Positions 1-64,000 of a DNA stretch of 64,000 nt are shown piece by piece. The stretch is from Ylistrum balloti (taxonomy: Eukaryota), in assembly GCF_031769215.1 (NCBI RefSeq), contig NW_026782322.1, positions 1 to 64,000 on the forward strand, in the 5' to 3' direction. A program made the translations under genes and the position numbers. Position 1 is the stretch's first letter. Each line of letters starts with the position of its first letter. The notes under the pieces are model-generated. The model did no database searches and was not told the DNA's origin. It saw only the letters and a list, made by a program, of their open reading frames with translations.

Positions 1-3000
1 AGACTGAAAGAATGGAATAATTTGTAATATTATTAATCGGTTGGTCAGTGAAATGACAATGGTTAGCCTGATTAAACATCAATATTTATATAATCAATAT
101 AACGTAATGTGACCGCGGGGAAGCTCATACAAGCTTGGAGTGCAGTGTAATGGAGTAGCTAATTAATGTACAATTAATTTTCTGTCTCGGCGATCGTATA
201 TTATCGTCCTCCTCGCCAGTGTGTACTGATAACACTATCACGCGAGTTCGCCTCGTGTAGCATACATAATCATAGCCATTCAACATTAAGTGCAACACAC
301 CATATCAGTTGCCCGGGAAATTACATAAAAAGTTCACGTGCGAGACGTCATGCACGTGCATAAAATCACAACAAACATTGATCATTAAACTAAAGAGTTA
401 CTGTTGATTATTTTTTCACTCAGTTTTGATAAGTGCTTTGGTACAACATTATATCAATAACATATTACCCACAGGGCCTAAATACAAACAAATAATCTAT
501 TAGCAATATTTAATTGACGATGTGATAAGTTACTATGAAATGGTGTTCATATTCAAATACATATAATAATGTGTTAAATATTGATGTCCTCTTACAGGTA
601 CTGTTTACCTGGAACTTTTGGAGGTTGTAATATCATACGATTTAGATCTAAGAAAATGAAAGTAAATTGTAAGAAATTAAATTTGCAATCATAGCTAATC
701 TTCTGACCTTTCCGTCTAACAGCGCAGAAAGTGATTCCATCTCATTTAGGAATTTGATAGTGATGTGGGTAAACGCTTTATCTGCACACATTAATTACAA
801 AGTCAAGTATGTCCAAGTGAATATTTGGGATAACACGTCGACGTTGGTAAGTTATTTTGACATGTGTGTATTAAAATCTCTATTGGCGTAGGAACTGACT
901 GATTACGGTCGGAAGTTTGCAATATCAAAGTTCTGACGGAGTTTATTAGCAGGATGGGTCAAATCTCTGTTATAGATTTTGTAAAAGTTGAACGTCAAAA
1001 ATTGTTCATCTGAGGAGTGATAGAATTAAGAACTACAATCGTTGTCATAGTTCACCAGCGGGTCGAACAACCGAAATGGTCACACTGACATTTGCAACGG
1101 TTGTACAGAAGTCTGCTTACATGACCATCAGCTCATGCCTTGTACTACAGAAAGCCTGTTGTAAACACGACACACAGAGAAACACGTACAATTAGGTCCT
1201 ATCGAATAATGTTAATTAAAAATAAGCCAGAACATCCTGTCTCTGTTTGGCGTATCATATTCCGGATCTTAAGAATCCGTCATCCCATTTATCATACCCT
1301 AATTTTACACTCCCTGACAACCTTCGTCCAGGATGATACATTTCCTTATCGATATTGACCAATGCAATTTGACCAGTGAGTGACCCGGAGTTTCACACCC
1401 CTAATAATCTCAAGTCGTTAGGGGCTTTATTACTACTTTAATGGGAAACATGTGCAAGTGTGTGGAATTCCACAGATCCAAGCTGCATCCACCTGACAGT
1501 TCTTGAAAGATTTCATGAAGTCGGTTCTACAAAACTAACACATATGTTTGGTATTTAAAATTTACGTGTTTGTGATGCAACACATTTGAAATTTCCCTTC
1601 TGCAAAGCAATCTAGAACAGGCCATTTCTGCTCTAGAAGAAAATGGAACCGTTGTGTTTTGGTGTCAGGAGTATGTAAGCTTAAGGATGTTGAAAACAAC
1701 CTTAGAATCGTTTCCTTCGTTGTTAACGCCGAGACGAAGACAAACATATTACATAGGAACTAGAAATAGAAAAACACATAGAGATTGTACAACTCACACA
1801 AGTAGTGAGCTTTTTTGTGCTAATTTAGATTAAGATACAGAAGAGCCAAACAATTAATAAATATCCACTATACAGCTATTTTATCTTTCTAAGACTCATT
1901 AGTGACGTTAAGGGCATACGTTTTGATGTCTAGGAGGCGACTAAGGAAAATACATAATGGTCGAGAAAAGTCAAAATCTGGATGGGAAGGTGCACTGTCC
2001 ACATAATGCAATGAATGATTTTCATATTTGCCATAATGTTAGAAGAATGTCAGTTACATGTGTAACCGTGCCTCAATTCAAATTAAAATGGAATGAAATA
2101 AAGCGTAGTATACAAGGTTCGGCAAACATGGTGACTAAAAGTTCACCAGCTGTGTCGAACGTCACCACAGTAGAACAAGTAGTACAGGGTACAGTGACAA
2201 TACAAAATGACATAAACTACATCAAAACGTTGACACACGAAGTAAAATGAAAACAGGGGCAGAAAACCAAAACGGGCGTTACGTTAACGTCTTTTTTCAT
2301 CAAAGAAGTCTTGCAAGAATTTGTCAACAGGTTATGTGAATTGTGTTCGTGTTAGAATAATGAAAGCCCTCAGTAACGTTTTGATTAGGTTGACTTGTAT
2401 CAAGGTCCGCCCCGGGGATGTATACGTTCTTCTGGTATGGACCTGCATGCTTGAACGTCAGTGATAAAATTGACTGATACCAGTCATTTGGAGCATGGTT
2501 TAGGAAGCTGAAAATGAAAGAAAAAGTTTGGTAAATATAAAGATATAAAATCTTATATATATCCTAAATATAAGTGTAGTATCTATGTTTATTCCGGTCT
2601 ATTTGAAGGGTCATCCATCAATATCAGAAAACGTTACACGGTGGGGAATTAGTTGTAAGTAAACCTCTTATAGCCTACAAATTTAAGGCAACAGTTTCAT
2701 CATTTTTTTAATGGGTACCAATTAGTGTTCCAGAAACTGTCTACTTAGTAACCGTAAGTAAATAAATACACGTGCAGGATTACTTTGGACTTGTCGTAAA
2801 TACCAGGAGACGGTCGATTTAGGTGCACTTAGCATGTGCATATGCACATTCTGGTGCACATGGTAAAGGGGCAACAGGTACGTATGAATCAAATAAAAAA
2901 TATCTTTATCCAAAATAATATCTTTATTGACTTATATGCTTGTCGTGCTTCGAAATCTTATTCACTCTCGGAGCACTCCTGAGTAAAAAATCATATATAT

Positions 3001-3112
3001 ATAATAGATTGGTGCTAACGGACAATCGATTCAATAGCTCACTAATTACATTTTGGTCAAGATGGTCCATTACTTGGTTAACTAGTTGGCACGAAAAGAC
3101 TTTACAAAATGC

Positions 3113-3680
3113 AACATGGAGATGATGATCCCGTACTTGACTCACTGTGACGTGGAGATGATGACCCCGTACTTGACTCACTGTGACGTGGAGATGATGA
3201 CCCGTGCTTAAGTCACTATGACGTGGAGATGATGGCCCCGAACTTGACTCACTGTGAGGTGGATATGATGACCCCGTACTTGACTCACTGTGACGTGGGG
3301 ATGATGCCCCCATACTTGACTCACTGTGAGGTGGATATGATGACCCCGTATTTGACTCACTGTGACGTGAAGATGATGACCGCGTACTTGACTCACTGTG
3401 ACGTGGAGATGATGACCGCATACTTGACCCATTGTGACGTTGATATGATGACCCGTGCTTGACTCACTGTGATGTGGAGATGATGGCCCCGAACTTGATT
3501 CACTGTGACGTGGAGATGATGACCCCGTACTAGACTCACTTTGACGTGGAGATGATGACCCCGTATTTGACTCACTGTGACGTGGAGATAATGTCCCGTG
3601 CTTGACTCACTGTGAGGTGGATATGATGACCCCGTACTTGACTCACTGTGACGTGGAGATGATGACCCGTGCTTCATTCA
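3113..3680. repeat. 36-bp minisatellite, about 15.5 copies (GAGATGATGACCCCGTACTTGACTCACTGTGACGTG)
   Basis: Direct tandem units with a 35-36 bp period, read from the sequence. Explains ORFs 2924-3421, 3208-3432, 3223-3462 and 3393-3677. Confidence 0.95.
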
Positions 3681-4560
3681 TCGTGAAGATGACCCCCCTT
3701 CCTGGCTCAATGTAACGATGTTGCCATACTTTCGTGACTACACGTTTCCAACGCGACAAGTGTAGATATAAATGTATCATGCCTTCCATACTATCTCGGT
3801 TCCGTTTGCGCTCATTATAGGTGATAACATTTACACCTACTGTCTTTCACACGAAGTCCCTCATGGTGCTTTGAAGCATTGCGGAAGAACATGAGAGACA
3901 TATTTATATTGATAATTTTATCCTTTTGTTGGGTCGATCTTGACCTGCTGATGAACTGCTTTAACATTGCTAGGACTTTGATGATTATCAGTGTCTTTGA
4001 AGCTCACCTCGAACGTCTCGAAAGAAGTCAAGCGTTTCACTGACATGAATCAAATAATAATCAAATTGAATGCGGAACAGACGGTACGGACTATCTTTGA
4101 TTAACTGACATAAATAATTCATTGCGGTATGTACTACACTCGCTACAAAATATCATGACAATGTACCGAAGGTATGTTTATAGCTCGACTGGTCTTGAAC
4201 CAATTAATCATCTGTAACATTAAACAGCACTCAAGTTTTTTTTGTTAAAAAAATAATCAGTCAAAGTAAAATGGAGGATGATTTGTTTTGACAGCAGCCA
4301 TATTGTCTTCTTTCCCGTCACCTGAAGCGTGTCTTCAGAATGGCGATGTTTTTGTTTTTGTTTTTTTTGTTTTTTGTTTTGTTTTGTTTTTAAAAAGAGT
4401 AATACCGTCAAAGAGTATATATTTTTATGTTCAGTTTTTTTATTAATTAATGCTATCCAAACAAACATTTGAGTGATACCAGAAATTAAAACAGAAGTAA
4501 TGGAGGTCGTTTTGCTACATCAAGCGCTGTACCAAAAGGCGCCGCCTGTTATTCTTATAC

Positions 4561-7500
4561 ATGATCGTTTCTTCACCCTCCACTAGTCATGTTCAGGTCG
4601 AGGTAAGAAAGACTATGGAATATACCAATGTTGCATTCAATCTTATTTGTTATCGAGCAAACCCAGTCTTTCAAAGATAGAATTTCAGAGAACGCACATT
4701 TTTTCAACAGGGATTTAAGACTATGTGGCAATTTTTGTAATGTTATCATTTTCCAAACAATAAACTAATTAGTTATTTATCACTGACCATAAAGGTTGCC
4801 GTGAAACTGTATGTTGAGAGAGGACTGCTGTTTATCTGGAAAGAATGTTTATGAGTTTATATAGTTATGTCCCCGGTAACATTGTAGATAAACCACACAC
4901 AAGCTGCTAGATAGGTCAAACTCGTTCATAGTCTTGGCGATGAATGCACACAACAACGAATAATGATTGCTGAAATTATAACTTTGGACAACAATACTTA
5001 AAACAAAGAAGCCTTTGGTTTAGAAATCCCGGAACATTTGCTAGAACGGAACGTCCAGAGGAGGTACCGAACATGCTTGTGTATTTGCATGGTACATGTA
5101 GAAGAGGTGCCGAACATATGGAAATATGATGTGCACAATTTGCCTTTGAACAGGCGTACCCATTATCAGAAATCTCCCTTAATTCATTTTCATGAAAGAA
5201 ACGTTTGATTTGAAGATGGTTGCCTTTATCTCTACTACAGGTCAAATCTTGTATCGTTCGGAATATTTCACGTATGCGTGTGAAGTTACAAAAAACTCAA
5301 AACAGCATTCCTTTGGTATTAAGAACTCCTCGTCTGCTACTTTAAAACAAAAATGAAAAAAAAAACTGGTTTAGAGAGTACATTGTTTGCTAAGAGAACA
5401 TTTTCAAACAAAACCCTTCATGTAAAAAGTGTACTGTCTGCCATTCTGTTTATATTGCGGCATAATGACTAGCACATATCTATTTTGTATGTATTGAGTT
5501 TATTACTTTCTCTTGAAAGCTCCATTTTTTTTACATGCAACTGACCGAAAATGAATTCCACAATCATTCTCTCTTTGATAAGTTCATCTACTTTCGAGAT
5601 TTCAGAAGACATATATTAATTTTCCGTAGCGTGGCGGCCATCGAGGTTTATTTCATGGCAGACATTTTGAAGTACCAACATGTAGCTTGTTAGTATGGAC
5701 AGGTGCTTGACAATCAAGTATCCGTAAAACGACTGGGACACTCAGAATGTATTGTGTTTTAATAACTAAGTGCTTTTATCTCATACCAACAAGTGTAATC
5801 AACATTCCAATGTCTGTATGCTATTGGTTAATAATTCGTAGTTTTTTTTTAGAAAACAAAACATTTTGTCCCAACTTGTCTCTAAAGCCCCTTGTTTTCC
5901 TGTCTATTCATTAGTTGCGTTAAGTATTTGTGGCCCGTTCTAAAGTATGCGTAATAAAGTATCCCTGCTTTCAAAACAGAGCCAGACCAAAACTCACACG
6001 TCATTGGTCGATTTCTAGTATATTGGCGACCAATGAGACAAGATCCTTTGTCACATGACTGATTTTTCAGTCCATTGAACCATATAAACAACATCTTTGG
6101 AGCGTTATTTTCATCAATAGACGATCGAGACGCCATGATTAAATGTAATATGTGATACTTGGTATCAAAATAATAAAAAATACTTTATATAATTCAATCC
6201 TCAAGTGCAGCTTAAATGATTACATCCAACATATAATTGTTTTTACATAATCAGTATGAGAGCGTATTATTTATCCAATCCTGTACTTGAAATAAAAGCT
6301 TGTTGATAGTATAACCCGATTCAACTGATGAACAATTTGACATTCACGTGACAGTCAATCAAATTTTATGATTGTCTTTCAACCTGGTTCTAGAATGGAA
6401 TGATGAGAAACACCAGGGATTCATCGTCAATGGTCGTTCAAAATGATACGGGAGGTCACCACTTTGATTTCTTAGTCTGTGCCATCATAATTGCAGCAGA
6501 TTAAAGACGACATCATCTGGAGCCCGGATGTCTCGAGAAAGGCTATTCTAGCCTCCTGGAGGAGCCTAGGTGTAGGACCGGCGATTACCGTAATCTATTT
6601 AGTACCTCATCTAGCATCCTTACTTTATCGTCATTTGGAATTTTTATCACCTGTTAAAACACCATTGGCTGTTGAAATTTAATTAATGTCACAATCAACC
6701 ACAAGGTTCCCATTAAAATTGTGTCACTCGCCCAGATAGAGTTTTTAGTTGATTGCAATTATCACTTACTCTTAATGGTTTTTAAACTTCAAAAACAGGA
6801 ATTTCATTCGATTTATTGTTAGCAGAATAGTTCATTACGAAATTCTATCCTCTTCAAACAACCTTCCTGATCTATCGAGAAATGGAGGGTATCGTCCTTG
6901 AACTGGAATAGAGAATTAAAGACAAAGGTACGAAGCTTTACTTGTGAAAAAATATAAGGATTTTGTGCCAACCCTATTGAAAGTTTGAGTCGTGTAGGAG
7001 AAATTGCATAGAAGAGAAATAGAAAAATATATAAGAGGACGAACAACCTGACACCAACTTTACCTATTTATTATACTGCAACAAAATCATAAACATTATC
7101 TGCTGGTTCTTTTTCATCGTCATCACTTTGTGTATACTTTCCAAATGTGTCATCTTTTCGTGTGTACCTTCTCGATGTGTCATCAGTTCTTGTGTGCCTT
7201 TCAAATGTGCCAATAATTCTTGTGAATCCTTTTCAAATTATCCTCTGTGCCTTCATATACGTTTTTGAGCACAAGATGTTTTTGAAATGCCACATTGCCG
7301 ATTCAAGTAAATCTTCCCTTACCATTTACAAAAAAAATAAATGTTAGAATTTATGTTTCCATCATAATAGTGTCTCTTGTTTTTTTAGGTATCGGCCATG
7401 ATATCACACACTCCACGACAGTCCACGGAGAACTCTTCTATCCTGACTCTCCCTCCAACATATCACTCTCCATTCTCAAAAAGAGAGACGGGCGTTGGGG

Positions 7501-10500
7501 CGACGTCACTCAGTACCCCTGCGACACTACCCTTGTGTAAGTACGAAATGCCCTCTACATGACAACGGAAATTGCAATATAAATTATGAGTACATTTGTA
7601 TAAAATTTCGCTTTTCTGCCATGAACTTTGCGTATAAGTAAGAAGCGGAAACATCTATATCGACATTTGTATTAAATGTCTGTCACAAAGGAAAAGTAAC
7701 AAATTATATCTCAAGGAAAAAATGCGCAATTCCCTTGCAAAATTTTCATACAAGTTCAAACAATACAATGCCTTGTTATACCGTTCTACAAAGCAAACTA
7801 TATTGAAGTTTATACCCGGGCATCTTGGCAGTGCTTTCATCATGTAATATGAACAAAGCGCGAACGCATCGTTTCATCACGTGGAATCCTCTTTGAACGA
7901 AGATGAACATGTTATCTTTGATTCTTAAGAAATATGAGCTCAAACAACTGGCCATGTATTAATCACATATCTCAGTACTGCCCGAAACAAAGTGACTACA
8001 CATTAGAAAAGACAGGTGATTTTTTTTATAATGATGAGCTTCTTGATTATTTCGAAACTATGCGTTCAACTTTCAAACGTGATGATCCAGTTGATAACTT
8101 AAACGTATTTCAAGAAATAAGAAGAGAGTCTGTAAGCTGGGGGAACCTGTCTAGATGGATGTTATTTGAAGTAACATTAAACGAACATGATATAATCCAA
8201 TGGCTGAAAGGCTTCAGATAATCTAGTATCAACATTGCTTCAGGATATAGTACATAAATATATGCCCAATACTTTCTTAAAATAACCGAAAGAATTTCTT
8301 CTCTTAGGTGACTACTTAGACTAAATATCGCCTGGATCTGTATTTAAGCTGCACTAAATATGCACTTGTCCTGTATAAAATATTGACCTAAACATGAACA
8401 AGTATGTGCTAGACCTGTACATTATGGTGACTGTCGTCGATGAGTGTTGTTATCATTCAATTTTGTTTCGCCCCCACCTCCCTTTTACCCTAGTTCTGTC
8501 TTAAGTGTTGACGTTGCATCATGTCTTTGTGTACTGCCGCTATGATCCATCTCCTCTGTTTCAATCTAGATAAGGGCATTATATTTCTGTTATTCTGAAT
8601 GGCGTTACTCTGGCCTTGACATGGCTTTATTGCCTGTATGTAAAAAAAAATACAACATTATGAATATAGGTTCAGTATTCATGCACTTGAGGCTTTATAA
8701 TGAACTGTACAACTCTATACATAAAATCTTGTAGGATTTAGGCACCAAAATGTTTAACTGCCCAGACAGATTGCGTTTATCCTGTTAAGCAGTTATTCGT
8801 GAAGCGAGACATTTTGTAAGGCAGACAAATTTGTAAAGAGATGTCGAGTATAATTCTGGATTAGTGGATATTGCAGCAATTCAGCATCTGTATCATCACA
8901 GCCTGGAACGTAGTAGCACTACTCATGTTTTCAGGACCGGAATATATTTTTAAAATGTTAAACGTTTATATATAATTGTGAGGTATTCTCTGTAAGCACA
9001 GACAATTTGTGTGAACACGAGCAGTATGTAATGAGAGATATTAGGAGTAGTTTAGCGGCGTAAACGATACCATGTAGAAATATCATGCATTTCAACAGCC
9101 GACGTTAATTCCAGTGGATTCCTGTGTAAGAATATCCATTTTCATAAAGTAAGGATGACAAATCATTTCTATCTAGCGCAAACACACAACAGTGGAAGAA
9201 AGATTGTGGAGATAATTTTGTTCGTGAAGAATGCCATGCTACAGAATTTCAACCTATCTTTGACAAAAATGTCATCAACTCAAAGTAATCAGTTTTGCGG
9301 GAAAGCCACCCTTCAGGTTAGCGTGCCTCAATAAAAACATCTACAGGCCAGCAATCTTTAATGATAATCTTTTTCACAAAAGCAAATGCCTACAACCCCA
9401 AATATCCATTAAGTCCAGTTTATTAGAGCTAATTCTAAATGTGAATGGGAAGGTGTTATTCACTTGTGTGGAGTAAATCTCTTCATGTCTGCGACTCTAA
9501 ATAATAACATTTAATGATATAAAAAAATTACAATGATCACTCAAAACTAGCAATCCGAAATAAGAATGTCTTTTTTTTGGTCGCATAAAAAGAGATTTCA
9601 AAGCATCAAAACCTTGAATAAAAATCCTTTACTATCTGCAGACACACATTATAAATTATAATTTAAAAAAATAACTTCGTACCAGCAATTCGATGTTATT
9701 TTCTTAATAGCTGAGAAAATCTAAATAATTATCTCAGCATGTCTAAATCAGAATATCTAAGCTCATTAACTCAACATCTTAACGTCAGCATCTCAAGCGT
9801 TTATTTCTTATCGTTAGCAAATCTACACGATAATATCAAAAAGTCAACAACTTGTAGTAAAGTAGTACGCCTAGTAATCCTATATTAGAACAGTCGCCAT
9901 ACTCCTAGTAATCCTATATTAGAACAGTCGCCATACACCTAGTAATCCTATATTAGAACAGTCGCCATACTCCTAGTAAGTAATACGCCTAGTAATCCTA
10001 TATTAGAACAGTCGCCATACACCTAGTAATCCTATATTAGAACAGTCGCCATACACCTAGTAATCCTATATTAGAACAGTCGCCATACTCCTAGTAAGTA
10101 ATACTCCTAGTAATCCTATATTAGAACAGTCGCCATACTCCTACTAATCCTATATTAGAACAGTCGCCATACTCCTAGTAATCCTATAATACGCCTAGTA
10201 ATCATATATTAGAACAGTCGCCATACTCCTAGTAATCATATATTAGAACAGTCGCCATACTCCTAGTAAGTAATACGCCTAGTAATCCTATATTAGAACA
10301 GTCGCCATACTCCTAGTAATCCTATATTAGAGCAGTCGCCATACTCCTGGTAAGTAATACGCCTAGTAATCATATATTAGAACAGTCGCCATACTCCTAG
10401 TAAGTAATACTCCTAGTAATCCTATATTAGAACAGTCGCCATACTCCTAGTAATCCTATATTAGAGCAGTCGCCATACTCCTAGTAATCCTATATTAGAA

Positions 10501-13500
10501 CAGTCGCCATACTCCTAGTAAGTAATACGCCTAGTAATCATATATTAGAACAGTCGCCATACTCCTAGTAATCATATATTAGAACAGTCGCCATACTCCT
10601 AGTAATCATATATTAGAACAGTCGCCATACTCCTAGTAAGTAATACGCCTAGTAATCCTATATTAGAACAGTCGCCATTCTCCTAGTAAGTAATACGCCT
10701 AGTAATCATATATTAGAACAGTCGCCATACTCCTAGTAATCATATATTAGAACAGTCGCCATACTCCTAGTAATCCTATATTAGAACAGTCGCCATACTC
10801 CTAGTAATCCTATATTAGAACAGTCGCCATACTCCTAGTAAGTAATACTCCTAGTAATCCTATATTAGAACAGTCGCCATACTCCTAGTAAGTAATACTC
10901 CTAGTAATCCTATATTAGAACAGTCGCCATACTCCTAGTAATCCTATATTAGAACAGTCGCCATACTCCTAGTAATAATCCTATATTAGAACAGTAATAC
11001 TCCTAGTAATCCTATATTAGATCAGTATTAGAACAGTCGCCATACTCCTAGTAAGTAATACTCCTAGTAATCCTATATTAGAACAGTCGCCATACTCCTA
11101 GTAATCCTATATTAGAACAGTCGCCATACTCCTAGTAAGTAATACTCCTAAGTAATACTCCTAGTAATCCTATATTAGAACAGTCGCCATACTCCTAGTA
11201 ATCCTATATTAGAACAGTCGCCATACTCCTAGTAATCCTATATTAGAACAGTCGCCATTCTCCTAGTAATCATATATTAGAACAGTCGCCATTCTCCTAG
11301 TAATCCTATATTAGAACAGTCGCCATACTCCTAGTAATCCTATATTAGAACAGTCGCCATACTCCTAGTAATCCTATATTAGAACAGTCGCCATACTCCT
11401 AGTAATCCTATATTAGAACAGTCGCCATTCTCCTAGTAATCCTATATTAGAACAGTCGCCATACTCCTAGTAATCCTATATTAGAACAGTCGCCATACTC
11501 CTAGTAATCCTATATTAGAGCAGTCGCCATACTCCTGGTAAGTAATACGCCTAGTAATCCTATATTAGAACAGTCTCCATACGCCTAGTAATCCTATATT
11601 AGAACAGTCTCCATACTCCTAGTAATCATATATTAGAACAGTCGCCATACTCCAGTAATCCATATATTATATCTAATCCATATATTAGAACATACTCCTA
11701 GTAATCCTATATTAGAACAGTCGCCATACTCCTAGTAATCCTATATTAGAACAGTCGCCATACTCCTAGTAATCCTATATTAGAACAGTCTCCATACCCC
11801 TAGTAAGCAATACGCCTTTTGTAATCCTATATTAGAACAATCGCCATACTCCTGGTAAATTATACGCCTAGTAATCCTATATTAGAACAGTCGCCATTCT
11901 CCTGGTAAATTATACGCCTAGTAATCCTATATTAGAACAGTCTCCATACCCCTAGTAAGCAATACGCCTTTTGTAATCCTATATTAGAACAATCGCCATA
12001 CTCCTAGTAAGTAATACTCCTAGTAATCCTATATTAGAACAGTCTCCATACGCCTAGTAATCCTATATTAGAACAGTCTCCATACCCCTAGTAAGCAATA
12101 CGCCTTGTAATCCTATATTAGAACAGTCGCCATACTCCTAGTAAGTAGTACGCTTTCTGTTGTACTTGTTCAAATTATGAATTTTCTATTTTTTGTTGCA
12201 GGGACAGCCTCTTCATCATCGTAAGCGGCCTGTATGCTATGCTTGTCGTTGTGATGGGTTGTGTGATGCCTATAGCGGATATATTTGCTACAAAACCGAT
12301 GCCGTATTTATTTGAGGTGATTCTTATACTCTTGATAATTGCCAGAAATTTCTCGGTTTGATATTACTATCAACAAAGTGACAAAATGATGAAGAATATG
12401 TAATTTTAAAAAAAAAATGTATGCAGAGTCCTTTGTTAATCAGTTTGTTTTGTTTTGCAGGGGTTTTACATATATCTTTATTCTGTGAGCATAATATTCC
12501 TTGTATACGCCTACGTGTATTTGCTGCAAAACAAGACAGTTCGTCTGCGCAAGAAGGTCAAACGACGGATGAACTCACCGGATTCAAATGGGTCCACTTC
12601 CAGTCGGAAGCGGAAGTACTCATTTGATGTATCCCGCACATACAATACCGGAAGTTTCTATCTAAGATTAGGAGCCGTAGGTACGTTGTTGCATTGTAAA
12701 CATGTGGAGAAAGTAAGATGAGTTTTGAAGAAAATTAATATTTAATGACAAATTTAGTTGATGTTTAACAACATTTTATCAAACTTCAACCCAATGATTA
12801 AAGCTCATTTTCAACATTGTTAGCTTTCGGTGTGTTTGGAGTTTTTTACCATATTTTAGCGAAGTAAGAATTTTAATGTTTTAATTTCAGCTTTTGGTGT
12901 TGGGAGTATGATACAGAGCGGCCTTCACTTTGGGCAGTTCTTTTACTCAGAGTCGTTCTCGTCCTGTAGTGACCCTGTCCACGGGGTCAGGCCTCTCCTA
13001 CAGCTCAGCTTTACATTTATACAACTCTACTTTGTCTTCCTCAACTCTAAGGTAAGTACACGTCTTTCATCTTCATCCAATAATCTGTTGAATAGTTTTT
13101 CGTATACAAGGTCTGTCCAGTTATGACACCTGATATGTAATCTGTCGTTGAAAGACTTCCGTTTTCATACATTCAGTTTCCAATGTTGGCCGTCGTTCTT
13201 CCAAACTCCGCTAATGTTTTCAATCATGAATTTCCTTTCTTTATTGGTATTCGTTTTTCGTTGCAACTAAACCATAATGGGTGGACCCAATAGATGCTTT
13301 ATTCATTAAATGATTTTTAAAGAATTGTCCAGACTATAATATTACACCGCAGAGGATAGTAAGATTGTAAAGACAAGGAAATACACCAGACAGCGTTTAA
13401 CATAGGCTCTGATGGATGAAGTCCTCTATGTCCTCCGGTGAAAGGAAAAAAGTCGATCACGTTAGCCATAACAATGATTTACTGGCGACTTTTCACATTT

Positions 13501-16500
13501 CCTTGGGCATTGTTTGGGAGATCATTATCACCGTCTATCTTTAACAAGTGTCTGGAACAGTTACTACTCGCCAACACTACCAAATAAACAGATGCTTCGA
13601 AAAGCTGACATTTTTTTTACACAGAGATGCTTGTCGTTTTGCTGTCACGAATGAATTTATACATTATGTAATCATGGTATGGAATTACTGTAAAATCATG
13701 ACTTTTCGTGGGTAGTTTATTTTCGTTGAATTCGTCGTGGTTACTCTTAATCCGCGAATAAATGTGGCCGATAAACCAATGAAAATTGACATGGATTTTA
13801 GTACTAGTCGTGAATAATACATATCCATGAAATCAAAATGCTTACGATAACGTATATTTTTGGAAAACCACAAAATTGAGATAAACGAAAATATATGACT
13901 TTACAGTAAGCGATATATTTCATGAATGATGGAAACATTAAATTGGTTACCATCTTATGAACTGTCGTCACTTTTGTCATTAAATAATTACTAATATTAT
14001 TGAATCAGAATATAAAATAGTTTAATCTTTAATATAAGCTTTTACTGAGGAGAGTAGGTGTGCAGTGTTTTTAATTGCTTATCCGGTATTCCTGGTGGGT
14101 GGTCTCCGGCTACAATGAAGAATTCTGGGTTGGAATTCTAATCCGCCTGTATTATCGAAACGTTTAAAATGTGCTACACCAAGAATGATTCCATTTTGAA
14201 ACATTATCAGCTCCGTAAAATTTGTTGAACTCCTTTTGAAAAGATTGTTTTTGATCACCTAAACAGCCCTCACAAGTCACAACACAAACTTGTTAGATAA
14301 TATTTTTGACAATTGTTTACGGAAACAGACACAGTTTGTTGCATAAATGAGTAAAACGACCATCACCTCATCATCGTTACAAGCAGTAATGAGAGGTAAT
14401 CTACCATTGTCATGTAAAAGAACAATAAACGTTATTGAAGTGTTGGTATAATTTACATACTGTGGCGACTTACCATTAACAAAGATCAGAAGAGAGAACT
14501 TTTATTCATATCTTGTACATGGAATGGTGGTCTGTCACGAACCACGTGTCACGGTTGGTCATAGTACTGAGTGGCAAGAAATAGACCAGTATGGCTTCTC
14601 CTGGTCTTATATCACACTCCCACGTAACCAATTACACAACACCCATCTGTCATTTCCGGTAATTTGTAATTTACATAAATGTATATGCAATCTTAACATG
14701 AAACAGATAATGAATATACACAGGCGTATAATTTGGCATGAAAACAAATGCTATTATAAGAGATATAAAGAGATGTACTAGTTACGAGCCCAGACGATAT
14801 AAATTTGTTGTCGCACTAAACATCTGGGAAGCCCGTTAATGTCTGAGATTGGTTAGTGTAGTCGTTACTTATCGTCGTTACTTACCAGTTATCTGACTAA
14901 ACTGATAGGCATTAGTTTAAACTTTTGTTTTATTTTTTAAAAATTCATACATGAAAACGTTGCTGTTGTGTAGAGGGGAGTGGAAAACAAGCTCATGTTT
15001 TCCCCTGTGATATAAAGTTACATTTTCTATAGAGATCAATTAGGTAGCAGAATATGATAATTGTATTCATATCATTATCATGTTAAGGACTGACAAAGGA
15101 ACACATGTTGTCTATCAGACAACCAAACCCAACAATCCTTCTATATATAATAGTTAAGTGAAATAAAAATTACTGAATGGAAACTTTTTCGTAATTTTGA
15201 TTTATTGCATAGTGTAGTCGCACAACCAAACTTTCTGAACACGCGCATTTTTTGGTAGTTTTCATCAATATAGGATGTCAGTTTTCGTTTATCAATTTGT
15301 CTTAATGGACTAGGATTAAACCTTTCGACGTCTGTTTTTGTCTCGATATATGCTTGAAATACTGTTAAATCATTGATTTTCGGGGGGCTTTTATTTTCGT
15401 TGAATTCGTGGTTACTCGTAATCAACAATACATATGTCCACCAAATAAATTGATAAAATTATTTTTAGTACCGGTGGATTCCGAGAGGTTTATCCACGAA
15501 ATAAGATATTAGCGAAAATGTGTATTACTAGAAAACCACGAAACTTCAGCCAAACGAAAATGTATGATTTTGCAGTATCACAACATTCAAAGTGCTGACG
15601 AAAAGGTTTATCTGCATAAACGGACAACACCAGGTTGTATTACGATGTTGCTACATGTATATATAAACACTGCTACGGGTTTGGACGATCTGACTTCCTG
15701 ATCCAGAATACTAACACCTGTATGTTCTCTACCCTAATTCTAGCCATATGAGTGCCATCAACATCAAAGTATATACAAAAAATATGGTCGCCCCGCCCAG
15801 CACGCGTGTACAACGGTACAGCAGGGGTCGGTCGGGACTACCATCGCTGTACTGTTGTATAGGAGACTCGTATCGTGTTATTTAACAATTCATATTTCAT
15901 GTTTATGATTTCTATCCAGCAGGTCAACAGGCCATTAGCAGTAAATTACATAGACTTCATCTCACCCAAACTGAATGTGAAAAATGCTTCCAAATTAATC
16001 ATAATGTTTACACTTGTTTTTTCGAAGACGTAACGATGAATCACACGACCCTATCCTCTAGATAGAACCGGATATCTCAAATTCTTTCAATAGTGTAAAT
16101 AAAAAATATTTTGGTCCGTTTTGCTTTTGAGTGTAACCTTAATATTTTTGTTGTATATTTTCAGATGTGTATACATCGCTACAAGAGCCTGGCCAGGTTC
16201 GGACTCATGCACATGATCGCAACTAACTTATGTGTGTGGGTGGAGAATATTGTCCGGGAAACCCTGCGCGAAATCGAAACCTATAACGTCCGGCACGGGA
16301 ACGTGGTCACGTGGATAGATCCGCACGTGTCTACCAATGATTCAGTATCCATGGGTATGTGTAATGGTCTCTCTAACAGTCCAGTGTATACAAACCGTTT
16401 TATACATGTTCTTAGTGATTATATCACCATTCGCCGATGAATTATTCATTTAACAAATAACACGATGTCAAAGTTCAAAAAATAAAAAAAAAGTGTTAAA

Positions 16501-19500
16501 GAACCATTAACCCGAAACATTTTTTCTTTTGTAGTAGTTTTGAAATAAAGTTGACAAGTAACACGTTTATTCAGGCAAAATACAGTAATAATATCGGCAT
16601 CAGTTAGACTGGCGGTTAGTCATTTATCATACAATGCTGGATAACTCTCGCTCGGATGGTTTTTTGTCGTATGGACCAATAAAATAACAGAAATTCGAGG
16701 ATAAATACCCGAACCTCTCTTGGGGAAAGTAACATTACCAAAATGCAAATATTAGATATAATAAAGATTCCTCCGAGAGAGGTTGATCCGGGTCATTATT
16801 GATCGTGCGTGCTTTTATACGATCCGATGTGGGCACGTGCTGTGTAGTTTGACAGATACAGATTTCCGGCAGCGTATCTTGTGTTTATGACTGATCTGGG
16901 ATATGTATCCTCCAGAAGGATTCTCGTCCGCTCACGGTCAAAAGACAACGTCACGAGATTATCATCACTTTGTGTCTTTAATCCACTAGTGTCAGTTCAC
17001 AGATCTCCCGATATTGCGTTAGTGTGCCGCCAGGGGGTTCTTTTCACGTGCTTGGTACCAGCATGCTTTGCGACGCCGCCGGTATTGTCGCCGTTGTAGA
17101 TAAGCTCGAGTAACGGTGCAGTTTCCATTGTTTTAAAACAATTACAACGAAATTAAATGGAAGTTCCGTATTGGCAAACGAAATAATGGCTCAATACGTC
17201 TAAAATTCAATCAATAGTGACGTCCGTGAACAAACCATCAGAAAGTCAATGTTTTTTTTAATCTTCCAAGTAATGTTTTTTAAGACGAAGAACATCTTTA
17301 TACTACTAGTATTACAGATCATATACGGATCTAAGAGTGGCAGTTAAAATAGACTTGCCACAGTAGTGAGTAAACGACTATATTTAGGACAAACACGATA
17401 AAAATATGTTTATGAACAGCTTCCTCGAGGAAACATAGGTTTATTACGGATTTTTTTATGCAGTTCCTGTTTAAATATCTATCTGTAAAGTTTTTCAGTA
17501 TCCGCTGTCAAACCCGTCAATCGGCCTTATATAGGTTTTAATAGGCATTGCTGACATGTTTTCATGTCCGACCAAATCTTAAAATTATTTGTCAATAAAC
17601 AGTAGATCTTGAAGTAGTTCATTTCGTACTTGAATACGTCACGTAGACAGCCTTCTATGATATGTAATGATATGATAATAATTTCAAGATATTGAACAAA
17701 ACCAAGAGTATTTACAATGTTCTCAAGGTTAACTTGTATCTTATTTAGCATTTCTAAAAAGCAATTCACAAGAATATTAATACCCAATAACTGCGTTTGT
17801 GACTGTGACACAAGTCAGTTTCTGATATTTGTATCGTTGACGTTTTTTTCTGATATATGTATCGTTGATGTTATACAGTACAAAATAGTTCAGTGGCGTC
17901 AGCCGGCATCATCCGATGTAACGGAAACTCATTGATGAAGTCTGTTGTGGAGTCGTCTGGCCCCTATCTCTACCCATGCAGTGTCGAGTACAGTATCATC
18001 TGTGCAGGTAAGTCTGACCCCTACCTGTACCCGTGTAGTGTGGAATACAGTATCATCTGTGCAGGTAAGTCTGACCCCTACCTCTACCCGTGTAGTGTTG
18101 AGTACAGTATCATCTGTACAGGAAAGTCTGGCCCCTACCTGTACCCTGTAGATCACAGTATCATCTGTACAGGTAAGTCTGGCCCCTACCTGTACCCGTG
18201 TAGAGTACAGTATCATCTGTACAGGTAAGCCTGACCCCTACCTGTACCCGTGTAGAGTACAGTATCATCTGTACAGGTAAGTCTGGCCCCTACCTGTACC
18301 CTGTAGAGTACAGTATCATCTGTACAGGTAAGTCTGGCCCCTACCTGTACCCTGTAGAGTACAGTATCATCTGTACAGGTAAGTCTGGCCCCTACCTGTA
18401 CCCTGTAGAGTACAGTATCATCTGTACAGGTAAGTCTGGCCCTTACCTGTACCCTGTAGAGTACAGTATCATCTGTACAGGTAAGTCTGGCCCTTACCTA
18501 TAGAAACGATCTTATTAAGCATTTCCTTACACAAAATTACGGACCATCGTAAGCATTGCCAGTGTTGACAGTTATTTCCATTCATCAATGCTTCTGATAT
18601 CAAATATTTTACTCTCTACTTTGAGCCAAGCAGGTTTTTGTAAGATTTTATCATTGCACAACTCAGTTGCATACAAGCCTTATACGTTGTTTTAAGCTTC
18701 GAATCCATGAATATAGAATGTTTCAAAGCAAAAGAACTGTTTTAAATATTGAAAGTCCAATGCATGATAATTTTACACTCTACCTGCAGGTATTTTGTAC
18801 GTGATGTGGAAGAATATAGGACGATTCCAGATGGGTTACGATGGCAATGACGTACAAGACATTGAATCTAAGGTTAAGGCCCAGAGGATCAACGTCGACT
18901 GTTCCGGATCTAGTCGGGGTCTTTTCATCGGAATATTTGTCTTAGTTGCCACTGTCATAACCATGATAATATTTTTCGTTCTGATTGGCTCGTTGTCATA
19001 TTTGGATACGGCTCTTAAATTGGAACACCTTTCGGAAGTAGTCATATACGTTTTGACGTCGATCGCCGTCATCTTGGCGTTTCACCGAATGCAGGCTTTA
19101 CGTTACTCGATTGAGAAGCAGATAGACCTTGAAGAAAGCCTTCTCTTGGTTGGAGTGATAGGAGAATTTACGTTTGGATTATTTAGTATCATCGCTGCTG
19201 CCATGGACAGTCAAGAATCCAATGGGTTCCTTGTCATATTATCTAGTGTCCTGGGAATGTTTCAGGCCACTCTTCAAACTGTGTTCCTTCTGCACGCGCT
19301 CCGGAAATCCGCGGGAAAACGGGAGCACGAGCGACAGAAACCTGGTCGCGAGTTTGTGACATTCTTGTTAGTGTGTAATATTGCTCTGTGGAGTATTACT
19401 ACGTTTGAGGTTTTGCGGTCTCAAGCTAACCCAATGCAATTGAACTATTATGGTGTTGTGGCTTGGAACATTGTCAATCATGTGTCTATCCCACTGACAA

Positions 19501-19580
19501 TATTTTTCAGGTTTCACTCGACAGTGTGTTTGTCGAACATATGGAAAAATGCTTGGAGGCGACGTTACCCTAGTGGTTAG
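4561..19580 (+). CDS. Otop: Otopetrin-family proton channel (OtopLc-like), multi-exon, about 622 aa if the tentative 5' exons are right
   Basis: Well-supported exons with GT-AG ends and matching phases: 12202-12316 (DSLFIIVSGLYAMLVVVMG), 12461-12680 (GFYIYLYSVSIIFL...GSFYLRLGAV), 12891-13051 (FGVGSMI...FIQLYFVFLNSK), 16165-16354 (ARFGLMHMIATNLCVW), 17879-18007 (GPYLYPCSVEYSIICA), 18790-19580 (KPGREFVTFLLVCNIALW...IFFRFHSTVCL, stop 19578-19580). These are hallmark otopetrin motifs. Tentative, phase-compatible N-terminal exons: 4561-4602, 6497-6569, 7389-7536. Total 1869 nt = 623 codons. Confidence 0.93.
9861..12153. repeat. Intronic minisatellite of about 2.3 kb; 34-bp unit TACTCCTAGTAATCCTATATTAGAACAGTCGCCA interleaved with 50-bp variants
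   Basis: Near-identical tandem units without spacers; the 50-bp form adds TACTCCTAGTAAGTAA. AGTAGTACGC occurs at both ends (9861-9870, 12144-12153). The array ends 48 nt before the exon starting at 12202. Confidence 0.97.
13686..13908. mobile_element. MITE, TIR TACTGTAAAATCAT...ATGACTTTACAGTA (Tc1/mariner-like TA ends), copy 1
   Basis: 13/14 terminal inverted match; related copies at 15360, 39195 and 62031 share the termini, and those at 15360 and 62031 also share subterminal motifs (AAACCAC..AAA..GAAAAT.TATGA). Confidence 0.75.
15360..15577. mobile_element. MITE of the same TACTGT...ACAGTA family, copy 2
   Basis: TACTGTTAAATCAT...ATGATTTTGCAGTA termini; the internal TTTATTTTCGTTGAATTCGT motif is shared with the 13686 copy. 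Confidence 0.72.
17952..18498 (+). repeat. Tandem array derived from the 3' end of an otopetrin exon plus its splice donor: 9 added units of 57,57,51,52,52,51,51,51,51 bp
   Basis: Unit GTAAGTCTGGCCCCTACCTGTACCCTGTAGAGTACAGTATCATCTGTACAG. Junction-following bases at 18008, 18065, 18122 (GAAAGT, not a donor), 18173, 18225, 18277, 18328, 18379, 18430, 18481. Confidence 0.95.
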
Positions 19581-19790
19581 ATTTCAGTATCACAGACGAG
19601 AAAACCCAAATCATACCATTTTGTCACTGCTTGGTGCTACAAATTCATCTTGTCATGCCTATACACCAGTAATGTTCTTCAATTCTCACCTGAATGAAGA
19701 GATTCAATCGTAACAGTGACTAACCATAAGGTCCAACCACGTGACTGCATTGAGGCTTGTTGATATGACGTCATCATAATCTTTATGCAA

Positions 19791-19796
19791 AATAAA
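19791..19796 (+). terminator. Candidate polyadenylation signal (AATAAA) of the otopetrin gene
   Basis: First AATAAA about 210 nt after the stop codon; use not demonstrated. Confidence 0.4.
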
Positions 19797-20296
19797 GCCA
19801 ACTAAAAGAAAATCTAGAAATTCAGGTCGCTAGTATCTATGTTCAACAAAAAGAAAGCTTAGAAGATGGATTTATGTTGTCGATAATCTCGTCGGGCCAA
19901 CATCTTTACAGGATACAGTACTAGAAGGTTTCACGTCGACATTTTAATTCAATGCTATAACATGTTTTCAAAGTTGAACACTTTGAAACAATCAAAAGTT
20001 TAGCAGTCCATGATGCTACAGAAAATTATCGGCCAATATTAGATGTAATCTTTTGTTATCTTCTATTGAATTGTTTTCTATGTATTTGGTTGTGCATCTG
20101 TAGGAAAAAAAAACATTGTCAGCAATGTATACAATTTTGGCAGCATTTTTAAATAGTACATTAGTATTTCTGATAATGGGTCGGTCATATCTTCTCGTAT
20201 ACAGTTGACAATTTGATGGTATTGTTTGCCGACGCAGTGCTAGTGAGGTGGCCTGATGCACTGTACAAGTGAGATTTAATTCTGCACGGACTTCGA

Positions 20297-20448
20297 TCTC
20301 TCCCCCTCCCAGTCTCTCTCTCCTCCCTCCCTGTCTCCACCCCCCTTCCCCTCTCTCTTTCCTCCCTCCCTGTCTCCCCCCTTCCCCTCTCTCTCTCCTC
20401 CCTCCCTGTCCCCCCCCCCCCGTTCTCCATCTCTCTCGCCTCTCCCCT
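20297..20448. repeat. C/T-rich polypyrimidine simple repeat
   Basis: Iterated CTCTCTCTCCTCCCTCCCTGTC units; explains ORFs 20185-20430 and 20269-20532. Confidence 0.9.
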
Positions 20449-21486
20449 ACTACTACATTGTACGTTTACTCTTCTCCTGAAATTGAAAATGAAATTAATT
20501 TAACGATCCACGTTTTCAGCATAATAGCATAATGTATTACTGTATATGTTTTCTTCTACTAGTTCTTCAAATTTATTGTGGAGATCAAATGGCTTAATAA
20601 AACACGAAGGAATTACTTACAGCTTTAGTTACACCATTACCTGCCTTACTACAACGGCAGGAAATCCAGTCTAAGGACCGAGCTTCGGAGCGCAGCCAAA
20701 ATAAGACTGACAACCAGCGTATTTCAACATGATGCTATTTGATCCACATCGTATTGTAATTCATCAGTATTACCTCAACAGAATCATTGTAAATAGCCTT
20801 TTAAATTATGGAGAATATATGTCATGACCAATGAATATTGTATACACATGTATATTAACATTATATCAGTGATGCACAATGTTTTACAACAAAATTTCAA
20901 CTTAAATATTAAAATTGATACATATTTGAAGAAAAAATTGTTGATTTCTTGTCTTTTTGTGAATTACAGGGCGTGAATATCTCATTTTCTAATCCTCTGC
21001 ATATAAGATTTCGAATACGAACATATTTGTATATTTGAAGTGAATAATTGTAAAAGTAAAAGGGGAGGGGGCCGGTGAGATATCTTTTTCAAGTGGGTTA
21101 AGAACTGGCTTGTAGTAGATCGAAATTTTCTGTTTCTAATACTACAATATCGTGGTGCTGGAGACATTTTCGCATGAAAATAAATCGATAAAATGAAAGA
21201 AAAACAACAACACAACTATTGATCTTTAAACGTTCACTCTGACCTTACATGGGCAGTTAAGAATAAGTATCTCGTAACCTAGCGTTTTACCATCTGTTTG
21301 GACAAATAGAAAAGAGAAAAAAATGTATTATAAATGCATTCATGCAGATAGTGTTTTTTGTAATATTGACATTAGCTACATCCTTTTTTAGATTTAATAA
21401 TTATAATAAAAGCTCTCAAAAATAATCGAAGAATTTGTCCCTGCTGATCTGAAGTGAAACACGAACACACGGTTCAGGGTAAAGAT

Positions 21487-22640
21487 GTTCAAGATTTCAA
21501 GATTTTTATTTCTCTCAGACAACAACAATGTGTGACAAGAGGTCATACATAATGAAACATTTTTAGTACATGACAGGCAGCCATAGTTATAAACATGTTA
21601 TATATTTGTTGATTTTCCGAAAACATACATTGTAAGCAGCTCAAACATTTTAATATCTAGGACAATCAATGCTAACAATTAACGCAGTCGCATTATAAAA
21701 TGTATGACAATCGTTGGATAAACATGCTTACATTCATCAATAACTTTTTATTAAAGACTGTGAACATCCCTTTCATTTTGTATCGGTTAGGATATTTACA
21801 GTAGTATCCCGGGATATACTTCAGTCTTAGCTGTTTTACTTCATCATTATTACACAAAAATATAAAATGAAACTCATCTCCTATACCATTATTACACATG
21901 GGACATACTCGATCAAGATGTTGTATCCCTCTCCATCCACCTAATTCTACCGGTAATTTACCATTTGCTGTTCTGAATTTACAGGTAAATTCTGCATCTT
22001 TTTTATTCAACCGTAATAAATAGTCTTCAATACCAAATTCATTTTTGAAAATACTATATACTTGTCCTCTGGACGATTTTTCCATTTCGTCGAACCAAGA
22101 TTGGACAAACTGGTCCTTCAGTCTCTGAGCAACTTCAGATTTTAAAAAATTGATATGTGGTAAACAAGTTTTCTGAAACATCCATACATGACCTAATCCA
22201 ACACTGTTTAAAATATTTTTGATGCAGTTTATCCATTTGAATTCTATTTGGCCTGTTTCGTTGAGTGAATACATCAATTTATACATGCAACTTGATAATT
22301 TATTCTCATTCAGGATTAGTGATTACCAATATTTAACCATTCTTAATTTAATATCTATAGTAATAGGGTATCTTCCGATTTCTCCGTAGACCATAAAATT
22401 GGTTGTACTTTTCTTCAACCCCAAAATTCTCTTACAAAATTGTAAATGTATCTTTTCAATAAGATGACAGTTCTCATATCCCCATATTTCACTTGATTAT
22501 AATAAAATCGGGGATACCAATGCATCAAATAATTTCAATTTCAAATCAAGCGGTAAATCAATATTTCTTATTTTTCGGTATAAATCGGATATCGAGAGTA
22601 TTGAAGTCAAGATGTTTTTGGTTGAATTTGGCGTTTGAAA
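21487..22640 (-). mobile_element. 5'-truncated, decayed non-LTR retrotransposon (RTE-X-like C-terminal region)
   Basis: Minus strand reads ...KLKLFDALV (frameshift) EIWGYENCHLIEKIHLQFCKRILGLKKSTTNFMVYGEIGRYP...YW* (premature stop), then ORF 21693-22286 with FRTANGKLPVELGGW..RVCPMCNNGIGDEFHFIFLC (post-RT CCHC-type motif). The 3' end has AATAAA followed by a short (A)ATCTTGA repeated tail at about 21487-21510. Clade assignment is from recalled family features. Confidence 0.85.
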
Positions 22641-23439
22641 TTATACTACAATACATTTCAGAGGGATTGTATAAATACAAGAAAATGAGCAGCGTATTTG
22701 TATTTAAATTAAGTGATTGAGAAAGTATATTTATATGAAAATAATGAAAAAATAAACAACTGCATTCAAAATGTTTCGTCCGAATAGGTCTCTTCTGTGG
22801 TTCTAATGGTTGAACGAGCTGCTAGGTGTTAGAAGGGAGGTAACCTAATCGCTTTATTGCATTAAAATCTAGAATTAAGGTTTATGACAAACCTTTAGGA
22901 CTATACTGAACACAGTATACAGGATACAAGCAAGTGAAAAAAGCACAGAGAATACGCTGAATTATTTTTCAGGATGTGTTTTCATTAAATGGCAAATCCA
23001 AATGTTTAAACACAAATAGTGTTACCCATTTAAGAACAGGGATGTGGTGTTTTGGTTGTGTATTTATGAGCCAGACATGCTCACGAAAAACTTCCATTTG
23101 GACGATAATCTTATTTTAGTAAATTCTGCCATTCGTCATCTCGTGTCCTTAACTTCCTATTTCCTTATAGTCGCATTCAGAACAGTAAAATCATCGCCTT
23201 TGATGTTAGAATAGATTCATGAAAGGTCATTTGACTTTCGATTGATTGTCGGTTGATCTGTTGTTGTACTGGTTTTATTACTTGCAATATTGATAAGTCT
23301 TCTTGAGGACGTGCTTTCTTTTCTTTTTATTATTCAGAAGGTATGTCTTGGTTTCAATCATGTCGAAAATCACGCCTTAAGTATCGTTTAATCTCGCTCC
23401 ATATTGGTTCACACAAAAACAACAAAATATCGACAAGAT

Positions 23440-24095
23440 AAAAATATCGTAAGCTCAACTGAAAATCAATGAAACTGTGGTAAAATATGAACAAAAATAT
23501 TTACACGGAGATCTTCAAAGTACAAGGTGAATGAGACCAGGTATTCCGGAAGGTGTAGGGTTTTTCTGTTTCATTAACGACACCCGGTTAACCTCATTAT
23601 ATTGCTAATAATGTCACATCTTCAAACAAGGATAGAATTAATGAAACCACCAGGCATACTAAAAGACAACGAAAATATTCAGATACATATCGCAGAATGA
23701 AATGGAATGTTTCTCAATGTAATCATGCTTCATCGACGGACCTGCGTATCCCTTGTGCTGTGGGTTTATTTGTCAGCTGTTGGTATCTTTACGAGGATTA
23801 TGATGATGGATTGAATATCGAATAAGCATCCACCATTGGTTGGGAAGAGTGTATATCGATATCTAGAAATCGACAATACAGCTTGTTCGAGAGCTGTCCC
23901 TGTTGGTTTGTTGTAAGAAGACATCGAGGTAGGGCAGCTAATGTAGAAATGTCTGTCGTGTCCTTGATTTCAAATTCAATTTTTTTTTGTCACTGAAATG
24001 AGTTGGAAGACTTGGCAAGATCTTTGTGTCCTGTCTTGATAAGCTCTTCCATAAATTCAGCATCGTATGAAAATAAAACAAGTCTGCAAAATGAA
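23440..24095 (-). mobile_element. Highly degenerate Penelope-like element RT remnant
   Basis: Minus-strand fragments with frameshifts: ADLF(L)FSYDAEFMEELIKTGHKDLAKS (about 24003-24090), EFEIKDTTD (23951-23977), QQLTNKPTAQGY; plus a CCTTCCGGAATACCTG-type 3' motif near 23530-23600 that resembles bivalve PLE 3' ends. The YxDD segment appears to be deleted. Confidence 0.55.
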
Positions 24096-24117
24096 GAGCG
24101 TGACTTGGTCTTATGTG

Positions 24118-24397
24118 GGGACATTGATCATTGTGTGTGTTTAGTCTGTTGGAAGACATTAAGGGACATTGATCATTGTGTGTGTTTGGTCTGGGACATT
24201 GATCATTGTGTGTGTTTAGTCTGTTGGAAGACATTAAGGGACATTGATCATTGTGTGTGTTTGGTCTGTTGAAGGCATTAAGGATGACTTAGTCCAATGT
24301 GGGGACATTGATCATTGTGTGTGTTTAGTCTGATGACTTGGTCCAATGTGGGGACATTGATCATTGTGTGTGTTTAGTCTGTTGGAAGAAATTAAGG
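24118..24397. repeat. Short tandem array, about 30-45 bp variable units (GGGACATTGATCATTGTGTGTGTTTAGTCTG)
   Basis: About six copies of the GGACATTGATCATTGTGTGTGTTT core; explains the repetitive ORFs 23938-24234 and 24003-24272. Confidence 0.9.
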
Positions 24398-24983
24398 ATA
24401 AAAATCAAATTTTTAATAACAGCCGATACTAATTGATTCAGCGCAATGTATTATGCTCTTTGTATATTAATATAATATTGTTGAGAACACCATTGTATCA
24501 AATTGTGTAGGAGTCCGTCGCCTCGTCTGCACCGAGGCTACCTCAAAGTGTGAAATACCTATATAAGGACGAAATAGCTGTTAGACTCTACCGTGCTGGT
24601 GCCTTTTGTCCCCTAAATTGTAGGCAAAATCAAATATACTTCTAGTATCGGATCTTATAAACTCCTCAACAAATTACTCGATTTAAAATTAAGACAATAG
24701 TTGGGTTAGATTGCAACATAGATATATATCAGTTTTATAATGTATTTCGATAATCCAAACAATTATCAAATCTATTCTTGAGAGAGTTTATGATTGGTGT
24801 TAACCTCATCTTCCAGGAGGATATTTTAAAATTTTAACGACATAGAGAAAAAAGTTTTGCTTACGGATTCAGAGTGTGAGAGGAACATTTTTCCTTAATA
24901 TGGCCCTGTTCCTTGTCTTTTGATTTGATCTTTCCAGAACTTAATTATCCTTAGATGCATCACTACCACAAACAAGCATTGAG

Positions 24984-25082
24984 CTGCTTTCAGTTGGCAT
25001 TCACGGGTATATGAATGCCAACAGGATAAGAGTAACTTCAAAGAAGCAGTTAGCATAGCCCATGAATGCCAACTGAAAGCAG
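24984..25082. repeat. 99-bp inverted repeat with 24-bp arms
   Basis: CTGCTTTCAGTTGGCATTCACGGG (24984-25007) versus CCCATGAATGCCAACTGAAAGCAG (25059-25082), 23/24 complementary; an internal third partial copy TGAATGCCAAC lies at 25012-25022. Confidence 0.85.
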
Positions 25083-26099
25083 TCCAGCAATTTGCTTTCA
25101 TTACTTATTCCTGCACTGTTGGCAGTTCATGAGCTGGTAATACACAGCTGATTTTGGTAAGATAACACTGAAGCAATAACATACAATGGTAGATATATTG
25201 CTATAAAACTTTATCACCGATACTAACTCTTCTGTGAATACATATCACTATAGTATTAGTAGTAAGAGTTTTCATTGACATAGAGGCTAGAACCTGTGCC
25301 TTTATCATATCTCCACTCAACTTGTGGTTTATTTCCTTTATCAGAAGGTAAACAATTCAATTCTCCAGTTTCTTTATTGACTGCAGCAAAATCTGAAAAT
25401 AATGAATAATACCTGGATACTAGAAACTTCACTTTTTGTTTGTGTAGCACATCAGATTCAAAGTCAAGACACAGTGGTCACTATTCCTGGTGAACTTGTT
25501 CTTTAATCATATTCTCCTCTTTGTTAGCATATTTGCTCCTTGCCACTTTGTTTCCTTGTCCATGAGTTGATAGAGAAACAATCCTTTGTACACACCATAA
25601 AGTATTCCATGCCATCTCATTGTACATTAAATGTTTCCAAACTAATACTTGGATGATGAATACTCCCATGATTGAAATATTTAATTATTAGAATTTTGAC
25701 TTGTTATAACTGATGTCAGTTTTCTTGGGTTTTATTTTTTTTTTCCGCCCACTTTCTGATGTATGGTTACTTTCGACCAGAATCAAAACCATTTAATAGT
25801 TGTAAAGACACATGCAGATGTGATAACTATACCTTAAGTCCAGGTGCTGAAGATCAGGTGCTGAACTACAGGTATTTCATAAGTGTAAGAAAGACATCAT
25901 TATCACTAATATAGATAAAATTTAAAACCAACTCTCTCATAAGAAATTTTAATTAGGGAAAATGAATCTCTCAGTGCTTACAGTATATGTAAATAAAGAA
26001 GTATACAAGTTAAAGAAGAACATACATCAATGTTATCTCCATGGATTGAGAAGATATATTTTGATTTATCGTCCCTGTGAACAGCCAATACAAAGGGCA

Positions 26100-26215
26100 G
26101 TCTCCTATTACTAACTCATGGTTACCTCACTTAATAACATACAAAAGGCCCATTGCATGTCATCCATAGGGGTAAAGTGTCTTGACCAAGAACACATCCA
26201 CCACAGCACAGACAG
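26100..26215 (-). mobile_element. Degenerate fragment of the SINE family also at 39530-39797 and 51495-51570
   Basis: Shares ATGGTTACCTCA..AACATA..AGGCCCA.TGCATG.CAT....GGGTAAAGTGTCTTG....GA.CAC with the other copies. Confidence 0.6.
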
Positions 26216-27684
26216 AATTGGTTTTTCAGTAAGCAACCATGTTTAGGAAGTGTTGAACCACACACAATGTACCTCTATCTGAGGTTGTGTAGGCGAACAC
26301 TCTACTGACTGTGGTGTTGCTGTAGCTATAAAATCACAAAGAGAGTAATGTACATTTATGTAAACATTGCTTTTATATTCCTGTGGTAAAGGACAAAGTT
26401 TGCATATAATATATTTGCTGTTCAATATTGCAGTACATCTTAAAACTTCAAATGTAAATAGAAAGCAAGCCTCTCAAATAGTACACTTACAATACAATAC
26501 AATACAATACAGGACACTGGCATTATTTGTAATATAACATAACCACATGGTGTTAACAAAGTCACCTTCAAAAATCTTCACAAAAAAGTTGTTTAAGACC
26601 CTTACAAAATAATTTACTTTAACAAACATATATTTCATCACACAGAGGGAAAGTTTTAATTGCACATTCATAAACATGTTGGTAACAGTCATCTGAAGAG
26701 TGTATTGTTCAGTAAATGTTCTGTAAACTAGTGCCCACTAATACAAATGTCATGTTATTTCTACCAGGTAACATACCTGTATTACAGGTATAACTCAACG
26801 ACACACTGTCAAAGCATCTGTTGTAGTAGAATGCTGAATCACAACACAAATACAGCATGGATGGACTACTGTAGACAATACACAGTAATTATAACCTTGT
26901 ACTTTAAATTGTGTACAAACATTTAAAATGAGCTACAAATGTAGACATCAATCCAGTTTAGTTCTTTTACACAAACAGCACGACCATTTCAGAGGCAATA
27001 TTTCTAAATCAAAAGTTACATATACTTGGTGGTTCCCATTGGCAACACACCGACATTATTAATTAACAATGAATGTGAACTCTGACTTCTATACACAATA
27101 CATCTGGTCATATAATTTTGTTATAAAGTCAAGTAAAATGATCACTTCAATAGAGAGATTTCTTTACATAATCTGAAAATTCAATTTTATAAATGAAATC
27201 ATACAAACCAATCATTTACTTAATGAACAGTTTGAAAAAATCTTGATTATCTAGGAATAAGTATGACTAAACTCAAATTTCCTAAAAAGAATTAATTTCA
27301 GTTGAATATGTTGGTATTCTTGTTCACATGTCAACAAATTAGTAAAGAGTATTAAAACAGAAAGTTTATCTTTGATGGATCTTGTTAATACTGATAACCA
27401 AAGACATCATGTGTCTACAAATAGTATTTTGTTAAAAGAACCATGAAATTGGAGCCCCAATAAAGATGTGTGATATAACAAGTTTAGATGGACCATCTTG
27501 TAAATCAGATCCACCTATAATATGAATTATTTGAAATAAGCAGTAAAATCGTTTACAGTGTGTGTAGCCTATATCATATGTATATATAATAAAAACAAGA
27601 AAGGGAATAGATCACAACAAGCCATGATAACTGGTGTCATTTTCATCTCTTTTATTGGGGGTGTATAGTGTTAACCCATATTTG

Positions 27685-28018
27685 CCCGTCCCCCATCCCA
27701 TCCTCATTCTGTCCTCTCCCATCCCCATCCTGTCCTCTCCCATCCCCCATCCAATCCCCATCCTGTCCTCTCCCATCCCATCCTGTCCTCTCCCATCCCC
27801 ATCCTGTCCTCTCCCATCCCGTCCTGTCCTCTCCCATCTTGTCCTGTCCTCTCCCATCCCCATCCTGTCCTCTCCAATCTCGTACTCTCCTCTCACCCCC
27901 CCCCCTCATCCTGTCCTCTCCCATCCCCATCCTGTCCTCTCCCATCCCCATCCTGTCCTCTTCCATCTCATCCCCCCCTCCCCCCCCTCCCCATCCTGTC
28001 CTCTCCCATCTCGTCCTG
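27685..28018. repeat. C-rich minisatellite (ATCCTGTCCTCTCCCATCCCC)n
   Basis: Imperfect 16-21 bp tandem units; source of ORFs 27612-27896, 27634-28053, 27652-28059 and 27668-28078. Confidence 0.92.
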
Positions 28019-29662
28019 TTTCCTTCATGTTGTGGTTCATATTTACCCCATAGCACCATAACATCATTTTACACCTGATCCAATTCTGGGTTGCGTAGAT
28101 TTCGTTGCATACATGTCTGACAGGTACCGGTATTTGCTAATTTATCATCAGAGTTCCATTCATTTGCATTTTAATAAGACACTTTTCATATCCTCCAATA
28201 TCTGAGCTGAGAGCTTGTAGTTGTTGATGACCTGCTGTAGTCAGATGTTCTTTCTCTCATGTTAGGTTTATAATTAAAAGTGACTTAAAGTTCTTTAGAT
28301 AATGATTGATCTAGTTATGGATTTTATAAGATGAATCATTTTGTTAATTTTTGTTATAATTATAATATTTATAGCTAACATTTGATAACCTGTGTATTAT
28401 CAAAAAGTTCTCCGACATACAGTGGTAAGGAATAAGAATACACCTGCTGGACATGAATTCCTAACCCAACAGTTCTTATCTTATAAACAATGAATTATCT
28501 GAACAGTGGGGGAGGAAATTCGTGTTAATGATCTGTATCAACATCATACATACTGCTTTGTTTAAAGACAAACATACTAAATATATTTCTTCAACATTCA
28601 GTAAAGTTACAGCTGAACTACATCACGTCATACTTGTAAAATATGTGGAAAAACTTGAAATTGCCTTCATAATTTATGTATAGTGCCATATTTGACAAAA
28701 TAGAGATGCTAAATTGTTTATGAAATGTTTATGCAATGAACAAATTTAACTTCAATATAGATGAAAAGTTTAGGAATTATCAGAAAAATCCTGACAGGAT
28801 GAAATATAGGGGGTGTCGACAGGTATAATTTGAACATCAGGGCATCAAATTAGTAAACCTTTGTTTATCATACAGTTTATACATCATGTAAAATTAAAAT
28901 TGGCTGGAATGATCAAACACAACACATTAACAGAACAATTTGGACTGAAATCATATTTTATGCAACTTTAAATGGAACTCAATTTGAACCATGAATTCTT
29001 GTAGGTGATATGTAAGGCATTGAAAAAAAAAAAAAAAAAGAAATTAAAAATAAATAATTTACATCAACATTCATGTCATGATAGTGACACACAAAAGACT
29101 TGCACCACTGTTTAGCTAGCAAACATGCTTATCATCAAGTTGTTATTCAAAGATATGACACATCTGTCTGTTACAAAAGCAACTACTGCTTGACTCAGAC
29201 AGGCTTAATGTTAGTCAAAATTTACAAATGCATTGTAAAAAAAAACTTCTATAAGGATAGAAAATGTAGGTATAAATGAAGACACAATTTGTTAAATGCT
29301 TAATTTATTTCATTTAAACTTTCCTCAGTGAGATTATTTCCATTTATGGTAATATCAAAACAATACAGAAACAAAATAAGTAAAAACATTGGATCATTTT
29401 GGGCCTTGTGACTGAACCCATTTCTGGACTAGACCATTAATAATACCAAATAGTTTTGATTTTACATACAATGTAGTAATGTAAATAATAAAATATCAGT
29501 CATAATTGTCCTGAAACTTTACAAATCCACAACAAATGTCCTAATCAATACAAATGGCACATAAATGTCTACATGTCGAATTTCCATTACACCTATACAG
29601 TATGTAATCTACCTTGTAGACAGACTATAGAGGTGTGGAAAATCTCCTGCATCACTGATCAG

Positions 29663-30636
29663 GGGTGGGAGGTTTCTGTCACAGACTGACACTCTCTGAA
29701 CAGGTGTGGGAGGTCTTATTTCACAGACTGACCGTCTCTACAGATGTGGGAGGTCTCGTGTCACAGACTGACAGTCTCTGTACAGATGTGGGAGGTCTCG
29801 TGTCACAGACTGACAGTCTCTGTACAGGTGTGGAAGATCTCGTGTCACAGACTGACAGTCTCTGTACAAGTGTAGGAGGTCACGCGTCACAGAGTGACAG
29901 TCTCTGTACAGGCGTGGGAGGTCTCGTGTCACAGAGTGACAGTCTCTGTACAGGTGTGGGAGGTCTCCTGTCACAGACTGACAGTCTCTGTACAGGTGTG
30001 GGAGGTCTCGTGTCACAGACTGACAGTCTCTGTACAGGTGTGGGAGGTCTCCTATCACTGAGTGACAGTCTCTGTACAGGTGTTGGAGGTCTTGTGTCAC
30101 AGACTGACAGTCTCTGTGCAGGTGTTGGAGGTCTCGTGTCACAGAATGACAGTCTCCGTACAGGTGTGAGAGGTCTCCTGTCACAGACTGACAGTCTCTG
30201 TACAGGTGTGGGAGGTCTCGTGTCACAGACTGACAGTCTCTGTACAGGTGTGGGAGGTCTCCTTTCACTGAGTGACAGTCTCTGTACAGGTGTTGGAGGT
30301 CTCGTGTCACAGACTGACAGTCTCTGTGCAGGTGTTGGAGGTCTCGTGTCACAGAATGACAAGCTCTGTACAGGTGTGGGAGGTCTCCTATCACTAAGTG
30401 ACAGTCTCTGTACAGGTGTGGGAGGTCTCCTATCACTGAGTGACAGTCTCTGTACAGGTGTGGGAGGTCTCCTGTCACAGAGTGACAGTCTCTGTACAGG
30501 TGTAGGAGGTCTCGTGTAACAGACTGACAGTCTCTGTACAGGTGTGGGAGGTCTTGTGTCACAGACTGACAGTCTCTGTACAGGTGTGGGAGGTCTCGTG
30601 TCACAGACTGACAGTCTCTGTACAGGTGTGGGAGGT
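29663..30636. repeat. 42-bp minisatellite, about 23 copies, in the probable SLC30A9 3' UTR
   Basis: Unit ACAGACTGACAGTCTCTGTACAGGTGTGGGAGGTCTCGTGTC; starts 167 nt downstream of the SLC30A9 stop; explains the 284, 288 and 160 aa ORFs. Confidence 0.96.
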
Positions 30637-30802
30637 TACCTACAACACTGGCTGATGGTCTCTGTCTAGGCTGACAATCTGTACAGATGATGGAGGCTAC
30701 CTACGACACTGGCTGATAGTCTCTGTACAGATATGGAAGGTAACATCACCTTCAATGATAAAAGATTGTCTCCATGCATGTACATAGTTAGAAAGATACA
30801 CT

Positions 30803-33800
30803 TCATAAAGACTCCAGATCTACATGGCGAACTTTGGGATGTCTTGCCTGAAAAAGACAAAAAAAAACATTTTCTAAAACGGAGATTCTTATTCTTTAAT
30901 TATATATGTTTAAGGTATATAACACTGTTATACAAATATTCTTCCAAATACAACTTAATATAAAAGAATGAAATTCATTTAAAAAAATCTGAAAGAATCA
31001 AATTGGATGTCTAGTTCAATCTCCAATGGAAATCTATATCATACAATATGTTAGAGTAAAATAGCTTCTTTGACAGACCATCTAACACAAGCAAAGCGTT
31101 TTAAGTGTTTACCTTGATTCTGGTCTCCAGTCCATCTACTCCCTTACCCAGCTGGTTGACAACTTCACCACCATGGTGTAGAAGGAATTCTTCAGCTTCT
31201 TTTTCATTGGATATAAACTGCATTTCCTACAAAACACAACAAAATTTAACTAAATAATAAAGACGTTATTTTAAATAAATCAACAAACAAGAAAAGTCAG
31301 CTTGATTTTATTTATAAAACATGTGATCCCATACAGGGTCTCCACGGAAACTGCAAAATATGGTTAAAAGTTTGTTATCATTGTTTCTTTGGTTGATATG
31401 ACAAAATTTGGAAAAAATTCATTTATGACATATAAGCATTTTTTTTCTTATATTAGATACGCTAACAAGATTCTCTACAGAATAATGTCAAATATGTCCA
31501 AAAACTGGAATTTATAGCAAGCTTATATTTAGTAATAATGAATCCAATGATCAATTGTTATAGATTCAGTGGAAACAAACCTGCAGTAATGATGCCATGT
31601 TCTGCTCCAATAAATATTCTTTGGTGATTTCTCGGCCATTGAAGTCAATCTCGGCTTTCACTCGATCATTTACAACCTTCATATCATGAACTGACCTACA
31701 GTATATATATAAGAGTTTGATTGTTATTATAAACAATACTTTAGTACAGTCAAGGACTAACCAATGTTTTTTACCATATCCCATCTTGATCTATCATCTC
31801 TGCTAGATGTTGTGAGAAATTTCCAATCAGTGATTGTAGATCACAACTGGTTATTTTCCTCCATTTGCGATAACATGTGAAATGTGTATTGAATAAACTG
31901 GTCCAAATAATGTTCTCTCTGAACTTATCTTTGCTGCATTTGTGTAATTATGTTAATTTTCTCGTAATGAGACAAGAAAAATTCACACACTTCCCAGTGC
32001 TACATCTGTCTTGTCCATCTGTCAGGTACCATTAGGTGATATTTAGAGCAAAGTGGAAATATCATATTTAATTGTATACTTTAACGCATAACCAAAAACA
32101 GTTTATGCACTTTTGCCACAATAATGTACGAGAAATAAAATCTGTTACACACATCAGGTAAAAGTTTGAGAATAATTTACTTCAGTCTTCGACTGATATT
32201 CTGTAACATCTCGTTATAGTCTGTTTTTGCCTCGAATGAGATTATGTTGCAGAATGTCAGCCCTCAACAGTAATAAAATGATTTCAAACACATACAGGTA
32301 ACAGATTCTTTTGATCAGGAATGCTTGATATCTATATCTAGCGGTAAAATTAAAAGTATCATCAATTGCAATACATGTCCTGCGATATAAACCCACCCTC
32401 TAAATTCAAGCTAGAATTTCTGTGTTGAGCACTGGGCTCTATTGTAGGATAAATGTCGTATGTTTACACAATGTACATACAGCTTCTCCCAGAATTTCTG
32501 TGTTGAGCACTGGGCTCTATTGTAGGATAAATGTGTTATGTTTACACACTGTACATACAGCTTCTCCCAGAATTTCTGTGTTGAGCACTGGGCTCTATTG
32601 TAGGATAAATGTCGTATGTTTACACAATGTACATACAGCTTCTCCCAGAATTTCTGTGTTGAGCACTGGGCTCTATCGTAGGATAAATGTCGTATGTTTA
32701 CACAATGTACATACAGCTTCTCCCAGAATTTCTGTATTGAGCACTGGGCTCTATTGTAGGATAAATGCGTTATGTTTACACACTGTACATACAGCTTCTC
32801 CCAGAATTTCTGTATTGAGCACTGGGCTCTATTGTAGGATAAATGTCGTATGTTTACACAATGTACATACAGCTTCTCCCAGAATTTCTGTATTGAGCAC
32901 TGGGCTCTATTGTAGGATAAATGCGTTATGTTTACACACTGTACATACAGCTTCTCCCAGAATTTCTGTATTGAGCACTGGGCTCTATTGTAGGATAAAT
33001 GTCGTATGTTTACACAATGTACATACAGCTTCTCCCAGAATTTCTGTGTTGAGCACTGGGCTCTATTGTAGGATAAATGTGTTATGTTTACATACTGTAC
33101 ATACAGATTCTCCCAGAATTTCTGTGTTGAGCACTGGGCTCTATTGTAGGATAAATGTGTTATGTTTACACACTGTACATACAGATTCTCCCAGAATTTC
33201 TGTGTTGAGCACTGGGCTCTATTGTAGGATAAATGTGTTATGTTTACACAATGTACATACAGCTTCTCCCAGAATTTCTGTATTGAGCACTGGGCTCTAT
33301 TGTAGGATAAATGTCGTATGTTTACACAATGTACATACAGCTTCTCCCAGATTTTCTGTATTGAGCACTGGGCTCTATTGTAGGATAAATGCGTTATGTT
33401 TACACAAAGTACATACAGCTTCTCCCAGAATTTCTGTATTGAGCACTGGGCTCTATTGTAGGATAAATGCGTTATGTTTACACAAAGTACATACAGCTTC
33501 TCCCAGACTTTCTGTATTGAGCACTGGGCTCTATTGTAGGATAAATGCGTTATGTTTACACACTGTACATACAGATTCTCCCATAGTTAAAGATAATTCA
33601 CTGAAGCATCTTGGTGTGGACTTACTTACCTGACGATAGGATCACTCTCCATTGTGTTTAGAATGGCCTCTTTTACGTTGGGTGGAGCTGACCTACAAAG
33701 AATCCAACAACAACACAAATAATGTCAGCCATTCATCAATAACTTGTCCTTCACTAAATTACTGTGTAGTTGGTAATATTTGTGAGGAATTTTATTTTCA

Positions 33801-36800
33801 TATATTCATGGGCATTATTGTAAAGTTATGTCTTTTTGTGGGGCTCAATTTTTGTGGATTAAAAAAGAAAAAAGAAAACCTATTTCATGGACACTGGATT
33901 AATATAATATGGCTCAATTAATCTACATAATTAATCTCCTATTTCAATAGTTCATGGATTTGTAGATTAAGCACATCCATGAAATCAACAAATATAAAAA
34001 AATCCAAGAAAATGATTGAATTTACAATAAAAATCTAACAATAATCTCAACAAATGTAAGTGATATGTCTATATACCACGTCACCAGTGTCTAGAAAAGT
34101 TTTCCCGATTACTTATGAAGATATAGTATGATGCAAAATTTATTTCCAGTGAACTAGCCACAACCGGGACAACCGCGAAAAATATTAACCCAGTAAAATA
34201 AAACAAAACATAAAATCATAAAATTGCATCAATCCCCTGCCTATCCTTGGATATTAAGATGGGAGGCATATTACCCATCTACCTACCATTTAACAGTACA
34301 CAGCGTTCAGCTCTACTACCCATCCTTAAAACATAAATTGTACTAACACAAAGTCCTGACTGGTAACATTTGTTGAACACACCTTTCGTTGATTTGTAGA
34401 ATAAGTTTGAAGCGATATGACTTCTCAGTAGTAAATTTCAGACAAATACAAATAAATCAAAGATAAACTGAACTGAATTTTCATTGTCTGATGTCCACCT
34501 CTGATTGATGAACTTTGCCCTCTAATTTTATCACACATATAACTTCAGCAGTGTACCATATTGTTGGAGGATATTAATGAAGCTACAGAAACTGACATCC
34601 ATAGACATTGTGTTATGTAGTGATACTCATGACATTAGTCAAAATCATAAAAATAATGAACTTTTAAATGGGAAATAGAAAACCATTTCCAAATATTTTT
34701 CATTTTTCTCAAATAATTATGTTCTTCTACTTACTTTTCTACAATAGCCTGAAAGTTGGTTGTAACAATGACGCCTCCCACTATACAAAGTATCCCTCCA
34801 ATCATCACAGAACCTAGAGCATCGATCCAGGAAAGGGAGGGATAGACACTTCCTATATAGTAACAGCCTAAGGCGACAAAGTTACCAAGTACTGCTGCAA
34901 AATCCTCCAACAACACCACTGTAATGCTTGGGTCCACACCCTCCTGAACTGGGATCAACAAAATCGGTAAAAATCAATAAAGTTCCACAAAAGCAAGAAG
35001 TATATACAAGGACATCTTGAAAATAATATCAACTCACCAATTTATGAGTAGTGAAAAATACATCTCTTTTGTTTCAAGTTTTTGGCAAAACCACAAAAAA
35101 TTTGAATTATTTGAAAAAAAACCCCAAAGAAACCTCTATGGTACAATCTTATGCTCTTAAAAATAATCATTACAAGCTGTACTTTGGTCCAATAAAGTCA
35201 GAGTTAGTAAAGGGAAAACTGATGAAGTTTTACAGCACAATACATATATACAAGTTCATGTTTACATTGTCCTAATGCAAGGAAGATGCATGTTATTAAG
35301 ATATCACTTGATATGAAATATTGAGCTATTAAAACACAACATCTCTGAAAACATCTATACTCTTCTTACAATACACCAACAGTTAATCTTACTAAAAATT
35401 CACTTTCACAATAAATTGATTCATTAATTCTTGAGAAGTAGATAAATGTGAAAAGAGTCGTTGCATTTAGCACTCTGACTCAATCAAACTGATCATGCTC
35501 TGAAGACCTGGGACATGTATTATGACAATGGCTAAAAGAAAAATTTGTCATGTTTTCAACAGCACATGAACTGATACTATATTTATAAAACTAAAACTTG
35601 GCATGTAATTAATTTCTGTAATAAGTAATCTTTAATATTCTTAACGATATTACAAGGAACATAGACATCCTCCATGGCAAGAACTTACTGAAATTTCGTA
35701 ATCCTTTGATTTTGTTATCTCCTGGAATCTTTTTTGAGGCTTCGTTAAATGCGATGATTAATGAACCTGAAGTATAAACAAAATGCTTAAATCAGTCGGA
35801 TACGATCTTTGTATAATATTGCTTTTGTCTCATAGCGATTGTATGCATGCTTAACACTGTTTTGAAAGATGATGGTATTATTCAGAGCATACAACTGCTG
35901 CTAGGTGGCATTAGTAACTCATCGGAAAATTTGAACCAATCATAAATGTAGGACTTGGTAGAAACACCTACATCCAGAGGCTATGACAAGAGGCTGAAAC
36001 CCTGTGTGATGATTCTGAGAGAGACAAAACAGCTTACTAGAATGTAATGTGCCATCCCCAAGCTTGCTGACTGCAAATCTGCAGGTCAAGTTTACCTATT
36101 ATGCTGGAAACAATATGGCATACTGACCTGCTTCCACACACGTAGTCCCAATCAGAATACTCAAAGCCTGAAAATAAATCAAAGTGTAAGCTTCTTGACA
36201 TGCATAACAATATGCTGTGAAAAAATGTCCTCTGTTTTTTGTCATGACACAATTATTTTACTTCATCTCAACACATGGGCGGCTTTTTTCATGCACTAAT
36301 TTATGATCAAATGAAATATAAGGCCTCATGGAATAGACTTCAACAACTTATATTCCTTATTCAGTAAGGTATCATCTCATCATGTAACTGCACCATTTCT
36401 ACAAGCATTAGAGGCCATATTCCCAACCTTCCTGGGGCAGAGAGGGAAAGGTGGGGTGGAGAGTAGCAAATATAATTCTACCAACTTTGGATTCCCATCC
36501 CCAAAGGATCATTTTGGCCAAGTTTGGTTGAAATCCATTCAGTGATTCTTGAGAAGTTGAAAATGTCATCTGTTTACAGCAGATGACACACTTCCTGGAC
36601 ACAGGCTATCGCCAAAGGTCTACTGAGATTTCAGACATAACAACAGCCTCAGAGTTTTCATGATATCCTATCCCATAACAACTCCATAAACATTTACATC
36701 ACCTGCATACACTGTCCGTAAGTCAATGTTCTGTTTTTCCTCTCAGCTACTATAATATATATATATACATTGGGATTAAAAGTATTGATTTACCTTCATG

Positions 36801-39800
36801 GAGCTGTCCAGGTTCAATGGTTACATCAATATTGCATGCTAGGGCTTCACGTTAAATATGTCAAGTTTAAGAAATTTTATCAGGCAATGCCCTATTACTA
36901 TCTATTCAATCTCAACAATGAAGGACTATGACTAATATGTATGATAGGATAAGATTCCTTACATATACAGAGTAGTCGTACATCTCCGACTGACACACTA
37001 AGCCCCTCACTCCCAAGAGGCCGTTGATTGCTCCTCCAAAAAAGAAGATGGCAATCCCCGCAGTGAATGAAAACACATATTTGGCAGATTTATATCCATA
37101 TCTGAAAAATAATTAAATTTCATCAAAAGCTTCAGCTTCATATCTCCACTACTACAGATTCTGATCAGTGTAAAACTTAAAAACTTTGCCTCAGGTGATC
37201 TATATATCACCTAATCTAACTTGAGAAATGTAAAAAGTCCTGGCCAATTAGAGGCAGTGAAGAAGTTCAAGGGTAGAAAACAAAAATCTCTATCCTCAAT
37301 GGAGATTTCTGTCTGTTCAACATTTGGCTTTGGGACAAAGAAATCTTGTTACTTATAGAAGATTCTTGACTGTCTAACCCTTGGCTATAGGAAAGAGAAA
37401 TCTCTAAAACCGCAAAAGATTCCTGTCCATCTAACCCATAACTTTAAGGATATCTCTGTCCTACCTCAGAGTAAATGTTAATTTGCATAGGAAGCCAGGA
37501 TAGGGTGTGTAACACTCATCTGGCAAATTTGATTCCTTTTCACCTAAGAATGCTACAGACCAAATTTGGTCAAAATCCAATCATTCCTACGGGAGGAGTA
37601 GGATTTTCCTAACTTTACTCTAATTCCCCTATTGACCCGTGCCCTTGAGGGCAGAGACCCATTACCGGTATTCATACATTTGTTCCACTTCCCCCATGGA
37701 TGCATCTGGTGAAATTTGGTCAAAATCCTGTCAGTTTTTTATGTCTTGTAGAAATTTAAAGAAAAAAAGTTGACATACATATGGACAACAGATGCTGTGG
37801 TATGCCATAAGCTCTCTTGGTCCTTTGACAGTGAACTCAAAAGGTTGTTCCAGTTCATGCATGGATGTTATGGGTAAGCTGATAATTCTTTTCCACATAG
37901 ATAGAGATATCTCTACCCTGACTGTCCAGTGGGGTAGATAATTTTGCTTTGAATATGACTTGTTTTTTTAAGACAACAAGAGGATTCATTTACATGAAAT
38001 TGATGCATGAAATATGATTGGTCAATTCTGAGAAATTTGCATATGTAAAAGCTTTCATAAAGACCATTAATTGATGCTCTAACACGACACAAGAATCCTT
38101 AGAAGGAATTAAAATTCATGGCAAAATAACAACCTAATCCACCAAAAATAACAAAAATCACAATGAATTTTGAAAAAAAGGTTGCTATTTTTTTTTTTAA
38201 TTCGACTTTAGGGAATGTAATGAAACTGAAAAAGCTGGTATCTAATAAATAAAGATAATAAAGAAACGTAAAAAATAAGACTTCTGGTAAAACCGCATCA
38301 ATTTACCTATCAAAATACTAGAGTATCAGTGAAACTGATGAATGCTCCCCAAAAACAACTTTTATCAGACACAAAATTTAAAAAAAGGGCATTAATTCTG
38401 TAATTAGGGGTTACCAGGCCCTGAATTTGGTATACTGCACATTCACTTAGAACGAATAATGTATACACTAAGTTTCATTATCCTAGTTTAAATGCAAGCA
38501 AAGTTCTGTTCTGGACAAGATATTTTTCACAATATTCTTCGTATGATCAATGTATTCACCAAGTTTCATTATCTTTGTTTAAACTTAAGCAATCTAAAGT
38601 TGTGCATCAAAAAAAATTCACAAATGACAATAACTATGTATTTAAGGGGTTTTGGGCCTGAATTTGGTACGATGCACATCATTTTAGTACGATCAATGTA
38701 TACAGTTGCTACAGGCAAGAATTTTTTAACAATGGGCAATAACTCGGTAACTGGTATACTGCACATTGCCTTAGTATGACCAATCTGTACACCAAGTTTC
38801 ATGATGGGCAAAGTTATGCTCTGGACACAAAAGGACAGACAGAAAGACGGTGAACGTAAGTCGAAAATGTCAAAAGTTTATGACACACGACAGATGCCCA
38901 CGGATGTCAGAAAAAAGAGCTTTTTCACAGGTGACCTAAAAAGAGAAAAAATTGAAGGATACTTACGGATGGTCTACATCAGGAGCCTTATTAGAACTGT
39001 ATAATCCAAATAACATGAAGACCTGAATAACATGTACAGAAACAATGATTATAAAATCTTTGAATTTTAAGTGATAAGAAAATATAATTTTTAACCAATA
39101 AGCTAATGTTGTATCCCCTTTTGTAATCTTTCAATATGTTATTGCAGCACCCATAAATGTATTTGAGCATACAAGTGTATGACTACCATTCTAATACTGT
39201 GAAATCATTAATTTTCTTGGAAGATTTATTTTCGCCGATTTTTTGGGTGCTCTTACTCAATGATGTCATTTACAAAGTTATATTTATCAACAAAATCAAA
39301 TATTCATGAAAAAAAGTAATTTTTCGAAAACTACAACTGAACCCCACCACAATATATGATTTTACAGTATGGAACAGATAAATTAGTACTCCATGGAGAT
39401 ATAAAACATAAAATATCCTACAGCAGAGTTCTTAAAAATATTTTCCAGATAAACAAGTAAAATAAAACAGTGGTACATGCCCTCTAAGGACCTAACTTCT
39501 GATTCTCTGCAGAATTAAAAATGTTAAAAATGCCTTGTAAACAGCCAGGGGTATATCGAGATGGAATTTCCTTGTAGTAGCTGATGGTTACCTCAATGAA
39601 CAACATATGGGAGGCCCACTGCATGCCATTCTGAGCAATTGGGTTAAGTGTCTTGCTAAATGACACGATCACATCAGCACAGAGAAAGAAAAACACACCC
39701 TGACAGGTAGCTAGTGTCAACCCACTTACCTCTGATCTTAACCTCAAGTTTCAAATTGCTAGGCCATCCCCCTTACCCACTAATTCATTGTGGCCTCCTT

Positions 39801-42800
39801 ATTAAGGGAGGGAACTCTTTATTTACTGCTGATCAACGGTATCAGGGATTACCTATATGTACCTACCTGATTGATAGCGTCTATTAAGGAGTGAATCATT
39901 TCAGCGAACATACTAAATGATCCTGTACGATACCAAGCATGGCATTTAAATGCAGCACTCGTCAGATTACTGAAAACAGACATAGCAAATTAAATATGGG
40001 CAGTGTAACATCTGTAATGCTTGCAGCTAACATCATTCCAGATACATACATGTATATTTCTTTAGTGCATTTATATTCTACTAATATATTACTGTACATA
40101 TTGAAATTTTGAGGGTTTTTATATTTTCTGTGCCTTCAAAGATGGAAATCAAATCTTGTTGAGAAAATTGTGGTAAAGACTTTCTTAAAAATCATATTTG
40201 AAAAGTTATTAAGTTTTGAAATTGTTACTATCATGTTTAATCATATCAAATTGATAACACCATCTTGATTTTTATGAAAATCAGCTTTAATTTTGAATAG
40301 AATCAATGATAACTTTCTTCATTTTTTGTAGAATATAAGTTCTTCTATAACCAGCCTGAAGAAAAATTTTTGTAACTTTGCTTTTTATGTTCCATAAAGC
40401 AATGTCAGTTCAAATACTCTCGTTTGGAGGTAGAGTGGATGTTATGATTAATAGATGATTAAGTTCACCTTACACAGCTAACACTTGTTATCATTTTGTA
40501 TATCTTAAAATCAACAAAAGAGATTCCACAGGGATCGTGGTGCCTGCCATTGTACGATTGTTATTAGTCATCGTTATCGTTTGGATCTCCTTATACCCAT
40601 GGATCAAAAGATCAGGGGCGCATTGTTTGTGTACTATCTGTTGTCAACTTTAACTTTGCCCGTAACTTTTGACCATGTGACCTTGACCATGTGACCTTGA
40701 CCATGATCTTTAACCTATATATGAACAATTCTAACATAGGCCATCGCTATAGCATCTTACGAGGTATCGCTTTCATATTTGTCCCACCTCAGAATTTTGT
40801 TGCAACAGGGGGCATAGTGTTTCATAAACATATCTTGTTCCTGAATGGTTTTAAAATCAAATACCTAGATCTAGGGATCATGCCGAACTTCTATATGAAT
40901 TCAAACAGAATAGCTTTAACAAACTATAACAGTCGAGAGTTATCCATCCAGGACTTATTAAGACACAGCAGTAACAAGAATTGTTTCAGGAAGTATGGAT
41001 GAAGGAGGATACATCATAGACAATGGGGGATCTGAACAGGTTACCTTGGCTAAAAAGATAAAAGGAATACATACGCAGCAATGGCTGATAACACCACTTT
41101 ACCAGATGCTGACTTTAATGTCTGGAACGTTAGGTTAATATTAGACTGTGTCTGAAATAAAAACATAATTCAATTAAAGTGCATTTGGATTCTTCCATTC
41201 AATAATTCTGATTTTACTACTCTAGAAAAATTTATTAAGACTCTCAATATTTTCCCTTCTTTCATATAATGATTTTCAGTGAGATGTTTTACTGTAGGAA
41301 AACATTTCATTCAGAATTGGGGTAAATCTAACTTATCAATCTTCAGGTGGTTGTTATATTCAGATCCTATCATGAATGGAGTAAATATCCACGATTCTTA
41401 CCTTTTCCTCAGAAACATCCTCCCTTTCATAACCTAAAGGAGAGCAAAATCACATTACAATGTATATTTGTACAGTTTATATTTCAAAACAAAGATCAAA
41501 TTTGACCTTTTAAATGGCTTAAGTAAAGTAGCAACGCTGTTCAGTTCAGCACCTTAATGTTCAAATAATATTTCTGCTCAATGGCACCAGTGGAACGTAA
41601 GAAAAAGTTTGACATTTGTTTTTAAGTATGCAGCTATGATGGCCCTATTGGATTTTGGACCAAACCAAAAAATATCAATATCAGGTCAGGACAATCTATC
41701 AATCATTTCAAGCAAGTTTCAGCTCAATCCCACTGATGGAATTTGAGATGTTTAAAATATAAAAAGTTTTCCCACTGTGCATGACAATGGACAAGCACAA
41801 CAACATGAGGACTTTTCCCATTAAATCCACCAATGTCTATATTGATGTTGATATTTACTATAAACACTGCGCCGCTTACGCTGCTTTAACATCTTATCCA
41901 TGCTTCCAAACACTTCCACTGTCCTACAATAAAACAAATAAATTGTGTTAATGATATTCAATGTCACAATTCCGCAACAAGGTATTAAGTATTTCAGAGA
42001 GGGGGAGAAAAAAGAGGTCCACTGGCCTTCCCAGTCACATGACTACAAAGATCTATAAATGATATAGAAGTATTAGTGGCAGTTAAAACAAATATTAAAT
42101 GATTACAACAATTCTGAGTTTTAAGCGATGAAAGTCAGAAAAACATCACTTTTTGTTTTCATTTCAATTCTTCAAGATTTTAGATAAATGACAAAGTGGA
42201 ACTAACTAAGCTAAAAATGTGTTTTTCAAGATAGTAGCTATGAAGCCATATTGGATTTTAAGCCAACTTGAAGAATAACAACACTTGGTCAGGACCATCT
42301 CAGGATCATTACTGGCAAGTCTGAGCTGAATGCTCTCAGATGGAATTTGAGAAATTGAAAACAGGTGTTGTTTAGGAAAAATCAAAATTGTGCTACCAGG
42401 CAATAATGCGTGCCATAGCCACCATGATCCAAATAGCAATTTGAGAAATTACTTAATTACAGAACAGATTAAAAGTAAGAAGGGTATCAGAATGTATACA
42501 AACACTTACTTTTCACGTATATCTGACACAGCGTACATCTTGACATATTTCTTGTCTGTATTATAGTATGCATTCCTTTTCTTTATTGATCTAAGATTTT
42601 TCAAATGTCTGTAATAAAGAAAATCCACTTTTTAAAAAACCTGCAATTCAGGTCACAGTTAAAAACAAAAAATGATTCATAAATGTATCTTTTTACAAAA
42701 CTGGAATATTGACAAAATAATTTGCAAGAGCTGAACTGAGAGTCAAGTCATTTATTGTCTATGACTCTAGATGTTTTTTTTTCGAGACAGTGATTAAACA

Positions 42801-45800
42801 TCCAAATTATCTATATTTTAAATCCAGTACTTCTCAAGAAATAGCGATGACAAAGTGAACACATCTAGGGACCAAGGAGAACCTATATTTGAAATTTCAT
42901 AACGATCCATCAGGTACTTCTCAAAGAGATTTGAAATTTAAGAAAATTTACTGAATTAAGGGGCTAGAGCAAGTCCCCTAGATTTTGACATTTCTTTCGA
43001 TCACTTTGGATTTTCTCCAGTCGCCTCCTCAGTTTAGACCCTTTGCATCACTGATGAGTCCCAGTCACAAGAAACAGCTGTACAATGCAGTTTAATTCAT
43101 TGTTTGGCTATACTGTATGTTATTTAAATTTGTTTTAAAAGGTGCTATTTACTTGTGTCTTATGTACTACCTTAGAAATATCTTGCACCATTCTCTTAAT
43201 TCATACATCTTTGAGTGGAGATGATAAATTTGGAAAGATGAAAGAGTAGAATCTGTAATTCCATCAGACTTCAGCAATTTATTTTCTGTTTGATGGAATG
43301 ACAACGGAAACTATCTGACTGAGTACAGTGTATATATCACCTTTAAAAGGTCTTTATTATCATCAAGCAATACTATATAGTAATCAAACAAGTGAAAAGA
43401 CAAGTAATCCTGTGGGGATCTTGGCTTGCAACACTGTGTGATCATCTTTATAAGCTGGATCCTTTCCTTTCAACTATCAACATCCCTGATTAAAACAATT
43501 ATATTTCAGGTAAAAAAAATACACAATTCAGTCCCCCCTACCCCCACCAAATTTTCAGAACAATCCGAAAAAATAACACACTTGGTCAGGATCATCTAAA
43601 GACCATTTCAGCCAAGTTTCAGCTCTATCCAATAGGAGAGTTTTAAACATGTCTCGCTGATGGAAACCATGATTGTGCAATCATGTTACAAATTAGCTGT
43701 GATATTTAACATTTTACAAGGCTGAAAAATTTATTGCCTTACTTTCCTTAACATCCCCAACCAATTTTCAGCTAAATGGCACCAGTGAAGCAGAGATTTA
43801 ATTTGTGAAAAATCTATGGCGGATGGCCATAGGTCATCTTGACTACAGGTCAGTAAACCTGACAATGGAAACCTACATATATATTAAAATACCCATCACA
43901 GCATAACTGAAAGGACTCAGAATTTGGTTTTTGAATAAATAGAGATCATAAAAAATTTATACAATCAAAATCAAAGATGGCCATCTGTCAGACCATGGAC
44001 ACAGGTCTACCTGAATAGTCAACAAACATTTAAAACTGCAATTGCTGTGAATGTACCATACTTCAATCTTGAGCAGTTTATGCTCCCATACAAGAATACT
44101 TCAAAGCTACATGTACATATCTTTAAACAATATTGTGAGCAGTCTGAGGGACTTCTGGGATTTCAGTAGCTGCCAAAAGTACACAGGTGCTTAAATAACA
44201 CAGATTTTTACAACATACGTAAATACAGAAGATCTGAGAACAGGTGGTCATCTCACTAGCTTTGGCAACTGGGAGTGAAAGTCTGGAGACAGAAAGGTTG
44301 ATGGTTCAAATCCAATAGATGGAAGGACATTTTTTCATTACTCTGTCCCATTACAAATTTGGTGCCATTGACAACTCTAAGGGTAGAAAATATAGGAGAT
44401 TGAGATGCTTCCTTGGCAATATCGTACTAAGGTTGTTGTTGTCTTTGGGACTGAAGACTTTGTGAAGGAAAGATGAGTGTTAAATTTGAATGTACAGGTT
44501 GCCTTACTAACTTTGGCTGTAGCAGTAGAGTGTTTTGCTGGAGACCAGAAGGTTACTTCTGTTTGCGAAACAAGTTATTTCAACTTATACTAATCTACCT
44601 TGGTAGAAGAAAGTATTTTCTAAGAGCATGTTCTTCTTCTATCAATTTTTCATTCTCTTCAAACAGCATTGTATCTGTAAAAAATGTAGAATTGCTTACA
44701 TTAGTATTCAACTTCCCCTTTTAATAATATTATTTAACAAGGACAATCAACATAAACAGCCTTTTTTGTATGTAAAAATAAAAAATCACTGACTATGTAC
44801 GTAATAATAAAGACTTAGTATAACTGTGTTAAATACATGATAGAAATGTTATAAGGAAATGATGTACAGTGTTTTTACATACCATAGTCTGTTTCATAAT
44901 ATTGCCTTTTTTAAAACAGCTTCATTAAACATGTCCACATCACAATATCACAAAGGGATATACTTAAGTCCTTACATAATTCACCATATCAACAAACATA
45001 CAAAATACAGTTTAATTTGTTGAATTTTTTTATAGATCTAGCTAGATTGACTTACTCAAACATATGCTGTACTATGATTGAACCACAACTGGTTTACTTT
45101 TCAATAGCCGTACAGTGTGAAATATTTGTGTACATTTTAAAATTGATGATAAATATGCTGAACAATGAAATTCCAACCGCAGCAGAAATTATAAGTGAAC
45201 AGCACACAGACCTGTGTATTTAACCATTAATTTGCATAAAATCTATGATCCAGTCAGTGATGAGTTTCGGATTGCCCATTGAGCTATATTAGGACAATCT
45301 AATTTTATATTGGAAGGAGGTATTTTCATCGAACCTTAGGAAAGATATTTAAATGCTCACAATAGTTTAAGATTTTTAAAAACATGGCAAAAAAAGGTGC
45401 TAGAAATTAGCCAACTTGTGCAGCATATCTCTTTATGAGATGAGTTAATTGTACAAGTTTTATGAACACGTTTGTATCTGTACACAGTACCTTTCCTTTT
45501 AGGAAAGACGGGCCATGTAAACCTCTCATCGTTTAAATTTAAGGGCTCTCCTTTGGCATTGGTTATTCTTAGCGTTCCATCTTCCATGCACTTTTTGAGT
45601 TGATGATGTAAGGGTAAACCTTCTTTGTAATCAAAAGAAACTAGTAGTTTTCCATCTGCAACAAAAGTACATAGAAACATAGCAAGACAAGGACAAATTT
45701 CACAAAATATGGAATTTTCTCCCACCACACTACAACACATAGCCTGAGGAAAAAAACCCTCCTGGCCAGAGCACAATTGATGACTTTTTTTATAATACTA

Positions 45801-48209
45801 AAGCCGTAGTGCAGAAAAAACTCATTAACAAAGACAAGGATGTGATTTAACAACATTTTTAGAGGTTATTCAACGAAGTCTGTTTGACGTTTAAAATACA
45901 TAAAAGACAATTTCTTTGAATATTTTACAAAATAGAATTCTTTGAGCACACACTCCCAGTTCATATATACTTAATTAATTCTTTACATGTTCATGTATCA
46001 TATACCAATGATATTCTTACCACTATCATTTCCATCTGTAGTTGACGTGCTTGCTCCGACCAACGGTTGCTCCATTTTGTACTCTGTTTTGGATTCAGTG
46101 TTATTTGCACCATTTCTGGAGGGACCATCTGTTTGCCATCGTATGGGACTGCTAACAATTCTAGGAAGTCCATTCTTTAACTTTCGTGGATAACAGGATG
46201 TTATATAGATATAACGCTTAATTAAGCACTCTTTACATACTGTGGAGAAATCAATGAAAAAAGATAGTTTAAAATATTGGAGATTTAAGACTGACAAGAA
46301 ATAAAATACAAAATATAAGCAATATGGATACAAATTTACAAAATGTCACATAAAAAGCATGAAATAAGTAAAAATATGAGTAACCATAACCACTTTCTTT
46401 CTATTTTTCTTTTAGTTTTAATATGGAAACAAACTTTACAGAAATCCCTAAAAGTTTGGTTCATTATTTGGTGTTTTCTAGAATGTACTAAAACAACGTC
46501 TATCTGCACTTTTACATCCCAGTAGTCACCTGTTTTGACAGTTCATAATTATATAATAGTTTATCTAATCAGATAAAAATCTTATAATTACTGTTTATGC
46601 AACTTGAGTAACTTGGTTTCGACTCCAGTCAATATTTACTTAAGAACACACTTGTTATAAACTTTAATCCATTAATTTTTTTCTGATATATACAGCTGTG
46701 AGGAAGGTTCTAAATAATCACACATCAGAGCCTTGAGGCTATAAAATGAAAGCATAACTAACCATAGAATGCAGATACAATGTAGTAGATTAAAAAAAAA
46801 AAAGAGAGAGATATCAAAGAAGGATGTTGTTATCATTTAGCCCCCCATCAATGTTTGATATTTATTTTTTCTTGAAAAATTGGATATCTTCCCTTCTTTT
46901 TTCTTTTGCTCTTAGTTAAATGAAATTTGAAAATTCCTGTCAGGAAAAAAACATAAATGATCTTTCACTGCCAAATCCAAATTGACAACTAGCCAGCCGT
47001 TTTGTTTTCTGATCAATCCCAAAAATTGAAAGGGTGCAACTTGGACCAAAGGAAACCTACATACAAATTTGAGACATATTAATCCATTACTTCTAAAAAG
47101 AATTGTGATAAAAAACTTTCATTATCAAAATCCAGTGTAGCTACCTGTCATCCATTGTTTTCTTCTGGCCAGTCCCAAAATCAAAAGGGCAGGACTACTG
47201 ACCAAAGGGAGTCTACACATCAAGTTTCAGAAACATCTTTATATTACTTCTCAAAAGATACATTGTTGCAACAACAAACTTCAACTGTCAAAATCCAAGA
47301 TGGCCACCATTATGGCTAAGCCATTTTTAACTGATAATCCATTTTCTTTTACTGATCAGACTCAAAATTGGATGAGCATAACTAGGAACCAAAGGGAACC
47401 TGTGTATGAAGTTGAAAAAAATCCAAATAGATATGTCCCCCTTCTCAAGGACAGTGATAACCTGGATTGTTTATTGTTTACAGCTAGATGCATGACAGAC
47501 CACGCTGTAAGGTAATTTTGTATACCCCACAATCATCAGATGGTGTTCTAATAAAAGTTACCTTTGTAATTCTGAGATGATATTCCCAGCAGTGGGCAGA
47601 CAACACCCAGTCCTTTAGAGGAGTTCAATCGAACTGGCAACATCGTCTCAGCTTACTTAAAATAAACAAAACAATATTATCACAAATTGATCATCATTAT
47701 ATCAATAAGTAATTTGCAATATAAACCTCGTTGTGTTTTCCATTCCCCATCATCCCTCAACGAATGGTGTCTTCAGTTAGTTCAAGGAAAGAAAATATAA
47801 AAAACAACAAAAAATGGTATTTTTAAGGCTTATGACTCGAGCACAACATGCTTTCTCTTTCGCGATCAACCTTGAATGTCAAGTAATGACTTTATTTGAA
47901 CTCGGTTTGGAATTCAAATAACGATTCTTTCATATATCGAATCATCTTATTTATTTTTCTTTTAGTTCTTGGGATACATATACCCTAAATAATCTGTCAC
48001 TGGGACTCGACTTTTTACTCAAAACACATTCAAATGTACTCAAATAAACAATTGGTGTCATTTGCTTTGCCAGATCGCATATCGACCAAAATAGCACTTA
48101 AACATCGATGATATAATACGATCACGAATAAATAAAGTTCTTAAACCAATTTGGTAATAATTGATTCTTATTTTGCGTAGGGTCTCTCACCTTTCAATGC
48201 AGCAGCCAT
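30803..48209 (-). CDS. SLC30A9: Zinc transporter 9 (ZnT9, CDF family, mitochondrial Zn2+ exporter), 18 coding exons, 540 aa
   Basis: Exons in transcript order: 48191-48209, 47562-47651, 46021-46239, 44599-44674, 42510-42608, 41880-41923, 41402-41433, 41075-41151, 39867-39969, 38967-39022, 36963-37101, 36128-36167, 35689-35766, 34735-34948, 33630-33692, 31581-31695, 31113-31226, 30803-30847; all GT-AG, phases consistent, 1623 nt. Motifs: SGKVVLSAIAAN, TGSFSMFAEMIHSLID (TM2 HxxxD), PDVDHPYGY, DPSITVVLLEDFAAVLG, VKAEIDFNGR, HPKVRHVDLESL*. The first three exons are supported by splice sites and phase only. Confidence 0.93.
32413..33582. repeat. 78-bp minisatellite, exactly 15 copies, in SLC30A9 intron 15
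   Basis: Unit AGAATTTCTGTGTTGAGCACTGGGCTCTATTGTAGGATAAATGTCGTATGTTTACACAATGTACATACAGCTTCTCCC; 1170 bp = 15 x 78; source of the 403-aa ORF 32422-33633. Confidence 0.97.
33760..34029. mobile_element. Degenerate TACTGT-ended MITE (related subfamily)
   Basis: Begins TACTGTGTAG and ends TTGAATTTACAATA, with internal TTTTTGTGG/TTCATGG..ATCCATGAAA motifs; the termini are imperfect. Confidence 0.45.
38330..38945. mobile_element. Non-autonomous element with tandem core repeats (Helentron-associated/pearl-like type)
   Basis: Repeated cores CTGAATTTGGTA...TGCACAT...TAG.ACGA.CAAT.T.TACAC.AAGTTTCAT, followed by a GACAGACAG-like microsatellite and a degenerate AGCT...CAGGTGACCTAAAA end. The family name is inferred from recalled mollusc repeat architecture. 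Confidence 0.5.
39195..39369. mobile_element. MITE of the TACTGT...ACAGTA family, copy 3
   Basis: TACTGTGAAATCAT...ATGATTTTACAGTA, 13/14 inverted match. Confidence 0.72.
39530..39797 (-). mobile_element. tRNA-headed SINE with a conserved central-domain-like motif
   Basis: Minus strand starts GAGGCCACAATG..TAGTGGGTAAGG (tRNA-like head) and contains GTGTCATTTAGCAAGACACTTAACCC, resembling the GTGTCCTTGGGCAAGACACTT core of widespread metazoan SINEs; two further partial copies occur in the window. Confidence 0.6.
43041..43090 (+). ncRNA. Degenerate minimal type I hammerhead ribozyme motif, probably inactive
   Basis: CTGATGA (43051-43057), GAAAC (43071-43075), palindromic AGCT stem III loop, GTA cleavage triplet (43080-43082), partial stem I (TTGCAT/ATGCAG). 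The 3' arm of stem II does not pair. Confidence 0.55.
44250..44485 (+). mobile_element. Degenerate tRNA-containing TRIM-like (Helenus-type) fragment
   Basis: Decayed A box (TAGCTTTGG), B box GGTTCAAATCC (44303-44313), LTR-like end TTACA (44351-44355), PBS-like TGGTGCC (from 44360), short internal region, purine tract GAAGGAAAGATGAG (44464-44477), then TGT. Confidence 0.5.
46965..47500. repeat. Three degenerate units of about 160 bp (bivalve satellite/Helentron-core-like)
   Basis: Recurrent CAAA(A)TCCA...CCCAAAA..AAAGGG...GACCAAAGG.A.CCTAC...AA.TTT.AGA...TTACTTCT motifs at about 155-170 bp spacing; similar cores are dispersed at 41680, 42270, 42850 and 43570. Confidence 0.55.
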
Positions 48210-48300
48210 ATATAAAGCAACTCCTGACCAACTTCCGGTACTGATGACAAGAACAGATAACTCTATCACGACAATTTATTCATGGCAGTTTCTTCTGCAT
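48191..48300. promoter_or_regulatory. Bidirectional promoter region SLC30A9 / HDAC12-type gene
   Basis: SLC30A9 ATG at 48209-48207 (-); ETS/GABP-type motif ACTTCCGG at 48231-48238; TATATAAA at 48209-48216; a likely first + strand exon ends at the donor at 48441 (CAG|GTAAAA). Confidence 0.6.
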
Positions 48301-49891
48301 CTGTCTAATTTGCAGGGTTGTATATGTCACAACAGTTGTGTAAAACATTCCAAAGACCTTTTTGAACCGACACAAGAGTATGCACTTCATCCATTTAATA
48401 GTTGATTAGATTTATCAATGAAACTATTTGTTAATCTCAGGTAAAACACTGCACACAAGTTAGCTGAAGTTATGAAACACTGATCTGCTAATATATACTG
48501 TACATATTGTAGTTAATCCAAGGGTAGTCTGAAGTATTCAGAATATCTGTTTGCTGAAACGGAAGATAGCCAGTGCTCTGCAGATTATACCTGCACAATA
48601 TAATGTACATACTCTCACATTATCTCGTTTATATTTTCTAAATCTCTTAAATCTGAGCTTCAGTTTTAAGCTGAAATTCACCATTTTGATTTGTCACATA
48701 ACAACTATTATATTTCAAACTTACTACTGTCCTGTTAAATGTAAAGATATGAGCCAAGAAACTGACATGTGAACATTTTCCGAACTTTTTATTTCGAATT
48801 GATTTGAAATTACTAACAAGTCAAGTATGATTTTCTATTTTTTAAGTTCAATCTTTCCAACAAGCGACCATGCTGTACTTGAAAACATCTTCTAGACTGA
48901 AAACATATGCAGTGTTGAGGAAAACAAAACAGATATGGAAAAAGTGGCTATCAACTTTAAATATTACAGATCAAAACAACTTGGATTACATACAAAAGGT
49001 ATAGAATTCATGTTGAAATTTGTATCTTAATTAAAATAAATTAGGAAAATTTAGACTGGTACAGTAGAATACATGTTGAAATATGTGTGAGTAATTATCG
49101 TAATAAAGAATGCCATACTCATACTGCATTTAAAAAACTATGATAGATAAGAATCACACATTATCCTAATCCTCTCTGTTTTAAAGCAGCATATTTGATC
49201 CTTGTGATGTTAAAGAAGAAAAACTTGACCTGTTGGACTTTGCAAGTATTAAGCCAAAGAAAAACAGTCAATGAAATGTTACTTCTCACATTTAAGCCAT
49301 GTGACTTTGAAAACAACATACCAGGTAGCTTTAATCCTTTGAAAAAACTCCCTTTTCTTCCTTTTATCCAAGTATGCTCCAGCTACAGTTTGAAGCGTGT
49401 TAGGGTAATTAACTAGCAGTTTGTAGCAGAAAGCCAATATTTGATCTTTTCACGAAAAAAAAAACAATGATTCGGAAACTTTTAAAAGATTTTAATACAT
49501 TTGTCAAATAAAACCTTTAAAATGTCACCCTAGCTGTCCTAATCACAATGTCAAATATTTTGACTCCAGGTAAGCTGGCTAGGAAAGGTGTTTGATATTG
49601 AAAAAGCATAAGACTACTGCCAAGGTCAGTTTTTAGCAAACTTGATATTTCAACGCCCACCCCAACTTAGTATGTGTTGGCCTAACCATGATAATGACTT
49701 TAAGCTTCTCGGTTGATGCAACAACACATGCTCAATTGAGCTTTGGGCTGGTGTGCTGAAAAATGAAATTTTTCACTAGGGACGTGTTAATCAATCTGTA
49801 CACTCTCACTACTGGAAAGTATGGACAAAATTTGAAATGTACATCATTTGTTTTAAAATATGTTTCAAATATTTTCTTTTACCGTTTCCAG

Positions 49892-52879
49892 ATAAAACGA
49901 TCAGAGATTGCAGGGTTACCCATAGTTCATCACCATGGTTATGTAAGTGACCTACCAATCAAACATCGGTTTGCTATGAGGAAGTTTCATGGTGTCATGA
50001 GGTATTTAAGAAAAGACAACGTTATATCAGCTAAGCAAGTGGTAGAACCAGCATGGATAGATACAGCAGACATATGCACTGTCCACACTGAGGATTACGT
50101 ACACAGATTCCTGAATGGCTTGACAACAAAGAAGGAACAGCAAATCACAGGGTTTGAATGGAGTCCAGGCTTAGTCAGTCGATGCAGATATGAAACAGGT
50201 ACCTACAGGTAGGATGAATCCAGTATTTCATACCTTCTTTCGAAGGGTGTTGAAGCCATCCCTACAGCCTTTTGAAGCATTCAAATCTAAAAAGACAGAA
50301 TTATATTTTTCAGGAATGCCATTCAAAATACACAGGACCCCATTTAATCTGATAAAAAAAAAAATTATTCCAACCCAAATATTGTTAAGTCAGGGGGCCA
50401 ACTCAACCCTGTGAGTGAGTTGTTAGGTAAACCGATTACAGAGGAATGAATTAACATAGCTGACATTTTGAATATTAAGGAAATAGATGATGATATCTTG
50501 TATTAGATAATATTAGAATTGTTTTGTAGTCTATTCAAATAATAAATCATTGAAAGGGTTAAAAATTTCACAAAATTATGCTTTTGAAAAGGTGGGACTC
50601 TCTTAGCTGCCAGATTAGCACTGGAAAGGGGTATTGCTTGTAGCACAGGAGGAGGGACCCATCATGCTTTCCCTGGATATGGTTCTGGCTACTGTCTAAT
50701 TAATGACCTTGCCATCACGGCTGCGACCTTGATCAGGGATAAAATAGTAGACAGGGTGCTCATTGTTGACCTGGATGTTCATCAGGTAAAATAGTTGGAA
50801 TGGTCAGTGATGTCAAAGGTATTTGTTAAGAGAATACACATGAAGTTTGATATTACCTGAATGTTTACAGGCCTGTCTTATAAAGCAGTTCTTCCTGTTA
50901 AAGGGATCTGCATTATCTTACCCCACAAATGTAATGGATCATCTTAAATGAGTTTTTATTTCATATGGGATTTTATGGAAAGAAGTTTTTATTTTTTGAG
51001 CCTTCTAATGTAGTTGAAAAAAAAAATCAATTTTCATGCAACGTATTCTTGTACTTGATATGATTTCTCTTACCTCATGCTTTGTATCTGTGTCAGGGGG
51101 ATGGTACAGCAGCCATTTTCCAACACAACGATGATGTATTTACATTTTCCATCCATTGTGGTAAAAATTTTCCCCACAGAAAACAGTTGAGTGACCTAGA
51201 CATAGAGTTGGATCCCGGAACAAAGGTATTGAATTTAATTTCCAAGGCATTTCTTATATGTAGAATCTGGCACTCTGTGTTCCACACTATCCCCCACAAA
51301 AACAAAAAACCAACAAAAATTTCAGCCAGATCGAAATTTTCCAAATTGGCAAGGAAAAACATTGAAAATTTATACAAAAATCTTTTATCAGTATTTTTTC
51401 TCTTCATAAGAATTCAGATATATATATCTACTAGTTTGTTTGCTGAGTTCATTTCTTCATGAACAGCCAGGTGATTTTGAGGTAGGGTCTCATTATTATA
51501 GCTGGTGACTACCTCAATGAACAACATATCCAGAGCAGTTAGGGTAAAATGTCTCACACAAAGACACATCAGAACTGATCAGTCTGTTTCTCTGTAAATA
51601 ACATGTGGTTACATGGACCTACGCTACAACCATAATTATGTATTTTGTGGAAAAGAATGGTATTGATTTTCAGGAGTATTGCGTGGTAGATATATTTTTT
51701 CTTCAAATCAAGTATCAAGTTATCAATGTGAATTTTTCTCACAGTCATTCTTTGAAAATCGGGTATTAAATGAAGATGTATAAAACAACCAGTATGTTAA
51801 TTCATTGTTTAATGTTATGTAGGATGTGGAATTCCTCGAATGTTTATCAACACATCTACCTTGGGTGATTAACAGCTTTCGCCCCAACCTCATTTTATTT
51901 GATGCGGGTGTTGATCCACATGTTAAGGATGAATTAGGAAAATTGAATCTTTCTGATCAAGGTAAGTTCTAAAACTAATGCATCTGATCATAGTGAGTAA
52001 TGATCATATGTCCATATCTAGATTCAGTTTGTCAGACCAGGTTGAATAATAAATCTTATTTGTCTTATTAGAGTACCACTTCTAATATGTCTTATCAATG
52101 AGTGTACCACTTCCAATGTGTGTAATCATAGAGAGTTCCACTTCTAATGTGTCTGATCAGTGAGAGTATGTTTAATGTGTCTGACCATCGTGAATACCAG
52201 TAGTAATGTGTAAATAATAAAAACAAGATGTATGAAGATGCCATGGGTCTAGACCAATTTTCCAGATATATGATAGAAAATTCCCTATGATTATTACTTC
52301 TTAAAGGAACTGTGAAAACGTTGTTTCCAGGCATTGTTGGTACCCAATCCTGTACATGTATATCTTCTTTGATGAAAATTCCAGTAATTCACATATTTTA
52401 TATGATTTTTCAGGATTATTTGACAGAGATAGTTTTGTGATTGATACAGCATTCAACCTTGGCATCCCTATAGCAACGGTGATAGGAGGAGGTTATCAAC
52501 GAGACCTGGATATGTTGTCAAGAAGACACACTATAGTACACAGGGCGGCCATGAAGGTGATGTTGCTATTTATGTTTTTATAGCTTGAATATGTAGGAAA
52601 TTATAGATAATTTATTGTTAGAAAATATTGCAAAGAAAAAAGACAAAACAAATATCTCCCTTTTGACTGTTTTTTGAAATATTTATGGTGAATACAGGTA
52701 CACTCTGCAATCATATACATACACCTTTTCAACAATGGGGGACCCATACAGCATGTATTACTTTGAATTGAAGTGCTAGTAATTATTGTATAATAATAAT
52801 CATTAATTTCATTTTATATTTCCAGGTGTGGTGTCAGCAGACCCAGCACAATACAAGTACCTATGGCATTGCAGTGTGA
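49892..52879 (+). CDS. Zinc-dependent histone deacetylase superfamily protein, bacterial-like class IV-related (HDAC12 / SYNPCC7002_A1628-like); N-terminus unresolved
   Basis: Exons 49892-50198, 50592-50785, 51097-51225, 51823-51961, 52414-52556, 52826-52879 (stop). Motifs LPIVHHHGY..HRFAMRKF, GGGTHHAF, GSGYCLIND, VDLDVHQGDGT, TFSIHCGKNFP, FDAGVD, GGGY: catalytic His-His, zinc ligands and catalytic Tyr are intact. Candidate upstream coding exon 49271-49324 (MKCYFSHLSHVTLKTTYQ), possibly with 49780-49818. Confidence 0.9.
51495..51570 (-). mobile_element. Short internally deleted fragment of the SINE family at 39530-39797
   Basis: TACCTCAATGAACAACATAT is identical to the 39590 region and is followed by GGGTAAAATGTCTC...GACAC. 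Confidence 0.55.
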
Positions 52880-54925
52880 CAAGTTCTACAGGATTAGAAT
52901 TCTCAATGCATTATTGTTAGCAACTGTCTGTATCAATGATCTGACTTTACTTTTGTTCTGATGACATGAAGAAACCTGTAGAACAAGGCTGCTTTCATGT
53001 AAGCAGTTGAAATGGTTAGACTAGTTGATTCTGCAAGAAAAACACCAGGTACAGATTGAGTGAAATGGATGGTATCTTAATATTAGATCATTGTTTTATG
53101 CTCGAAAGGAAATTCTGAAACTATGCATTTTGAGCATTACATGTATCGGTTCCAATATCTTGTACATGTGTGTTCGTATATAGTGGAATAATTCTGTACT
53201 TCCTGTACTCCTCTAACCAGGTTACGTGAAAGCTGCCCAAGACTCCTTAAAAAAATCCTGAAAAACAAGCAGATCTTTGCTGCATTGTCCACCTCATTGG
53301 ATGTAAAACTTTGCTAGTAAGGACTTCTTTATCTCAAGTATCGAGACTTTTTTCTCTCGAATCAATACACATTGTACTCAGAGAATTTATCCCATAGTAT
53401 TAACTTGGATTTTACCTTGATTTCATATGTACACTATGTACATAATCTAAAGATGGTTATTTTGTGAAGAACCTAATAATTACTGTTTTCAGGGTGAAAT
53501 ATAAATAAAAAACCTGGAAAAACCTTAGAAAGAGATTTTGTATTGAACTGCATCGCCTGCTTTATCATTCATAACAAAACTACATTTAGTTTGCTTTCAA
53601 CCTGTGTAAGACTGCAAAAATTTGAACCATCTGAAAAAACAGATTTCACAGTTTGTAAGCAGTTTTGTCTGAAGAAAATTCTGTAAACGTACTTATTTTA
53701 CCAGCAATCGTTTCTTGCATTGAATGTTCTGTACTAAAATATGATTGTGCCAATGAAAGTTTTTGTTTGTTGTTGTGTATAAGTATTATTGTGGATGCCC
53801 AAATTCATCATTGCGCTAATCTGCCAAAAAAGATGAATTGAAGTATGTTAACAGTATTACAAGAATATATATATACACACCGAGATTGTGAACAGTTTGT
53901 CAATATCACATGTTCAGTTTGGCAGTTGTCTGGCAGTCGTTGGTTGTACAGGGCAATCCCATAATTGATTTTAAATACATGAATGATGCTTACAGCAAAT
54001 ATTAAAGAGAATACCATCTGGTCATGATTTGAAGGAACGATGTTGGATATAAGCAATCATAGATGTTTACTAATCTGTGATATTTAAGAAATTTAACCAA
54101 TGGATTCAAAATTATCTAGAGGGGGTCAACAGACAAACATGTACACTAGATAGCTGGGCATCAGATCTAGAGACCAATTTTTACATGTATCAATGGCAGG
54201 GTGTTTTATGAACCAGTGATCGAAATTAAAGATGCCACTTGTTGGCCAATTTGTTTTTAAATTGGTCTTTGAATTAAACATACTTAACAAGGAAGCATGG
54301 AGAACTTTCATCTTTAGCTTACATAGTGTTCAGGTGTTCATTGCATCAGATAAGGTTAAACTGATAATGAACTATATCTGATTGTTCTCGCATCACTAGT
54401 CCGAATAGTTGTGGTACAGGGGAGTTGTAGCATGAAATTTGATAAAGCTCCATTAAGGACTTCTCAAGAAATGAAAATAACATTTACAAGCACTCTTACA
54501 ATGATTTATCTACTGAAATGGTTTTATGTATATGTATAGTTCATCGTACATCTGGAGGATTCTTTTGTTTTTTTATAAACGGCACTAGATGCATTGATTT
54601 GTATGTATATGCAAACTTTTTCACTCTTACCCATTTGTTACAAAATATAAACATTTGTATAGCTTTAATTGCTTAAAATGTTCACATATGCATCAGTAGA
54701 AATTACATCTCAAAATTGCTCTCTTTAGCAGTTTTCCAATGTACAGAAATCTTGGAAGTTTATTCTTCTGCTAAAATGCAAGTGGTGACATGAAATATAT
54801 CAAGTGCTAATAAGTGTTATGACCGATCCGGAAAATAAGAGCTAAACTTGGAATATGTTTATAATATATATACATAAATCTCATACATAAACAAGTGTTC
54901 TATTTATAATCCTACTTAGAGAAAT

Positions 54926-57812
54926 TCACACAAGAACAGAAATACTTTCATTCTTTCTGACATAGTAGTACTTCTTGTTCTTATTTACTGTGGAGTCCAT
55001 AAGAATCTCATTATCCACACTAATATTAGGTAAATGTTTAAAGGGTTGCTGGGTCACCAGTAAATGGTGCACTGATTCTTTCATATTGCCCACCATCTTG
55101 GTTAGCACCATCTGTTTCATGCATGGCTGGCACGTCTCAAATGCATGTTTCAGTGAGGGTGTATGCATGGGGAAGGCAAACACATGGCTCTGAGAGATGT
55201 CCTCCTGTTGGTAGTGTGACAACATAGCTCTTGCACAGATTGCCAGATTAAGACTGGGGAGATTAAGAAACAGCTTCAACATTACGACCATTTCCAACAC
55301 ATGGTGCATTTTCTCCAAGTTGATGAGTTTCTGTTCCAATTTCACATTTGTTTTGAGAAAGTATTCAAGATTACTGTGTGTGACAAGCTCTTTTGCCAGG
55401 AATGTGAAGATATAGTCTTGCTGAAGTTTCTCTGCACCAATTTCTGCTAAAAGTTGAAGAGCATACACTCCTGCGAGGTTGGGCATGTGAAGCTTACCAA
55501 CATAGGAATCACGTACCATCTGTGCCACTGTAGTATTATTATTACGATGAACCATTGGTCGAAGCTCACCATTACTCAGCACTGTGAAGACATGTCTGAA
55601 ACATTCAACAAGCTCCGTGTATGATTTGCACTTGTACAGAACAGTCCAGAGATGATCTGTGAAATCAAAATCCTTTCTTTCATGGAACACCAGAGTATCC
55701 ATCACATTGTTGAATTCATCATCATTTGGCTCATCACCTGAGGTTGTCAGCTGACTGGCATCTCCATGCTTCAAGATCTCTAATAGACCCTATGGGTAAA
55801 AAAGACAATTTTGTAAAAAGTTGACACAATTCATGTATTTATAGCTACTCTCTCTGTGGCTCTCTTTCACCTCAACATATTTATAAATGGTTGCTCGGGA
55901 ATAATTAGAATAACACTTTGCACCAGTTAACAAAGGTTTATTTGCTTTTTATTAGTACCCATTTATTTACCAGTTCTTTGATTAATGAAAAAAAAGGAAA
56001 AAATGGTGCATATATGAAGTAAATATATATAAAATTACCTTGAGTTTGTCCATAACAGACGTCTCTTCTTCATACTCAATCCACCTTATTTCAGATGTAG
56101 TCAAACCTATGATAAATACATTTGTATCATCAGTGTATGTATAAATAATTCTGCAGTCTCACCATTACTTCAATTCATCTGTTCCAAAAATGTTCAACAT
56201 TATTTTTAAGATGGGAAACACAACAGGTCTGATTGGGTCCAATTTCATGATCAGGGAAAAATGAACAAGAGGTGCAATTGGCTTGTATAGTTTTGTACAT
56301 TTTTTGTAGCTCATGAAAAATGCACTAGAAATATAAATTGACTTTATCAGTCATTGAAATAAAAGATTAGGAAAAGTTAGGAAACTTTAATGTTTCATAT
56401 ACAGTGTATATTATAAACACTTCTTTCAAATAAATTTAAACTTCCAAGTAGACTAACATCAAATGATAGATTTCTTAGTAGTTGAAAATGTGAAATTTTA
56501 ACATGTTGAACTTCTGAAATCTGTCCAGAATGAATGAACAATGGGTGAACATTTTTGTGGATCTCAGTATTCTGGACGGATAGTAAATCTGACATCTGTG
56601 ATCTTTGAAGTGGCTTAACTTATATAATTAATTTAATAAAAAAAGGATAGACCCATATCATTTCTTCTTAATACTGAACAAATGTCATGGTGGTGGGGTC
56701 AGATTCTCCATTTACACAAAATTTTATTAGGCTTAACCCAAGGATGCCCTTGACCAAATTTTGTTCATATTTTTGAACATGTAGGTCTCTAGGTGCTATT
56801 AATACAGATCATAGAATCTTAATAATGGACCTGTGCAGTTTATATTTTCTATACCTATAATGTGAAGTTTGAGAGCTTCTAATGCGTTGTATAAACTATG
56901 AGCAGCACTTCTCATATCTCCTGGTAAAACCTTGGCTTTTATAACAGTTCTTGCATCCAAAGGGGGAGCACTGGCAAACTTTTTCCATCGTACCTCCAGC
57001 TGCAAAGAACCCTGGTATTTATCAACAGGCTGGCGATCATTTTCTTGGTGTGATTCAAAAAGATCATAATTTGCCTCACACTCTATTTCTTTCCCGGATA
57101 AATCCAGTTTATGGAAATTAGGCAAATGTGAATCATCACTCTTTGGATCCTTCACAAAGGCTGAAGAAATCCTCCAACCTGCCCATTTGTTTGACTCCAG
57201 TGCTTTCAAGTAGACTGGCTCAATATGCATACATGCTGTTCTTTTATGGTCCGAGCCATCACAGAGAATGAACAATGAGGGAATTTTGTTTACAGTTGCG
57301 CCTGTGTCCGGATCAGTGTCAAAGTTCTGGTTTCCACTTGACACATGGGATGAGTATGCAAGAGACATATATGATGCAATTTCTCTTGCCTTGTGCAAAG
57401 TAACACCGGTTGCCCTGACAACAGTTCTTTTTCTGACACTGAGTGATACATCAGAAGATGGAGATGAGAAACTGAAATCAGCATACGTCTGTAGCTTCAA
57501 TGGAGAGCCTTCTACTTCACTTTGACTATGGCTCACACTTCGTGGTTGTCGAGATTTTGATGAAATGTCATCGTTTGTGTTTATATCTGGTACAATGTAT
57601 TCTTCTTCTGTAACATCAGCATCTACCGATGAACTCACAAGAATAACGGGGAATTGGAAATCAAACAACTGCTGGGGAACTATATCGATAAGATTTTCTT
57701 CGTTCGCGACTGAAAATTTGCTGTCTTTAAACACCTTTTTCGTCTGTTTATCCGGATTATATAATAAAGTGTCTATCACCTCTTTAAACTCAAAAATATA
57801 CCTCTCATCCAT
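54926..57812 (-). CDS. ZWILCH: Protein zwilch homolog (RZZ kinetochore complex), 3 coding exons, 629 aa
   Basis: Exons 56855-57812, 56039-56106, 54926-55789 (GT-AG, phases 1 and 0, 1890 nt). Zwilch-like motifs: EGSPL, SLFILCDGSD, LEVRWKK..SAPPL..RTVIKAKVLPGDMRSAAHSLY, ERKDFDFTDHLWTVLYKCKSYTELVECF, PMVHRNNNTTVAQMV, QLLAEIGAEKLQQDY, KLINLEKMHHVLE. AATAAA at 54764-54759. Confidence 0.88.
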
Positions 57813-57851
57813 TTTAAAAGGACCACCATCAAACGTTTATGTCTATCCGCC

Positions 57852-57866
57852 TTTAAATCCAGCGCC
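57852..57866 (-). promoter_or_regulatory. CDE/CHR-like cell-cycle element upstream of ZWILCH
   Basis: Minus strand GGCGC-TGGA-TTTAAA (CDE, 4-nt spacer, CHR variant), 40 nt upstream of the ZWILCH ATG; CCAAT box at 57961-57965. Confidence 0.6.
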
Positions 57867-58006
57867 TTCCAGCAACCGGTGCGTGTATAAAAAAAAGTTC
57901 GAAGGGTTCCGTATTCGTTTGAAACATGTGAGTTGGTTGGTGCAAGTTACTCCAAACTAGCCAATGAAAGCGCTTGTCTCAGAAGATAGACGGATCTTGG
58001 ATAAAA

Positions 58007-61000
58007 ATGGCTGACGACTTTAAGTATGAACCGCACGTGGAATATACTTTCTTCCATTTTGTCCATGCATTTACGCTTATGTCCTTATTTTGGGGTGTTA
58101 ACTGTTAGGTATTGTCAGTGTCTGTCCTTATGTGGTGTTGTCTTGAGACGTGTTCGTGTCCAGGTGTGATCGGTGAGGAAGATGTGCGAGAGTGAATGTG
58201 TAGAGTAACAAAACTAGGGATACCCCTGGGTGCGGGACAGAACTACAGAATAACTACGTCGCTCTGGACGACCTCGGGAGTCCAGGCGCCACATATAGCG
58301 ACAGGTATACATTATAGATACGACCCGACGGTCGGTGGAAACCAGATAGCAAATATATATGTGCATGTCATTTCTAGGCCAGGGGTACAAATAAAGGAAC
58401 TTTAAACACACAACGAATTCTATTTGATGGTGTGACATTTGGCGCCCATGTAGGGACCCGGGAATCGTACTTCGCCATGCCCCACCGGCATCGCTATAAC
58501 CCTGGACGAGTTATTTCCTGGATGGGGAGTATGTAGCCCTAGTAAACTACTAGCCGCAATATACCATTCGGCTAGAGAGAACATCTCTTTAGCTCGATTG
58601 GTTGGGCGTCAGACTAGTAGGGTTCGATTCCTGGCGGAGGCATTGAAATAAAAAATGACCTCTGTTACACAATACTTAGCTAAACCTTTATTAAACAACA
58701 CTTGAATCTACTTTCTGTTTACTTTTTTGGCAGGATGGGAGTTGATGGTAGATTATTCGTAGTTTTATCAACTGAACACCACAGCATATTCCAAACAGTT
58801 ATATTATTCAAACTTTCATTCTTGTCCCAATAGAAAGGAATAGACATCGGAAGTTTCATCCTTTTGTCCATAAGCCAATTTTCAACTCTGTTATTGAACA
58901 CAAAACATTTAATTTGTTTTCCCTTCTCTTTTTAACAGAATAGCAAAGCCCATTGAATTCTATAAGAAGTTTCTGGTAAGTGAATAAGATATTACATGTT
59001 GTCAAGATAAATTTAAATGTATGTAGCGCCTTAAGACATCTGTTGTTATTTGTAGTTTTTAACAAGAATCCATACAGAGTCTTCCATAGAGGTTACCGTA
59101 ACTAGCATTATCTTTTGTGGAGAAATCATTAAGGAATGTAACATGAAAATGGTTACTAATAAGGTTCAAAGTACACAAATTATATAAGACATAATATAAT
59201 ATGTGTACAGTTTGATATTACCATTGTTATCAGATATATTCCATTATTGACAATCAGTCAGTATTAATCTGTACAGGAGAAAGATGTGCGACCAGATGGC
59301 AGGGAACTTGGAGAGTTCAGGCGAACAGTACTTAACATAGGTAAATTTGCCTAAATTTGATCAAAGGTTATATGAACACATGAGGTTACTTTTGTATCAG
59401 GTTGCTTGATTTGATTATAAGTCAATAATTAATAAAGTTCTGCTCAAGCCATAAGGAGAAATGATACTTTGAAGAATTTTAAAAAGAAAAAGATATATTC
59501 AGGAAACACTATGCCCGAGAAGGGGTACAGGGGCAGTTTCAAATAATATAATATAGATATCCAATTGCATCATGATGCTCCTTAAATTTATATATCTTTA
59601 AATATTACAGTCAATACACTCCTAGCTATAAAATATTTAATTACATCCCTTGGAAATACATGGAAATATAATCTCTATATTGATAATAGGATGTAGAGTT
59701 TAAATATCAGAATGGAATATTAATTATTTCTCTTGTAGGTTGTGTTACAACTGCTGAGGGCTCTGCTCTTGTCAAGCTTGGAAATACAACAATTATGTGT
59801 GGAATCAAGGCAGTAAGTGTTATTGTAGATCAACAATGAATACAGAACAATTAAGATACATTTTAAAGAAGAACTTGGTTATTGTCGTCAACTCATGTTC
59901 TAATTGCACTACAGAACTTTCCAGTACTGCAGGTAAAATTATATACAAATGCAACTGCAATTGTACCATAGATCAGTAGCAGTGATATTGATTTGAATGA
60001 AATATTAATACATTTCAAGTTCCAAACAAGAACATGGAAGGGGGCTAGAGCTTTGCATTGTCTGTCTGTCCCTTCCTTGGTCCTTCTATGCTCCATCTCC
60101 GACATTACTTGTCATTTGAACTTCATACTTGGGCTATGGATTCACCTTGGTAAGGCAGTGTGTCATGTATCAAAAATGGGTCACTCTTATCTATATTTAG
60201 AGCTTTGACCTACATCAAAGACTGTCTCCTACAATGCTAGTCACTGGAATTTCTTACATAGGGATAGATTCACTTGCAGAGTATTCATGGCAAATAATTC
60301 CTAATTTGGTAGAGGACTGTAATTCTACCAGATTTGATCGGGGACTGTAATTCATCGAATGGTCGTGTTTTCCTTTTTTGAATATCATGGAATTAATTTG
60401 GTCATTTTCACAATCATTAACTGCTTTTCTTGTGAAAAATTGTCTTCTTTTTTTAGGAACTAGCTGCGCCAAAGCCTGCTGAGCCAGATAGAGGATTCAT
60501 TGGTAAATGTTCAATTCTTTCATTTACTATTTTAATATCATATATTATATATATATATATATTGTTCTTTTGTTGAGTTATTGAGTAAGTCACATTTTCA
60601 CCCAAAATTTTAAGATTAAATCTGAATTGTCATTATAATGTCTATTGTGAATCAGCTCCATCAATTTAGCAGTAGTTGATTCATCTTACCTATGATTACT
60701 TTGATCACAGGTTTTCATTTTATTTTCCAATGTGTTTAGTGGATTACATATATACACACACGCACGCACGCACGCACATGCAATTACCTGACTTGTATTT
60801 AATATATATTTTGGATGTAACAAAAAATTACTTGTCACTACAGTGTACCTGTAGTTCAAGTATTGCTTTGCAATATTAAAATCAAGGCTACATGAACAAA
60901 AGGGTTACCCGAAGCATTCAATTTCAATTGATGGATCAAGCGAGGAACTTGTGAATAATTTGTAAAATATAAGAGAAAACGTTCTTTCTACTATTCAGGA

Positions 61001-63713
61001 AGTCAGTGTAAGAAGTGCTCTTTGTTTCAGTACCTAATGTACAGCTGACACCTCTCTGTTCTCCACACTTCAGGCCAGGACCTCCCAGCGAACAAGCCCA
61101 AGTTATGAGTCAGTTTGTTGCAGAAGTCATCAAAAAGTAAGGACATTGTTTTAAGGACATGTACAATTTCTTGTACTTTCCTTCATGTTCATTACACTGT
61201 ATATTTTTGGGAACAGAATATAATACAAGATATATTTTTATATGACATCATATATAAATCACTCTCGTTGATCTGGATTGAATGTGTTAGAGGTTCCCTA
61301 GTACATAAAAGATGATTGTGTAACCACTGAACCATTTAACCACAGAGTCAAATTGATCACCAATTACACATGAATGATATTTATGTTAATTTTTATCAAT
61401 GTGTGGATATGTTCTTTCAGGGGACAGACTTTCAACTCCATATTGAAAACAAACTTTATAATAAAAAGGGTTAAATAAAGCATAGCTAAATGGAATAGAG
61501 TACATTTTTACCATCTTGTGTATTTTCTCGTCATCTCATCACTTTATTTTTAACCGTAGTGTACATAAGATAAGTACAACTGAAAAAGTTGGTTCATTCC
61601 TTACCATCTTATACACATTGGACGTCGGTGCTAGTACGCTTCACACTGGTCATTTGTCTGATGAAGATGACCATGTAGTCTTTGAAATGTCACACTCTAG
61701 TCTTCTTTAACTATTAACACTTTAACACTTGAAACATTTAGAAATAAGGCAAAGTTTGTGAAATAAGATAATATAGTGACTAACAATTTTCATTTTTGAT
61801 GATTATTTACACAGAAAATGAAATAAACATGTCCTGTCATCGCATTCAACATGATTTTCCTTAGAATACAAACCATAATGATGCTTAAATTATTTTAAGA
61901 CTTTTTTCCATTACAGTTCTGGATGTGTTGACTGTCAGAACTTGTGTGTGGTGCCTGGAAAGGTAAGAAAACCGGTCAGTTGTCACATTGACCTCATTAT
62001 GAGAGACACATTTCATCATGAATGAAGTGATACTGTATAATCATGATTTTTTGAGAGTAATTGATTTTTATTAATTTCCTGGGTACTCAGTATCCATAGA
62101 TTTATATATCCCCAAAGTGTTACAATTATCATGAAAAAACTTATTGAGATAGATTTTTACAAAATCAAATGTCCTTGAAATGATAAATTTTTTGAAGGCT
62201 ACAAAAATTTAGCCGCATGAAAATATATGAATTAACAGTAGCTGGGGGTTAGAGGCCAGTGAGGGTTACCTATACCACTTTTATTTATTATGGTCCATAT
62301 GGCTTGACTGGCTGGATAAGAATGATTCATTTATGGAATTAAGCACAGACCTGGGTTTTAATTCACTTATGGAATTAAGTACAGACCTGAGTTTTAAGCC
62401 TAATTTGCTTTTTGTGGAGAGCTTAAGAACAAAGACTTACAAATTTGCTTTAACATCAGCAAGTTTGTCGGAGGATCATGTGTCAAATGGAATGATTAGT
62501 TATTTGAGGTTCAGATAAACTGATTACAATAGCTTGACTGCGGTCATACCATTTATAAAAATGTCATATGCACTCTATACATATTGTTTTTGACATTAAC
62601 ATCTTATGATATTTCTCAGCTGGTATGGGTTCTGCACTGCGACCTGATGTGTTTGGACTATGATGGAAACATCTTTGACACTGCCATGTTGGCACTACTA
62701 GCAGCATTCAGAAATAGTAAGTTCAGAACAGGAACTTGTACATTTTTGGGTTGACAAGAATGAGGTACCCTTCATATTTATCTAACATCAAATGGAAATT
62801 TTTTTTTGGGAAAAGAAATTGAATACAATATCAAGAGTTTTTATTAGAAAATTGAGATTAGATTATAGGTTTTCTAGAGCAGTAATGCAGCAGTGATTCA
62901 CTTGTCTTTCACCTAAACTTCTGTAGTTCTGTTACCTGAAATGATATGAAAAGGTCACCTGCCTAAACACGGGTTTCCTCCCAAGTATTCCAGTTTCCTT
63001 CAGCAGTAAGACTCGTCTTGCACTTCCATGTAGGCCAACAAGAGTGATTGATATTAGTTTGAATTACTTGCTTTGCAACTGTTGTAAAATAAATAGTTTT
63101 ATTGAAAAGTTTTCATGATTTGGCTTCTATAGATATACCAGTATGATGTGAGAGGGGAAGCATTTCGATATAGGATGGTGATGTTTTGCCTTATCACTGA
63201 CTTGTCTTACAGGATGTTAGTCTTTATATTACATTAAACATAATTTTACCTGTCCACAGCTCATTTGCCTTTGGTCGAGGAGAAGGATGAAGTTCCTGAG
63301 GTTAACATGGATAAGATATCACCGTTAGTTGTCTCTTCACATCCTGTGTCATGTACATTCTCAATATTTGATGAGTAAGTAGTTAACAAGGTAATTGATG
63401 GTGGTGCAGGGTGGGGGAGCAGGACAAAAGTGGATAAGAGACACAAGTTAACTGAATATAATACTGTAAAAAGAGATGGACTGGGGTTAAGTTTGTGTTT
63501 TACATCTAGGTATAAAATCTTCTATTTAGTATAAAGTGATCAGACTGATACAGGCTGCATGTGCCTCTTTATCAAAGTTTCCTGTAAAATTATCCTTGTA
63601 CCATTACAGTCGTATCCTGTTTGTGGACCCCACGGTGGAGGAAGAGGGCCTGTCTACTGGCATGGTTACCATAGTAACAGTAGGCGACAAACTCTGCATG
63701 GTACACAAACCAG
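58007..63713 (+). CDS. EXOSC8: Exosome complex component RRP43; partial, last exon(s) beyond the window
   Basis: Exons 58007-58023, 58939-58975, 59277-59340, 59739-59812, 60457-60502, 61031-61136, 61917-61962, 62620-62716, 63260-63374, 63610-63713; phases consistent. Motifs [102 protein letters not shown]. No stop before position 64000. Confidence 0.96.
58199..58669 (+). mobile_element. tRNA-containing TRIM-like (Helenus-type) element in EXOSC8 intron 1, with dissimilar left and right LTR-like ends
   Basis: Left LTR-like segment ends AATAAA(58390)...GTGACA(58437); PBS-like TGGCGCCCATGTAGGGAC (58440-58457); short internal region; GGGGAG purine tract; right LTR 58532-58669 (TGTA...TACA) with A box TAGCTCGATTGG (58590-58601), B box GGTTCGATTCC (58621-58631) and AATAAA. 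The left boundary is uncertain. Confidence 0.65.
62031..62240. mobile_element. MITE of the TACTGT...ACAGTA family, copy 4
   Basis: TACTGTATAATCAT...ATGAATTAACAGTA termini and the shared subterminal GAAAATATATGA motif. Confidence 0.68.
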
Positions 63714-64000
63714 GTTGGTAACTATTGATCTGCTAGTGAATGGTGTGAGCTAGGTCGACAAAGTTAAAAACCATATACTGGGGTATAGATATCATACGTT
63801 TAAATGACTGTATCTGGAAAGGCTGTGTTTTTATATTTAGTTTGGTATTGAACTGTTTTTGGTTTGTGATATTTTATTTTATCACCAGTTAAATTTTTCA
63901 AATTTGCTTTGAGTTTTATTCAAAATTAAATATTCATTGGCTTGTTATTGTAGCTTCAGTTTGAAGTGAATTCTGAAGTGTGTTTTAATGCTATCTTAAA

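Follow-up and report, generated by a model that had tools for sequence, protein, structure and literature searches.

A junction-spanning minisatellite multiplies the splice donor of an otopetrin intron in the scallop Ylistrum balloti

Which donor is used when an exon-intron junction has been repeated in tandem, and does such an array serve the gene that carries it or is it a tolerated by-product? This question is raised by an otopetrin gene of Ylistrum balloti, located in the window (the whole stretch of DNA that was analysed, 64,000 nucleotides), the sequence of which is identical to JAUZWB010000380.1 of GCA_031769215.1. At positions 17955-18499, the window contains a tandem array of ten units of 51-57 bp followed by a 15-nt stub (Table 1), and TRF identified a repeat at 17981-18499 with a period of 51, 9.9 copies, 93% matches and a score of 815. 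The repeated segment comprises 53 nt from the 3' end of an otopetrin exon, followed by GTAA; the exonic original (17955-18007) is the first repeat unit, and nine copies have been added in the intron 3' of the exon. The seven younger units are 94-100% alike, with the exception of U4 and U6 (90%). The array-bearing intron has a length of 783 nt, and its unique remainder of 290 nt is similar in size to the whole intron in Mizuhopecten yessoensis (283 nt). Many other arrays with units of 30-80 bp were found within the window, and tandem repeats account for 17.5% of positions 1-21000.

Table 1. Coordinates of the otopetrin junction array and of its flanking features in the window
Feature	Position	Strand	Remarks
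Otopetrin exon, phase-1 3' end	17878-18007	+	Codes for ...RCNGNSLMKSVVESSGPYLYPCSVEYSIICA+G; Pfam PF03189 positions 154-187
Array unit 1 (exon end)	17952-18007		Phase GTAAGT...CAG
Five clustered Ylistrum-specific synonymous changes, authentic exon copy	17964-17985	+	
Authentic 5' splice site CAG/GTAAGT, most upstream in ladder	18008-18013	+	Used in the RefSeq model
CAG/G junctions	18008, 18065, 18122, 18173, 18225, 18277, 18328, 18379, 18430, 18481		
Array units of 57 nt	18008-18064; 18065-18121		Phase GTAAGT...CAG
U2 and U3, the two old 57-nt units	18008-18121	+	Full coding-like sequence and ancestral synonymous states
Array unit of 51 nt	18122-18172		
Array units of 52 nt	18173-18224; 18225-18276		
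Array units of 51 nt each	18277-18327; 18328-18378; 18379-18429; 18430-18480		
Seven younger units of 51-52 nt	18122-18480	+	Common 5-6 nt deletion and GTGCAG>GTACAG
Last decoy donor and 15-nt partial unit (GTCTGGCCCTTACCT)	18481-18499	+	Array terminus
Terminal stretch of array, GTAAGTCTGGCCCTTACCT	to 18499		
Unique intron remainder	18500-18789	+	290 nt; acceptor CTGCAG/ at end
Last coding otopetrin exon, GILYVMWKN... to stop	18790-19580	+	PF03189 positions 189-434, E=8.7e-77

The exon that ends in the array encodes the N-terminal half of TM6, including the conserved Pro and the proton-carrying Glu. Matches to PF03189 were obtained on four exons, with the profile continuing from position 187 to 189 across the intron, and both exons that flank the junction match XP_060075817.1 at 100%. 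Joining 18007 to 18790 gives ...EYSIICAG/ILYVMW, which is the family standard, and XP_060075817.1 uses the first donor, although this model may have been built on homology instead of transcripts. The motif YPCSVEYS aligns across 154 homologues, and its Y-P-C-S-V-E corresponds to Tyr245-Pro246...Glu250 in TM6 of mouse OTOP2 (PMC11343839). All 154 motif-bearing homologues have the motif in a single copy, at a constant spacing to ILYVMW. The otopetrin open reading frame is intact, and the last exon is 96-97% identical to those of the orthologues. The canonical product is a normal OtopLc-like channel, and otopetrin biology is unchanged. A further open reading frame, at 21693-22286, gave no match in Pfam.

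Nine of the ten CAG/G junctions carry GT, and one, at 18122, reads GAAAGT and is dead as a donor. The eight GT decoys are located 57-473 nt 3' of the authentic donor, each with about 50 nt of near-identical exonic context, and seven of them (e.g., 18065) are identical to the authentic 9-mer CAG/GTAAGT, a perfect fit to the consensus; donor 18225 reads GTAAGC. Since the decoys are near-identical in sequence and context, position, RNA structure or distance to the upstream acceptor are the only possible determinants of splice-site choice. As computed from the sequence, donor 18065 would add 57 nt (19 aa) and donor 18173 would add 165 nt (55 aa), both in frame, while donor 18225 would shift the frame, so that translation would end 58 nt inside the last exon, and the products of donors 18277-18481 would take in an in-frame TAA at 18226-18228. 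The open reading frame is kept in U2 to U4, and the frame is open through 18225. The junction listing and TRF agree with the original prediction of nine added CAG/G junctions, eight of them with GT, and the unit sequences confirm that the source of the array is the exon end plus its donor. The array also duplicates the coding sequence for the Pro/Glu core of TM6 as predicted, our recomputation reproduced the proposed frame effects (19 aa from 18065, 55 aa from 18173, later donors shifted), and the suggested origin by slippage is plausible.

RNA structure was considered as a cause of donor choice. Equilibrium local folding gave low accessibility at all donors, with an outcome that varied with the folding window, and folding of the nascent RNA gave an opening energy of 4.1 kcal/mol for the authentic donor as compared to 3.8-6.2 kcal/mol for the decoys. 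The authentic donor ranks with the more open sites, though it is not alone in this, and masking of the decoys by RNA structure was rejected as the reason for donor choice and retained as a lead.

We compared the locus to its orthologues in Pecten maximus, M. yessoensis and Argopecten irradians, all of which share the intron and contain the repeated segment in a single copy, with no array. The phase-1 intron is located at an identical position in all four scallop genera, and a more distant relative has it there too. Because the intron is present without the array in the three other scallops, the former is old, whereas the latter is confined to the Ylistrum lineage. The array units are 81-91% identical to the exon ends of these orthologues. 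Regarding the proposal of a 9-nt seed, the intron start shared by the orthologues and Ylistrum consists of GTANGTC only, the rest being too diverged for alignment. The M. yessoensis orthologue contains an independent junction array (56 bp, 7.1 copies) at a different donor, and both of its RefSeq isoforms take the first donor. One additional relative of the last exon (89% amino acid identity) provided 144 bp of upstream sequence, which does not reach the junction.

Taken together, the array is probably a lineage-specific junction-spanning minisatellite with silent decoys, tolerated as a by-product in an old phase-1 intron of an OtopLc-like gene. Read from the units themselves, its history shows that tandem duplication of a 57-nt segment (53 exon nt and GTAA) took place in the Ylistrum lineage, and that a derivative shortened by deletion to 51-52 nt was later amplified and homogenised on the 3' side of the array. 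A plausible trigger of the initial replication slippage is the inverted repeat TACCTGTAC / GTGCAGGTA, which would pair the exon with its own donor. The pre-mRNA would be joined from donor 18008 to acceptor 18789/18790, with the whole array leaving as intron. The eight GT decoys would be silent or used at a low level only, since the first donor past the exon acceptor is favoured both by exon definition and by the "most upstream site" rule. Any decoy product would be defective, with an insertion of 19 or 55 aa in the middle of TM6 or a truncation, and the array would thus have no adaptive role; it is probably a tolerated by-product of minisatellites arising at a very high rate in this genome. 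Several features of the locus fit less well with this explanation: the perfect-consensus 9-mer shared by the authentic donor and seven decoys, the exonic context of about 50 nt retained at every decoy, the lack of a clear separation between authentic and decoy sites in predicted RNA accessibility, the open reading frame kept in U2 to U4, and a burst of synonymous change in the exon copy (see below).

The same features of the ladder, i.e., the seven perfect decoys with an upstream exonic context like that of the authentic site and the frame open through 18225, would be expected if the decoys were used appreciably, giving rise to TM6-extended transcripts (19 or 55 additional aa) as well as truncated or NMD transcripts, with an array length or make-up that varies among individuals and sets the amount of productive channel mRNA. 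Unit make-up appears to vary among individuals, a cluster of synonymous changes in the exon copy (see below) could answer a splicing cost, and in F7 minigenes pseudo-sites with a perfect consensus were able to compete, while IFI6 and CBS constitutively use two pseudo-sites adjoining the authentic donor. We nevertheless consider appreciable decoy use unlikely. The one model in RefSeq splices from the first donor, neither a second Y. balloti isoform nor a form with 19 additional aa was found in the 90% identity cluster of XP_060075817.1, and none of the 154 homologues contains a second copy of the motif, so that the TM6-duplicated isoforms initially proposed found no support. Moreover, the insertion would land in a transmembrane helix beside the proton-carrying Glu, the in-frame donor past U3 has decayed to GA, and junction arrays are frequent and resemble by-products. 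With the read-through open reading frame 17893-18225 as the query, we obtained only two weak matches, to other paralogues without the array. That array length tunes channel output as a genetic dial is a speculative suggestion.

The synonymous changes deserve separate consideration. The authentic exon copy reads TAT CTC TAC CCA TGC AGT GTC, whereas the intronic units and the three other genera have TAC CTG TAC CCG TGT AGT GTG. It is change in the exon copy, rather than constraint on U2 and U3, that explains the ancestral-looking synonymous states of these two units. When the units were considered for coding constraint, only about five changes were observed (three synonymous, two not), which is too few to tell. 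As judged from these codons, the synonymous burst in the exon copy hints that the array is perhaps not entirely neutral. It is conceivable, if rather doubtful, that the ladder imposed a splicing or recombination cost and that the five changes arose in response, after the duplication. Such changes would distinguish the exon copy from the decoys and would open a hairpin that sequesters the donor and has been retained by the three other scallop genera. In a variant of this idea, residual use of the decoys would act as a regulator by unproductive splicing, dependent on array length. If the changes were indeed a response, the gene would offer a rare view of synonymous evolution that compensates for the duplication of a junction.

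We also asked whether the array itself is real. In contigs from four non-reference DNA runs, obtained in two studies, the unique exon flank continues into the first decoy unit as far as 18088, reproducing the border from the exon through U2 to U3, and the sequence resumes at 18464, reproducing the border from the last unit to the unique intron; unit-sized contigs of raised depth fall between the two. All runs in which the gene was found were DNA runs, and their contigs were genomic, with no exon joints. The array is thus no invention of the assembly, with both borders confirmed, while the short-read contigs, which break inside the array, give no copy number. A unit variant at 18200-18249, single in the reference, occurs at 5.9-7.9 times the single-copy k-mer depth in the four runs, to which another locus could contribute, and the copy number in the reference is perhaps wrong or collapsed for this reason. 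Our search of the literature found no genome paper for Y. balloti showing the assembly procedure. Overall, an assembly artefact is a highly improbable source of the array or of its length.

Recursive splicing is known from the very long introns of Drosophila and vertebrates, and the array junctions resemble such sites in the juxtaposition AG/GTAAGT. If they served as ratchet points, as was suggested, the intron would be removed stepwise. Ratchet points combine a strong 3' splice site with a fused 5' site, lie in very long introns and are conserved between species, whereas the scallop junctions are copies of a donor rather than 3'/5' composites, in an intron of only 783 nt. The pseudo-acceptor tracts have a T fraction of 0.30 and a pyrimidine fraction of 0.50-0.55, as compared to 0.40-0.65 and 0.55-0.75, respectively, for the seven real acceptors of the gene. 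Likewise, the sites are missing from the three other genera with the same intron, and since the end product would equal that of direct splicing, nothing requires such a mechanism, which we regard as extremely improbable.

Introns are reportedly gained when an AGGT site is duplicated in tandem (the Rogers model), in which case the intron should be absent from relatives. Although the structure of the array is the substrate proposed by the mirage model (PMC3087553), the idea that it is an intermediate in intron gain is most improbable, and for the existing intron already contradicted by the comparison of the genes, as the phase-1 host intron is ancestral, older than the array and shared, with position and phase unchanged, by P. 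maximus, M. yessoensis, A. irradians and the more distant relative, no unit serves as an exon in the annotated model, and most units are out of frame or contain a stop.

The minisatellite belongs to a class that has already been described, and of which the scallop otopetrin array is a new example; the view of the structure as special did not hold (PMC1557585, PMC3087553). As in the amphioxus "mirage" and F7-IVS7 arrays, head-to-tail units within the range of 10-160 bp start from a first unit that spans a real boundary, and the three other scallops have a single copy. The array provides a natural experiment in splice-site choice, and the junction arrays in the otopetrin gene of two scallop genera could allow the "most upstream site" scanning rule to be tested outside mammals. 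They also serve as a warning for annotation, since gene predictors and short-read assemblies can err at such junctions.

Human F7 carries in IVS7 a 37-bp minisatellite, the first unit of which lies across the boundary between exon 7 and IVS7 (Borensztajn et al. 2006, PMC1557585). Its identical pseudo-donors are functional, yet only the most upstream one is used, and in minigenes the perfect-consensus pseudo-sites were the sole competitors, with about 70-90% use (PMC1557585). As in the scallop, the units are arranged head-to-tail, the first contains the authentic donor, and the donor is repeated in the intron (identically, 5-9 times, with a polymorphic length) in front of one acceptor. The two systems differ in that the F7 unit contains 4 exonic nt and a weak donor, TGG/gtgggt, whereas the scallop unit combines 53 exonic nt, which code for a transmembrane helix core, with a perfect-consensus donor. 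For F7, splicing was tested in minigenes. According to the same source, LMNB2 and PDGF use the most upstream site, as in F7, while IFI6 (6-16; intron 2) and CBS (intron 13), where a junction-spanning minisatellite likewise multiplies the donor, also use the next two sites (PMC1557585). These two nearest pseudo-sites are constitutive and yield small in-frame insertions, whereas the 19 aa added from 18065 would hit a transmembrane helix.

The amphioxus mirage minisatellites, found in Adh3 and in the globin genes BflGb6 and BflGb9 (Ebner et al. 2010, PMC3087553, citing Canestro et al. 2002), are similar to the scallop array in that an exon-intron boundary is repeated together with a sizeable exonic part, in units of 10-160 bp. 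Their length is unstable, with inner units in concerted evolution and divergent border units; they occur in several genes per genome and leave regular splicing undisturbed as determined by RT-PCR (PMC3087553). They belong to another phylum and have hit both donor and acceptor boundaries, whereas the scallop array has multiplied a donor, in an ion-channel gene.

The donor end of an otopetrin exon in Y. balloti is overlain by a tandem array on the forward strand (17955-18499), to which Tandem Repeats Finder assigned a period of 51, 9.9 copies, 93% matches and a score of 815. The array units were delimited by cutting at the CAG|G junctions. The exon end (U1) is followed by two pieces of 57 nt, one of 51 nt, two of 52 nt, four of 51 nt and a terminal GTAAGTCTGGCCCTTACCT; the successive intronic units are referred to as U2, U3 and so on, and the donor copies downstream of the authentic donor at 18008 as decoys. 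Every junction reads CAG|GTAAGT, except those at 18122 (GAAAGT) and 18225 (GTAAGC). This dissection bore out the nine added junctions, eight of them with GT, of the original prediction, as well as its frame arithmetic, by which donor 18065 would add 19 aa and donor 18173 would add 55 aa in frame. By computation, donor 18225 shifts the frame, and all later donors include an in-frame TAA at 18226-18228.

Coordinates of the junction arrays, otopetrin exons and large minisatellites (window positions unless a locus is named)
Feature	Position	Strand	Remark
Exon end (first piece of the array)	17952-18007	+	
CAG|G junctions	18008, 18065, 18122, 18173, 18225, 18277, 18328, 18379, 18430, 18481	+	
Further otopetrin exons	7388-7537, 12203-12316, 12461-12682, 12890-13054, from 16162		
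M. yessoensis junction array	L007 36790-37187 (NEDP02004526.1)		Unit: last 37 nt of exon ending ...LYFVFLNSK + 19 nt of intron
AAG|GTA-type sites (n=7)	L007 36826, 36882, 36938, 36994, 37050, 37105, 37161		
Large minisatellite	3117-3668		36 bp x15
Large minisatellite	27696-28019		21 bp x16
Large minisatellite	29660-30636		42 bp x23
Large minisatellite	32413-33583		78 bp x15

The sequencing runs in which the gene was found were all of DNA and none of RNA. We compared positions 15900-19900 with four DNA runs from two studies. In the single-copy flank, these runs deviate from the reference at about 0.4-0.7% of sites, which marks them as other individuals. Every run has a long contig that spans the exon and passes via U2 into U3 as far as 18088, and a second contig that starts at 18464 and continues into the unique intron, with short unit-sized contigs of raised depth in between. 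This is the pattern that a real repeat gives in de Bruijn assembly; the array is real, with the copy number of the reference to be taken as provisional. A 50-nt contig representing the unit variant with GTAAGCCTGAC matches 18200-18249 exactly and is single in the reference, since all of its 31-mers include the C of GTAAGC. In the non-reference runs, all four of them, this variant reached a k-mer depth of 5.9-7.9 times that of single-copy sequence, an excess that may reflect differences among individuals in the make-up or length of the array, a collapsed reference or a second locus.

The window is sequence-identical to contig JAUZWB010000380.1 of Ylistrum balloti (GCA_031769215.1), and the exons match the RefSeq protein XP_060075817.1 (“proton channel OtopLc-like”) at 100%. 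Pfam Otopetrin (PF03189) is matched at profile positions 154-187 by the exon up to 18007 and at 189-434 by the ORF that follows from 18790, so that their join is seamless at the family level. The RefSeq model reads ...EYSIICAG|ILYVMWKN... and thus uses the first donor; as the sole Y. balloti member of its 90% identity cluster of five proteins, it leaves no extended isoform annotated. The model has 586 aa, as compared to 811 aa in three orthologues, and lacks the 5' exons ahead of the first matched one (7388-7537), perhaps owing to the start of the contig a short way upstream. PYLYPCSVEYSIICA, the coding segment that was duplicated, makes up the N-terminal half of TM6, with its conserved Pro and its proton-carrying Glu, and corresponds to Tyr245-Pro246...Glu250 of mouse OTOP2 (PMC11343839), in agreement with the TM6 placement proposed earlier.

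We also compared the orthologous loci of Pecten maximus (XP_033743526.1; L005), Mizuhopecten yessoensis (XP_021364106.1; L007) and Argopecten irradians (XP_069130948.1; L008), which have 96-97% amino acid identity in the last exon. The phase-1 intron after ...IC(F)AG is common to all three and measures 1724, 283 and 374 nt, respectively; each locus contains the segment in single copy, with no tandem repeat at the orthologous junction. The intron is also present in a more distant relative (L002). The intron is thus ancestral and older than the array, which originated within the Ylistrum lineage when the exon end was duplicated in tandem together with its donor. If the array is left out, the Ylistrum intron measures about 290 nt, close to that of M. 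yessoensis. Among 269 collected otopetrins, the TM6 motif was present in 154, including P0155, a spliced transcript fragment of a relative, and in all of these it occurs once, at a constant distance from ILYVMW.

The polarity of changes in the units was set with the three other genera as outgroups. U2 and U3 have kept the full length of 57 nt; a 5-6 nt deletion is common to U4-U10, which share GTGCAG>GTACAG with U3. Mutual identity among U4-U10 is 94-100%, except for U4 and U6 (90%), and U7-U9 are identical. The intronic units retain the ancestral TAC CTG TAC CCG TGT AGT GTG of the other genera, and U2 has 91% identity with the exon end of M. yessoensis as compared to 88% with its own exon. 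The authentic exon copy (17964-17985) carries five clustered, derived Ylistrum-specific changes, all synonymous (TAT CTC .. CCA TGC .. GTC). Ylistrum-specific changes number 24 per 780 nt elsewhere in the coding sequence. At this rate, about 2 are expected in 53 nt, and the observed 5 give a post hoc Poisson P of about 0.05; the lineages of the individual units have only 2-4 changes each in 57 unconstrained sites. These figures hint at a real oddity, which may have come about by selection acting on the exon copy once the duplication had occurred, through a mutagenic border of the array, or by conversion from a paralogue.

The exon contains TACCTGTAC, which is reverse-complementary to GT(G/A)CAGGTA in the donor region, and this inverted repeat is a plausible trigger of the original slippage. 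A 9-bp exon-donor stem kept in the three other genera is broken in Y. balloti by TAC>TAT and CTG>CTC, so that two of the five synonymous changes would relax the repeat. In nascent-RNA folds, opening the donor 9-mer costs 6.8, 13.0 and 11.9 kcal/mol in P. maximus, M. yessoensis and A. irradians, and 4.1 kcal/mol in Y. balloti. RNA structure is not a convincing explanation of donor choice, since the decoys cost 3.8-6.2 kcal/mol (6.2 for the nearest competitor, 18065) and equilibrium local folding gave no robust separation of the authentic donor from the decoys.

Tandem repeats cover 17.5% of positions 1-21000, as compared to 14.3%, 7.9% and 1.0% of the loci of M. yessoensis, P. maximus and A. 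irradians, and about a tenth of the whole window. A 2.3-kb compound minisatellite with periods of 34/50/84 bp (9866-12153) occupies most of the otopetrin intron that separates the exons 7388-7537 and 12203-12316. At another of its donors, the M. yessoensis orthologue carries a junction array of independent origin (56-bp unit, 7.1 copies), of which the first AAG|GTA-type site is used by both RefSeq isoforms (X1, X2); such an array is absent from the corresponding Y. balloti exon (13054). A 197-aa ORF on the reverse strand (21693-22286), Cys/His-rich in its tail (...RVCPMCNNGIGDEFHFIFLCNN...), resembles the remnant of a retroelement; a Pfam search with it gave no match.

The first donor is probably the one used, with the whole array removed as intron, because the only family-conforming protein model uses it, the rest of the gene is intact and conserved, every decoy would yield a mid-TM6 insertion or a truncated or PTC-bearing product, and experimental precedents exist. 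In human F7 intron 7 (IVS7), functional pseudo-donors are passed over in favour of the most upstream site, the only one used; the same holds for LMNB2 and PDGF, and in IFI6 and CBS the next two sites are used too (PMC1557585). Amphioxus mirages, minisatellites that repeat an exon-intron boundary, left normal splicing undisturbed, as judged by RT-PCR (PMC3087553). In F7 minigenes, the upstream site was rivalled only by perfect-consensus pseudo-sites (PMC1557585). The scallop sites are perfect consensus as well, apart from the GT decoy 18225, which reads GTAAGC, and some use of 18065 or later sites is conceivable. Of the original prediction, the parts on origin and anatomy find partial support, and the functional part is not supported. 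Array length as a dial on channel output is a speculative, minor alternative. Stepwise recursive splicing is made unlikely by the intron length of 783 nt, by a T fraction of 0.30 at the pseudo-acceptors as compared to 0.40-0.65 at real acceptors, and by the lack of conservation of the sites. An intron-gain intermediate is not supported, since the intron predates the array. The main value lies in the natural test that the array offers of 5' splice-site choice, and in the still unexplained synonymous cluster of the authentic copy. The array belongs to the already described class of junction-spanning repeats found in F7 and as amphioxus mirages, and like the latter it combines divergent border units with a homogenised interior (PMC3087553).
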